From Squalus acanthias (Eukaryota), in the NCBI GenBank assembly GCA_030390025.1, contig CM059431.1, positions 149,980,001 to 150,044,000 on the forward strand: a stretch of DNA of 64,000 bases, written 5' to 3'. The translations under genes and the position numbers were made by a program. The notes below the pieces were generated by a model. That model saw nothing but the letters and a program-made list of their open reading frames with translations. It was not told the origin of the DNA and searched no databases. Shown here piece after piece: positions 1-64,000 of the stretch; the stretch's first letter is position 1; each line of letters opens with the position of its first letter.

Positions 1-460
1 AGAGACAGAGATACAGACAGAGATACAGAGAGAGAGAGAGATACAGAGAGAGATACAGAGAGACAGAGATACAGAGAGAGACAGAGATAGAGAGAGAGAG
101 ATACAGAGAGAGAGAGATACAGAGAGAGATACAGAGAAATACAGAGATACAGAGAGAAACAGAGATACAGACAGAGATAGAGATAACGACAGAGAGAGAG
201 ATACAGACAGAGAGAGAGATACAGAGAGAGAGAGAGAGAGATAGAGAGAGAGTTACAGACAGAGAGAGATACAGACATGGAGAAAGATACACAGAGAGAG
301 AGAGAAACAGAGACAGAGAGAGATACAGAAAGAGATAGAGGGATACAGAGATAGATAGTGAGAGAGACAGAGAGAGAGAGAGACAAATAGAGAGAGAGTG
401 AGAGACAGCTAAAGAGAGCGAAATACAGAGAGAGAGAGGGAGAGAGAGCGAGAGAGACAG
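1..460. repeat. AG-rich microsatellite / low complexity ((AG)n with AGAGATAC units)
   Basis: Visible agagagagag/agagatacag reiterations. Confidence 0.95.
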
Positions 461-582
461 AGGCGGTAATGATTTATGAAGACTATCAGCAAGCTGCTTC
501 ATTTCAGTCAGAGTTGCAAACACCAACAGCTGCTCTGTGAAAAGTGGCCAGTGGATTTCGCCGGCGAACTTGATGCCGCGGG

Positions 583-680
583 TGATTGACAGCCGCACCA
601 GCCAATCGAATGCGGACCGATCTTGAAGGGCAGCCAATGGGATTTGCGATGAGCGGTGCACAGCCCAGTGACTGTCAGGT
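583..680 (+). promoter_or_regulatory. Promoter-like module: TGATTGACAG (PBX/PREP decamer) plus two CCAAT boxes
   Basis: TGATTGACAG at 583-592, CCAAT at 602-606 and 634-638, in a locally CpG-rich unique island between two low-complexity tracts. Confidence 0.5.
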
Positions 681-1719
681 CGGACCGGGAGCGAATGTTT
701 TGGAAGCTTCTGGGACAGGAACCAAACTGCAACTGTAAATGTTGCTGATTTTGTGGGGATTTATTGGTGAGGCGCGTTGTGCATATTTAAAAAAAATATT
801 AATTGCAGAGCTGTCATGATGGATTCTTCTCTACGGTGACAATTTAGAAATAGAAAGTGGTGAGAATGTGAAACGGACCCTCCCTCACTCTCTCTCTCTC
901 TCCAGTTTCTAGCTCTCTCTTCACCAGTCTATATCTCTCTCTCCCCCATTCTTTCTCTCCCTTCTCTCTCTCGCCCTAATGTCTCTCTCACTCTCTCATT
1001 CCGTCTCTCTCTCCAGTCTCTCTTTCCCAGTCTCTCTCTCTCCCCGCCAGTCTCTCTCTCTCCCTGAGTCACACTCTCTCTCGCCAATCTCACTCTCTCT
1101 CGCAGTCTCACTCTGTCTCTCCCAGTAACTCTCTCCCCCAGTCTCTCTCTCTCCCTGAGTCTCACTCTCTCCCAGTCTCAGTCTCTCTCCCAGTCCCTCT
1201 CTCTCCCTCAGTATCTCTCTCTCCAACAGTATCTCTCTCACTCTCTCCAGTCTCTCTCTCACTCCCAGATTCTCTCTTCCTCCCCAGTCTCTGTCTCACC
1301 AGTCTGTCTCTCCCCAGTCATCGCTCCCCTCAGTCTCTCTCTCTCTCCTCCAGTCTGGCTCATCCACCAGACTTTCACTCCCCAGTATCTCTCTCTGCCC
1401 CCCAGTATCTCTCTCTCCCAGTCTCTCTCTCTCACTCCCCTAGAATCTCTAACTCTCTTCCCCCAGTCTCTCTCTTTCCAGTCTCTATCTCCACCCAGTC
1501 TCTCTCAACAGTCTCTCTCTCTCTCTCTCTCTCACACTGTCTCTCTATCTCCCTGTCTCTCTCTCTCTCTCCCAGTTCCTTACTCCTCCTCAGTCTCTCT
1601 CCCTCCTGAGCCTCTTACCCTCTCCTCCAGTCTCTTTCTCTCTCTCTCTCTCTTCCCTAGCCTCTCTCTCTCTGCCAGACTCTCTCTCTCTCTTCCAGTC
1701 TCTCTCTCTCTACCAGGTT

Positions 1720-2058
1720 TCCCCCCTGGCTGGTGTATTTAGTATTTGGGAGAATAATCTCAAGATAAGGGGTAGGCCATTTAAGACTCAGATGAGGAGC
1801 TTTTTCTGCACTCAGAGGGTTGTGAATCTTTGGAATTCTCTCCCCCAGAGGGATGTGGATGCTCAGTCGTTGAGTAAATTCAAGGCTGAGATAGAGATAA
1901 TTTTGGACTCTCGGAGAATCAAGAGATATGGCGATAGGGTGGGAAAGTGGAGTTGAGGTCGTTGATCAGCCATGATCTTAATGAATGGTAGGAGCAGACT
2001 CGAGGGGCCGTATGGACTTCTCCTGTTCTTATTTCTTATGTTCTAATGCTCTTATGTT
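1720..2058 (+). mobile_element. CR1 LINE 3' end fragment (copy 1)
   Basis: ataaggggtaggccatttaagactcagatgagg... encodes the CR1 ORF2 C-terminus; ends in a ttcttatgttct tail. Confidence 0.9.
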
Positions 2059-2771
2059 CTCTCTCTCTCTCCCCAGTCCCTCTCTCTACCACAGTCTCTC
2101 TCTCTCCCCAGTCCCTCTCTTTCTCTCCCACAGTCTGACTCTCTCCAGTCTCTCTCTCCAGCCTCTCTCTCCCCAGTCCCTCTCTCTCTACCACAGTCTC
2201 TCTCTCTCTCTACAGTCCCTCTCTCTCTCCCACATTCTCTCTCTCTCTGCAGTCTCTCTCTCTCTTCCCCAGTCTCTCACTATCCCCCAGTCTCTCTCTC
2301 ACACCCAGTCTCTCTCTCACCCCCAGTCTCACTCTCGATCTCCAGTAACTCTGTCTCCCCTCCCAGTCTTTCTCTCCCCCAGTCTCGCTCCCTCCCCCAG
2401 TCTCACCCTCCCCCCAGTCTCTCTCACTCTCCTAGACTCATTCACTCTCCCCCAGTTTTCCTCTCTCTCCAGTCACAATCTCTCCCCGTCTCTCTCTCTC
2501 CAGTCTATCTCTCTCCCCAAGTCACTCTCTCTCTCTGCGCTCTCTCTCTCCTGTCTCTCTCTCTAACCCCATTATCTCTCTCTCCAGTCTCCCCCACTCT
2601 CTCCAGTCTCTCTCCCTCACCGTCTCTCTCTCCCCCAGTCTCTCGCTCTCTACCCCCGTCTCTCTTCCTCCCCAGTCTATCTTTCTCTCTCTCCCAGTCT
2701 CTCACTCTATTCCCTAGCCTCTCTTTTTGCCAGACTCTCTCTCAATCCCTAATCTCTCTCTCTCTCTACCA

Positions 2772-3110
2772 GATTTTTTCCACAGGCTAGAATGTCTCGA
2801 ACTAGGGGAAATTTCTCAGTATAAGGGATAGGCCATTTAAGACTGAGATGAGGAGGAATATCTTCATTGTGAGGGTTGAGAATCTTTAGAAATCTCTGCC
2901 CCAGAGGGCTGATAATGCTGAGCCTTTGAGTACATTCAAGGTTGAGACAGATAGATTTTTTGACTCTAGGGGACTCACGGGATATGGAGGTCGGGCGGGA
3001 AAGTGGAGTTGAGGTCGATGATAAGCTGTGATGTTATTGAATGGCGGAGTAGGCTCGAGGACCGTATGGCCTACTCCTGCACATATATCTTATTTTCTTA
3101 TGTTCTTAAT
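2772..3110 (+). mobile_element. CR1 LINE 3' end fragment (copy 2)
   Basis: Same ORF2 C-terminus, 3'UTR and tcttatgttctta tail. Confidence 0.9.
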
Positions 3111-3261
3111 TTCTATCTCTCTGCCCAGTCTCTCTCTCTCTCCCCCAGTCTCTCTCTATCCCCCAGTTTCTCTCTCTCCCTCAGTAAAAACCCTCTCCAG
3201 TCTCTCTATCAGTCTCTCTCTCTCTTTCCAGCCTCTGTATCCCCCAGTCTCTCTCTCTCCC

Positions 3262-3302
<41 letters not shown>

Positions 3303-4644
3303 CCTCAGTCTCTCTCTCGCTCCAGTCTCTTTCTCTCCCTAAGTATTTTTCTCTCCAGTCTCTCTCTCCCAGTCTCTCCCTCTCTCTCTCTCTCTCAAGC
3401 CTTTATGACACTTCGGCTCTCTTCCCCCCGTCTTTCGCCCCCAGTCTCTCCCTCCCCCAGTCTCTCTCTCTCCCCACCCCCAGTCTATAGCCTCTGTCTC
3501 CCCTAGTCACTCTCTATCTCCCCAGTCTCTCTCACGCCCAGTCTCTCTGACCCCCAGTCTCCCTCCCACCCCCAGTCTCTCTCTCCCACACGGTCTCTCT
3601 CTCTCCAGTCCCTCTCTCTCTCCCACAGTCTCTCTCCCTCTACAGTCTCTCTCTCTCTCCAGTCACTCTCTCCCTCAGTCTCTATCCATTCCCCAGTCAC
3701 TTCCTCTCCCCAGTCTCTCTCACTCTCCTAGACACTTTCACTCTCCCCCAGTCTTCCTCTCACTCCATTATCTCTCTCCCCCGTCTCTCTCTCTCTCCAG
3801 TCTATCTCTCTCCCCATGTCTCTCTCTCTCTGCAATCTCTCTCTCTCCTGTCTCTCTCGCTAACCCCATTCTCTCTCTCTCACCAGTCTCCCTGTCTCTC
3901 CAGTCTCTCTCCCTCCCCGTATCTCACTCTCCCCCAGTCTCTCGCTCTCGCCCCCAGTCTCTCTCCCTCCCGAGTCTCTCTCTCTCTCTCAAGCCTCTAT
4001 CTCCCCTAGTCTCTCTCTATCTCCCCAGTCTCTCTCACCCCCAGTCTCTCTGTCCTCCAGTCTCTCTCTTTACCCCAGTCTCTCTCTCTCACCCCCAGTC
4101 TCTCTCCCACTCCCAGTCTCTCTCTCCCCCACAGTCTTTCTCTACCCCACAGTCTCTCTCTCTCTCCAGTCCCTCTCTCTCTCCCACATTCCTCTCTCTC
4201 TACAGTCTCTCTCTCTCTCCAGTCTCTCACTTTCTCCAGTCTCTCTCTCCACCAGTGTCTCTCCATTCCCCAGTCTCTCCCTCTCCCCAGTCTCTCTCAC
4301 TCTCCTAGACACATTCACTCTCCCCCAGTCTCCCTCTCTCGCCATTGTCTCTCTCTTCCCCGTCTCTCTCTCTCCAGTCTATCTCTCTCCCCATGTCTCT
4401 CTCTCTCTGCAGTCTCTCACTCTCCTGTCTCTCTCGCTAACCCCATTCTCTCTCTCTCCAGTCTCCCTTCTCGCTCTCTCCAGTCTCTCTCCTTCCAGTC
4501 TCTATCTCTCCCCCAATCTCTCGCTCTCGCCCCCAGTCTCTCTCCCTCCCGAGTCTCGCTCTCTGTCACCCAGTCTCACTCTCTCTCCCCCAGCCTCTCT
4601 TTCTGCCAGACTCTCTCTCTCCCCCAATCTCTCTCTCAATACCA

Positions 4645-4985
4645 GTTTTTTTCCCCTGACTGGTGTGTCTAGACCTCGGGGGCAATTTCGCACTATAAGG
4701 GATAGGCCATTTAAGACTGAGATTAGGAGGAATATCTTCACTCAGAGGGTTGTGAATCTTTAGAATTATCTGCCCCAGAGGGCTAAGAATGCTGAACCTT
4801 TGAGTATATTCAAGTTTCAATAGCTAGATTTCTGTACTCTAGGGGATTCTTGGGATATGGAAGTCTGGCGGAAAGTGGAGTTGACGTCATTGATCAGCCA
4901 TAATCGTATTGAATGGCGGAGCAGTCCCGAGGACCGTAAGGCCTGCTCCTGCACTTATTTATTATTTTCTTATGTTCTTATATTC
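4645..4985 (+). mobile_element. CR1 LINE 3' end fragment (copy 3)
   Basis: Same as copies 1-2. Confidence 0.9.
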
Positions 4986-5564
4986 TCTCTCTCTCTCCCC
5001 AGTCTCTCTCTCAAATCCAGTCTCTCTCTCTCCCCATCTATCTCTCTCTCCCTCAGTAATTATCTATCCAGTCTCTCTCTCCCAGTCTCTCTCTCTCTCT
5101 CCAGCCTCCATTACCACTAGTCTCTCTCCATCCCCAGTCTCTCTCTCAAATCCAGTCACTCTCTCTCCCCATCTATCTCTCTCTCCCTCAGTAATTATCT
5201 ATCCAGTCTCTCTCTCCCAGTCTCTCTCTCTCTCTCCAGCCTCCATTAACCCTAGTCTCTCTCCATCCCCAGTGCCTCTCTCTCTTCGCCAGTCTCTCTC
5301 TCCTCCCCAGTCTCTGCCTCCCCCAGCCTCGCTCTCTCCCCAGTCTCTCTTTCTCTCTCAGTCTCTCTCTCCCCAGTATCTCTCTCTCTCACCCAATCTC
5401 TCTCTCCCCAGTGTCTCTCTCCCCGAGTCTCTCTCTCTCCAGTCTCTCTGTTTACCCAGTCTCTCAGCGTCCCCATTCACTCTCTCTCTCTCCCCCAGTC
5501 TCTCTCTAACCTAGCCTCTCTCTCTCTGCCAGACACTCTCACCCCTCAGTCTCTCCAATCATCA

Positions 5565-5905
5565 GTTTTAACCCTGGCTGAAGTGTCTAGAACTCGCGGC
5601 CATAGTCTCAGGATAAGGGGTAGGCCATTTAAGACTGAAATGAGGTGGAATTTCATCACTCAGAGGGTTTTGAATCTTTGGAATTCTCTGCCCCCGAGGG
5701 CTGGGAATGCTGAGTCTTTGTGTATCTTCATGGCTGAGATAGATAGATTTTTGAACTCTAGAGGAATGAAGGGATATGGAGAAGGTGTGGGAAAGTGGAG
5801 TTAAGTTAGATGATCAGCCTTGAACTTATTGAGTGGCGGAACAGCCTACAGGGGACGTATGGTCTACTCCTGTTCTTATTTAATATTTTCTTATGTTCTT
5901 ATGTT
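5565..5905 (+). mobile_element. CR1 LINE 3' end fragment (copy 4)
   Basis: ORF 5583-5804 SRTRGHSLRIRGRPFKTEMRWNFITQRVLNLWNSLP is the typical CR1 ORF2 C-terminus. Confidence 0.92.
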
Positions 5906-6129
5906 GTTATACTCTCTCTACGCCCCCAGTCTCTCTCTATCTCCTTAGTCTTTCTCTCTCCCCCCCCCGCCTCTTTCTTTCTCCCCACTCTCTCTCTCTG
6001 ACCCTGCCCAGTCTCTCTCTCCCCCGTCTCTCTCTTTCTCACCACTCTCTCTCTCTCCCCACCCCCCACTCTCTCTCTCTCTCTAAAATCTCTCTCTCTC
6101 CCCAGTCTCTCTCTCTCTACCCTGAGAAA

Positions 6130-6715
6130 CAGTGAGAAAGAGTCTGAGAGAGAATGAGACAGAGACTGAGAGAGAGTGAGACTGAGAGTGAGACCGAGAC
6201 TGAGAGAGAGACCGAGATTGAGAGAGAGTGAGATCGAGACTGAGAGAGAAAAAGACGGAAAGAGTGACAGAAATAGAGAGGAGAGATAGATGGAGGTAGG
6301 GAGAGGAGAGATTATTAGATATAGATAGGGCGAGATAGAATGGAAGTCATAGGGGAGAGATAGATTGAGATAGAGAGTGGAGAGATTATTAGTTATAGAT
6401 AGGGGGAGAGAGAGGTGCGACATACATAGAGGGGAGATAGATGGTGATATAGAGAGGCGAGATTATTAGATATAGATAGGGAGAGAGAGGATAACAGAGA
6501 GAGATGAGAGATAGATGGAGATAGAGACAGAAGAGTGATTATTAGATAAAGATAGGGAGATACAGTGAAATGGAAATAGAGGTGAGATAGATGGAGATAG
6601 AGCGATGTGCAATTATTAGATATAGATAGGGAGAGAGAGGGAGGTTAACAGAGATAGAGGAGAGCATGAGAGCAGACACACGCGGAGTGGGAAGCAGATT
6701 ATAGACAGAGGGAGA
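6130..6715. repeat. AG/GATA-rich low-complexity tract
   Basis: gagagactga / gagatagat reiterations. Confidence 0.85.
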
Positions 6716-7047
6716 TGTGTTTCCGTCTTGGTTCTGTGAAATTCTGTGTGCTGTGGGGCCTTTGAGCTGTTAATGATCCTTTGACAGAATGTGCTTTATT
6801 ATTGGGTGTGATCACAGATTTTTTATCTCCAATAATGGCAGGGAGCTGATCTGTTGCCAGCTAAACAGAAGCCATGTGTTGGAAGGACAGTAGAGTTGCC
6901 CAGGAAGAAATTGGGTTAATTTAAATACACTGGGATGACAGAAGCAGGAATTGATATCTCGTCAATGATCCGTCAGAGACTGGAGCAGAGAATCCCAGGC
7001 AGGGGCATCACTGAGAGTGTGGGGAGGCAGTGATCGTTGGAAGCGGC

Positions 7048-7398
7048 CCAGGCTCCATCCGCTGCCTGTGTTGAGGGAGCCTGATATCACATCCAGTGCG
7101 CTACTCAGACCCACACACCAAGCAGGAGAAACCCAGGCTCCATCCCCGGCCTGTGCTGAGGTCGCATTATCTCACCCGCTGTGGTACTGAGCGCCTCCCC
7201 CCCCACCCCCCACACACAAAGAGCAGGAAAAGCACAGGCTCCATCCACGGACTGTGTTGAGTTAGACTTACCTCACACGCTGTGGTACTGAGCTCCCCAC
7301 ACACACAGAGTAGTAAAGGCCCAGGCTTCATTTCCGGCCTGTGCAGAGTTAGCCTGAAATCACACCCCGTGTGGTACTGGGCCCCACATACAAAGAGA
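7048..7398. repeat. Diverged ~90-bp tandem repeat (~4 copies)
   Basis: Recurrent caggctccatcc...ctgtg.tgag...gctgtggtactgagc..cccacaca. Confidence 0.65.
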
Positions 7399-7399
7399 A

Positions 7400-7775
7400 T
7401 GGGACAGTGTAGAGGGTGCTTTACTCTATAGCTAACCCATGCTGTATCTGCACTAGAGTGTTTAGTGGGGCAGTGTAGAGAGAGCTTCACACTGTATCTA
7501 ATACGTGCTGTGCCTGCCCTTGGAGTGTTTGAAGGGTCAGTGCAAATTGAGCTTTACTCTGTATCTAACACGGGCTGTACCTGCCTGGGAGAGACTGATG
7601 GGACAGTGTAGAGAGAGCTTTACTCTGTATCTAATCCGTGCTGTACTTGCCCTGGGATTGTCTGATGGGATATTGCAGAGGCAGCTTTACTCTCTATCTA
7701 ATGCGTGCTGTACCTGTCCTGGGAGTGTTTGATGGGCGTGTAGAGGCAGATTTACACCTTGCTGTACCTGCCAGG
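7400..7775. repeat. ~67-bp minisatellite (gggacagtgtagagggagctttactctgtatctaa...), 5-6 copies
   Basis: Unit ctttactctgtatctaa...gctgtacctgcc.tgggagtgtttgat recurs every ~67 bp. Confidence 0.85.
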
Positions 7776-8210
7776 GTAGCAGTTTAAACGATGATGGTTG
7801 TCATTAACACGCCTCACATTCCTGAGCATTAATCTGTGTTTGTGTTGGTCAGTCCTGTAAATAAAAAAAATCCTTCTGTAAGGTTTTGTCTATCGCTGAG
7901 GTCCGGGTTATTCGGGCAGTTCCTTCACGTGTCAGTGCTGAGTGTTGCTATTGAACCGTTGGAGGCGTCACGGTCACGGCCAGTCTCTATCCTGGTTTCC
8001 GTTTGCATAAGATCGGCCGTCTCCGCCACTGCCTGAGCTCATCTTCTGCTCAAACCTCATCCATATATTGGTTAAGTCTAGATTCGATATCCTGAGAACA
8101 AATGGGTTTAAAAAATGTAACAAGAATATAATCAATGATTTTTAATTCACTTATTGAAACCAGGCAAGGCCTGTGATCAGAGCGGGGCTTCATGCTCCGC
8201 TAAACAAATT

Positions 8211-8510
8211 ACATAGAATGTACAGCACAGAAACAGGCCATTCACCCAACTGCTCCATGCCGCTGTTTATGCTCCACAGAAACCACCTCCCACCCCTCTT
8301 CATCTTACACTATCAGCATAACCTTCTATACCTTTCTCCTTCATGTTTTTATCACGCTTCCTCTTAAATGGATCAATGCCATTCACCTCAACCGCTCTCC
8401 GTGGCAGCGAGTTCCACATTCTCTCCTCACTCTGGGTAAAGAGGTTTCTCCTGATTTCCTTATTGGATTTCTTGGTGACTATCTTATATTCATAGCCCCT
8501 ATTTTTAGTC
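8211..8510 (-). mobile_element. CR1 3' fragment
   Basis: catagaa...acaggccattc tail and reverse-complement FTQRVVRMWNSLP-like coding. Confidence 0.8.
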
Positions 8511-8707
8511 TCATAATTATTTCATGATTTCAGTTTTTAAAATTATATTTGTAAATTTGGCAACACACATTATTTCACCAGCACATTGTGTTTGCTTTTC
8601 CGCTGTCGCCTTTATCAGATTACAAGTAACGATTAGAAACCGGCTCAAAAACTGCAGGACACCGATTCTACACATGAGACAAGGACTCAATGGCATCTGT
8701 TGTAATC

Positions 8708-9505
8708 GAATCACAGAATCATACAGCGCAAAAGGAGGCCATTCAGTCCATCGAGCCTGTGCCGGCTCTTTGAAAGATCTATTCAATTTGTGTCCCTCCC
8801 CTGTTCTTTTCCCATAGTCCTGCAAGACCCTCACTTACAGTATTGATCCCGTTCCCTTTTGAAAAATATTATTGAATCTGCTTCTATCACCTTTTCAGGC
8901 AGTGCATAACAACTCGCTTCGTAGATCAAATTCTCCTCATCATCCCTCTGGTTAATTTCCCAATTATCTTATATCTGTTTCTTCTGGTTAACGACTCTTC
9001 TGCCAGTAGAAATATTTCCTCCTTATTTACTCTATCAAACCCGTCATAATTTTGAACATCGTCAGTATATCTTCATTTTATATTGCGGGCTCGCTGGAGA
9101 ACATTTCCCGCTTCTCTTGTCTCTCTTCAAAAGTTAAGACTCTCATCCTTGAAAACGTTCCAGTAAATCACCTCTGCGCCCACTCCAAGAAATTGGCATC
9201 CTTCCTAAAGCTGCCAAGAATCGGACACAACACTCCAGCCGGGGCCTAACCAGCGATTTATGAACGCGCAGCATAACTTCCTTGCTCTTGTTCTCTGCCA
9301 CTATTGATAAATCTAAGATTCCCATTTCTCTTTTTAACAATCTTGTCAACTTGTCCTGCCATCTTCAAATGCTTGTGCAGGTAAACTCCCAGGTGTCTCT
9401 TTTCCAGCACCCCCTTTAAAATTGTACAATTTCGTTTGTATTGCCTCTTCTCATTTTCCTCCCAGATTTATCCTTCACAAAACTCTGCCTTAAATTCATC
9501 TGTCT
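8708..9505 (-). mobile_element. CR1 3' fragment
   Basis: Minus-strand ORF fragments KSKEVMLRVHKSLVRPRLECCV; CR1 tail at the left end. Confidence 0.85.
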
Positions 9506-9509
9506 TTTT

Positions 9510-10136
9510 TCATTTTTATTAATTCCTGGGATTTGGCCTTTGCTGGCACGGCCAGCAATTATTGCCAATCCCTAATTGCCCTTGAGAAGGTGGAGTTGAG
9601 ACAACTTCTTGAAACGCTGCAGTCCGTGAGGCGAAGATTCTCCCACAGGGCTGTTATCGAGAGAGTTGCAGGATTTTCACCCAGCGACGATGAAGGAACG
9701 GCGATATATTTCCAATTCAGGAAAGTGTGTGACTTGGAAGGGAACTTGGAGGTTGGTATGTTTCCAAGCGCCTGCTGGCCTTTGCCCTTCTATGAGGTAG
9801 AGCTCGCGGGTTTGGGAGGTGCTTTCGAAGAAGACTTGGCGAGTTGCTGCAGTGCATTTTGTAGATGGCACACTCTGCAGCCACGGTACTCCGGTGGTGG
9901 AGGGAGTGAATATTTAATCTGGTACATGAGGTGCCAATCAAAGGTGTTGCTTTGTCCTGGATGATGTCGAGCTTCTTGAGTGTTGTTGGACCTTCACTCA
10001 TCCTGACGAATGGAGATTATTCCATCACACTCCTGACTTGTGCCTTGTAGATGGTGGAAAGTCTATGGTTTGTCAGGATGTGAGACAGTCGCGTTAAAAT
10101 ATCCAGTTCTGACCCGGTCTTGTAGCCACAGTTATT
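9510..10136 (-). mobile_element. CR1/L2-group LINE (distinct family), 3' part, interrupted by the Harbinger element
   Basis: Minus frames give TIYKAQVRSVME..., PTTLKKLDIIQDKA..LIG, NIHSLHHRSTVAA; the sequence continues seamlessly at 14745. Confidence 0.85.
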
Positions 10137-10607
10137 GGGCCAGAAATTCATCTGGCTCCGTTCCCGCGGGTGTAAGGAGCAGGCGCGGTAATACATACCG
10201 CGTCTGCCGTTTCCTCTTTTTCACGTTGAAAATTCATCTTCTGGCTGATTGAGTGCAGGGCAGCGTATGACGTCACACTGCCCTGCAGCGCAGCGTGCGC
10301 GTTGCATCGCGTGCGATGTGGAGTGAAGACACGCCCATTAAGGTCTCTTTTCCATAGGCCACGCCCCCGATTTTTTTCTCCACTGCAGCCATTGTAAAGC
10401 AGCTGGAGACACAGTTTTCTCACTGTTTCAGGTGGAATTTGCAGTAAGTAGGTTTTAAATGCATGGTTTTGTAAACTTTTAAAGATTTTTAGTATAATTT
10501 GAGTAATGTTAAACATTTGCAAAGAGATTTAAAGTAATTTAAGTACTTTTAAAAGTTCAGAAATCATTTTTTTCAGAGATTTAACTGTTTATAATCAGCA
10601 AACGAAA

Positions 10608-12098
10608 ATGGCTGCTATCAGCACTATCCAATTTATAAAAAGAACACAGAATTTCAGTGATGATGATCTCCGTACACTTCTTGACGAGGTAGAATCGAAA
10701 CGTTCACGGATAATTGGAACTCAGAAGTCCAAGCCGCCGCGAAAAGGCCAAATGGCAGCGTGGAAAGAGGTTGCTCAAAGTGTGAGCGCAACCTCGACCA
10801 TTCCACGTACAGCCGAGCAATGTCGCAAAAAATTCAGCGATTTATATCGAACGCTGAAGGTTTGTATAGTTATAACAAAAGTCAATGTTAAAATGTCTTT
10901 ACATTTAAAATGAAAAGCCTTGAAAAAGTGTTTGTTTGCTAAGCTGAGTTAACTGAAGTCACAAGATGCTACCATAAATTTTTGTGGCTTTTGTAGCCAG
11001 GCAAGTCTCATAAAATGCTAATGTCATCTTGATTGAAATGCTTTGAGTTGCTTACTGAGTTAACTGTGTGAGTGCCAATGCAGTTCTGGTGTAAAAACCC
11101 TTACATTTCAGATTTTCATTTTCAATTTTAGAGTAAAACTGCTCACAACGCCAGAGAACGTTCACTGACAGGCGGTGGTGTTGTCATGTTAAGGGCTTTA
11201 ACCGAACATGAGGAAAGGCTCGAGCATATCTTTGGATATCTTAGCGGATGTCCCTTTGGAAATGAACGATTCGACAAAGGTGATGTGTGCTGAATAGCTT
11301 CTGTGATGTGGCACATCATGCTTTACCTTTGCTAATCTTTACTGTTTCCTTTACATTGGTTTTGAGCATACTTCTCAGTCACGGGATGAGCAGTGCGTTG
11401 AGTCTGCAGCCAAAGAGGTAATTAGTGAAGGGCATGTTGAGCCAGTGGGAGATGCGAGTGAGGTGTTGGTGGAGGAGCAGCAGGAGGAAGTTTTTGCTGA
11501 ATTAAACATGGAGGCTCTGGAATCTGGGTTGCAGGAGAGGTCCTCTCAATCTTCCTCTCCAACTCCTGGCCCCTCTGGCTCTGTGCCAAACAGACAGCAG
11601 CTTGATACTACAGTGCCTGTGGGAGACACAGATATATATGCAGCAGAACAGGTGATGCATGGTGACATCCACCAACTTGTAGGCTTGACTCAATCGATCT
11701 CTTCTATTTCAGAGAAAGAAGTTGATTGTCTTACCTTGGTCAAGCAGGGATTGGGAAATCTGGGAATGGAGCTTAAGAATATAAATGAGTCTCTTGAAGG
11801 AATGTTGCAGAAACCCGATGTGGGAGTGCAGCTTAGTAAAATAACTGAGTCTCTTGAAGGAATGTTGCAGAAACCCGATGTGGGAGTGCAGCTTAGTAAA
11901 TTAAATGAGTCTCTTGAAGGACTGGTGGGAGTGCAGCTTAGTAAAATAAATGAGTCTCTTGAAGGACTCATGCGAATAATTTCTGCTGCAATTACTGTGA
12001 CTCCATCAGAACCAACCTTACCTGCTCCCAGCGCAGAATCAGTGCAGGTCCAAGAGCCACCAACGATGATGCAATCAAGAAAGCGCAAGAGACGTTAG
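10608..12098 (+). CDS. Harbinger Myb/SANT-like (MSANTD/trihelix-type) DNA-binding protein, 3 coding exons: 10608-10859, 11132-~11279, ~11379 or 11410-12098
   Basis: Exon 1: NFSDDDLRTLLDEVE...AWKEVAQSVS...RTAEQCRKKFSDL, then aag|gtttgt. After ttttag| exon 2 reads in frame SKTAHNARERSLTGGG, a typical Harbinger Myb-protein motif. Exon 3 is acidic/coiled-coil and ends SRKRKRR. The exon 2/3 junction is uncertain. Confidence 0.85.
11761..11968 (+). repeat. In-frame 60-bp tandem repeat inside the Myb gene (ESLEGMLQKPDVGVQLSK)
   Basis: The 60-bp blocks at 11761 and 11821 are near-identical, followed by a 45-bp and a partial copy. Confidence 0.95.
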
Positions 12099-12603
12099 GG
12101 TGTTGCATGTTCCACAATGCACATCCATTGACCCTCAGGAATAGTTTATTTGTGGTTAAATTTCTCAAGTGTTTACTTTTTAGTTTTATTTAAAACTTAC
12201 ATGTTTACATTTTTCTTTATTTATATATATATTTGACACTGAAACTGAAAGTTAGCTTTTCATTGAAAAAGTACAGCCTTTAGTCACTTTATAAAAATTC
12301 AAATTGTTTATTTTCACAAAAAAATTGAACATTTAAACTTGTTTACATATAGGAAAGAGTTATTTCCCATCTTGAATGTCTTTACTGCATTAACGAAGCA
12401 AAAAAGTTACTGAGAACTGTTAACAAATTTGTGAAAAACCTATTTCTGTTTACGATTGTTTACAAAGTTGAAAAGTAGCTAGTTAACATTGAAAAGTTAT
12501 AAACTATGTAAAGCAACAATGAACCTCAGAAGTCTGTAATGCTGCAATAAAAGAGCACTGTTTCACTTTAAATTGTGTCTGTACCTTTATTTGCCTTGCT
12601 GGT

Positions 12604-12808
12604 GGAGAGGGAGGGGGAGGGGGAGAGGGAGAGGGATGGGGAGAGGGAGGGGGAGGGGGAGGGGGAGAGGGGAGGGGGAGGGGGAGAGGGGAGGGGGAGG
12701 GGGAGGGGGAGAGGGGAGGGGGCAGAGGGGAGGGGGAGGGGGAGAGGGGAGGGGGAGGGGGAGAGGGGAGGGGGAGAGGGGAGGGGGAGGGGGAGAGGGG
12801 AGGGGGAG
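12604..12808 (+). repeat. (GGGGAG/GGGGAGAG)n polypurine tract
   Basis: About 200 bp of almost pure G/A between the two convergent Harbinger genes. Confidence 0.95.
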
Positions 12809-12827
12809 CGGGAGATACAAGGCGACA

Positions 12828-13979
12828 CTACCTCGTGAAGGTGTTGGCTACCAGCTGCTCCCTTGCAGCCTTACTTTGAGCAGCAGTTGGCTCTTCCCCA
12901 TCATGCCTTCCCACAGGCACATTGGCATTGTCCACGTCCTCCATTTCTGCAGGTAGTTCATCTGCAGCGTTAAGGGTCAGTCCTTCCTGCAGGGCAAAGT
13001 TATGCAAAGCACAACAGGCCACCACAATCTTTGCCACTTTCTGAGGAGAATACTGCAAGGTCCCCCCTGACCTGTCCAGGCACCGGAAGCGTGATTTCAG
13101 AACTCCAATTGTCCTCTCCACCACTTGCCGTGTGGACACGTGTGCCTGGTTGTATCTCTCCTGAGCCTCATTATTGGTCTTGCGGTAGGGAGTCATCAGC
13201 CATGGTCTTAGCGGGTAGCCCTTGTCGTTCAATATCCATGCGGATCCTGGAGGCAATGCGTTGAGGACGCCATATAAGTCAGAGTTACGGAGGACGAAGG
13301 AGTCATGATTACTTCCACGGTTACCTGCATTCACATTTAAGATCCTGAGATGCGCATCACAGACAATCTGGACATTCAGTGAATGAAACCCCTTCCTGTT
13401 GATAAATGTCACAGGTGCAACCCCTGGTGCCTTCAATGCTACATGGGTTCCATCGACAGCCCCAATCACTTTGGGGAATCCAGCAATGTTATGAAATGCA
13501 AGCGCCATCTCCTTTTGATGGCGAGCAGACAAGTCATACTTAATGAACTCAGAAGCCCTACGGTAAATGGCTTCTGTGACCTGGTGAATGCAGGCCCTCG
13601 CAGCATTCTTGGATATGTTGCAATTGTCACCGGTGCTTGCCTGAAAAGTCCCACTTGCAAAGAAGTTCAGTGCTGTGGTTACCTTCATGCTCAGTGACAA
13701 TGCATTGCGTTTCTTCGTGCGTGTTTGAAGGTCCTCCTGTAACATCTCACAGATTCGGCCAATTGACTCTTTACTGAAGCGCAGCCTCCTCACACACAGC
13801 TCCTCCGACAGCATCTCAAATGACAGCCTCTGCCTGTACACTCTATTTGGTGGGTAGTAGTTTCTCCTTCTCTGGAGGAGACGGGCTTGGTTCCTCCGTC
13901 TGATTCGTTGTCTGTATTCGAAAATTCTCAGATACGTAATCACACAGAGGAGGAAGAACAATCGATTGCAAAAGGGCAT
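12828..13979 (-). CDS. Harbinger DDE transposase (HARBI1-like, DDE_Tnp_4 family), 383 aa
   Basis: Uninterrupted ORF with LRFSK, ALNFFASG, FPKVIGAVDGTHV, NRKGFHSLNVQIVCD, GSNHDS, DKGYPLRPWLMTP, YNQAH..TRQVVERTIGVLKSRFRCL, IVVACCALHN. Confidence 0.96.
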   Translation of the reverse strand: MPFCNRLFFLLCVITYLRIFEYRQRIRRRNQARLLQRRRNYYPPNRVYRQRLSFEMLSEELCVRRLRFSKESIGRICEMLQEDLQTRTKKRNALSLSMKVTTALNFFASGTFQASTGDNCNISKNAARACIHQVTEAIYRRASEFIKYDLSARHQKEMALAFHNIAGFPKVIGAVDGTHVALKAPGVAPVTFINRKGFHSLNVQIVCDAHLRILNVNAGNRGSNHDSFVLRNSDLYGVLNALPPGSAWILNDKGYPLRPWLMTPYRKTNNEAQERYNQAHVSTRQVVERTIGVLKSRFRCLDRSGGTLQYSPQKVAKIVVACCALHNFALQEGLTLNAADELPAEMEDVDNANVPVGRHDGEEPTAAQSKAAREQLVANTFTR

Positions 13980-14744
13980 CTTTCTCTCACACAGGCTTCC
14001 TCCTCAAACTGAAAGTTGGAATGAAAAAATGGAAATAGTTGTTAAAGTAACTTTAGTTAAGTGAGTGGCTATAAAATCAGGTCAGGCTATGGTGGGACAC
14101 GTGCGCTATCAGCTTGGGAACACATCTACCCGCCACACGGCCCTAGCTGATTTTCCAAACCTGTAACATTTTCATAAATTCATACATACATACATACATA
14201 CTTACTTACTTACTCATTTTCATCTTTAAAACTTTTTGAAACGTAAACAGTTCATTTTTAAACTTTCATTTTCACAGATAGATACCTAAATATGCCTTGT
14301 ACACACCCACAGTTGCTATACTACTCCAAATGGTCAAAACCCGTTTTAAATTTTTTTTTTTTAAACTCTTAACTTATATAAGACTTCATTTAAAACTTTT
14401 GTGTCTTTCAAATTTAAAAAACTCACCTCAGTAGCCACACTCCAAAAGGATTTCTTCCTCCTACTTATCTCGGCAAATGTATAAATGGCTGCTGCTCCTG
14501 CTTTTAAAATGTGTAACTGCTCGGAGCTTACACACACTACTCTCATTCACAAAATACATGAATTTTCCGACGCACGCGCAGAATCACCAGCCCACGCGAT
14601 TACTCGCAGATCCATGAAACTGACCAGACATGAAGTGCCGGTTTTCAGCGCATGCGTAGTGCATGCAGAAAACCGGCAATTGAAGAGGGAATACGCGAGT
14701 GTACGCAGTGCGTACTCTCGCGCACCAGGATGAATTTTTGGGCC

Positions 14745-15420
14745 ATTGTGTGGTTGGTTCCGTTAAGTTTATGGTGAATGATGATCTTCAGGATATTGAT
14801 GGTGGGGGACTTGGAATTGAATGTCAAGGGGAGGTGGCTCTTGTTGGAGATCATCATTGACTGCCACTTGTGTGGTGCGAGTGTTACTTGCCACTTATTA
14901 GCCCAAGCCTGAAAGTCGACCAGTTCTTCCTGCATACGGGCACGGACTGCTTCATTATCTGAGGAGTTGCGTGTTAAAGTGAACACTGCAATCGTAAGCG
15001 AACATCCCGAGTTCTGACCTTATGATGGAGGGAAGGTTATTGATGGAGCAGCTGAAGGTGGTTGGGTCTCGGACACTGCCCTGAGGAACACATGCTGCGA
15101 TGCCCTGTGGCTGTGATGATTGATCTGCAACAACATTTGTGCTAGGGATGACTCGTGCCAGTGGAGTGCAACCCCCCTGATTCCCATTGACTTCAATTTT
15201 ACAAGGGCCCTTTGATGTCACTCTCAGTTAAATGCTGCCTTGACTTCAAGGGCAGTCATTCCCATCTCACCTCTGGAATTCAGCTCCTTTGTCCATGTTT
15301 GGACTAAGGCGGTAATGAGATCTGGAGTTGAGTGGTCCTGTTGGAACTCAAACTGAGCGCCGGTGAGCAGGTTATTGGTAAGTCAATAGCACTGTCGACG
15401 ACGACTTTCATCACTTTGCT
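14745..15420 (-). mobile_element. CR1/L2-group LINE RT region (remainder of the element split by Harbinger)
   Basis: Minus ORFs VPQGSVRDPTTFSCSINNLPSIIRSELGMFAYDC and QAWANKWQVTLAPHK. Confidence 0.85.
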
Positions 15421-15424
15421 TATT

Positions 15425-16145
15425 TTAGCAGTCTATGTCCTCCTGAAGCAAACTACTATCCCCGTCAGTGTAAAGTATATTCCCGAGTTTCGGGTCATCT
15501 GCAAACTTCAAATTATGCCCTTCATATATATAGGTCTATATCATTAATATCTATCAAAAAGAGTTGTGGTCCGAAAAGCGACCCCTGGGTGACACCACTG
15601 TATATTTCCCTCTTGTCTGAACAACAACCAGTCAACACTACACTCTGTTTTCTGTACCTTAGACAATGTCAGATCCCCGCTGCCAATGTCCCTTTGGTTC
15701 TAACATGTTTATTGAATGACACTTTATCAAATGCATGTTTTAAAGTCCACATACACAACATGAACCGCACAACGCTCATCAACCCTCTCCGTTAATTCAT
15801 CAAACAACTCAATCAAGTTGGTCAGACACATTTTGCCGTTAACATATCGGTGCTTGTTGTCACTTATTAATCCATGTTTTTTCCTAGTGACAGATATTTT
15901 TTTTCCGGGAACATGGCCTCCAGAAGTCTCCCCACAACATTCGCTAGGCTGACTGGCCTGTAGTTATTGGATTTATCACTCTCTCCTTTTTCAAACAGGA
16001 TGTAACACCTGCAACCCTACAATTCTCTAGCACCAGTCCCATATTCCAGGAGGATTGAAGGATTCTGACCAAATCCTGCGCTATTTCCCTCATTCCTTCC
16101 CTCAGCAACCCTCATACATGCCATTCGGACTGCAGAAATTTTCTC
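15425..16145 (-). mobile_element. Decayed CR1 RT fragment
   Basis: Reverse complement contains RPVSL, FDKV and GxPQGS-like RT motifs with stops. Confidence 0.7.
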
Positions 16146-16181
16146 CTTTACTTTGGTACAAAACGTGCGTGATTGAAAGTG

Positions 16182-16282
16182 GTTAACTGAGGCTGTTTGT
16201 ACACTGACTGGAATTAATGTCAGTCTCCATGTGTTAACTGAAGCTGTTTGTTCAGTGACTGTAATAAATGTCAGTCTCCATG
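16182..16282. repeat. 51-bp direct duplication just upstream of the GPCR exon 1
   Basis: gttaactga.gctgtttgt.ca.tgactg.aat.aatgtcagtctccatg at 16182 and 16233. Confidence 0.85.
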
Positions 16283-16859
16283 GACACTAATAGCATCAAT
16301 GCAGGGTTTCCTTCTTCTATTAATAAGGGATTCAATTCAATATGTTATCACATAGTGTCAGTGAGAGCATCACCTCCGGCACTAACAGGGATCTGTACGC
16401 TGCTCCACAGAGAGGGAGTCGGAATCTGAGAACAATAGATTGGAATGTTACAGCAATGGATCAGAATCTGAGAACAGTAGATTGGAATGTTACAACAATG
16501 GGCAGGAGTTTCATGTGGGAGATTGACCATCTTTCTGCATCTTATGATGGAATATCATTAAATATCTGGTTCTTGTTCGCACTTAAGATTATTCAACACT
16601 TTTACTATCCGCTGCTTGCTGCTGTAGGTGTTCCTGGTAAGTCTGTCTCTCCAGCTATTCTATTAACCATGTTTAACAGCATTACTGTACTTGTCATTTA
16701 CTCTCCCCTCCTTGTAGGTTTGTTGTTGCTTGTAAGTCTCTGTATCCAACTCTTAACTCTGCAAACATTTGCTAACTGCATTAATGCTCCTGTACTTTAC
16801 TCTCTCATCTTTGCCCTGTTAAGTCTCTATATCCAGCAATTACATCTGTAATCCAATGA

Positions 16860-17160
16860 ATCACCACCTCCACAATATCACCCGTCTCCGTCCCGACTCA
16901 GCCATTCCGCTGCATTAACCCCATTTGTTAAATCCAGAATCGACTATTCCAATGCTTTCCAGGCCGGCCTCCCAGTTACAAGGCTCCATAAACTAGAGCT
17001 CATTCAAAACTCTACTGTCCATATCCTAACATGCATCATGAGCCGTTAACGCATCAACCATGTGTTCGCTGACCTAGATTTGCACCCGATCTGGCAACAC
17101 CTGGAGCTTAATAGTCTCCTCCTTGTGTTCATATCCCACAATGGCCTCACCCCTCTAAAT
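16860..17160 (+). mobile_element. L2 LINE fragment
   Basis: Translates to an NITRLRP...SRIDYSNAFQAGLP...LELIQNS-like L2 RT C-terminal region. Confidence 0.7.
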
Positions 17161-17349
17161 TCGTCCCATTCCCCTGCTCTTTTCCCATAGTCCTGCACAT
17201 TTTTCACCTTCAAGTATTTATCCAATTCCCCTTTTGAAGGTAATTTATTTTCCTCTGTAACTCTCCCAGTTTTTCAGTCTCTATTTTTCTTTCTCTCTTT
17301 CTCTTTCTCTCTCTCCCTCTTCTCTCTGTCTCTCTTTTGTCTCGTGCTC

Positions 17350-17690
17350 ATAGAACCATAAAATGCTGCCGTCTCGTTGAAAGAGCTGTCTAATTAGTCC
17401 TAATCTTTAGCCAGACCCCAGTAAAAATGCCCCGTTCAACTTAGAATCGAATTCCCTGTCGAAACTTACTATTGAATCTGCTTCCATCACGGTCTCAGAC
17501 AGAGCCTTCCAGATCACAACAACTCACTGCATAAAGAAAACTCCCCTCATATCTTCTCTGTTTTTTTTGCCAATTACCTTAAATCTGTGACTGCTGGTTT
17601 CACATCATTTTGCCACTGGAAACAGTTTCGACTTATGGACTCGATCAAAACCCATCATGATTTTGATCATCATTATTAAAACTCCCATTA
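17350..17690 (-). mobile_element. CR1 3' fragment
   Basis: catagaaccata tail and reverse-complement ORF2 end. Confidence 0.65.
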
Positions 17691-17694
17691 TGTT

Positions 17695-18710
17695 AAAGGA
17701 CAAAGATAGAACATGTGTAAAAGTTCTCAATTGCAGAAAGGCTAATTTTACTAAGCTGCGATGTGATTTAGCAAAAGTGGATTGGAAACAGTTACTTTAA
17801 GGGAAATCAGTGGCAGCAGTGGGAAGCATTCAAGAAGGAGATCGTGAGGGTTCGGAGCAGATATATTTCCACAAAGAAATAGGATGAGAACCCAATTCTA
17901 GAGTATCCTGGATGTCAAGGATAATACAGATTAGGATACGAAGAAAAAGGGAAGCATTTGACAGATACCGAGAGCTCAATACTACAGACATCCCAGAGGA
18001 GTGTAGAAAGTGCACGGTTGAAATTAAAAATGCAATTAGGAAGGCAAAGAAAGGGCATGACAAATATTGCCAAGGTGATTTTGTGACTGGATGACTGTTT
18101 CCAGTGCGGTTCCGCAGAGCCGCATTGTCGGCCCCCTGCCTTTTGTGATATATAACAATGATCAATACTTCAATGCTGAGGCCATGATTAAGAAGTTTGT
18201 AGATGATACAAAAATTGGCAGTGTGATAGATAGTGAGGAAGATAGTTGTAAACTGCAGGAAGATATCAATGTACTGGTCAGATGGGCAGAAAAGTGGCAA
18301 ATGGAATTCAATCCAGAGAAGTGTGAGGTCATGCATTTGGGAAGGGTAACAAGGCAAGGGAATACACAATAAATGCTAGGGTACTAAGAAGTGTATAGAA
18401 TCATAGGGACCTTGGAGTGCATATCCACAGATCCCTAAAAGTAGCAGGACATGTAGATGGGGAGGTTAAGAAGGCATATGAGATTATTTGCTTTCGTTGC
18501 CGAGGCATAAAACATAAGAGCAGGGAAGTAATGCTGGAACTGTATAAAACACAAGTTAAGTCAAAGCTAAGAGTACTGCATACAGTTCTGGTCGCCACAT
18601 TACAGGAAAGGTGTGACTTCACTCGATAGTTTACAGAGGAGATTCATGAGGATGTTACCAGGACTGGAGAATTTTAGCGATGAGGAAAGATTGGATAGGC
18701 TGGGGCTGTT
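17695..18710 (+). mobile_element. Internally deleted CR1 ORF2 fragment
   Basis: KFVDDTKIG, WAEKWQMEFNPEKCEVMHLGR, LQRRFMRMLPGL motifs. Confidence 0.88.
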
Positions 18711-18711
18711 A

Positions 18712-19250
18712 ATTGCAACAGCCTTTGCAACTTGTCCTGCCACCTTCACAGATTTGTGTAAGTACAGCCCAGGTCTCTCTGATCATGCACCCGCTTTAAA
18801 AATGTACCGTTTAGTTTATATTGCCTCTGCTCATACTTCCTACCAAAATGTTTCACTTCGCACTTCTCTGTGTTAAATTGTATCTGCCATGTACCGGCCC
18901 ATCTCACCAATCTGTCCGTGTCCTCCTCAAGACTGTTGCTACCCTTCTGATTCTTTATTAACATTGCTGTCATTACTGACATCAGCAAACTTTTAAATTA
19001 TGCGTTGAATACCCATGTCTATGGCATTGATGTACATCAAAGGAGCAATGCCCCCAACAACGACCCCTGGGGAACACCACTGTATACTTCCTTTCGTCCT
19101 GAAAAACAACCGTTTACCACAACTCTCTGCTTTCTGTCACTTAGCCAAAATCCGAGCCATGTTGCCACTGCCACTTTAATCACTTGGACTTCAATTTTGT
19201 TTTCATGTGATACTTCATCAAACACCTTTTCAAAGCATAGCGACATTGGG
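18712..19250 (-). mobile_element. CR1 RT fragment
   Basis: WLSDRKQRVVVNGCFSG..VYSGVPQGSLLG and WQIQFNTEKCEVKHFGR on the minus strand. Confidence 0.88.
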
Positions 19251-19547
19251 AAAGTGTGGGCAGTAGCAATCATAGAACAATAGAATTGGTGAGACAAGTT
19301 GTGTGGACGCCCCGCTCTGATCACAGGCCTCATTCCCATTTTATTATTTGTATTAATTTATTCTCTGGATATTGTAATGCTTTTAAGGCAGGTATTACTT
19401 GCCCATTCCTAGATACCCATGAGAAAATGGTGGACTTTCGTCTTGAACCGCTGCAGTCCGTGTGGTGAAGGTGCACCCACAAAACGGTTACGGAAGAAAT
19501 TTTAGGCTTTTGATCCAGTGACATGAAGGAATGGGGATATGTTTGAA

Positions 19548-19945
19548 GGGTACGGTAGCATAGCAGTTATGTTGCTGGACTAGTAAACCAGATACCTGAC
19601 AAATGATCCAAAGTCCACCAGCTGGGGAATTTAAATTAAATTAATTAAACAATTCAGGAAGAAAAAGCGATTGTCGATAATGGTGACCATGACACTACCA
19701 GATTGTCGTAAAACCAATCTGGTTCACTAATGTCCTTTAGGGAAGAAAATCTGCTGTCCTTACCCATTCTGGACGAAATGTGACTCCAGACCCACAATAA
19801 TGTGATTGAGTATTTACTGCTCCTCTGAAATGGCCGAGCAAGCCTCTCAGTTGTATACGCTGGCTCATCATAACCTTCTCAATGGCAGTTAGGGAAGGGA
19901 AATAAATGCTGGCCTTGCCAGCGACGCCCCCATCCCAAGAATGAT
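19548..19945 (+). mobile_element. tRNA-headed SINE whose 3' tail is shared with the LINE at 9510
   Basis: ggtagcatagcagttatgttgctggactagtaa head; 3' ccttctcaatggcagttagggaagggaaataaatgctggccttgccagc matches the reverse complement of 9523-9593. Confidence 0.7.
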
Positions 19946-20499
19946 TTTTTTTAAGTCCATTTCTGGATGCTATGTGAGTTGAAGTGAGTAATTGGAGGTG
20001 GTGGTCTTTTGAGCTAGAGTCTGACCGAATTCTACCCCCTCACCTGTGCCTCCTCCCCCTGATGCCATTTGTAGGAATCCAGCTGCAGCCCTGCGGGTGA
20101 AAAGTACTTACGGTAAAATACTAAACAGAAACAATGTAACGTTTGGCATTTTCGGGATACAAGTCCTTTACTGGACCCTTGGCAATGATTTGGGGCTGAA
20201 CACGAGGATGAGAATCTTAAAATCGAGGCATTGCCGATCCGGGAGACAACGTAAGGCAGGGGTGATGGGTGAACGGGACTTGGCGCGAGTTACGACAGGG
20301 TCAGCAGAGTTTGGATCAGAAAGAAATGATTGTTATTAATTTTAGATAAAACGTTATATCTCCGCACCTCTTGAGCATCTGTCACGGAAGATAACAAATG
20401 ACTCTGAATGGGTTCAAGCTGATACTTTGAGAGGCAAAGTCTCAACCCAATTCGTCAGCACGCAGTCACATTTGATATGTGCCGAAGTCGGAAGACAAG

Positions 20500-22065
20500 G
20501 GCCGAGAAATTCGTCTCGGGCGTTGGCACTAAATGTGTGGTGGCGCTAAACGGGCGGTATTGGATCATAACAACATAAGAATTAGGAGCAGCAGTAGACC
20601 ATTTGAACCTTCGAGCCTGCTCCGCCATTCAATTTAATCATGGCTGATCTTGTACCTCATCTGCACTTTCCTGCACTATCCCCATAACCCTTGATAACAC
20701 TTAATATTCAAACATCTAACGAACTCTGTCTTGAATATACTCAACGACTGAGCCTCCACAGCCCTCTGCGGTAGAGAATTCCAAAGATTCACCACCGTCT
20801 GAGTGAATAAATGTCACCTCATCTCAGTCCTAATTGGCCGACCCCTTATTCTGAGACTGTGAACACTGGGTCTAGATTCCCCAGCCAGGGGAAACATCCT
20901 CTGTTCATCTACCCTGTCAAACCCTTTAAGAATTGTGTATGTTTCAATGAGATCACCTGTCATTCTTACAAACTCCAGAGAATATAGGCGTAGTTTACTC
21001 AAACACTCCTCATAGGTCAATCCCCAATCCCAGGAACCTGTCTGCTGAACCTTCTTTGAACTCCATCAATGACAAGTATATCCTTCATTAGTTAAGAAGA
21101 CCAAAACTGCACACAACATTCCAGGTATGGTCTCACCAGGGCTCTATATAATTCCAGTATGACGTCTTTACTCGTATACAGGAATCCTCTTGTAATAAAG
21201 GCCAACATACCATTTGCTTTCCGAAATGGTTGCTGTACCTGCATGTTAACTTCCAGTGATTTTTGTACAAGGACACCCAGGTCCCAATGAACAGCAACAT
21301 TTCCCAATCTCTCACCATTTAAAAAATGCTCTGTATTTCTATTTTTCCTACCAAAGTGGATAACATCATATTTCTCCACGTTGTATTCTATTTGTCATGT
21401 TCTTGTCCACACACTTAGCCTATCTTTTTCCCATTGAAGACTTTTTGCATCCTGCTCACAACTTACATTCCCACCCAGCTTTGAATCACCAGCAAACTTG
21501 GATATAATACATTTGGTCCCCTTATCCAAATCATTGACGCAGATTGTTAATGGCCGAGGCCCAAGCACTAATCCTTGCGGTTCCCCATTAGTTACAGCCT
21601 GGCAACAGGAAATTGACCCGTTTATTCATACTCTTTGATTTCTGTCCGTTAACCAATCCTGAATCCATACTAGTATATTATCCCCAATCCAATCAGCACT
21701 AATTTTGTTTAATAATCTTTTGTTTGGCACTTTATCGAATGCCTTCTGAAAATCCAAAAACACCGCATCCATGGTCCCCTTATCTATACCGCTAGTTACA
21801 ATCTCAAGATCTGTCAAACACAATTTCTCTTTTATAAATCCGTTTTTACGCTGCCCAATTCTATTATAATATTCAAAGTGCCCTGTTATGAAGTCCTTAA
21901 TAATAGATTCAAGCATTTCCCTAATACTGATGTCAGGCTAACTGGACAGTAGTTCCCGTTTTCTCTCTCCCTCCTTTCTTAAATAGTGGGGTTACATTTG
22001 TTACCTGCGTTACACGCAGCTCCTGATATTCAGTGCCACCGCAGTCAATTAAGGATTTCTAGGCC
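20500..22065. mobile_element. Non-autonomous Harbinger-like element (GGCC-ended TIRs), split by CR1
   Basis: Ends ggccgagaaattc / ggatttctaggcc (11/13 inverted match), flanked by AAG on both sides (20497-20499, 22066-22068). Confidence 0.65.
20566..22005 (-). mobile_element. 5'-truncated CR1 LINE
   Basis: Minus ORFs DFQKAFDKVP, LYRALVRPYLECCVQFWS, RLYSLEF; cataagaattaggagc tail. Confidence 0.93.
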
Positions 22066-22254
22066 AAGGTCTTCAATTCTTAACACCAATATTCCAGCAG
22101 AGGTTTCTCCGTAACTCTTCGAAGCCACTTCTGTGTCAAAGAACTAATCTCACTAATCCTGCAACATCAGCACCCCTGTGGTCCCAAACCGCATGGTTCC
22201 CTGTTTAAAAAAAAACCAAAATCCATTCCGGCTCTTCGTAACATTCAATGGACA

Positions 22255-23855
22255 TCTAAACAAGAGGGAGGAGTCACAGCCAGTGTCACAGAAACATTCA
22301 TAATGGCTTTTTAAAGAGACTACCAGTAAAACAGGTTTTCTAAAGAGACAAGACCAGTCAGGCTTTTTAAAGAGAGAGCACCAGCGACACAGGCTTTTTA
22401 AAGGGACAGAACACTTCACACAGGCTTTGTAAAGAGACAGGACCAGTCACACGGGCGCTTTAAGGAGACAGGACCAGTCACACAGCCTTTTTAAAGAGAG
22501 AGGAGCAGTCACACATGCTTTTAAAAGATACTGGACCTGTCATTCAAGAATTTTAACAGAAAAGTCCAATCACACATGGTATTTAAAGAGAAATAACCGG
22601 TGACACAGGCTTTCATAGAATCATAGAATGGTTACAGCAGGGATGAAGAAAATTCGGCCCGTCGAGCCCACGTCGGCTCTCTGCAAGAGCACACCAGCTA
22701 GTCCCACTCCCCCGCTGTTTCCCTCTGCATTATTTTCATTCAGGTACTTATCTAACTCCCTTTTGAAACCATTGATTAAGTCCGCCTTCACCTGCATTTT
22801 AGGCAGTGCATTCCAGATCCTAACCACTCCTTGCGTAAAAAGTTATTTTTTCTGATGTCTCCTTTGGTTCTTTTGCCAATCACCTTAAATCTGTGTCCTC
22901 TGGTCCTCGACCATTTGCCAATGGGCACAGTTTATCTCTATCTGTTCTGTCCAGACCCATCGTGATTTGAACAACGCTATCAAATCTCCTCTCAAACTTT
23001 GCTGCTCCAAGGAGAACAACGCCAGCTTCTCCAATCTAACTACGTACCTGAAGTCCCCCATCCCTGGAATCATTCTCGTAAATCTTTGCTGCACCCTCTC
23101 AAAGGTCTTCACATCCATCCTGAAGTGCGGTGCAAAGAATTTGACACAATAATCCAGTTGAGGCCAAACCAGTGTTTTATACTGGTTCATCATAATTTCC
23201 ACGCTTTTGTACTCTATACCTCTATTCATGAAGCACAGGAACCTGTAAGCTTTTTTAACTGCTTTCTCAAACAGTCCTGCTACCTTTAATGTTTTGTGCA
23301 CATATAACCCGTAGGTCTCTCTGTTCATGCACCCCCTTTAGGATTGTATGCTTTAGTTTATATTTCTTCTCCTCTTTCTTTCTAACACGATGTATCACTT
23401 CGCTTTTTTCTGCGTTAAATTTAATCTGCCACCTGCCCGCCCATTCCACAAGCCTGTCTATTTCCTCTTGAATTCTATCGCTATCCTACTCTCTGCTTAC
23501 TATACTTTTGAAAGACACAGGACCAGTCACACAGATTTTTTAAATGACATAATCAGCCATACAGGCTTATTAAACAGACGGAACCAGTCACACAGTTTTT
23601 TAAAGAACCAGGACTAGTCAGACTGGCTTTATAAAGAGACAGGACCAGTCACACAGGTTTTATAAAGAGAGAGGACAAGACGCGCAGGCTTTCTAAAGAG
23701 ACATGATCTATCACACAGGCTTTGAAAGAATCAACACGAGTAACACAGGCTTTTAAAGAGACAGAATCAGTCACACAGGCTTTTCAAAGAGACATGACCA
23801 ATGTCACAGGTTTTTAAATGAAAAAGGACCAGTCACTCAGGCTTTTCAAAGAGAA
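22255..23855. repeat. ~31-bp minisatellite (aaagagacaggaccagtcacacaggcttttt), interrupted by CR1 at 22615-23500
   Basis: The unit recurs on both sides of the CR1. Confidence 0.85.
22615..23500 (-). mobile_element. CR1 3' fragment
   Basis: ORF 22885-23328 YKTLVWPQLDYCVKF..ERVQQRFTRMIPG; catagaatcatagaa tail. Confidence 0.92.
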
Positions 23856-23875
23856 AAAAATGACATAAGCAAAAG

Positions 23876-23940
23876 GGCCGAGAAATTCCTTCTCGGGCGA
23901 CGGCACAAAACAGCTGTTTTTTTATCGGAAATTCTAGGCC
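23876..23940. mobile_element. 65-bp Harbinger-like end-to-end mini element
   Basis: ggccgagaaattcc...gaaattctaggcc; left end near-identical to 20500; no clear TSD. Confidence 0.5.
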
Positions 23941-24064
23941 CCCATATCTGTGCTTACAGATTATTGGACCATTAATGTTCGTTCACAAATTCTAATCTGG
24001 TCCTGAATATGACCCCTTTCAAATTGCTTATTTTGCACACTATTAATTATAATATGTTTAATTC

Positions 24065-24510
24065 ATGGAATGTTGGCAATGCTGGCAATATCAGCCAATC
24101 ACTAATTGTCCTTGAGAAGGTGGTGCTCTAATAATACCTTGAACCGCTGCAGTCCTTGTGGTGAAGATACTGCCCAGTGTCTGACTTTTGTACAACTGAG
24201 TGTCTTGCCAGGCCATGTCAGACTGCAGGGCCGTGTCAGAGTGCAGTTAAGATTCTACCGCATATGTGCAGCCCAAGTAAGGATGGCAGGTTTCCATCCT
24301 TAAAGAATGTTATCGAACCAGTAGGCTTTTTCCTTGACAATCCTGTAGTTTCACGATCTGCATTACTGATACTAGATTTTTAATTCCAAATGTATTTAAT
24401 TAACTGATTTTAAATTCCCCAGCTGTCGAGGTGGGATTGAACTCAAGTCTCATACTTTATTACTCCATGTCTCTGGGTTACTGGTTCAGTAACATAACCA
24501 CCATGCTAAT
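24065..24510 (-). mobile_element. Second copy of the tRNA-headed SINE (as at 19548)
   Basis: Reverse complement has a tagcatggtggttatgttactgaaccagtaa head, B-box-like gagttcaatcccac and the same LINE-like tail. Confidence 0.65.
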
Positions 24511-24804
24511 GTACTTGGTGTCTACAGATAGTAACCCATAACACTATTGACTTCTAGGTGTTGGAGATGCTTTGGGGATTCAGGAGGTGAGTTACTCACC
24601 GCATAATACCCAGCCTCTGACCTGCTGCAGCAGCCAAGGCATTCATGTGGCTGGTCCAGTTGATTTTCCGATCAATCTCGACCACTCGGTTTTTGATGGT
24701 GGAGGGTTTGGTGATTGCAATGCCAATGACTGTCAAGTATAAATGATCTCTTGTTGAATGTGGTCATCGTCGGGCGCTTGTGTGGAGAGAATTTATCTTT
24801 AATG

Positions 24805-25048
24805 ACACCAGGGATGTGGGATTTCAGTTATGTGGAGAAACTGGAGAAGCAGGGATTCTTCGCCCTATAGCAGAGAAGTCTAGGGGGAGATTGAATACAA
24901 GTGCTCAAAATGTTGAGGGTTTATAAACAATAAATAACGAGAAGCTGTTTCCACTGGCTGACCTGTCATTACCAAAGGACGAACCCCGATCACGCAATGA
25001 GATAATCTGGAATGAGCTCTCTGAAAGGCAGCTGGAAGCAAATTCAAT
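24805..25048 (+). mobile_element. CR1 3' fragment
   Basis: PGMWDFSYVEKLEK..EKLFPLA..WNELSE-like coding. Confidence 0.7.
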
Positions 25049-26345
25049 CGGTTCAGTAGGTAGCAAACTCGCTTCTGAGTCAGAAGGTTGTGTGTTCAAG
25101 TCCCATTCCAGCGACGTTAGTCCAAAGATCGAGGCTGAAACTCCCCTGCAGTACTGAGGAAGCACGGCATTGTCAGTGGGGCCGTAAGAAGGGTGCGCTG
25201 AACTGTCGGAGGGTCAGTACTGAGAGACCACTGCACTGTCGGAGGGTCAGTACTGAGCGAGCGCTGCACTGTCGGAGGGTCAGTACGGAGCGAGTGCTGC
25301 ACTATCGGAGGGTCAGTAGGGAGCGAGTGCTGCACTGTCGGAGGGTCAGTACGGAGCGAGTGCTGCACTGTCGGAGGGGCAGTACTGAGGGAGCGCTGCA
25401 CTGTCGGAGGGTCAGTACAGAGCGAGCGCTGCACTGTCGGAGGGTCAGTACGGAGCGAGTGCTGCACTGTCGGAGGGTCAGTACTAAGGGTGTGCTGCAC
25501 TGTCGGAGGTTCAGTACTGAGCGAGTGCTGCACTGTCGGAGGGTCAGTACTGAGCAAGCGCTGCACTGTCGGAGGTGCAGTACTGAGTGAGCGCAACACT
25601 GCCGGAGTTTCAGTACTGAGCGAGCGCTGCACTGTCGGAGGGTCAGTACTGAGCGAGTGCTGCACTGTCGGAGGTTCAGTACTGAGGGAGAGCTGCACTG
25701 TCGGAGGTTAGGTACTGAGGGTCCGCTGCACTGTCGGATGGGCAGTGCTGGGAGAACGCTGCACTATCGAATGGACAGTATTGAGGGAGCACTGTATTGT
25801 CGAAGGGGCAAAAGTGAGTGAGCGCTGCACTTTCGGAGGTGCAGAACTGAGGAAGCCCTGCACTGTCGGAGGGGCAGTGCTGGGGGAACGCTGCACTTTC
25901 GGATGGGCAGTACTGAGGGGGAACTGTATTGTCGAAGGGGAAAAACTGAGCAGGCGCTGCACTGTCGGAGGTGCAGTATTGAGGGAGCGCTGCCCTGTCC
26001 GAAGTGCAATACTGAGGGAGTACTGACTTGTCGGAGAGGCCGTCTTTCGGATGCGATTTTAAACCAAAGCCATGTCTGATCTCTATCAGCTGGAAGTAAA
26101 TGATCCCAGGGCACCATTCGAAGAAGACCAGCGGGGTTTTCCCCAGTGTTCTGGCCAATATTTATCTCAATCAACATCACTAATACAGATCACCTGGTCG
26201 TTATTGCAATGCTGTTTGTGGCAACTTGCTGTGCACAAACTGGATGCCTTGCTTCCTACAGTACAACACTGACTTCACTTCAAAAGTACTTCGTTGCCTG
26301 TGAAGTGCTTTTGGGATATCCCAAGTTCGTGAAAGACGCTCTTTC
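25049..26345 (+). mobile_element. DeuSINE (SacSINE1/AmnSINE1-like) with an internally amplified minisatellite
   Basis: tRNA head ggttcagtaggtagc...ctgagtcagaaggttgtgtgttcaagtccc; Deu-core-like gtctttcggatg...gatccc.gggcac.attcgaagaagaccag; tail cacttcaaaagtacttc.ttg.ctgtgaagtgctttt. Confidence 0.8.
25149..26040. repeat. 33-bp minisatellite (cagtactgagcgagtgctgcactgtcggagggt), ~26 copies
   Basis: 11-aa periodic ORFs (RRVSTERVLHC) confirm the 33-bp period. Confidence 0.95.
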
Positions 26346-26761
26346 TTAGCAGTAAGTTTCAAAAGGTAATTCGATATCGAATAGAAAGGGAGAAATTTTC
26401 AGGACTATGAGGAAACTGTTTAATTGTTCACTACCATTCACGAAAGGATATGACAGCTTTGAAATAATCTAATCGGTTGCCTGAAGATGTGCTGATTCTT
26501 CAGCAGAATTATGTCGGTAGATAGTAATCAGCAGGAAGTTACCTTTCTCATGTCTGAATGGAAGCCGCGATACTTCATTATGTCCTTAAGCAAATTTGAG
26601 GCCTCGCAGGATCTCTCCCAGTCGACTGTATATCCCTGTGTCCCCACCTTTGGTGAGTCTGTCCTGCCGGTGGAACAGGATATACCCTGAGATGGTGATG
26701 GAGGAGTCGGGAATGTTGACTGATAGGAATGGTTTTGTGACTTTGATTGTGCGAGAATTCA

Positions 26762-26816
26762 ATGTTTCCAGAGCGTTTCTATCCCCTTCTTGCTGCTGTT
26801 AGTGTTTCTTGTAAGT
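26762..26816 (+). other. GPCR exon-1-like cassette B (MFPERFYPLLAAVSVS-T|gtaagt)
   Basis: ATG at 26762, open frame, homologous to FYYPLLAAVGVP, phase-1 GTAAGT donor at 26811. Confidence 0.7.
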
Positions 26817-26955
26817 ATTTATATCCAGTTATTAATTATATAAATCATATTATACTGTAATATTATTCTTGCTATTTATCGTGGGTTACTCAGTTATTAA
26901 TGGTATCGTGTGTTTCAAGTTGTTGCATTTTGTTAATGCAAGAGTTGTTGTTTAA

Positions 26956-26998
26956 ATAGAGTGGCACATCCTCGCTGCTATTGGTGATACTGGTAAGT
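26956..26998 (+). other. GPCR exon-1-like cassette C, degenerate (ILAAIGDT-G|gtaagt)
   Basis: atc ctc gct gct att ggt gat act g|gtaagt; in-frame TAA at 26953 and no ATG. Confidence 0.55.
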
Positions 26999-27277
26999 CT
27001 CAGTATCCAGCGATTAATTATATAAATCATGTTTTACTGTATTACTTTTCTTGTCATACTCCATCCCATCCCCAGTGCTGTCGGCTGTTGATTCTGAAGG
27101 TGATACGGTGTTACCAAGATTCATTTGTTCTGTATTCAACTCAAGAAATGATATTGGACGATACTCTTTGCTCAACGAATTCCGTTCTGCTATCGACACT
27201 GAACATTTATAACAGATCAGCAGAATATTGTCTTGATTGAGGAGAGTTTTCAGCAAATGGCGGAAGAACATCACCCT

Positions 27278-27392
27278 GTAACGTTAACTCTCTCTCTCTC
27301 TCTCCACAGATGCTTTCTGACCTGTTGAGTATTTAAAGCATTTTCAATTCTTATTTCAGATTTCCAGCATCCGCAGAAATTTGCTTTTGTTT
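27278..27392 (+). mobile_element. Short interspersed repeat remnant, probably a Penelope-like terminal repeat
   Basis: aacgttaactct...ccacagatgct...gacctg.tgagtattt...ttcagatttccagcatccgcag resembles a common shark repeat; class assigned from recall only. Confidence 0.45.
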
Positions 27393-29572
27393 TCAGCGAA
27401 TGCTCGGTATGGTTACTGACACAGTGTCACAGGAACAAATCCTGACAGATCACACCCACATCTTTAAATGTCTGAAATATCCGCTAATCATTCAGTTCCA
27501 GTCAGTGTCTCCTTTCCCACCATATACAGCTCTGCATTAGTGGCACTGATTCTGTTGGTTAAAATAGGATTATTAGGATAATTTACATTCTCAAAAAAGT
27601 TCACTCAGACATATTTCAATGCGTTTATTTCCAATCTTTGTTTTTGAATTTACAATTGGAGCCCATGCAGGCCAGTCACAGTTCAGTGGATCTCTCAGTG
27701 AGACCCAGAGTGATTCTCTGTTGCCTCCTGCTGTACTGCAGAATAAACAATCCCAGCTGATTGTAACTGAAGTACTGAGGATAAGAAAATCTTTTCATAT
27801 TTTCTCGACTAATATTCTCTGCACAAATTGCAAACCAACAGGTGATAAAGTACAAGGATAAATCTCGTTGCCTGTGTGATAAGTCGCGTAATTATGAAGC
27901 TAAAAAGTGTATTTAGTGGGCTATTACCTGGTCAAAGATAACTATTTATTTTATTTCAGAATCCATTCTTTGCAATGCTATTTGGAAAATCTTCCATTCA
28001 ATGAGCTGCAATTTGCGTATTTCAACAAAACTGTAGAAAGCTCAAAGTTCAAAACAATTCTTATAGCCCAGTTATCTGTATAACTGCAGTGCACTTGTAT
28101 TTATTATCTCAGATTTGCATATTACAGCCGTACATATTAAATACAATTGCCGGTAATTATTGCACGCCAAGCTTGCAGTTTCTGTATTTTGTTGTTGCAT
28201 TCATTTTCAGTTGTAAATATAGCCTGGAACATGAATCTAGGCGGGGTTTCCCCCTCACTAACAACAGGGGCACAGAAGCGAATTGCACCGTTCCAAATGC
28301 TGACTGATCCCGGGACACGAAGGCTTCCTGAGAGTTTCTGGTCCTTTGTGTCCCTGGTACCTCGGGCGGCGCTTTTGTCTGCTGGGCTAAAGGCAGATCT
28401 ACCATTTAATCTCTCATTGATCAAACATCTGTTACTTTCATGTTATCCCCGTTTCATTTATTAATTCCGCAGTGTAATCCCGTTTATTCTTACAATTTTC
28501 AGATCCACGAGTAAAATAATTAGATTATATAATAGAATGTCGCTATTGAGTTGCATCTTTCTCCCCGAATTCCATCAAATGCTGCTCTTGCTCCCAGCCT
28601 GATGTATAATATCCCTGTTTATTTCCCTTCGTTACAGTGAACTTAGTGACGATTGTGATCCTGTCCCGGGGAAAGTGCGGTCTCTCCAAATGTGTCACTC
28701 GGTACCTGGTGGCCATGGCAGCGGTGGATTTACTGGTCGTTATACTCGACCTGATATTGAGGCAGATTCCGATTGCTTATATGGAACAGTTTATTTTCTT
28801 GAATTCATTCCCCGTGTGTAATATCCACGCCATCCTGCTTTATATAGCCACGGACTGTTCTGTCTGGTTCACCGTCACTTTCACATTTGATCGATTTGTG
28901 GCCATTTGTCGCCAGAAGCTGAAAACTAAATATTGCACCGAGAAATCGGCGGCTGTGGTTCTGGGAACAGTGACTGCGCTGAGCGGGTTAAAGAACATTT
29001 TCTGGTATTTTATGTTCACAGATCGGTATATGCTTATGAACTTCCCCTGGTTTTGTGATGTAACAATTCATGTTCTGTTTTCACGGATCTGGGGAGCAAT
29101 CGAGCTCATTCATTATATTCTCAACCCGGGGCTCCCATTTTTGGTGATTCTGCTGCTCAATGCTGTCACCGTCAGACATATTTGAGTGTCCAGCAGAGCC
29201 CGCAGGAGACTCCGGGGTCCCAGCAGTGGGGAGAGTCCCAGAGACCCAGAGATGGAGAGCCGCAGGAAATCCATCATTTTACTGCTTGTTATCTCCGGCA
29301 ATTTCATCCTGTTATGGGCAGCGTTTATGATCTTTGCTCTTTGGAACCGGATGTTTTTTCTGGGGTTTCGGGATGTAGATCCACCTCTTTATTTACAGGA
29401 TCTGGGATTGATGTTGCAGATGCTCAGTTGCTGCACAAATACTGGGATTTATGTCGTGACCCAGACTAAGTTCAGAGAGAGTTGAAGTACGTGGGGAAAT
29501 ATCTCTCCGCTCTGATTATAAAATTCATTAAAGAATGATGTGAATGGAGATTTTGTAGCCTGAAAGCTCCCT

Positions 29573-30089
29573 GGGCCTCATATTGTGGCGACCCGCTCTC
29601 TCCCGAAACCGACCGCCCCGCGACGGGAAAATCCATAAACAAAGTTGTCCGCCGCGGCGCACCGCACAAATATGGCGGCTCCGGTGCCCAGCATAATGAT
29701 GGCAGATCCGGCGCCCCGCAACAAACTGGCGCACCCCGGCGAACTGCACAAAGATGGAGGCTTCGTTGCTCCGCACAAGGATAGCGGCCCTGGCGCTCCG
29801 CACAAAGATGGTGGCTATAGCGCACCTGACAAAATAGGCGTCGCTGGCGTACCGCAGAAAAATAGCGGCTCTGGCGCCCCTGCGCATTAATGGCGACTGC
29901 GGCGCCACTAACAAATATGGCTGCTCTGGCGTCCGGCACAAACATGGTGGCTCTGGTGCCCCTAACAAATATGGCGGCACTGGAGCCCCTAACCAAGATG
30001 GCGGCCCCGGCGCCTCGGGGAAATAAATTGTGGCCATGTTGCCCCGCAAAAATATGGCGGCTTTGGCGGCACGCACAAAAATCACGGCC
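29573..30089. repeat. CpG-rich ~27-bp tandem array (cacaaatatggcggctctggcgccc), ~16 copies
   Basis: Diverged units recur over 29660-30089; one contains a perfect CAAGATGGCGGC (29994-30005). Confidence 0.8.
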
Positions 30090-30214
30090 AATTAATGGTT
30101 TTATGATTGATACTACTCACACTTTTACAATTTCCCTATATTTTGAAAAGGTGCTTGATAAAGTAGCACATCTTACCAAAACTGAAGCCCATGGAGTTAA
30201 ATTGGCAGTGGCCA

Positions 30215-32250
30215 CAGTGAGTAGTGCGAGGTATATCAGTATTACAGTGAGTGGTGTGGGGTGTAACAGTCCAGAATGTGACATGTATCAGAGGGTTACA
30301 GTGAGTGGTGTGGGGTATATAAGACTATTAAAGTGAGGGCAGTGGGGTATTTCAGAGTGTGTTACAATGAGGGGCGTGGGGTATATCAGAATGTTACCGT
30401 GAGGGGTGTTGGGTTTATCAGTATTACAGTGACTGGTGTGTGGTGTAACTGTCCAGAATGTAGCATGTATCAGAGTGTTACAATTAGGGGTGTGGTGTAT
30501 ATCAGACTGTTACAGTGAGGGGTTTGGGGTATATCAGAGGGTTACCGTGAGGGGTTTGGGGCATATCAGACTGTTAAAGTGAGGAGCGTGGGCTTTATCA
30601 GAGTGTTACAGTGAGTGGTGTGGGATATCTCAGAGTGTTAGTGCGTTGTGGAGTATATCAGAATGTTACAGCTAGTGGTGTGGTGTATATCACAGTGCTA
30701 AATTGAGCGGTGTGGGGTATATCAGAGTTTTACAGTGAGGAGTGTGGGGTGTTTCAGCGTGTTACAGTGTGGGTTGTGGAATATATCAGAGTGTGTCACA
30801 TTGAGGGGGGTGAAGTATATCAGAGTGTGTTACAATGATTGGTGTGGGGAGTAACAGCCTCTGTGTGGCATATTTCAGAGTATTTGAGTGAGGGGTGTGG
30901 TGTATATCCAAGTGTTATAGTAAGGGGTGAGGGGTATATCAAATTGTTACAGTGAAGTGTCTGGTGAATACGAGTGTGTTACAGTGAGGGGTATGGGTAT
31001 ATAAATGTGTTAAACTGAGAGGTGTGGGTCATAGCAGAGTGTTACTGTGAGGGGTGTGGGTTATATCAGATTTTTACAGTGAGGATTTATGCAGTATATA
31101 AGAGAGTAAGAATGAGAAGTGTGGGGTATATCAGATGTTTGCGTGAGTGGTGTGGGGTACATCAGTGTTACAGTAATGGGTGTGGCGTATATAAGAAGGT
31201 TACAGCGAGGGTTGTTGGATAAATCAGAGTGGTACAGTAAGGGGTGTTGATTATTTTAATGTTACAGTGAGGGTGTGAGTTATATCAGAGTGTTACATTG
31301 AGGGATGTGAAGTATATCATAGTAAGTTACAGTGTGGGGTGTGGGGTATATAAGAGTGTTACATTGAGTGGTGTGGGGTGTATTAGAGTGTTACAGAGAG
31401 GGGTGTGGGATATATCAGAGTGTTACAGTGAGGGTTGTGGAGCATATCAAAGTGGGTTACAGTGATGGAGGTGTTGTTTATCAGAGTGTGACAGTGAGTG
31501 TGCCGGAGTGTATCAGAGTGGTGCGAGGTATATCAATACTACAGTGAGGGGTGTTTGGTATATCCAAGGATTACAGTGAGAGGTGTGTGGTATATCAGGT
31601 TTAGAGTGAGGGTGTGTGATATATCAGAGTGCGATAGTGAGTGATCTGGGGTATATCAGAGTGTTACAGTGAGTGGTGTGGGGTATATCAGATTGCTATA
31701 GTGAGTGATGTGGGGTATATTAGAGTGTTACAGTGAGGGGTGTGGGGTATATCAGATTCGAATAGTGAGTGATGTGGGGTATATCAGAGTGTTACAGTGA
31801 GGGGTGTGCGGGATATCAGAGTGTTACAATGAGTGGTGTGGGGGAAAGCAGAGTGTTACAGGGAGTGGTGTGGAGTATTATCAGATCTTTACATTGAGGT
31901 GTGTGGGGTATATCAGAGTGTTAAATTAATTGATGTGGGTTATATCAGAGGGTTATAGTGATTGGTGTAGCGGATATCAGTGTTGCAGCGAGAGTTGAGC
32001 TCTACATCTGAAATTTATTGGCCAGCGGGTGTCTATCAGGGTGTTGCACTGAGAGGTTTGGGGTATATCAGAATGTAACATTTATGGGGTGTGGTATATC
32101 AGAGTGTTACAATGAAGAGTGTGGGGAATTGCAGTGTGTTACAGTGAGGGTTTAGGGCATATCAGATTGTTACAATGAGTGTTGTGGGGCTTATTTGAGT
32201 GTTACATTGAGGGGTGTGGTGCATATCAGAGTACGACACCGAGTGGTGTG
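30215..32250. repeat. ~32-bp satellite (gtgttacagtgaggggtgtggggtatatcaga), ~60 diverged copies
   Basis: Unit visible throughout. Confidence 0.95.
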
Positions 32251-32289
32251 GCCAGGAATCTCAAGGCTATCTCGGGGACAGGCTTTGCG

Positions 32290-32510
32290 ATTGGAGCTCG
32301 GGGCCAGAGACCAGAGGCGAGCTCGGGGCCAGGAACAGCGAGGCGAGCTCGGGGCCAGAAATAGTGAGTGGAGCTCGGTGCCAGGGATCGCGAGGCGAGC
32401 TCGGGGCCAGGAATTGCGTGGCGAGCTCGGGGCCAGAGACCAGAGGCGAACTCGGGGCCAGGAACCGCGAGGCGAGCTCAGGGCCAGGAACCGCGAGTGG
32501 TGCTCAGGGA
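32290..32510. repeat. GC-rich gcgagctcggggccagg tandem repeat (~8-9 copies)
   Basis: Repeated GAGCTC-containing units about 25-30 bp apart. Confidence 0.85.
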
Positions 32511-32832
32511 CAGGAATACTAATACAAATAAAGGCACAAATACAGAAACCTGATGGGGCTCTACTAACCTCCCCCCGGCTAAACTTCACCAGAATATCAG
32601 TGCTAATTTGATCTTGTGTGACAAAATATCATTCATGTCCGAGGCAGGGACCCAGAAGCCAGGAAGAGCACAGCAGCGAGGTCAAGTCCCAAGAGATGCG
32701 CAGCGTGGACCAGTATTGGGGTCGGGGCCCAGGTAAGGTGCGGGACGGGCCAACAGCGAGGTCGGGAGTACCACAATGCATGCTACGAAATCCAGGCAGA
32801 GTGGACCTGTGAGAAGGAGGGAGGAGGATAAT

Positions 32833-33575
32833 GGCCCGAAAATTACGCACTGTATACTCTCGCATATTTGGTCCCGAATTGCCGGTTTCCTGCATGCACT
32901 GCGCATGCGCGGGAAACCGGCACTTCGTGTACTGCAAAGGGGGCGGTTCCTAAGTGACCCGCTTGCGCGATAAAGGTTGTGCGCATGCAGTGCACTTAGT
33001 TTTTTTTTCAGGTTTGAACGCGCAGGTAAGTGGTGAAGATTTTACACACAAAGAAAGCAGGCCTAGGACCCCCTTTTAACAAAGTAAGTAGTTAATTAAG
33101 TGTTATTTTTAAATTTTTTCAACAGGTTTATCTTTTTTAGAGACTTTAAAGAAAGGTAAGTTTAATTTTATAACTTTTAAAAAGATTTAAAAGTTTTCAA
33201 AAATTTAATTTTTTTGTTTAAAGTGGTTAATTTATTTAACTATACTTATTTTATTAATGTGATGGCTTTAAAAAAAATTAATTGAGGTTTAGCTGTTCTT
33301 TTGTGGGCTTGTAGTATTCATAGTTTTGACAGCCCTTGCTGTCAAAACTATGAATAAAAGATGGTGTGCTGCCATTGGCTCTAACTGAATCACGTGATCC
33401 CAGAGCTCGCACGAACTAATTGCGCCTCTGGGTACGCAAGCACTGCACAATTGCAACAGGGAGAGGCTCTGAAACTAAAGTTCATGTGGGCCCCAAACAA
33501 AAAGGTAGGCACGGAGTACGATATCGCGGGGAATCCTTACCCCCGCGGGAATCATCGATGTTTAATTTCTGGGCC
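32833..33575 (-). mobile_element. Non-autonomous Harbinger element related to 10137-14744 (inverted orientation)
   Basis: Ends ggcccgaaaatt / aatttctgggcc; subterminal blocks match both ends of the autonomous element; flanks AAT/ATT; no coding capacity. Confidence 0.85.
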
Positions 33576-36500
33576 ATTAGGAGTATGTTTGTGTGTGTGT
33601 GCTTGGCCGATGGAGCAGAGCATTGTCTCCAATCGTCTTGTATCCCCTTGCCATTGGACGAAGACATTGCTCTGTCATGCCCGTGTGCTAGCTGGTGTGC
33701 AACGGCCACCCCACGTTAAAAGAATTCACTCACAGGTATCTTCCACCCTTTAAAATGAAGTTCGGGACCTGGAACTTCAGGATCCTCATGGACAACTCCA
33801 ACAGTGACAAACCGGAACGCCATACTGCTATTGTTGCCTGGGAGCTCAGACGTTTCGACAATGACATCGCCACCCTAAGTGAGACCAAGCAGGCAGGGGA
33901 AGGCCAGCTCAAGGAGCAAGGCGTTGGCTACAACTTCTTCTGGAAAGACAAACCTGAAGACGGACGCCACCTCCATGGGATAGGCTTCGGCATAAAAAAA
34001 TGAACTAGTTGTGCGTCTCAGAGACTCCCCTTGCGGTATAAATGTGTGACTCATGTCTCTTCAGCTCAACCTAGCCCGGAACCACTGCGCTACGGTCATC
34101 AGTGCTTACACCACAACACTGGAAGTCACAGACGAGACAAAAGAGGAATTCTGCTCCAGCCTCAAACAATCCCTGTCCCGAGTCCCAACGGGCGAAAAGC
34201 AGGCTGGTGTCGGGAGCGACGAGACCGGAGGTCCGGCGAGTATTTGAACTCACTTTCGCGGGCTTTTCTTTCACAGGCTGGTGTCCGGAGCGACGAGACC
34301 GGAGGTCCAGTGAGTATTTGAACTCACTTTCGTGGGTTTTACTTTCACAGGCATAACAATCTCAGAATGGTGGCGGTGTTCCAGAGCGACGTCACGATTC
34401 AAAACGTGACGCAGGCAGATGGGAGCAGCTGATTGGTTGAGTACAGCTCGGGAAGTATTTATACTACTCTATAGTTTGACAGTTAAGGTTCATAGTTTGT
34501 AAAGTTTAGAAGGTCTTAATTTTGTGGATCTAGTTTCTAGTGCTAGTAACCATGCCCTTGAGTATAGCATTTAATTGAGTGCAACTTCTGGTATTGATTT
34601 GATTTAATTTAAGTTCATTTAATTAAAGGGTAAGTCCTGACAGGACAGCCCAGCCCCGTGCTATGCTCCTCCTGCTCGATGTGGGAAAGCAGGGACCCTT
34701 CCGGTGTCCCGGACAACCATGTGTGCGGGAAGTGTATCCAGCTGCAGCTACTGACAGACCGCATTGCGGCGCTGGAGCTGCAGATGGATGCGTATTAAGC
34801 ATTCGCGATGCTGAAAACCTCGTGGGTAGCACGTTGAGAGATTAGGTCACACCACAGGCAAAGGGAGCACAGGCAGAAAGTAAATGGATGACCACCAGGC
34901 TGAGTAAGAGGTGCAGGCAGGTAGTGCAGGGGTCCCCTGTGGACATCCCCCTCTCAAACAGATATACCACTTTGAATACTGTTGCGGGGGATGACTTATC
35001 AGGGGAAGGCAGCAGCAGCCAACTTCCTGGCACCATGGGTGGCTCTGCTGCACAGGCTGGGAGGAAAAAGAGTGGAAGAGCTTGAGTGATATGGGACTCA
35101 ATTGTAAGGGGAATAGATAGGCGTTTCTGCGGCCGCAACCGAGACTCCAGGATGGTGTGTTGACTTCCTGGTGCAAGGGTCAAGGACGTCTCGGAGCGGC
35201 TGCAGAACATTTTGGAGGGGGAGGGCGAAAAGCCAGCTGTCGTGGTGCACATAGGCACCAACGATTTTGGTAAAAAAGGGGATGAGGTCCTAAAAGCAGA
35301 ATAGAGGGAGTTTGGAGGTAAATTAAAACATAGGATCTCAAAGGTAGTAATCTCAGGATTGCTACCAGTGCCACGTGCTAGTCAGAGCAGAAATAGGAGG
35401 ATATTTGAAATTAATACGTGGCTAGAGGAATGGTGCAAGGGGGAGGGATTCAAATTCCTGGGACATTGGAACCGGTTCTGGGGGAGGTGGGACCAGTACA
35501 AACCGGATGGTCTGCACCTGGGCAGGGCCGGCACAGCTGTCCTAGTGGAAGGGTTTGCTAGTGCTATTGGGGAGGGTTTATACTAAAGTGGCAGGGGGTT
35601 GGGCACCTGAGTAGGGAGACAGCGAAAGCGTGTCAGGAAGGGACAGAAGGTATGGAGTAAAAGGTAAAGTGTTAAAAAAGGAAAAAGCAGGAACTAAGTG
35701 TCACAAAACATATTTGAAAGTTCTTTACCTGAATGCACGTAGCATTCGTAACAAAATAGATGAGTTAACGTCACAAATAACTACGTATGTGTATGATCTT
35801 GTGGCCATTACAGAAACATGGCTGCAGGGTGACAACGACTGGGAATTAAATATGCCAAGGTATTTAACAATCAGGAAGGACAGGCAGGAACGTAGGGGAG
35901 GTGGGGTGGCTATGTTAATAAAGGAAGGAATCACTGGAATACAGAGAAATTATATTGGGTCAAAGGATCAGGATAATGAAACAGTTTGGGTGGAGATAAG
36001 GAATGTTAAGGGGGAAAAAAACATTAGTGGGATTGGTATATTGGCCTCCTAATAGTTGCAACTCTGCTGGAAGAAGTATTAATTAGGAAATAGTTGGGGC
36101 ATTAAATAAGGGAACAGCTATAATTATGGGGGATTTTAAGTATCATATTAACTGGACAAATCAAATTGGGCAGGGCAGCCTTGAGGAAGAGTTTCTTGAG
36201 TGTATTAGGGATGGATTTCTAAAGCAGTATGTAACTAATCCTACAAGGGGGCAAGCAACCTTGGACCTGGTCCTGTGTAATGAGTCAGGATTAATTAATA
36301 ATGACCTAGTTAAGGATCCCCTTGGAATGAGAGATCATAACATGGTTGAATTCCATATCCATTTAGAGGGTGAGAAGGTTGGTTCTCAAACAAGCGTACT
36401 GAGCTTGAATAAAGGAGACTATGATGGTATGAGAGCGGAATTGATTAAAGTGGACTGGGAAACTAGATTAAAGGCTAAGACGGTACATGAGCAGTGGTGT

Positions 36501-39500
36501 TCATTTAAGGAGTTATTTTACAACTTCAAAAAAGTTATATTCCACTGAGGAAAAAAGGGTTTAAAAGAAATGACAGCCGTCCGTGGCTAAGTAAAGAAAT
36601 TAAGGATAGTATCCGACTAAAAACAAGGACGAATAAGGTAGCCAAACTTAGTGGGAGGATAGAAGATTGGGAAGTCTTCAGAAGACAGCAAAAAGTAATT
36701 AAAGGATTGATTAAGAAAGGGAAGATAGATTATGAAAATAAATTAGCAAAAAATATAAAATAAGATCGCAAGAGTTTCTATAATTATATAAAAAGAAAAA
36801 GGGTGGTTAAGGCAAACATAGTTCCCTTAGAGGATGAGACCGGGAAATTAATGGTGGGAAACATGGAGATGTCAAAAATGCTGAACAAATATTTTGTTTC
36901 AGACTTTACGGTAGTGGACACTAAGGATATCCCAACACTGGACAAACAGGGGACTCTAGGGGGGGAGGAGCTAAATACGATTAAAATCACTAAGAAATAG
37001 GTACTCAGTAAAATATTGGGACCCAAGGCGGATAAATCCCCTGGACCTGATGGCTTACATCCTAGGGTCTTGAGGGAAGTGACAGTCGGGATTGTGGATG
37101 CTTTGGTTATAATTATCCCAAATTGCCTGGACTCAGCAAAGGTCATGGCAGATTGGAAAACTGCTAATGTAACACCCTTATTTAAAAAGCGTAGTAGGCA
37201 GAAGGCTGGAAATTATAGACCAGTTAGCCTAACATCTGAGGTGGGAAAAATTTTGGAGTCTATTATTAAGGAGACAATAACGGAACATTTAGATAAACAT
37301 AATTTAATAGGACAAAGTCAGCATGGCTTTATGAAGGTGAAGTCATGTCTGACAAATTTGCTTGAGTTCTTTGAGGACATAACGTACAGGGTGGATAAAG
37401 GGGAACCAGTGGGCGTAGTGTATGTAGACTTCCAGAAGGCATTCGACAAGGTGCCACCTAAAAGATTATTGCTCAAGATAAAAAATCACTGGATTGGTGG
37501 TAAAATTCTGGCATGGGTAGAGGATTGCTAATCTTACAGGAAGCAGAGAGTTGGGATAAATGGTTCATTCTCGGACTGGCAACCAGTAGCCAGTGGTGTT
37601 CCGCAGGGGTCGGTGATGGGTCCCCAACTCTTTACAATCTATATTAACGATTTGGATGAGGGGACCGAGTGTAACATATCAAAGTTTGCAGATGATACAA
37701 AGATGGGAGGGATAGTAGAAAGTGAGGAGTACATAAAAATCCTACAAGGGGATATAGACAGGCTGGGTGAGTGGGCGGAGATTTGGCAGATGCAATACAA
37801 CATTGGAAAATGTGAGGTTATGCACTTTGGCAGGTAAAATCAGTGAGCAAGGTATTATCTTAATGGCGAGAAACTGGGAAGTACTGCAGTACAAAAAGAT
37901 CTGGGGTCCTAGTGCAAGAAAATCAAAAAGTTATTATGCAGGTGTAGCGTGTGATCAAGAAGGCCAACGGAATGTTGGCTTTTCTTGCTAGGGGGATAGA
38001 TTATAAAAACAGGGAGGTATTGCTGCAGTTATATAAGGTATTGGTGAGACCGCACCTGGAATACTGCATACATTTTTGGTGTCCATACTTAAGAAAAGAC
38101 ATACTTGTTCTCGAGCCAGTTCAAAGAAGGTTCACTCGGTTGAACCCAGGGATGAGGGGGTGGACATATGAGGAGAGGTTGAGTAGATTGGGACTCTACT
38201 CATTGGAGTTCAGAAGAATGAGAGGCAAATTTATTGAAACATATAAGATTGTGAAGGGGCTTGATCGGGTGGATGCGGTAAGGATGTTCCCAAGGATGGG
38301 TGAAACTAGAACTAGGGGGCATAATCTTAGAATAAGGGGCTGCTCTTTCAAAACTGAGATGAGGAGAAACTTCTTCACTCAGAGGGTAGTACGTCTGTGG
38401 AATTTGCTGCCCCAGGAAGCTGTGGATGCTACATCATTAAATAAATTTATAACAGAAATAGACAGTTTCCTGGAAGTAAAGGGATATAGGGGTTACGGGG
38501 AGCGGGCAGGAGGTTGGACATGAGGCTGAGTTCGGATCGGTCAAGGCCCTGTGGGTGTCGGAGCGGGACAAGGGGCTGAGTGGCCGGGTCCTGCTCCTAC
38601 TTCTTGTGTTCTTTAGATTTGAGGTTAGGATCAGATCAGTCATGATCTTATTGAATGGCGGAGCAGGCTCGAGGGGCCGATTGGCCTAATCCTGCCCCTA
38701 TTTCTTATTTTCTTATGTTAAATCCTCCTGGGCAACTTTAACGCCAGAGTTGGAAAGGACACAGTCCTCTCGGGAGGTGTGATCAGCAGAGAACGGGTAG
38801 GGAATGCCTCCTCCTGACGAAATTATTAGAACATGGGTTTGTCATAACCAACAACTTGTTCCCTCAGAGAGAAAAGTGCAAAGCTTCATGGCAGAGACCT
38901 CGCTCCAAGCATTGGCATCTGCTGGACTACATCATCCTCCGACCGAGCGACTGCAAGTATGTCCGCATCACCTGGGCCATGACAGGAACTCAAGATGCTG
39001 GACAGACCACCACTTAATCCGCTCTGTCATCTCCAACAATGTAGCACCAAAACAGCGGCTGCAACAGAAACAATGCCACAGGAAAATCAACGCTAGAGCA
39101 CTCTGAGACCCCGCTAAGAAAGCTCTATTCAGACTGCGCCTCACAAACAATCTGATGACTCCCAGTGATGCAGAGACACAGATTGTCCACAGCGCCTGGG
39201 CTGCACTCAAGGCCTCCATAATCAAGAACCTGTTTAGAGACTCTCGTCGCTCGAACAGGAAACACAAAGACTGGTTCGACGAGGACGGGCAAGTAGAGCC
39301 AGGAGCTAATAAGCTGCAAGTGCAAGGCATTCCTGAACTGGAAACAGCAACACAACTCGAGAGCAAGAAAGCAGCTCTACAAACGCCTGAATGCCGAGGT
39401 CCAACAAAAAACTCACGACCCAAAGAACAGATGGTGGGTGGAGAAAGTGCAGGAGATCCAGCAGCTCGCCGACAACCACAACATGCGTGGATTCTTTAGC

Positions 39501-41455
39501 GCTGTCAAGAGCACCGTCGGCCCAAGTACCCAAGGTCCTACCCCACTGTGGGCCAAGAACGGAGAGATACTCATCAAGGACAGAGAGGCAGTCAGTGGCC
39601 GCTGAAAGGAGCACTTCGAAGATCTCCTTAGCTGAGACTCTGTCTTCGACGTAAATTCCTCAACTCCATCCCGCAGCATGCTACTCGCCACCCCCTCAGC
39701 ACAACCCCATGAGGTAGAAAAGGCCATTCAACAACTGAAGACCAACAAGGCCTCAGGAGCAGATGGAATCATTGCAGAGGCGCTAAAACATGTCTGAGAA
39801 GCACTATTGGCACGAATACGTGAACTAATGTCTCTTATTTGGAAGGAGGAGAGCATGCCAGGGGATCTCAGAGACGCGGTAATCGTGACCACCATCTTAA
39901 AAGTTGACAAGTCCGATTGCGGCAATTACAGAGGACTCTCCCTGATGTCTGCCACAGGTAACGTCATCACAATAATCTTCCTCAATTGCCTTCTCCCAGT
40001 GACTGAAGAGATCCTCCCAGAGTCGCAATGCGGATTCCGCCCACTAAGGGGCCCAATAGACATGATCTTCACCGTGCGTCAACTACAAGAGAAAAGCAGG
40101 GAACAGAACCAACCCCTGTACATGTCCTTCCTTGACCTCAAAAACGCCTTTGACATCGTCAACCGTGAGGGATTATTGAATGTCCTTCCAACATCGGCTG
40201 CCCTCCAATGTTTATTACCAACCTCCGCCTGCTCCACGACGACATGCAAGCTGTGATCCTGACCAACGGATCCACCACAAACCAAATTCGCATACGGACC
40301 GGGGTCAAGCAAGGCTGTGCCATCAAACCAACGCTCTTCTCGAACTTCCTTGCTGCATTGCTCCATCTCACCCTCAGTAAACTCACCGCTGGAGTGGAGC
40401 TAATCTACAGCACAAACGGAACACTGTTCTTACTCTCTCGACTCCAGTCCGGATCCAAGGACGTCCTATCCACTTTCATCGAATTACAGAATGCAGACGA
40501 CGCTTGCGTCTGCTCACACTCTGAGGCCGAACTGCAATCCAAATTCAACACATTCACCGAAGCGTACGAGTGCATGGTGCTTACACTAAACATCCGTAAG
40601 ACAAAGGTCCTCCTCCAACCTACCCCCGCTACTCAGTACTGCCCCCCGAATATCAAAATCCACGACGAGGCCTTGGACAACCTGGACCAATTTGCATACC
40701 TCGGGAGCCTACTGTCAACAAGGACAGATGTCGATGACGGAGTCCAACACCACCTTCCGTGTGCCAGTGCAGCACTTGGACGCCTGAGGAAAAGAGTGTG
40801 TGAATGCCAGGACCTCAAATCCGGCACTAAGGTCATGGTTTACAGAACCTCTCCTGTATGCTTCAGAGACATGTACCATGTACAGCAGGCACTTCAAATC
40901 ATTGGAGAGGTACCACCAACGCTGCCTCTGCAAGATCCTGCCAATCCATAGAAGCCCCGACGTCAGTATTTTCGCTCAGGCCCACATCCCCAGCAACGAA
41001 GCTCTGACCACGCTCGAAGGACGGGTCACATCGTCCGCATGCTCGATACTAGACTCCCAAATCATGCGCTCTACTCGGAGCTCCGACACGGCAAGAGAGT
41101 CCCAGGTGGGCAGTGTACACGCTTATAGGACACCCTCAAAGCCTCCATGAAAAAATGCAACATCCCCACCGACACCTGGGAATCCCTGGCCCAAGACTGC
41201 ACAGAATGCAGGAGAGGCATCCGGGAAGGCGCCGACCCACTCAAATATCTTCGGCGGGAGCAAGCGGAAGCCAAACGCAAACAGCGAAATGAGCGCACCT
41301 CAACCCAAGAACCCCAACCACGCGCCCCTTCAAGCACGGTCTGCCCAACCTGTGACAGAGACTGTAGGTTATGCATTAGACTCATCAGTCACCTGATAAA
41401 TTATTTTTAGTGTGGAAGCAAGTCAAACTCGAATTCGAGGGACTGCCTAAGAGAT
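33576..41455 (+). mobile_element. RTE-clade LINE (decayed), interrupted by a full-length CR1 at 34199-38718
   Basis: MKFGTWNFRILMD...ELRRF..DIATLSET (APE N-terminus) at 33756; resumes ILLGNFNARVG at 38720; RT motifs LPESQCGFR, DLKNAFD, TGVKQGC, QNADD; C-terminal CPTC..C...H; gggactgcctaag tail. The 5'UTR probably extends left of the MITE. Confidence 0.92.
34199..38718 (+). mobile_element. Full-length CR1 LINE (5'UTR repeats, ORF1 zinc finger + SGNH esterase, ORF2 APE-RT), inactivated by stops
   Basis: CSSCSMW..CGKC, DSIVRG, VVVHIGTND, DGLHL; LYLNARSIRNK, AITETWL, DFQKAFDKVP, KFADDTK; ttcttatgtt tail. Confidence 0.96.
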
Positions 41456-41569
41456 AATAGAGTCTAGCATTTTCCCTACTGCTGAGATAAGGCTAACTGA
41501 TCTGTAGTTCCACGTTTTCTCTCTCCCTCCTTTCTTAAATAGTGGGGTTACATTTGCTCACTCTCTCTC

Positions 41570-42015
41570 GGACCCAGGGGTAAATGGAGAATGATCAGGA
41601 GCAGGAACCCTGGCTAATCGCCCCTCTCTCTAAACCAGGGGTCACTGGACAGGGCTCAGGAGCAGGAACTATGGCTCAACCCCAAGCTCTCAAACCCAGG
41701 GCACACTGAAAAGTGACTAGGAGCAGGAACACTGGCTCAGTCCCACCCTCCCAAACCCAGGCGTCACTGGAAAGTGATCAGGAGCAAGAACCCTGGCTGA
41801 TTTCAAATTTCAATAAACCAGGGCCCAGTGGACAGTGATCAGTTTCAGGAATCCTGGCTGATTTCGAATCTCTATTTTCCAGATGTCACTGGACAGTGAT
41901 TAGGAGCAAGAACCATGGCGGAATTCCACTCTCTATAAACCAATGCTCACTGGACAATGATCAGGCGCAGGAACCATAGCTTGTTTCACCTCAATCTAAA
42001 CCAGGGCTCACTGGG
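41570..42015. repeat. ~61-bp minisatellite (cactggacagtgatcaggagcaggaaccctggct...), ~7 copies
   Basis: cactggacag-like anchor at 41644, 41704, 41765, 41826, 41887, 41948, 42009. Confidence 0.88.
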
Positions 42016-42027
42016 CAGAAACATAGA

Positions 42028-42442
42028 TGCGGAGATGCCGGTGTTGGACTGGGGTGGACAAAATTGAGAGGTCGCACAACACCAGGTTATAGTCCAACAG
42101 TTTTATTTGAAATCACAAGCTTTCGGAGCTATCGATTTGCACCTTCCTCAGGTGAAGTAAATTAGATACAGAATCGCCAAAGCATATATAGATAGAAAAC
42201 AAAGCATGTGTACTTTACAATTGCAGACCAATAAATTAAATCATCCTGACTATCTGCCGAGGTGTGATAAAGTTAATTAAGTCAGCCAGGAAGGTACCAC
42301 ATCAAAGACATAGCAAGATACAACTGAGACAATGAGGTGTAGTCGCAGGGGTTCTAACGTGTCAAAAGCTGCCGTCTGTATGTAAAACGAAAAGCTTTAA
42401 CATTTTTTTACTTTTTTACTGGGAAAATTTTTACTTTTTTTA
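42028..42442 (-). mobile_element. Penelope-like terminal repeat fragment with a hammerhead motif
   Basis: Reverse complement matches the 3' end of the PLE at 61800-62119; flanked by cagaaacataga on both sides. Confidence 0.8.
42113..42155 (-). ncRNA. Minimal type I hammerhead ribozyme motif
   Basis: Reverse complement: tcac CTGAGGA aggtgc..gctcc GAAA gct t gtga; helix I tcac/gtga. Confidence 0.6.
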
Positions 42443-45400
42443 CAGAAACATAGAAACATAGAAACATAGAAGATAGGAGCAGGAGCAGGCCATTCTGCTC
42501 TCGAGCCTGCTCCGCCATTCAATGAGATCATGGCTGTTCAGCCAAATTCAGTACCCTGTCCCTGCCTTCTCACCATATCCCTTGATCCCTTTAGCTTTAA
42601 GAAATATATCTAACACCTTCTTAAATATATTTAATGAATTGGCCTCTGCTGCCTTCTGTGGTAGAGAATTCCACAGGTTCACCACTCTCTGGGTGAAGAA
42701 ATTCCTCCTCATCTCAGTCCTAAATGGCTTACCCCTTATCCTGAGACTGCGACCCCTGGTTCTGGACTCCCCGGTCATCGGGAACATCCTTCCTGCATCT
42801 AGTCTGTCTAGTCCTGTTAGAATTTTATAAGTTTAAAAGAGATCCCCTCTCATTCTTCAAAACTCCAGCGAGTATAAGCCCAATCGACCCAATCTCTCCT
42901 CATACGTTATTCCTGCCATCCTAGGTATCAGCTAGTTGAATCTTCGCTGCACTCCCTCCATGGCAAAACATCCTTCCTCAGATAAGGCGACCAAAACTGC
43001 ACACAATACTCAAGATGTAGTCTCACCAAGGCCCTGTACAACTGCAGCAATGCATCCTTGTTCCTGTACTCGAACCCTTTCGCTACGAAGACCAACATAC
43101 CATTTGCCTTCTTAACCGCCTGCTGCACCTGCATGCTTACCTTCAGCCACTGATGCACAAGGACACCCAGGTCTCGTTGCACTTCCCCTTCTCCCAATCT
43201 ATTGCCATTCAGATAATAATCTGCATTGCTGTTTTTGATACCAAAGTGGATAACCTCGCATTTATCCACATTATATTGCATCTGCCATGCTTCTGCCCAA
43301 TCACCCAACCTGTCCAAATCATACTGGAGTTTCTCGACATCCTACTCACGGCTCACACTCCAACCCAACTTTGTGTCGTCTGCAAACTTGGTGATATTAC
43401 ATCCAATTCCCTCGTCTAGATTATTAATATATATTGTGAAACGCTGGGGTCCTAGGACCGATCACTGCGGTATCCCACTAGTCACTGCCTGCTACTCGGA
43501 AAAAGACCCTTTTATTCCAACTCTGTGCTTACTGTCTGCCAAACAGTTCTCTATCCAAGTCAATACCTTGCCCCCAAACCCATGTGCCTTAACTTTACAC
43601 GCTAATCTCTTATGCGGGACGTTATCGAAAGCCTTCTGAAAGACCAAATACTTCACATCCACTGATTCTCCCTTATCTATTTTAACAGCTACATCCTCAA
43701 AAAATTCCAGTAGATTAGTGAAGCACCATTTACCTTTTGTAAATCCATGTTGACTTTGTCCAATCCTGTCACTGTTTTCTAAGTGCTCTGCTATTACATC
43801 TCTTATAATGGACTCTAGCATTTTCCCCACTACCGACTTCAGGCTTACCGGTCGATAATTCCCCGTTTTCTCTCGACGACCTTTTTTGAATAGTGGGGTA
43901 ACATTAGCTAACCTCCAATCCATGGGTACTGTTCCAGAATCTATTGAATTTTGGAAGATGACCAGCAATGCATCTACTATTTCTCGGGCCAATACCTTAA
44001 GTACCTTAGGATGTAGATTATCAGGCCCTGGGGATTTATCGGCCTTCAAACCTGTCAATTTCCCGAACACTATTTCCCTACAAATACTGATTTCTTTCAG
44101 TTCCTCCCTCTCATTAGACCCTATGTTCCCTGACATCTCTGGGAGGTTATTTGTGTCCTCCTTTGTGAAGACAGAACCAAAGTATGTAGTTAATTGGTAG
44201 GCCCTTTCTTTGTTCCCCATTATAAATTCCCCTGATTCTGACTGCAAGGGACCTACGCTTGACTTCACCAAACTTTTTCTCTTCACAAATCTTTAAAAAA
44301 ATTTACAGTCAGTTTTTTTGTTCCTTGCGTGCTTACTCTCATACTCTATTTTCCCCCTCTTAATTAATCCCTTTCTCATTCGTTGCTGAATCCTATACTG
44401 CTCCCAATCCTCAGGTTTGCTGCTTTTTCTGGCCAATTTATATGTCCTCTCGTTGGATCTTATGCTATCACTAATTTCCCTTGTTAGCCATTGTTGAGTC
44501 ACCTTTTTTTTATGCCAAACGGGTATGAACCAATTCTGTAGTTTATTCATGCGATCTTTGAATGTTTGCCATAGCCTATCCACCGTCAACGCTTTGAGTG
44601 ACATTCCCCAATCAATTCTACCCAACTCGCGCCTCATACCATCGTAGTTTCCTTTATTTAAATTCAGGACTCTAGTCTCTGAGTCAACTACTTCATCTCC
44701 ATCTTAATGAAGAATTCTATCATATTCTGATCGCTCCAATCCAAGCGGCCTCGCACAAAAAGATTGCTAATTAATCCTTTCTCATTACATAATACCCAAT
44801 CTAAGATGGCCTGATCTCTAGTTGGTTCCTCGACATTTTGATCCAGGAAACCATCCCGTATACACTCCAGGAATTCCTCCTCCACAGTATTGTTACAAAT
44901 TTGGTTAGCCCAAACTATAGGTGGATTAAAGTCGCCCATGATAACTGCTGTGCTCTTATTGCACGCTTCTCTAATTTTCCTTTTAATGCCATCCCCAACC
45001 TCCGTATTACTGTTTGGGGGTCTATACTCCACCAGCATTTACTGCCCCTTGGCATTTCTTAGTTCTACCCATACACATTCCACATCATCAGAGCTAAAAT
45101 CTTCCTTAATATTGAGTTAAGCTCCTCTTTAACCAGCAATGCTACCCCACCTCCTTTTCCTTTTTCTCTGTCCTTCCTGAATATTGAATACCCCTGGATG
45201 TTGAATTACCAGCCTTGGTCACCCTGGAGCCATGTCTACGTAATCCCAATTGTATCATATCTATTTACATCTATTTGCGCAGCTAATTCATCCACCTTAT
45301 TACGAATGCTCCTCGCATTAAGACACAAAGCCTTCATTCTTGTTTTTTTAACACTCTTAGTCCTTTTAGAATTATTATTTACTGTAGCCCTCTTTTATTT

Positions 45401-46131
45401 ACACCCCTGATTTCTGTGCCTTCCACTTTTGCTTTTCTGCTTCCTGTCGTTTGCTTCTATCCTTGCTTCCCTTTCCTCTTCTCCCTGCACAGGAGCTCAA
45501 CACCCTGCCATTTTACATTAAACCCTCCCCAACAGCACTAACAAACACTCCCATTAGGAGATCGATCCCGGTCCTGCCCAGGTGCAAACCCTCCAGTGTG
45601 TACTGGTCCCACCTCCCCCAGAACCAGTTCCAATGTCCTAGGAATTTGAATCCCGCAACCTTGCAGCATTCCTCTAGACACGTATTCATCTGAAATATCC
45701 TTCTATTTCTACTCTGACTAGCACGTGGCACCGGTAGCAATCCTGAGATTACTACCTTTGAGGTCCTATTTTTTAATTTACCTCCTAACTCCCTATATTC
45801 AACTTTTAGGACCTCATCCCGTTTTTTCCCTAAAGCGTTGGTACCTATATGCACCACGACAACAGGCTGTTCACCCTCCCCCTCCAGAATGGGCTGCAGC
45901 CGCTCCGAGACATCCTTGAGCCTTGCACCAGGGAGGCAACATACCACCCTGGAGTCTCGTTTGCAGACGCAGAAACCCGTATCTATTCCCCTTACAATAG
46001 AATTCCCTATCGCTATAGCTCTCCCGCTTTTTTTTCTCCCGTCCTGTGCAGCAGAACCACCCATGGTGCCAGCAAGTTGCTTGCTGCTGCCTTCGCCCGA
46101 TAAGCCATCTCCCTCAACAATATCCAAAGTG

Positions 46132-46224
46132 TGAGAAGTCGCACAACACCAGGTTATAGTCCAACAGCTTTATTTGAAATCACAAGCTTTCAGAGCGCTG
46201 CTCCTTCGTCAGGTGCAGTGATAC
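46132..46224 (-). mobile_element. 93-bp Penelope terminal-repeat insertion with a 10-bp TSD
   Basis: atccaaagtg at 46122-46131 and 46225-46234; the insert matches the reverse complement of about 61998-62082. Confidence 0.85.
46180..46216 (-). ncRNA. Minimal type I hammerhead ribozyme motif
   Basis: Reverse complement: cac CTGACGA a ggagc agc gctct GAAA gct t gtg. Confidence 0.7.
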
Positions 46225-49200
46225 ATCCAAAGTGGTATATCTGTTTGAGAGGGGAATGTCCACAGGGGACCCCTGCACTACCTGCCTGCGCCGACTACTC
46301 TGCCTGGTGGTCACCCATTGCCTTCCTGCCAGTGCAGCCTTTACCTGCGAGTGACCAACTCCCTAAACATGCTATCCACGATGTTCTCAGCATCGCAAGT
46401 GCTCCAGTATGCATCCATTCGCAGCTCCAGCGCCGCAATGCGGTCTGCCATTAGCTGCATCTGGATACACTTCCCGCACACATGGTCAACAGACACTCTC
46501 TTTAAAATGGCCCTTTGATAGAAAGACTCCCTCTTTAAAATGGTCCCTGATGGTGAGACTCCAACTTTAAAATGTTCCCTGATGGTGAGACTCCCTGTTT
46601 AAAAGGGGTCCCTGATGGTGAGAATTTCTCTTTAAATGGTGTGCCTAATAGGAACATTATCTTTAAAAGGTATCCCTGATAAAAAAAAAAACTCTCTCTT
46701 CAAAAGGGGCCCTAGATAGAAAGACTCCCCCTTTAAAAGTGGTCCCTGATGGTGAGACTCCAACTTTAAAATGTTTCCCTGATGGAGACACGCCCTCTTT
46801 AAAAGGGGTCCCTGGTGGAGAGACTCTATCATTAAAATCCGTGAAGCGGATACTCCCTCTTTAAAATGTCCCCTGATGTAGGGATTTAATCTTTAAAAGG
46901 TGTTCCTGATGCTGAAACACCCTCTGTAAAACGGGTCCCTGATGGTGAGACTCCCTCTTTAACAGGGGTCCCTAATGGAAAGATTCCCTATTTAAAAGGG
47001 GACCTTGCTAGACATATTTTCTCTTTAAAAGGGGTACCTGATAGAAAGACTATTTCTTTAAAATGTGTCCCCGTGAATGAGACCCCTTCTTTCAAAGGGC
47101 TCCATGATAGAAAGACTCTCTCTTTAAAAGAGTCCGTGATAGAAAGACTTTCTCTTTAAAAAGGTTCTCTGAAGTTGAGACTCCCTCTTTAAAATGGTCC
47201 CTGTTTGTGAGACTCAATCTTTAAAAGGGGGCCCTGATGGTGAGATTTCCTCTTTATAAAGAGTCCCTGGTGATGAAACAGCCTTTTTAAAAGGGGTCGC
47301 TGATGGTGAGCCTCTTTCAAAGGGTTCCCTAATGGGGAGACTCTCTCTTTAAAAGAGGTCCCTGATAGAAATACTCTCACTTTAAAAGGGATCCCTGATG
47401 CAGAGACACCCTCTTTAAAAGTGGTGCCTGATGGTGAGACTCTCGCTTTAAAAGCGGTACATGATGGTGAGACTATCTCTTTAAAAGCGTCCCTGATGCT
47501 GAATCTCCATCTTTAAAAGGGATCCTTGATGGTGAGCCTGTTCAAAATGATTACTTAATGGGGAGACTCTCTCTTTAAAAGGGGTCCCTTATAGAAAGAC
47601 TCCTTCTTTAAAAAGAGTCCCTGATGCTGAATCACCCTTTTTAAAAGGGGATCCTGATGGTGAGCCTCTTTAAAAGGGTTCCCAAATGTTGATACTCCCT
47701 CTTTAAACAAACTCTGGTGGAGAGACTCTCTCATTAAAAGGGGTCTCTGACGGTTTTACTCCCTCTTTAAAAGTGGTCCCTGATGGGGTAACACCCTCTT
47801 TAAAATGTGTCCCTGATGGAGACAACTCCGCTTTAACAGGGGTCCCTGATGGTGTGTCTTGCTCTTTAAATGGTGTCACTAATAGGAAGATTCTCCTGAA
47901 AGGGGCCCTTGATAGGAAGAATCACTATTTTAAATGGGTCCCCGAGGGTGAGACTCCCTCAAAAAAATCCTCCCTGATGGAAAGACAATCTAGTTAAAAG
48001 GTGTCCCTGATGGGGAGACTCCCTCTTTAAAAGGTGTCCCTGATGGGGAGACTCCCTCTTTAAAAGAGGTACCTGATGGTGAGACTCCCTCTTTAAAAGG
48101 GATCCCTGAGTGTGAGACTCTTTCTTTAATTTGGATCCCTGATGGTGAGACGCACTCATTAAAATGGTTACTGATTGTAAGACTCTCGTTAAAAGGCTTC
48201 CCTAATCGAAAGACTCCCTCTTTAAAATGGTCTCTGATGGTGAGACTCTCTCTTTAAATGGGATCACTGATGGTGAGATTTCCTCTTTAAAAGTGATCTC
48301 TAATGGGGAGACCTTCTCTTTAAAAGGGATCCCACATGGTGAGACTCCCTCTTTAAAAGGGATCCCAGATGGTAAGACTCACTCTTTAAAGGGGATCCCT
48401 GATGTTGAGATTCCCTCATTAAAAGGGGCCCCTGATGGTGAAACTTCCTCTTAAAATTGTTCCCTGATGGTGAGACACTCTCTTTAAAAGGGATCCCTGA
48501 TCTGAAGACTCCCTCTTTATAAGGGGAACACTGATGGTGACACTCCCTCTTTAAAAGGGTTCGCTGATGACGAGAATCTCTCTTTAAAAGGTGTCCCTAA
48601 TAGGATGAATCTCTTTAAAAGGTGTCCTTGATAGAAAGACTCTCTCTTTAAAAGGGATCCTTGATGGAAAGTCTTTCTCATTAACGTGGTCCCTGATGGT
48701 GAGACTCTCTCTTTAAAATGGGTCCCTGATGTTGAGAGTCCCTCTTTAATAGAAGTCCCTGATGCTGAAACATCATATTTTAAAGGGGTCCCTAATGGGG
48801 AGACTCTCTCTTTAAAAGCGTTCCGAAAGAAAGACTCCCTCTTTAAAAAGTGTTTCTGATGGTGAGACTCTCCGATTAAAAGGGTTCCCTGATGATGAGA
48901 ATCCCTCTTTAAATGGGGTCATTGATGGTGAGACTCCGTCTTTAAAAGGGGCCAGTGATGGAGAGACTCCCTCTATAAATGGTGCCCCTGATGGTGAGAC
49001 TCCGTCTTTAAAAGGGGAAACTGACGGTGAGACCCATGTTAAAAAGATTCCCTGATGGGGTGACTCCCTCTTTAAAATGGGTCCCTGATGGTGCGACTCC
49101 CTCTTCAAAAGGGTTCCCTAATGGTGAGGCTCTCTCATTAAAATATGTCCCTGATGGTGAAACACCCGCTTTAAAAGGGGTCCCGGAGGTGAGACTCTCT

Positions 49201-49369
49201 CTTTAACAGGTGTCCCTGATAGAGAGACTCTCTTTAAAAGCGGTCACTGATGCTGATACTCCCTCTTTATAAAGGTTCAATTATGGAGAGACTCTCCCTT
49301 TAAAAGGGGTCCCTGGTTGAGAGATTATCTCATCAACAGGGCTCCCTGACAGGAATACTCCCTCTTTAA

Positions 49370-52300
49370 TGATATAATTGGGATTACGGAGACATGGCTC
49401 CAGGGTGACCAAGGCTGGGAATTCAACATCCAGGTGTATTCAATATTCAGGAAGGACAGTCAAAAAGGAAAAGGAGGCGGGGTAGCTTTACTGGTTAAAG
49501 AGGAGATTAACACAATGGGAAGGAACGATATTAGCTCTGACGATGTGGAATCTGTATGGGTAGAGCTGATAACTACCAATGGGCAGGAAACGTTAGTGGG
49601 AGTTGGACACAGACCCCCAAACATTAATGCTGTCGTTGTGGATAGCATTAAACTGGAAATTGGAGACGCGTGCAATAAGGGCACAGCAGTTATCATGGCT
49701 GACTTCAATCTACATATAAATTGGGCTAATCAAATTAGTAACAATACTGTGGAGGAGGAATTCCTAGAGTGTATACGGGATTGTTTCCTGGACCAATATG
49801 TCGAGGAAGCAACTAGAGATCCGGCCATCTTAGACTGGTTATTATGTAATGAGAAAGGATTAATTAGCAATCTTGTTGTGCGAGGCCCTTGGGGAGGAGC
49901 AATCATAATATGATAGAATTCTTCATTTAGATGGAGAATGAAGTAATTGATTCAGAGACTAGGGTCCTGAATTTAAATAAAAGAAACTACGATGGTATGA
50001 GGCGCGAGTTGGCTAGGATGGATTGGGGAACGTTACTTAAAGGGTTGACCGTGGACAGGAAATGGCAAACATTTAAAGATCGCATGTATGAACTACAGAA
50101 TGTGTTCATCCCTGTTTGGCATAAAAATAAAACAAGAAAGGTGACTCAAGAGTGGCTAACAAGGGAAATTATGGATAGCATAAGATCCAAGGAGAGTACA
50201 TATACATTGGTCAGAAAAAGCAGCAAACCTGAGGATTGGGAGCATTTTAGGATTCAGCAAAGGAGGACAAAGGGCTTAATTAAGAGGGGGGAAATAGAGT
50301 ATGAGAATAAGCTTACAGGGAACATACAAACTGACTGTAAATGCTTCTATAGATATGTGAAGAGCAAAAGATTGATAAATTCAAGCGCAGGTCCCTTGCA
50401 GTCAGAATCAGGGTAATTTATAATGGGGAACAAAGAAATGGCAGAACATTTAAATACATACTTTGGTTCTGTCTTCTCAAAGCAGGACACAAATAACCTC
50501 CCAGAGATGTCAGGGAACATAGGGTCTAATGAGAGGGAGGAACTGAATGAAATCAGTATTTTTAGGGAATTGGTGTTGAGGAAATTAATGGGATTGAAGG
50601 CCGATAAATCCCCAGGGGCTGATAATCTAAATCCTAGGGTACTTAAGCAAGTGGCCCTAGAAATAGTAGATGCATTGCTGATCATCTTCCAAAACTCTAT
50701 CGAATCTGGAAAAGTTCCCATGGATTGGAGGGCAGCTAATGCAACCCCACTATTTAAAAAAGGTGGTAGAGAGAGAACGGGGAATTGTAGATCGGTAAGC
50801 ATGCCATCGGTACTGGGAAAAATGCTGGAGTCTTTTATAAAAGATCCAATAGCAGAGCACTTGGAAAACAGTGACAGGATCGGTCAAAGTCAACATGGAT
50901 TTACAAAAGATAAATCATGCTTGGCTAATCTACTGGAATTTTTTGAGGATGTAACTGGTAGAATAGATAAGGGAGAACCAGTGGATGTGGTGTATTTGGA
51001 CTTTCAGAAGGCTTTCGATAAGCTCCCGCGTAAGAGAAGAGCGTGCAAAGTTAAAGCACATGGGATTGGGGGTAATGTACTGACTAGGATAGAAAACTGG
51101 TTGGCAGACAGGAAGCAAAGAGTTGGAATAAACTGGTCTTTTTCCGAGTTGCAGGCAGTGACTAGTGGGGTACCGCAGGGATCGGTGTTAGGACCCCAGT
51201 TATTCACAATATATATAAACGATCTAGACGAGGGAACTAGATGTAATATCTCCAAGTCTGCAGACAACACAAAGCTGGGTGGATGTGTGTGCTGTGAGGA
51301 GGATGCAGAGAAACTCCAGTATGATTTGGAAAAGTTGCATGATTGGTCAGATGCATGGCAGATGCAGTATAATGTGGATAAATGCGAGGTTATCCACTTT
51401 GGTGTTAAAAACAGGAAGGCAGATAATTATCTGAACGACAATAGATTGGGAAAAGGGGAAGTGCAACGAGACCTGGGAGTCCTTGTGTACCAGTCGTTGA
51501 AGGTAAGCATGCAGGTGCAGCAGGCGGTTAGAACATAAGAACATAAGAAATAGGAGCAGGAGTAGGCCAATCGGCCCCTCGAGCCTGCTCCGCCATTCAA
51601 TAAGATCATGGCTGATCTGATCCTAACCGCCAATCTACTATCTATCACAGAACCATCTCCTGCATCTAACAGAATTGCACACACGAAATAGGAGCAGAAT
51701 CAGGCTACACAGTCCCTGGGCCCGCTCCACTACCCACAGGGCCATGACCGATCCGAACCTAGACTCATGTCCAAATTCCTGCCCGCTCCCCGTAACCCTT
51801 AATGCCCTTTACTTCTAGGAAACTGTCTATTTCTGTTTTAAATTTAATTAATGTTGTAGCTTCTACAGCTTTTTGTGGCAGCATATTCCATGGACCTACC
51901 ACCCTCTGAGTGAAGTAGTTCCTCCTCATCTCAGTTTTGAAAGAGCAGCCCCTTATTCTAAGACTATGTCCCCTAGTTCTCGTCTCACCCGTCATCGGGA
52001 ACATCCTCCCCGCATCCACCCGATCCAACCCCTTCACAATCTTATATGTTTCAATAAGATCGCCTCTCATTCTTCTGAACTCCAATGAGTAGAGTCCCAA
52101 TCTACCCAACCTCTCCTCATATGACCACCCCCTCATCCCCGGGATGAGGCAAATGGTATGTTGGCCTTCATAGCGAGAGGATTCGAGTACAGTAGCAAGG
52201 ATGTCTTGCTGCAGTTGTACAGGGCCTTGGTGAGACCACACCTTGAGTATTGTGTGCAGTTTTGGTCGCCTTATCTGAGGAAGGATGTTCTTGCCATGGA

Positions 52301-52770
52301 GTGAGTGCAGCGTGGCATGGCAGGAATGACGTATGAAGAGAGATTGGGTCGATTGGGTTTGTATTCGCAAGAGTTTAGAAGAATGAGAGGGGCTCACATT
52401 GAAACTTATAAAATTCTAACAGGACTAGACAGACTAGATGCAGGAAGGATGTTCCCGATGGCGGGGTGTCCAGAACCAGGGGTCACAGTCTAAAGATAAG
52501 GGGTAAGCCTTTTAGGACTGAGATGAGGAGTAATTTCTTCACCCAGAGAGTGGTGAACCTGTGGAATTCTCTACCGCAGAAGACAGTTGAGTCCAATTCA
52601 TTACATATATTCAGAAGGTGTTAGATATATTTATTAAAGCTAAGGGGATCAAGGGATATGGGTCGAAAGCAGGGTCAGGGTACTGAACTTGGATGATCAG
52701 CCATGATCGCATTGGATAGCGGAGCAGGCTCGAGGCGCCGAATGGCTCCTATGTTCTATGTTTCTATGTG
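49370..52770 (+). mobile_element. 5'-truncated CR1 ORF2 (same subfamily as 42443-46495)
   Basis: ORFs at 49434, 49931 and 50423 (VYLDFQKAFD, SGVPQGSVLGP); tatgtttctatg tail. Confidence 0.95.
51530..52146 (-). mobile_element. CR1 3' fragment nested in the CR1 above (subfamily of the 34199-38718 copy)
   Basis: IPGMRGWSYEERLGRLGLYSLEFRRMRG...; agaacataag tail; the host frame resumes gcaaatggtatg. Confidence 0.92.
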
Positions 52771-55700
52771 TCTAAGTTAAAAGGGGACCGATAGAATGAT
52801 TCCCTCTTTAAAAGGGTCTCTGATAGTGACACTCCCTCTTTAAAAGGATTCCTGAGTGTGAGACTCTCTCTTTAAAAGGGATCCCTGTTGGTGACTCACT
52901 TATTAAAAGGGCTCCCTGATAGAAAAACAGCCTCTTAAAAGTGATCGCTGATGGTAAGTCTCTCTTTAAGTGGGTTCCATTTTATAAAGACTCCCTCTTT
53001 TAAAGGGCTGCCTGATGGTGAGGCTCACTCTTTAAAAGGGATCCCAGATGGTAAGACTCACTCTTTAAAAAGGGTCCGTGTTGCGGAATCGTCCTCTTTA
53101 AAAGGGGTCCCCGATTGTGAGGCTCCCTCTGTAAAAGGGGTCCCTGGTGGAGAGACTCTCTCTTTAAAGGGGTAGCTAATAGAAAGACGCTATTTTAAAA
53201 GTGGTACATTTTGGTGAGACTCCCTCTTTAAAAGGGATCCCTGATAATGAGACTCCCTCTTTAAAATGGACCCCTGATTTTGATTCACCCTTTTTAAAAG
53301 GGGTCCCTGATGGTGAGACTATTTCTTTAAAAGCGGTCCCTGATGCTGAATCTCCCCATTTAAAAGGGGTCCCTGTTGGGGAAACTCCCTCATTAAAAGT
53401 GGTCCCTGATGGTGAGACTTTCTGTTTAAAATGCGACCCTGATGGTGAGACTCCCTCATTAATAGGAGTCCCTGATGCTGAAACATCCTCTTTAAAAGTG
53501 GTCCCTGATGGTGAGCTCCTTTTAAATGGCTCCCTAATGGGGAGAATCTCTCTCCAAAAGGGGTCCCTGATAGAAAGTCTCCCTCTTTAAAATGTGTCCC
53601 TGATGCTGAACGACTCTTTTAAAAGGGGTCCCTGATGGTGAGCCTCTTTAAAGGGGTACCTAATGGGGATACTCTCTCTTTAAAAGGGGTCCCTGATTGA
53701 AAGACTCTCTCTTTAAAAGCGGTCCCTGATGGTAAGATTCCCTATTTAAAAGGGGCCCCTGATGGGGCGACACCCTCTTTAAAAGCGGTCCCTGCTGATG
53801 AGACTCTCTCTTTAAAATGGGTACCTGATGGAGTGGCGATCTCTTTAAAAGCAGGCCCTGATGCTGAAACTCCATCTGTAAAAGAGATCCCTAATGATGT
53901 GACTCTCTCTTTAAAAGCGGTCCCTGATGATGAGGCTCCGTTTTTTAAAAGGGGTCCCTGACGTGTATGCTCCCTCTTTAAAAGGGGCCACTGAGGGAGA
54001 CAATCCCTCTTTAAAAGTGGAATCTGATGGTGAGACTCCCTCTTTAAACGGGGTCCCTTATGGTGAGACTCTCTCTTTAAAAGTGGTCCATGATGGGGCG
54101 ACTCCCTCTTTAAAAGGGTCCCTGATTGAGACACTCCCTCTTTAAAAGGGGTCCCTGATGGTGAGACTCCCTCTTTAAAAGGGGTTCCTGGTGGAGCGAC
54201 TCCTTCTCAAATGGGTCCCTGATGGTGAGATTCTCTCTTTACAAGTGGTCCCTGATGGTGAGACTCTCTCTTTAAAAGGGATCCCTGATGGTGAGACTCC
54301 TTCTCAAATGGGTCCCTGATGGTGAGATTCTCTCTTTACATGTGGTCCCTGATGGTGAGATTCTCTCTTTACAAGTTGTCCCTGATGGTGAGATTCTCCC
54401 TTTAAATGTAATCCCTGATGGTGAGACTCTCTCTTCCGTAGGAGTCCCTGATGCTGAAACAGCCTCTTTAAACGGGGTCCCTGATGATGAGCCTCTTTAA
54501 AAGTGGTCCCAAATGGGGAGATTCTCTCGTTAAAAGGGGTCCCTGATAGAAAGACTCCCTCTTTAAAGTGTGTCCCTGATGCTGAAACAGCCTTTTTAAA
54601 AGGGTTCCCTTTTGGTGAGCCCCTATAAAAGTTCTCCCTAATGGGGAGACTCTCTCCTTAAAAGGGGTCGCTGATGGAAAGACTCCCTCTTTAAAAGTCG
54701 TCCCTGATAGTGAGACTCCTTCTTTAAAAGGGGTCCCTGATGGTGAGACCCCCTCTTTAAAAGCGGATCCTGATGGTGAGAGTCTCTCTTTAAAAGTGGG
54801 CCCTGGTGGAGAGACACTCTCATTAAAAGTGGTGCCTGATGGGTGTTATCCCTCTTTAAAAGTGGCCCCTGATGGTGATACTCTCTCTTTAAAAGGGGTC
54901 CCTGATGCTGAAATACCCTCTTTAAAAGGGATTCCTGATGGTGAGACCCCCTCTTTAAAAGTGGTCCTTAATGGCGAGTCGCTCTCTTTAAAATGGTTCC
55001 TTGATGGTGAGACTCTCTCTTTAAAAGGTGTCCCTGATGGTGAGACTCCCTCTTTAAAAGGGGTCCCTGATAGTGAGACTCCTTCTTTAAATGGGGTCCC
55101 TGATGGTGAGACACCCTCTTTAAAAGCGGATACTGATGGTGAGAGTCTCTCTTTAAAAGTGGTCCCTGGTGGAGAGACACTCTCATTAAAAGGGTGCCTG
55201 ATGGGTATTATCCCGCTTTAAAAGTGGCCCCTGATGGTGATACTCTCTCTTTAAAAGGGGTTCCTGATGCTGAAATACCCTCTTTAAAAGGGATTCCTGA
55301 TGGTGAGACCCCCTCTTTAAAAGTGGTCCTTGATGGCGAGTCGCTCTCTTTAAAAGGGGTCCCTGATGGTGAGACTCCCTCTTTAAAAGGGGTCCCTGAT
55401 GGTGAGACTCCCTCTTTTAAAGGGACCCCTGACTGTGAGACTCTCGTTAAATGGGGTCCCTGATGGGGAGACTCCCTCTTTAAAAGGGGACCCTGATGAT
55501 GAGAAACCATCTTTAAAAGGGTACCCTGACGGTGAGACTCTCGTTAAAAGCGGTCCCTGATGGGTATACTCCCTCTTTAAATGTTGTCCCTGATGGTGAG
55601 ACTCTCTCCTTAAAATGAGTCCCTGATGGTGAGACTCTCTTTTTAAAACCGGTCTCTGATGCTGAAACACCCTCTTTAAAATGGATCCCTGATGGTGAGA

Positions 55701-57292
55701 CTTCCTCTTCAAAAGGAATCCCAGATGGGTAATAACCCTCTTTAAAAGGTGTTCCTAATAGAGACACACCTTCTTGAAAAGGGCACCCTGATGGTGAGAC
55801 ACTCTCTTTAAAAGGTGTCCCTAATCGGAAGATTCTCTTTAAAAGGGTTCCTTGATTGAAAGACTCTCTCTTTAAAATTGGAGCCCAAGGTGAGACTCCC
55901 TCTTTAAAAGGGCTCCCTGATGGTGAGACTCCCTCTTTAAAAGTGTCCCTGGTGGAGAGTCTCTCTCACTAACAGGGGTACCTGATAGAAAGACTCTATC
56001 TTTAAATTGTTTCCCCGAGGGAGATACTCCCTCTTTAAAAGGTATCCCTGTTGGTGAGACTCCCTCTTTAAAAGCGGTCGCTGATGGTGAGACGTCCTCT
56101 TTAAAACCGGGTCCCTTATGATGAGACTCTCTCTTTAAAAGCGATCCCTGATGGTGAGACTCCCTCTTTAAAAGGAATCCCTGATGGTGAGACTCTCTGT
56201 TTAAAAGGGGTCCCTGATGGTGAGACTCTCTCTTTAAAAGGGGTCTCTGATAGAAAGACTCCCTCTTTAAAAAGAGTCCCTGATGCTGAAACATCCGTTT
56301 AAAAAGGGGTCCCTGATGGTGAGCCTCTTTAAAAGGGGTCCCTGATGGTGAGATTCCCTCTTAAAAAATGGGCCCCTGTTGGTCAGATTCTCTCTTTAAA
56401 ATGTGTTTCTGATGGTGAGACACCCTCTTTAAAATGGGTCCCTGATGGCGAGTCACTCTTTAAAAGGTGTCCCTGATGGAGAGCCTCTCTCTTAAAAAGT
56501 GGTCCCTGATGCTGAATCACCCTCTTTAAAAGGGGTCGCTGATGGTGAGACTCCCTCTTTAAAAGTGATACCTGATGGTGTGACTCTCTCTTTAAAATCG
56601 GTCCCTGATGCTAAAAGACCCTCTTTAAAAGGGGTCCCTGATAGTCAACCTCTTTAAAAGGTGTCCCAAAATGGAGAATCTCTCTTTAAAATGGATCCCT
56701 GAGAGAAAGTCTCCCTCTTTAAAAAGTGTCCCTGATGCTGAAACACTCTCTTTAAAAGGGTTTCCTGATGATGAGCCTCTTTAAAAGGGGTTCCTAATGG
56801 GGAGACATTCTCTTTAAAAGGGGTCCCTGATAGAAAGACTCTCTCGTTAAAATGTGTCCACGAGTGTGAGACTCCCTCCTTAAAAGAAGTCCCTGATAGA
56901 AAGACTCTCTCTTTAAAAGTGGTCCCTGATGGTGAAACTCCCTCTTTAAAAGGGGTCCCTGATGGTAAGATTCCCTGTTTAAAAGGTATCCCTGATGTTG
57001 AGACACACTCTTTAAAGGCGGTCCCTGATTCTGTAACTCCCTCTGTAAAAGCGATCACTGACAGTGAGGCTCCCTCTTTAAAAGTGGTCCCTGTTGGAGA
57101 GACTCTCTCATTAATAGGGGTACCTGATGGGTATACTCCCTCTTTAAAACGTGCCCCTCATGGAGATAGTCCCTCTTTAAATGGGTCCCTGATGATGAGA
57201 CACTCTCTTTAAAAAGTGTCCTTGCTGATGAGACACCTTCTTTACATGTGGTCCCTTATGGTGAGACACCCTCTTTAAAAGGGGACACTGAC

Positions 57293-57509
57293 TGACGTAT
57301 GAAAACTACAAAAAACTTGATCTAAGCGTTAAACAAAGCTTTAATCAACTGTTTTTCAACATGGAGGTCTATTTGTATCCATACTGGTTCCTGTAAAGGA
57401 ATGTCCTAAGCAAGTTGGGCCCATGCCCTAGTATTTATACTCTCCCTGGACAGCGCCACCAGCAGGTCGGCTAGTATTATTTCATACATGAATGACAAGA
57501 TTCTTGTCA
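57293..57509 (-). mobile_element. Solo LTR (217 bp)
   Basis: TGAC...GTCA termini; the minus strand has TATAAATA then ATTAAA; flanks ctgac/ctgaa (5-bp TSD, 1 mismatch) inside the satellite. Confidence 0.7.
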
Positions 57510-60500
57510 CTGAAGGTGAGACGCTCGTTGAAATGGTTCCCTGAAGGTGAGACTCCCTCTTTAAAAGGGGTTCCTGATGCTGAGACTCCCTCTTTAATTG
57601 GAGTCCTTGATGCTGAAACACCCTCTTTAAAAGGCGTCCCTGATGGAGACACTCCCTCTTTAAAAGGGGTCCCTGATGGTGAGACTCTCTCTTTAAATGG
57701 TGTCCCTGATAGAAAGATTCTCTTTAAAAGGGGTCCCTGATACAAAAAGACTCCCACTTTAAAAAGGGACCTTGATAGAAAAACTGTCTCTTTAAATTAC
57801 TCTCTGATGGTGAGACGCTGTCTTTAAAAGGGGTCACTGATGGAGAAACTCTATTTAAAAAGTGTCCCTGATGCTGAAACACCCTCCTTAAATGGGGTCC
57901 CTGATGATGAGACTCCCTCTTTAAAAGGGGTCCCTGGTGGAGAGAATATCTCATAAAATGGTGTCCCTGATAGAAAGACTCTCTCTTTATAATGGATCCC
58001 CGAGGATGAGACAACATCTTTAAAATTGGTCCCTGATAGAAAAATCTCTTTAAAAGGAGTCCCTGATAGTAAGCCTTCCTCTTTAAAACGGTCCCTGATG
58101 GTGAGACTCCCTCTTTAAAATGGGTCACTGATGGTGAGACTCCCTCTTTAAAAGTGGTCCCTTATGGTGAGACTCACTCTTTAAAATGGATCCCTGATGG
58201 TGAGACTACCTCTTTGATTGGAATCCCTGATCCTGAAACACCCTCTTTAAAAAGTGTCCCTGATGCTGAAACACACTTTTTAAAAGGGTTCCCTAATTGG
58301 GAGAAACTCTCTTTAAAAGGGGTCCCTGATAGAAAGACTCTCTCTTTAAAAGAGGTCCCTGATGGTAAAGTTCCCTCTTTACAAGGGTCCCTGATGGTGA
58401 GACTCACTCTTCAATAGGTGTGCCTGATGGTGAGACTCCCTCTTTAAAAGCGTTCCCTGGTGGTGAGACTCACTCTTTAAAAGGGTGGCTCCCTGATTGA
58501 GAAACTATCTCTTTAAAAGCGTTCCCTGATGCTGAAACTCCCTCTATAAAAGGGATCCGTGATGGTGAGACTCCCTCTTTAAAAGGGATCCCCGATGGTG
58601 AGACTCCCTCTTTAAAATTGGTCCCTGGTGGAGAGACTCTCTCATGAAAAGTGGTCCCCGATGGGTATACTCCCTCTTTAAAAGGGGTCCTTGATGGCCA
58701 GTCTCTCTCTTTAAAAGTGTCCTTGATGGTGTGACTCCCTCTTTAAAAGGGGTCCCTGATGGTGAGACACCATCATTAAAACGGGTCTTTGATGGTGAGA
58801 TTCCCTGTTTAAATGGGATCCCTAATGGTGAGACTCTCTCTTTAAAAGGAGTCCCTGATGCTGAAACAGTCTCTTTAAAAGGGGTTCCTGATGGTGAGTC
58901 TCCCACTTTAAATGGGGTCCCTGAGGTAGAGACTATCTCTTTAAAATATTGTCGTAGTATTATGCAGCGCAGAAAGAGACCCTTCGGCCCAACGTGTCTG
59001 CGCCGGCCATCAAGCCCTATCTAATCTAATCCCATTTTCCAGCATATGGTCAGTAGATTTGTATGCTATGGCGTTTCAAATGCTCGTCTAAATGGTTCAT
59101 GATTGTTGTGAGGGTTCCTGCATCTACCAAACGTTCAGGCAGTGAGTTCCAAATTCCAACCACTCTCTGGGTGAATTTGTTTTCCCTCATATCCCCTCTA
59201 CACCTCCTGCCACTTAAATTGTAACTATTCCCCCTGGTTATTGAACCCTCTACTAAGGGGGAAAGTTCCTTTCTATCTACCCTATCTATGCCCCATATAA
59301 TTTTGTACACCTCAATCAGGTCCACCCTCAGCCACCTCTGCTCTAACGAAAACAATCCCAGCCTTTCCAGTCTCTCTTCATAGCTGAAACTTTCCAGCCC
59401 AGGTAACATCCTGGTGAATCTCCTCCGCACCCTCTCCAATGCAATCACATCCTTCCTATAGTGTGTCGACCAGAACTGCACACAGTTTTCCAGCTGAGGC
59501 CAAACTTGCATTATGTACAGCTCCATCATAACCTCCCTGCTCTTATATTCTATGCCTCGGCTAATGAATGCAAGTATCCCATATGCCTTCTTAACCAACT
59601 TATCTACCTATCCTGCTGCCGACAGGGATCTATGTACATGCATATCAAGTTTTCTCCGATCCTGTGTCCTTCCTAGAGTGCAACCATTCATAGTCTTTTC
59701 CCTTGCCTTGACAGTCCTACCAAAATGCATCACTTCACACTTTTCTGTGTTAAGTTCTATTTGCCAATGTTCTGCTCATCTGAGCAAACCGTCTATATCG
59801 TCCTGTAGCCTGAGGCTTCCCTCCTCGCTATTTACCACTCTACCAATTTTCGTGTCATCAGATAACTTACTGATCATGCCTCCTGCATTCATATCTAAAT
59901 CATTAATGTACACTACAAAAGGCAAAGGACCCAGCACCGATCACTGCGGTACAGCACTGGACACAGTCTTCCAGTCACAAAAACTACCTTCGACCATCAC
60001 CCTCTGCCTCCTGCTACGAAGCCAATGTTAGATCCAATGTGCCAAATTGCCCTGGAACCCTTGGGCTCTTACCTTCTTGATCAGTCTCCCATGCGGGACT
60101 TTGTCAAAAGCTTTACTAAAGTCCATGTAGATCACATCAACTGCACTTCCCTCATCTGCACATCTAGTCATCACCTCGAAAAATTAAATCATATTTGTCA
60201 GACATGATCTCCCCCTGACAAAGCCATGCTGACTATCCTTGATTAATCCTTGCCTCTCCAAGTCGAGACTAATTCGGTCCCTCAGAATGTTTTCCAATAA
60301 TTTCCCTACCACTGATGTAAGGCTCACTGGCCTGTAAATCCCTGGTTTATCCCTACTACACTTCTTGAATAATGGTACTATTTTAACTGTTCTCCAGTCC
60401 TCTGGCACCTCTCCTGTGGCCAGAGAGGTGCTGAAAATTTGTGTCAGAGCCCCTCCAATGTCCTCCATTGCCTCACACAGCAGCCTGGGATAACTCTCGT

Positions 60501-61032
60501 CTGGGCCTGGGGATTTATCCACTTTTAAGCCGCCAAAACCGCTAGTACCTCCTCCCTCTCTATACTAATTTGTTCAAGTTTATCAAAATAGCCCTGCTTG
60601 ATTTCTATGCCTACATTGTCCTTCTCCACAGTGAACACAGATACAAAATCTTCATTTAAATCCGCACCTACATCTTCCGGCTCCACACACAGATTGCCAC
60701 TTTGTTCCCTAACGGCCATACGCTTTCACTGGTTATCCTCTTGCCCTTAATATACTTATAAAACACCTTGGGATTTTTCTTTATTTTGCCTGCCAGTGTT
60801 TTTTCATGCCCCCTCTTCGCTCTCCTAATTTCTTTTTTAGGTACCCACCTGCACTTTCTATACTCCTCTAGGGCTTCCACTGTTTTTAGTCCTTTGTATC
60901 TGCCAAAAGCCACCCTTTTATTCCTAATCCATTCTTGTACATCCCTTGACATCCAGGGTTCCCTGGGCTTGTTGGTCCCACCCTTGACCTATACAGTAAC
61001 ATGTTGACGTTGTACTCTCTCTAGTTCCTTTC

Positions 61033-62119
61033 GATCGACAGCTCCGACGGGCCAAAGCGAAAAACCGCTTAGACCTCCTCAAAAGGCGAACATGGGACAC
61101 AACCAACAGAGTGCCCTACGTCGTCCAGTACTTCCCCGGAGTGGAGAAACTACGCCATGTTCTTCGCAGCCTTCAGCATGTCATCGATGACGATGAACAC
61201 CTTGCTGAGGCCATCCCCACGCCTCCACTACTCGCCTTCAAGCAGCCACCTAACCTCAAATGTACCATCGTTCGCAGCAAATTACCCAGCTGTCAAGAGA
61301 ACAGCGACCATGACACCACACAACCCTGCAACGGCAACCTCTGCAAGACATGCCAGATCATCAACAGAGATACCATCATCACACGTGAGGACACTATCCA
61401 CCAGGTACATGGTACATACTCATGTGACTCGGCCAATATTTTCTCCCTCATACGTTGCAGGAAAGAATGCACCGCGGCATGGTACATCGGCAAGACCATG
61501 CAGATACGGAGACAATGTATGAACGGACACCGCACACAATCGTCAGGCAGGATTGTTACCTCCCAGTCGGGGAACACTTCAGCAGTCAATGACATTCAGC
61601 CTCGGATCTGCGGTTTGCGTTCTCCAAGGCGGCCTTCGAGACACACGAAAACGCAAAATCATCGAGCAGAAACTTATAGCCAAGTTCCGCAACCATGAGG
61701 ACGGCCTCAATAGGGATCTCGGGTTCATGTCACGCTACAGAACGGGACTCGACATCATTGTCTGTTTTTCCAGTTTTTAAAAAGTCATCGTTGTCTGTTT
61801 TTCCAGTTTAAAAAAAAAGTTAAAAGCTAAACTGCAGACGGCAGCATTTGACACGTTGGACCCCCTGTGAACAACCTCATTGTCTCAGCTGTAATCTGAT
61901 GTGTATTTGATGTAATGCCTCCCTAACAGATTGTATCTCTGCAGACCTTTGTTTTCTGTATAGAATTACTGTGTAATAGATTCCCTCACTGTACTTGTAC
62001 CTGAAGAAGGAGCAGCGCTCCGAAAGCTCGTCATTTTAAATAAAACTGTTGGATTATAACCTGGTGTTCTGCGACTTCTCATTTTTGTCCACCCCAGTCC
62101 AACACGGGCATCTCCGCAT
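61033..62119 (+). mobile_element. 5'-truncated Penelope-like element (GIY-YIG endonuclease region plus terminal repeat)
   Basis: PLLAFKQPPNLK, PC..NLCKTC, YSCDSANI..LIRC....WYIGKT...MNGHR; imperfect TSD tagttcctttc/tatttcctttc. Confidence 0.92.
61998..62032 (+). ncRNA. Minimal type I hammerhead ribozyme motif in the Penelope terminal repeat
   Basis: tac CTGAAGA a ggagc agc gctcc GAAA gct c gtc. Confidence 0.7.
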
Positions 62120-64000
62120 TATTTCCTTTCTGAAAGACTCCCACTGCTCTGATGTGGATTTTCCTACAAGTAGCTGATCCCAGTCCACTTTGGCCAGATC
62201 TTGCCTTATCATATTCAAATCGACCATCCCCCAATTTAGAACATTTATTTCCGGTCCATCTTTGTCCTTTTCCATGACTACCCAAAATCTCACCGAATTA
62301 TGGTCACTGTCACCATAATGCTCTCCTACTGACACTTCTCCCACTTGCCCGGCTACATTACATAGAATTAGGTCCAGTACCGCCCCCTCTCTTGCAGGAT
62401 TTTCTACATGCTGGCTCAAAAAGCAATCCTGGATGCACTTTAAGAATTCCACACCCTCCAAGCCTTTCACACTCTGCCTATCCCAGGTAATATTGGGGAA
62501 GTTGAAATCCCTTACTATTATTACCCTATTATTTCTACACTTCTCTGAGATTTGCCTACATATCTGTTCCTATATCTCCCCCTGACTATTTGGGTGCCTA
62601 TAGAACACTCCCAGCAAAGTGCTTGCCCCCTTTTTGTTTTTAAGTTCTAACCTTATGCCCTCATTAGAGGAACCTGCTAAGATATCATCCCTCCTTATAC
62701 CAGTAATTGACTCCTTGATTAATATTGCGCACCCCCTAATCTTGAACACGCCCCTCTATCTCGCCTGAAGAATCTATACCCCGGAATATTGAGTTGCCAG
62801 TCCTGCCCCTCCCTCAACCATGACTCTGTGATAGCAACAATATCATAGTCCCATGTGTTCATCAACACCTTCAATTCATCTGCTTTACTCGCAAGACTAT
62901 TTGCATTAAAATAAATGCCATCCAGCCTTGCCATACTCCCTTTTGCCGTTATATATTTGCTCTGCCTTCCAGGCTGACTTGTTTTTTCCTCTATATTTGG
63001 CTGTGCATCACCCCCTACTATAGCTCCACTCCGTATCCCAAGCCCTGCCAAGTTAGTTTAACCTCCTCCAAACCCGCTAACAGGACTAGCATACCGCCCC
63101 TTAAGGATGTTGGTCCCATTCCGGTTCTGGTGCAACCCGTTCGACTTGTTTAGGTCACACCTTCCCCAGAAGCAGAACAGTGATCCAGGAAACTAAAGCC
63201 CTCCCTCCTGCACCAACTCTTTAGCCACGCATTCTTCTGTTCTATCCTCCTATTCCTATACTCATTAGCACGTGGCACCGGATGTAATCCAGAGATTACA
63301 ACCTTTGAGTTCCTGATTTTTAATTTGATTCCTAGCTCCCTAAATTCTTGTTGCAGGACCTCATCCCTTTTTCTAGCCATGTCGTTGGTACCAATGTGAA
63401 CCACGACCTCTGAGTATTCGCCCTCCCCCTTCAGAAAGCCCTGCAGCCGTTCAGTGGCATCCTTGACCCTGGCAACAGGGAAGCAACATACCATCGTGGG
63501 GTCAGGTCTGCGGACACAGAAACCTCTATCTGTTCCCCTTACGATAGTATCCCCTATCACTATGGTTATCCCACTCTTTTTCCCCCCCTCCTGTGCAGCT
63601 GAGCCACTCGTAGTGCCACGGACTTGACTCTTGCTGCATTCCCCTGAGAAACTATCTCCCCCAGCCGTATCCAAAACGGAAACACTGTTGGAGAGGGATA
63701 TGGACCCAGGGGACTCCTGCACTACCTTCCCAGTTCTTTTAATGTGTCTGGCGATCACCCACTCCCTGTCTGCCTGTGCACTCTTTACCTGCGGTGTGAC
63801 CACCTTGTTAAACGTGCTATCCATGTAGATCTCAGCCTCGCGGATGGTCCACACTGACTCCAGCCGCAGCTCCATATCAGAAACGCGGATTTCGAGTAGC
63901 TGCAGCTGGAGACACTTCATGCAGATGTGTTCGCCTTGGACAGCAAAAGTGTTGCTGACTTCCAACATAGGAGGAGCACTCCACGCTGCCGAGCTGCCCT

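Follow-up and report, generated by a model that had tools for sequence, protein, structure and literature searches.

Organization of the locus

The window, i.e. the whole 64,000-nucleotide stretch of Squalus acanthias DNA analysed here, contains a full-length Harbinger element with two convergent genes, flanked on both sides by the halves of a decayed LINE. The features are the following.

9500..10133, minus strand: downstream half of the host LINE, decayed (protein matches; very high summed contig depth)
10134..10136, no strand: left target-site duplication, ATT (sequence read, LINE register)
10137-14744: Harbinger element, full length (ends, both genes and LINE register)
10137..10152, plus strand: left terminal inverted repeat (TIR), 16 bp, agreeing with the right TIR at 14/16 positions
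10230..10287: left subterminal region, with the second AAATTCAT word (10230-10237) and a hairpin with 10-bp arms (10254-10287)
10608..10859, plus strand: Myb/SANT exon 1, 84 codons, Myb_DNA-bind_5 (profile match)
10860..11131, plus strand: Myb intron 1, GT..AG, 272 nt (contig splice joint)
11132..11279, plus strand: Myb exon 2, 148 nt, phase 1 end; the HNARERSLT junction agrees with shark homologues
11280..11358, plus strand: putative Myb intron 2, 79 nt; acceptor reads TG here, with T at 11357
11359..12098, plus strand: Myb exon 3, running to the stop codon; contains an acidic segment, a 60-bp unit in tandem (11758-11982) and the basic tail RKRKRR
12600..12810: simple repeat, G/A-rich, separating the 3' ends of the two convergent genes; AATAAA at 12546
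12828..13979, minus strand: transposase open reading frame, 383 aa; D176-D252-E288, N251 before the second Asp
14009..14426, minus strand: candidate intron in the 5' UTR of the transposase gene, with a GTGAGT donor and a CAG acceptor rich in pyrimidines
14633-14681 and 14694-14722: two right subterminal palindromes, common to a related element at 32833
14729..14744, minus strand: right TIR
14745..14747, no strand: right target-site duplication, ATT (sequence read)
14748..15400, minus strand: upstream half of the host LINE, decayed (protein matches)

The transposase frame is matched by PF13359 (DDE_Tnp_4) with an E value of 1.3e-41 and 142 bits against a cut-off of 24.8, and its triad consists of D176 in VDGTH, D252 in NDKGY and E288 in VVERT. 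The predicted fold (pLDDT 86.6, pTM 0.81) would place these residues on a strand, at a strand end and on a helix. A search by sequence returned no solved homologue, only three chance matches (E 0.16-0.35), and Foldseek with the predicted model gave nothing at E ≤ 0.001, the top rows being other DDE enzymes (piggyBac at E 6.5e-3). A predicted complex of the transposase with the residues of Myb exon 3 scored 0.00, the fold of the partner itself being uncertain.

The exact transposase was absent from the protein collection searched. Its nearest relatives are shark proteins at 61-72% identity, and it groups with shark models named "putative nuclease HARBI1" (59-72% identical) with clade supports of 0.946-1.0; identity to mammalian HARBI1 is 38-39%. 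The earlier note on this DNA had left it open whether NDKGY is a family trait or a lesion. The same motif is present in a Pristiophorus (sawshark) relative, and P0005 reads AWILNDKGYPL; it is thus probably a trait of the sub-lineage and less likely a lesion private to this copy. A conserved transposase gene of sharks and rays (XP_041046722 group), which lacks the first catalytic Asp and is 89-99.7% identical among 12 named species, was observed as sister to the clade of the element.

Exon 1 of the second gene is matched by PF13873 (E 4.5e-14, 52.6 bits vs a cut-off of 21.7) and is 58-63% identical to five shark proteins.

Insertion into a decayed LINE

The left end, GGGCCAGAAATTCATC (10137-10152), agrees with the reverse complement of the right end, GGCCCAAAAATTCATC (14729-14744), at 14/16 positions, and a contig from organism C begins exactly at the first base of the left TIR (10137, depth 2.7). 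The word AAATTCAT occurs four times in the two 200-bp ends of the element; together with the hairpin in the left subterminal region, these words may represent candidate Myb-binding sites. It should be noted that terminal repeats with a 3-bp direct flank are by themselves not rare in the window: such a flank accompanied 78 of the 10,462 inverted 16-mer pairs that matched at 14/16 or better and lay 1-10 kb apart, most of the 78 being GA/TC microsatellites or inverted LINE copies. The element call is safe because the ends, both genes and the LINE register occur jointly.

The register is provided by the host LINE, which we take to be of the CR1 type. Its flanking portions (1,290 nt) are interrupted by 12, 18 and 17 stop codons, respectively, when read in the three frames of the minus strand, and a Pfam search of two LINE open reading frames gave no match. 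One of six LINE-derived proteins (P0265) spans the junction; it scored best, at 103 bits and ungapped, with exactly 3 bases removed, as compared to 99.4, 97.4 and 97.4 bits with 0, 1 and 4 bases removed, while alignments with 2 or 5 bases removed do not span. The 3-bp length of the duplication follows from this register across the empty site. No second LINE copy covering the junction was found within the window. A 2-bp target of the A/AT/T type, prompted by the AAT and ATT flanks of the relative at 32833, was ruled out at the main site, as it breaks the LINE register.

The earlier note was right, then, in describing a true insertion of a two-gene Harbinger that duplicated 3 bp of its target and has decayed far less than the repeats around it: the TIRs and exact ATT duplication, the LINE continuous over the insertion, the stop-ridden neighbouring retroelements and the unbroken 383-aa transposase with its D-D-E triad were all borne out.

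The intron-2 acceptor of the Myb gene

The same note had called the copy apparently intact and its Myb gene spliceable. For intron 1 the latter holds, as the joint is found in contigs at a depth of 28 in run X1 and 14.1 in X14 (0 in X4 and X13), X1 and X14 being presumed, though not recorded, to be RNA. The limits of intron 2 were deduced from the ends of contig pieces, the joint itself not being among the 15 of 112 joints listed: two contigs of the spliced type (X14 record 22, X1 record 8) pick up again at 11358. With the resulting junctions (11279/11359) the Myb protein forms one open frame of 379 aa. A first splice model, with donor 11284 and acceptor 11378, was dropped, as the contigs indicate 11279/11359. 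However, the base at 11357, T in this copy, is A in the two runs that cover it, at 60.6/60.6 depth in X1 and 1158.5/1158.5 in X4. The acceptor consequently reads TG vs AG in the siblings and seems to have been lost in this copy, which is thus probably not intact.

Normal splicing to a following AG would in most cases shorten the product, since five of the next six after 11357 yield a Myb of 135-140 aa (vs 379). A cryptic in-frame acceptor at 11409 would give 362 aa, with pyrimidines at 8/18 positions vs 14/18 at the true site, and the alternative donor 11284 would give 374-378 aa.

Related copies

Parts of the element are present in 20 of the 23 runs listed, from organisms A-D and eight studies, with a best share of 0.61; by arithmetic, this share, that of X1, hints at a contribution of about 0.15 from the transposase side. 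Contigs were aligned over 9500-11755 for four of the 23 runs listed (X1, X4, X13 and X14), covering organisms A-C. Over the listed pieces, the distance from this copy was 6/1,522 in X1, 27/1,001 in X4, 53/1,577 in X14 and 21/924 in X13, so that the nearest spliced sibling (X1) is 0.39% away. Of the four differences from X1 in coding sequence, three are silent, a hint that part of the changes came down from a working lineage. One run contains pieces at both 0.4% and about 10% distance, and X14 has a copy with a different left flank and a 369-nt internal deletion. The summed contig depth in X4 reaches 23,233 at 10183 vs about 800-6,100 per bin inside the element, which hints at many short derivatives and is no measure of copy number. 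Among the listed pieces, none bridges the flank of the main insertion, which carries no weight on presence or absence.

Two further elements lie in the window.

20500..22065: element whose 12-bp ends are similar, its AAG duplication lying in the perfect palindrome GAAGAC[AAG]GTCTTC; a LINE piece (about 20566-21998) splits it
32833..33575, plus strand: non-coding relative, 743 bp, bearing both end types and flanked by AAT and ATT

On the sequence evidence the family is dispersed and multi-copy, with non-autonomous derivatives.

Class and target triplet

The element belongs to the PIF/Harbinger superfamily in the broad sense (PHIS), with a DDE_Tnp_4 transposase retaining the full triad, a Myb/SANT second gene, short TIRs, a 3-bp duplication and a multi-copy family. 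Within it, the element is probably of a HARBI1-related, NuwaI-like kind, a placement for which the 38-39% identity to HARBI1 serves as proxy, the tree being built without reference Nuwa or Pangu sequences. The earlier note had measured the ATT duplication against TWA and read it as a non-canonical AWT target. TWA defines PIF/Harbinger in the strict sense (Han 2015); the triplet expected for the NuwaI-like kind is instead CWG, found in 23/23 NuwaI families (Han 2015 Table S5, PMC4482050), and ATT is neither. The other NuwaI features give a mixed picture: Myb_DNA-bind_5 is named in most NuwaI rows that give a second-ORF domain and occurs here; NuwaI TIRs usually start GGG (PMC4482050), and here the left end has GGG and the right end GGC. 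ATT does agree, at this one site, with the ANT duplication of Pangu/Harbinger2, whose second ORF is without known domain, as opposed to Myb_DNA-bind_5 here. ISL2EU elements (2-bp AT in A/AT/T, THAP transposase, YqaJ partner) were rejected, since the LINE register would be broken and no THAP or YqaJ match was obtained.

ATT is not new in the superfamily. ATT, AWT and ANT duplications are published for Pangu (PMC4482050) and AWT duplications for lepidopteran PIF/Harbinger MITEs; the related ends in the window carry AAG and AAT/ATT. An AWT target is accordingly not established for this family, as one site cannot define a target. A triplet of its own (AWT/ANT), shifted from the NuwaI CWG towards the Pangu type on a NuwaI-type flanking motif, can be proposed tentatively. 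It is suggested by the ATT of the main site, by the AAT and ATT that flank the closest relative in the window, and by a contig of organism B whose alignment extends over 5 flanking bases (10132-10136, the last three being ATT) before it diverges; the uniform CWG of the 23 NuwaI families points the same way. On the other hand, there is a single clean site, the flanks of the relative differ at the middle base, and the third element with like ends has AAG. The organism C contig, moreover, starts at 10137 rather than 10136, unexpected with a fixed T at -1 (weak, depth 2.7), and the 7/12 fit of the main site to the Harbinger3_DR flanks is reached by 3.3% of window positions.

Proposed explanation and alternatives

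The reading we favour, with a probability of about 0.65, is that the element is a full-length member of a Harbinger family with multiple copies, lies in a dead LINE and has been rendered non-autonomous by the Myb lesion. A two-protein mechanism and a 15-bp target are described for Harbinger in PMC2836001 and PMC3016246. By analogy with what is known for Harbinger3_DR and Ping/Pong, the Myb/SANT protein would bind the element ends and recruit the DDE transposase, which would cut the element out and reinsert it into a palindromic target, duplicating 3 bp within that longer sequence. The element would thus have been cut-and-pasted into a dead LINE of a cartilaginous fish genome. Under normal splicing, the private change at the intron-2 acceptor would then yield the 135-140-aa product, with the DNA-binding domain kept and the C-terminal two thirds and basic tail lost. 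Such a copy could supply transposase and be moved with Myb provided in trans; because its own splice signal is seemingly lost, its movement probably depends on a sister copy, the correctly spliced sibling 0.39% away being the candidate donor. Against this, T11357 could be an assembly error; acceptor 11409 or donor 11284 could rescue Myb in frame; and the silent coding differences from X1 hint at inheritance from a working lineage.

A rather less likely reading, though a serious one, is that the whole family is a fossil, which spread before the split of A-D, stopped long ago and looks fresh through slow shark mutation, the transcripts being leftovers. All four organisms contain the family at about 2-3.5% distance, and the one full-length copy examined carries a lesion. 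In addition, with a mutation rate of 7e-10 per generation the 0.39% translates into about 2.8-5.6 million generations; this rate, taken from PMC10587355, stems from another species and has a tenfold confidence range. Conversely, the near-identical sub-lineage is the one spliced in X1, and the element frames are open, as opposed to flanking LINEs full of stops. The copy had earlier been called young; this holds relative to its nearest expressed sibling and not in absolute terms, as 0.39% at the shark mutation rate can mean millions of generations.

Full autonomy of this copy, either because T11357 is a consensus error or because cryptic in-frame splicing yields a working Myb, appears unlikely. 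It is consistent with only six differences from the expressed sibling, mostly silent where coding, with the in-frame splice alternatives and with the whole transposase frame and triad. However, five other private differences adjoin T11357, so that either such private changes are genuine or errors are frequent, and the in-frame cryptic acceptor is pyrimidine-poor and used by no listed contig. Still more doubtful is the wider proposal of a native, still mobile vertebrate sub-lineage, defined by an A-N-T triplet on a NuwaI-type flank and the N-for-G motif, with the spliced sibling in organism A as working master. In this proposal, older relatives would have given sharks and rays their own domesticated pair (the transposase lacking the first catalytic Asp and a conserved Myb, the XP_041035007 group), a second HARBI1/NAIF1-like module beside a living mobile sister clade.

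Horizontal transfer into organisms A-D is improbable: near-identical sequence occurs in all four and two other organisms of D's study contain 0.00 of the element words, yet A, B and C all contain the flanking LINE family and the nearest relatives of the protein are all from cartilaginous fish. A domesticated, immobile HARBI1/NAIF1-like gene pair can practically be dismissed, for although close relatives of both proteins have given rise to conserved shark genes, the identity of these genes to this copy is only about 50% for the transposase and 37% for Myb, its TIRs, duplication and LINE insertion are intact, and the contigs indicate dispersed paralogues at different sites, with other flanks and deletion derivatives, in line with the earlier view of a mobile family.

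Significance and comparison with known systems

A 2022 survey reported no Harbinger in elephant shark and called for checks of other cartilaginous fish (PMC9179366); later repeat annotations of the whale shark and the grey reef shark do name Harbinger. Our literature search found no paper describing a full-length shark Harbinger together with its ends, its target and both genes. In PMC2836001 and PMC3016246, the vertebrate Harbinger demonstrated to be mobile is a reconstruction; the present family, whose transposase is open and which has a sibling with spliced Myb, is a ready native candidate for a two-protein assay. It would also be useful for asking what determines the central target triplet, and the sister link to conserved shark and ray genes would permit a direct comparison of mobile and domesticated forms. 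The overall importance is modest; the element is of an already known kind.

The zebrafish Harbinger3_DR (NuwaI-2_DRer, PMC4482050 Table S5) shares the DDE_Tnp_4 transposase with a Myb_DNA-bind_5 partner, a short TIR, a size of about 4.2-4.6 kb and a 3-bp duplication, and its flanks (AAACAC..GTCTTT) are fitted by the main target at 7/12 positions on the minus strand. It differs in its CWG triplet (ATT here), a transposase of 343 aa (383 here) and G before the second Asp (N here), and only one end of the present element starts GGG. Pangu/Harbinger2, as described in PMC4482050 and PMC12730594, shares an ANT-type triplet, with ATT and AWT listed for several of its families, GG-starting TIRs of 11-40 bp and two ORFs. 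However, it has no vertebrate hosts in Table S3 (PMC4482050), its second ORF is mostly without known domain (Myb_DNA-bind_4 in 2/34 rows, Myb_DNA-bind_5 in none), and it forms a clade apart from Harbinger/Nuwa, in contrast to the HARBI1-related transposase found here. The shark "putative nuclease HARBI1" RefSeq/UniRef models (P0005, P0001 and P0006 of Pristiophorus japonicus; P0009 and P0021 of Heptranchias perlo) fall in the same clade but look degenerate, showing gaps, truncations and loss of triad residues, and carry host-gene annotations, with no ends or partner gene given. Finally, the domesticated vertebrate pair HARBI1 and NAIF1 (PMC9392472) shares the protein families and the two-protein logic but consists of single-copy host genes without TIRs or target-site duplication, as is likewise typical of MSANTD, whereas the present element has both and is multi-copy.

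Structure of the element and its insertion

The element occupies the following position:

10137-14744: Harbinger element, ends paired at 14/16 bases, ATT flanking each side

Inspection of the sequence bore out the terminal inverted repeats and the ATT on both flanks reported in the earlier note. Taken alone, a terminal inverted repeat with a 3-bp repeat is not rare in the window, as 78 of 10,462 inverted 16-mer pairs carry such a repeat, mostly in microsatellites and inverted LINE copies. The flanks of the element are the two halves of one decayed LINE. Its continuity across the insertion, likewise claimed before, was confirmed by the one of six LINE-derived proteins that spans the junction, which scores best and in register after removal of 3 bases (a single homologue and a small score margin, in agreement with the visible ATT). 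The element is real and well preserved, and its family may still be mobile. The word AAATTCAT is found four times across both ends and is a candidate Myb-binding word. CpG observed/expected is 1.2-1.3 at both ends (10137-10340 and 14540-14744) and in Myb exon 1 (10608-10859), against 0.28-0.59 elsewhere.

Elsewhere in the window, the ORF pieces at 16327-16851 and 28610-29185 resemble what we take to be a seven-transmembrane receptor gene of the GPR139-like kind, genes that are common in shark genomes. The ORF piece at 61000-61698 resembles a Penelope-type GIY-YIG endonuclease region, and 46480-58950 is taken up by short, degenerate tandem units in a long array.

The transposase and the NDKGY motif

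The transposase is unbroken, as stated previously: the open minus-strand frame of 383 aa matches DDE_Tnp_4 (E 1.3e-41) with the triad D176, D252 and E288, and the predicted AlphaFold2 model is confident (pLDDT 86.6, pTM 0.81). Its best protein matches are cartilaginous fish models annotated 'putative nuclease HARBI1' (identity 67% in Pristiophorus, 63% in Carcharodon, 61% in Scyliorhinus). In a midpoint-rooted FastTree phylogeny of 85 hand-picked sequences it groups with three Pristiophorus models (support 0.946), nested in an all-shark clade (support 1.0; one member bears no species name). A NuwaI-like placement is suggested by proxies rather than by labelled Nuwa or Pangu sequences, namely the 38-39% identity to mammalian HARBI1 and a partner of the Myb_DNA-bind_5 kind (PMC4482050, Table S5).

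The residue before the second catalytic Asp, a family trait or a lesion according to the earlier note, is G in 230 of 255 homologues and N in one, the Pristiophorus protein P0005, which is among the closest relatives and carries the identical 11 residues AWILNDKGYPL. Among the 189 full-triad homologues, 12 have a non-G residue here and one a gap. Because G to N takes two base changes, the common N points to inheritance with P0005 from a shared ancestor. G is nevertheless present in two other Pristiophorus models of this clade, and the P0005 model is itself damaged, so N may or may not alter catalysis.

A probable splice lesion in the Myb gene

The plus-strand Myb exon matches Myb_DNA-bind_5 (E 4.5e-14). 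The donor that closes exon 2 (11279) is in phase 1, but 11378, the earliest acceptor of good appearance, is in phase 0; contigs of public sequencing runs indicate 11358 instead as the end of intron 2. Record 22 of X14 (organism B) departs from the window at 11278, and the differences of its 52 remaining letters are counted from 11358; record 8 of X1 (organism A) starts at 11358, preceded by 55 other letters. From these ends we infer an intron 2 of 11280-11358, which is absent among the 15 joints listed.

At 11357 the window has T, whereas X1 and X4 show A throughout their depth and so an AG acceptor. The 11279|11359 junction yields a Myb of 379 aa with C-terminal RKRKRR; five of the six next AGs, or a retained intron 2, stop it at 135-140 aa, and the remaining AG (11409) is in frame and pyrimidine-poor. 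Possibly T11357 is an assembly error, or cryptic splicing rescues Myb. With T at 11357 and the next AGs mostly truncating, the copy is probably crippled in Myb splicing and hence non-autonomous, and the spliceable Myb gene of the earlier note is not confirmed.

Exon 3 contains an in-frame 60-bp tandem unit (11758-11982, ~3.75 copies); the matching region of conserved shark Myb genes varies in repeat number too.

Family copies, expression and age

Part of the element is contained in 20 of 23 listed runs, covering organisms A-D and 8 studies (best share 0.61). Four runs (X1, X4, X13, X14) were aligned over 9500-11755. Myb intron 1 (10860-11131, GT..AG) is spliced out in X1 and X14, not in X4 or X13, and X1 and X14 also contain the unspliced form. 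Both runs therefore behave as RNA; the family is expressed.

Among the pieces listed, with 29,273 beyond these, the window differs from X1 at 6/1,522 bases (5 of 8 pieces, omitting a piece of LINE and two others of low depth and ~10% distance), from X4 at 27/1,001 (8/8), from X14 at 53/1,577 (8/8) and from X13 at 21/924 (one element piece). X1 has the window base at many sites where the high-depth X4 contigs differ, which places X1 and the window in one small sub-lineage. X14 holds a copy with a different left flank, and an X14 contig marks a copy with an internal deletion, since it skips 369 nt (11186-11556) at a joint lacking GT..AG ends. Hence the family is dispersed and includes derivatives, and is not a fixed, domesticated gene pair.

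With the rate of 7e-10 given for the epaulette shark (95% CI 1.4-14.1e-10; PMC10587355, from the portion available), the 0.39% distance to the X1 copy corresponds to ~2.8-5.6 million generations. This figure is approximate and likely to be a maximum, since three of four coding differences from X1 are silent, some differences could be inherited or erroneous, and organism A is possibly another species. The copy is young relative to the neighbouring repeats, as proposed, but may be millions of generations old.

Target site

Two further elements of the window bear on the target:

32833-33575: closest relative in the window, 743 bp, non-coding; both ends and subterminal palindromes in common with the element; flanks AAT, ATT
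20500-22065: similar-ended element, split by a LINE piece; GGCC.AGAAAT ends; AAG duplication within the perfect palindrome GAAGAC[AAG]GTCTTC

The flanks at 20500-22065 match those of Harbinger3_DR, a zebrafish NuwaI-type element, at 9/12 positions, a score attained by 0.16% of window positions; the main site matches at 7/12 (3.3%). The flank motif A..Y[ ]R..T is present at 4/4 positions of the main site (background 1.6%) and at 2/4 of the 32833 element. On the simplest reading the flanks would be recognised and the central triplet loose. The AWT target could also be specific to the element's family: ATT does stand at the site, but the similar-ended element has AAG, and AWT is not new. In the accessible sections of Han et al. 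2015 (PMC4482050), the triplet of PIF/Harbinger is TWA, that of NuwaI is CWG and that of Pangu is ANT, with ATT and AWT rows; those of a moth MITE survey list 'TWA, AT or AWT' (PMC9033116). As far as these sections go, the superfamily thus includes ATT duplications, though ATT is unlisted for NuwaI.

The 32833-33575 relative has several GTAAG donor-like words. A 65-bp piece at 23876-23940 bears both end types (GGCCGAGAAATT ... AAATTCTAGGCC), flanked by AAG and CCC with no duplication.

Conserved shark and ray relatives

The Harbinger transposase-derived proteins P0007, P0008 and P0267-P0277 (385-388 aa) are 89.4-99.7% identical in 12 named species of sharks and rays (one protein each, from P0007 and the 15 listed members out of 25). 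G replaces D176, the first catalytic Asp, in 13/13 rows, and the group is sister to the element transposase clade (support 0.999) and distinct from the 349-aa HARBI1. Conserved shark Myb/SANT proteins (P0121-P0125, P0339, P0361) have 435-485 aa; five share 67-90% identity over their length and 52-54% with the N-terminal part of the element Myb, and their C-terminal layout (repeat region, basic tail) resembles that of the element. Judged by sequence, both genes look domesticated. They lie on different contigs in Carcharodon and Stegostoma and are therefore not neighbours. A literature search found no paper describing the 385-388-aa gene, a candidate undescribed domestication. Further cross-species shark and ray 'HARBI1' groups have altered catalytic residues (P0012/P0013/P0355-57, P0014/P0016/P0358-59, P0017/P0360, P0022/P0023/P0025) and are possibly additional domestication events. 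P0355/P0356 and the Myb protein P0361 are on an equal-sized contig in S. torazame.

Comparison with known two-protein systems

In Harbinger3_DR and Ping/Pong, according to the available parts of PMC2836001, PMC3016246 and PMC9392472, Myb is the end-binding protein and serves to import and position the transposase, which excises the element and inserts it at a 9-15-bp preferred target. By comparison, the present copy could supply the transposase, and could be moved with Myb derived from a sibling such as the X1 copy.

Follow-up and report, generated by a model that had tools for sequence, protein, structure and literature searches.

Our present results describe a two-exon receptor gene of the shark GPR139-like type, present as a broken copy in a 64,000-nucleotide stretch of Squalus acanthias DNA (the window) and belonging to a family with hundreds of members. 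Three cassettes, A, B and C, precede the single exon that encodes most of its seven transmembrane (7TM) core. We propose, with a probability of about 80%, that B and C are what decay has left, within the intron, of a short first exon whose place the long exon A has likely taken, and that the unit carrying these fossil exons was then amplified. The feature is real and its explanation is mostly ordinary: fossil exons in a broken gene copy, within a family-wide pattern of exon replacement.

Architecture of the locus

The features of the locus are the following.

16318..16328, + strand: TATA-like box of the long-class exon 1, homologous to the box 5' of short-class exons; putative promoter element
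16342..16636, + strand: cassette A, long-class exon 1, 295 nt, open frame, phase-1 GT donor
16697..16851, + strand: A' and A'', tandem duplicates, both decayed, that span the exon end, the donor and the first part of the intron
26762-26810, + strand: cassette B, 49 nt, beginning with ATG, phase-1 donor
26762..26779, + strand: 5' part of B (ATG and first codons), intron-derived according to paralogue alignment
26776..26810, + strand: B proper, 3' remnant of a short-class exon 1, phase-1 GT donor
26960..26992, + strand: cassette C, decayed tandem copy (26968-26992 in the earlier call)
28638..29538, + strand: exon 2 (broken), GPR139-like and of the rhodopsin family, encoding the remainder of TM1 through TM7 and helix 8

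Each of the three cassettes ends in phase 1 ahead of GTAAGT, and the sole acceptor AG ends at 28637; all coordinates given for this arrangement in a preliminary description hold. That description had also reported no matching 7TM exon among the cassettes, and apart from exon 2 none was found in the whole 64,000-nt window. The cassettes resemble each other beyond chance (BLASTn E values of 1e-8 for A-B, 8e-11 for A-C and 2e-15 for B-C), with homology extending 25-75 nt into the intron. Peaks of a donor profile occur in the window only at 16636, 16731, 26810 and 26992 (scores 25-65, against control maxima of -4.8 on the reverse complement and -1.8 on the reversed sequence), three of these four sites having been used for training.

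Cassette A encodes two N-glycosylation sequons within a 14-residue repeat, followed by the first half of TM1. Its translation probably starts at 16456, to judge from the sequence, because the ATG at 16342 lies 24 nt past the TATA-like box and is GTG in the sole paralogue aligned there. A' (16697-16813) and A'' (16815-16851) trail A directly; the donor of A', after 16731, is out of frame and the GT of A'' is gone. Cassette C has no ATG, an in-frame stop 13 codons before its donor, and an AG 33 nt before the same donor.

Exon 2 is 92% identical in DNA to its counterpart in the intact paralogue L003. The part ahead of its premature stop (TGA at 29183-29185) scores 38.8 bits against the 7tm_1 domain, above the curated cut-off of 30.5, and identifies a rhodopsin-family receptor. 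Relative to an intact paralogue, one base is also deleted near 29479/80. Unlike the window copy, exon 2 is intact in most paralogues. No cassette at this locus yields a full receptor, unless both lesions of exon 2 are assembly errors.

The start codon of B has a local origin. Window positions 26187-26779 align 1.4-1.75 kb further upstream in all three of the closest paralogues compared, and from 26776 onward the window aligns to B. The ATG of B and its first five codons are intron sequence fused to the remnant of B by a deletion, with the junction at 26776-26779. The statement that B has its own ATG is correct as far as the codon goes, but the codon is a deletion product and the promoter region is gone. 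In the three closest paralogues the homology of B to short-class exons ends about 16 codons before the donor, and the promoter and 5' part of B were already lost in the clade of the window. The sequence that replaces this 5' part resembles, as we presume, a Penelope-type element; Pfam and pairwise comparison gave no support for such an element as the replacement.

The receptor family and its first exons

One 32-base pattern from exon 2 has 862 exact matches in the assembly and 0 in the control, a lower bound that misses divergent copies and may count some genes twice through unplaced contigs. All 150 scored candidates, of 4088 found at first look, match, and 149 of them are paralogues at 78-92%. 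A search with the protein of an intact paralogue matched 2402 proteins; among the 120 best listed, 119 are named probable G-protein coupled receptor 139, an automatic name on gene models that establishes neither orthology nor ligand. These best listed matches come from Heptranchias, Heterodontus and Pristiophorus and show 55-78% identity. The best match among solved structures is human GPR139 (PDB 7VUG and 9M42; E 4e-11, aligned from TM1 to TM7 with query P0007). Best hits, the TM1 motif and a common exon junction place the locus in a shark GPR139-like expansion, whose copy number argues against one-to-one orthology with GPR139. Neither the expansion nor its exon layout is described in the accessible portions of the literature on GPR139/GPR142, sharks and elasmobranch GPCR expansion (PMC12294341 and PMC11979771 included); the expansion may appear in gene-family tables in the supplements of shark genome papers.

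The family has two classes of first exons, long and glycosylated (A) or short (B). The same two N-terminal types recur in other sharks, among the 98 of 120 listed proteins in which the junction motif was located: a long one with the 14-residue glycosylation repeat and a short one of about 32 residues. A and B have a homologous TATA-like box and 5' UTR, which implies descent from one ancestral first exon. Behind every full first exon come one to three copies of its own end and donor, all of them decayed: A' and A'' behind A, C and D behind B. A cassette lies within 9 kb of the acceptor in 34 of 49 paralogues.

Three states can be distinguished. In B-only genes the short exon is intact and some 2 kb separate it from exon 2. 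Upstream of a well-kept B, a long exon was found at none of 12 such loci within the 13-93 kb examined (one of them has no exon 2 in the 5 kb examined and three have a broken one); as A can sit 30 kb off, it may be present at some of the "B-only" loci for which 15-25 kb were read. In the second state, A and a complete B face one exon 2: A lies upstream in eight of nine extended loci, 16-30 kb before exon 2 and with no other exon 2 in between, and the ninth locus ran to the contig end. Long and short first exons before one 7TM exon, homologous, in tandem and of the same phase, are hence not peculiar to the window and recur in intact paralogues of this clade. The third state, A with a truncated B, is that of the window's clade. 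Truncated B was found in 21 paralogues and the window, A in three of these paralogues and the window; in L002, A is absent back to the previous gene.

The preliminary description had offered, as its alternative, that the cassettes are relics of tandem duplication of exon 1. This is the better reading as far as relics are concerned; B itself comes from a different, still-living exon class and is no recent copy of A. It is highly improbable, and largely refuted, that B and C simply arose by recent tandem copying of the 3' end of A and never formed a separate exon class, even though all cassettes are homologous and A is directly trailed by copies of this kind. The end of B matches the ends of short-class exons nearly base for base, and other sharks have annotated short-class N-termini. 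In addition, a C-like copy trails B in B-only genes as well, 177-183 nt after B there and 182 nt here.

Selection on the cassettes

Parsimony counts of substitutions were made on trees built after identical sequences had been collapsed, and were repeated with pathway averaging at three kappa values. The samples are BLAST-nearest hits from one genome, in which gene conversion would blur the counts. Two rows missed by the donor scan were dropped, L120 (B loci from 30 to 29) and L147 (A loci from 30 to 29). Nonsynonymous and synonymous changes (N/S) in the TM1 codons were as follows.

A: N/S 1/14, dN/dS 0.03 (28 sequences)
B of B-only genes: N/S 7/19, dN/dS 0.16 (25 sequences)
Complete B of the A+B clade: N/S 14/11, dN/dS 0.57, or 0.47-0.50 pathway-averaged (24 sequences)
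Truncated B: N/S 31/7, dN/dS 1.9 (20 sequences)
C: N/S 22/6, dN/dS 1.7 (22 sequences)

A is under purifying selection. Complete B of the A+B clade differs from A (Fisher p 0.002) and, marginally, from B of B-only genes (p 0.048); its TM1 value near 0.5 is not significantly below 1 (p 0.12) and may hide partial constraint. Over the whole 30-codon exon its dN/dS is 0.76-0.94. Truncated B departs from B-only exons with p 2e-5 and C from A with p 9e-6. By these values, selection on more than one variable exon was not found: A stands at 0.03, truncated B at 1.9 and C at 1.7, with complete B not significantly below 1. Neutral drift of the cassettes, one of two outcomes that the preliminary description named as jointly speaking against a variable-N-terminus system, is what we observe within the Squalus acanthias genome, where B and C drift across paralogues and A is held.

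Lesions follow the same distribution. Eleven of 29 B exons of the A+B clade are disabled, some of the 29 having been checked for an A upstream, and the tree of complete B exons holds three stops, three ATG losses and one GT loss. Neither an internal stop nor loss of the GT was seen in any of 29 A exons or of 30 short-class exons belonging to the other group. Of the 29 B exons, 18 retain the ATG, an open frame, the GT and the TATA-like box. Copies of C across paralogues have a stop at most 13 codons from the donor in 24 of 27 cases, GT in 21 and an in-frame ATG in three.

The spare donors could conceivably have a use of their own, C as an internal micro-exon of 33 nt, preceded by AG and bounded by phase 1 on either side, A' as an alternative donor lengthening the TM1 region, or all of them as splicing decoys. 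Several paralogues share the window's 33-nt spacing from AG to GT, at 8 of 29 A loci A' keeps the frame and is open, and an annotated protein of another shark (P0028) starts with an A'-like peptide (9/13 identical, pairwise E 0.03). Against this, coding positions of C drift as given above, the GT of C is replaced about as often as intron sites are (1.0 vs 1.3 changes per site), and at the other 21 loci A' has lost the frame or contains a stop, its spacing and frame varying among paralogues. We regard such roles as very unlikely.

A more serious possibility, albeit a rather improbable one, is that a subset of intact paralogues, the window locus excluded, uses A and B from their own promoters and thereby places either a long glycosylated or a 30-residue N-terminus on one core, the disabled B exons being ordinary birth-and-death losses. 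The layout would allow it at eight loci, where A, a complete B and a single intact exon 2 follow each other with nothing intervening, a homologous TATA-like box and 5' UTR stand ahead of both first exons, and formally complete B exons are common; pseudogene and relic exons occur in UGT1 clusters too, as far as the available part of PMC1885805 describes them. It is opposed by the exon-wide dN/dS of B and by changes at near-fixed positions of working exons (YYP to YHP or YCP, Gly to Asp in TM1). Every core feature is kept in only 2 of 23 distinct B copies, and in many other paralogues B is truncated or absent within 9 kb.

RNA data were considered at a B-only locus (L081:6600-10000). For exon 2 of an intact paralogue no run recorded as RNA is listed; eight presumed RNA runs from two studies match 5-10% of its words, and contigs from four of them were aligned to the L081 stretch at 80% likeness. 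None of the 15 joints examined (of 17) links a cassette donor to the acceptor, some contigs cross the L081 acceptor unspliced, and the reference has no A exon to serve as positive control, so that the outcome is uninformative on splicing.

Diversity is spread among the genes. In the N-terminal part of A dN/dS is 2.6-3.6, and in eight codons of B-only exons about 7 (35 N, 1 S). Exon 2 (45 exons, regions set by eye) has values of 1.6 in ECL1 and 1.9 in ECL2, vs 0.28-0.46 in transmembrane and intracellular stretches; those of ECL3 and TM7 are unreliable because indels shift unaligned codons. It is likely that N-terminal diversity resides in many genes with fast-evolving first exons and involves no splicing choice at one gene.

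Proposed exon replacement and comparison with known systems

The proposed replacement of a short first exon by a long one can be outlined in steps. Its starting state is represented by present short-class genes with a promoter-like box, an intact B, tandem relics C and D, an intron of about 2 kb and exon 2. Unequal crossover among neighbours, or loss of an intervening exon 2, would then have placed a long-class promoter and exon 1 some 5-30 kb upstream of a gene of this kind, and A, as the selection pattern suggests, would have taken over splicing to exon 2. Behind A, B is seen with stops, lost ATGs and lost donors, its 5' part being gone in the window's clade, and the whole unit is found amplified to many copies. 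In the window copy a deletion set an ATG before B, and exon 2 gained its stop and frameshift. An exon-2 tree (79 rows, quick method, L056 and L083 excluded) is weakly supported; Squalus acanthias rows group at SH-aLRT 83 along with two long foreign rows, and the long and short classes of other sharks are left unseparated. For this reason we draw no rooted order of events.

A working variable-first-exon system at the window locus, as first proposed, is not supported, given the broken constant exon, the deletion-born ATG of B, the missing start of C and the drift of B and C vs the conservation of A. As decaying leftovers, B and C are likely traces of exons swapped in the past and do not represent a functioning choice between two forms of the receptor. 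On this reading the family offers a clean case of first-exon replacement across many gene copies, in which the same exon class is conserved when it is the sole first exon and decays with another one upstream. It also gives a warning that gene models in the shark GPR139-like family can take up relic exons. The larger lead is the family itself, with at least 862 motif matches and with extracellular loops and N-termini at dN/dS above 1; sharks may have in it a sensory or immune receptor repertoire that has gone unrecognised. Were B still to work in intact genes, this GPCR family would contain a variable-first-exon system. That sharks own a specific repertoire of about a thousand fast-diversifying GPR139-like receptors, one clade of intact genes still switching N-termini by alternative promoters, seems to us doubtful.

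GPR139 is single-copy in humans. The receptor is characterised, in the parts of the literature available, as a conserved habenula receptor. Human GPR139 is the best structural match, yet a distant one. The shark family, in contrast to the single human gene, numbers hundreds of copies whose extracellular parts evolve fast. The shark proteins called "probable G-protein coupled receptor 139" belong to the same family by best hits and include both N-terminal classes; none of their gene models displays the intronic relic exons seen here.

Odorant and vomeronasal receptors are birth-and-death families with tandem clusters, pseudogenes, a conserved transmembrane core and diversified extracellular loops. 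The shark family shows the same traits, its copies being likewise clustered in tandem, and resembles them in this respect, but it is unrelated to them by best hits.

In the UGT1, Gcnt2 and protocadherin clusters, according to the part of PMC1885805 available, several functional variable exons, each with its promoter, are spliced to conserved constant exons. Like UGT1, Gcnt2 and protocadherin alpha and gamma as portrayed there, the shark genes have homologous same-phase first exons in tandem with promoter-like motifs, a downstream exon in common and birth-and-death relics. A separate promoter and start for each variable exon, lacking for B and C in the window, are formally present, as far as the sequence shows, for 18 of the 29 B exons in paralogues, and the constant exon of the window is broken by its stop and frameshift. 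Failing on start codons, constant exon and selection, the window locus is not to be classed as a variable-first-exon cluster. Unlike those clusters, in which several functional variable exons serve a single constant part, the shark family has one selected first exon per gene and a 7TM exon multiplied hundreds of times.

Relics of first exons and an orphan 7TM exon

Directly behind A, the long glycosylated first exon, lies A', a decayed tandem copy of its end and donor. At eight of the 29 paralogous loci counted (L141-L170) this copy is open and in frame, and would there contribute 32 extra hydrophobic residues. An annotated Heptranchias protein (P0028) begins at its N-terminus with an A'-like peptide, a faint hint that the relic is an old one and that gene models are able to pick it up. 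Other database models are probably faulty: in P0001, P0002 and P0019 either TM6-TM7 occurs twice or two receptor parts are fused, and these models are likely neighbours misjoined within tandem arrays.

A further case concerns exon 2, the shared 7TM exon:

G000:C7:148436194-148438088 (L002, L031), intact 7TM exon

It is accompanied only by truncated B, the short-class first-exon remnant, and by C, the decayed tandem copy of B, lacking GT. Upstream, no long exon was found in the 35 kb that separate it from the preceding gene. This is an orphan exon 2.

Transposon and repeats in the window

Upstream of A lies a Harbinger/PIF-like DNA transposon, possibly young; the other repeats include one within the intron.

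10533-14003, Harbinger/PIF-like DNA transposon
10533-10913, + strand, its Myb/SANT frame
11307-12098, additional frame
12828-14003, - strand, its DDE_Tnp_4 transposase, open, 391 residues
25195-26036, intronic 33-base minisatellite, 25 copies
about 47000-59000, long degenerate satellite-like region
50417-51538, LINE reverse-transcriptase fragment (RVT_1, E 2e-22 for the frame)

In the two closest paralogues the minisatellite numbers about 7-8 copies. The satellite-like region is the source of many spurious frames. Decayed LINE reverse-transcriptase fragments are numerous, at 50417-51538 and elsewhere.

An apparently diversifying receptor family

Exon A itself contains a repeat:

16421-16501, 42-base repeat coding for a 14-residue glycosylation unit

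In related proteins of other sharks, the number of copies of this unit ranges from zero to five. Among the Squalus acanthias copies of the GPR139-like family, dN/dS exceeds 1 in the N-terminus, ECL1 and ECL2, which surround a core that is conserved. A single exon-2 motif has at least 862 matches in the Squalus acanthias assembly, which lie clustered on several large contigs and on many small ones. No description of such a shark repertoire was found in the literature searched; from these sequences, the family resembles a large repertoire of receptors that is diversifying.
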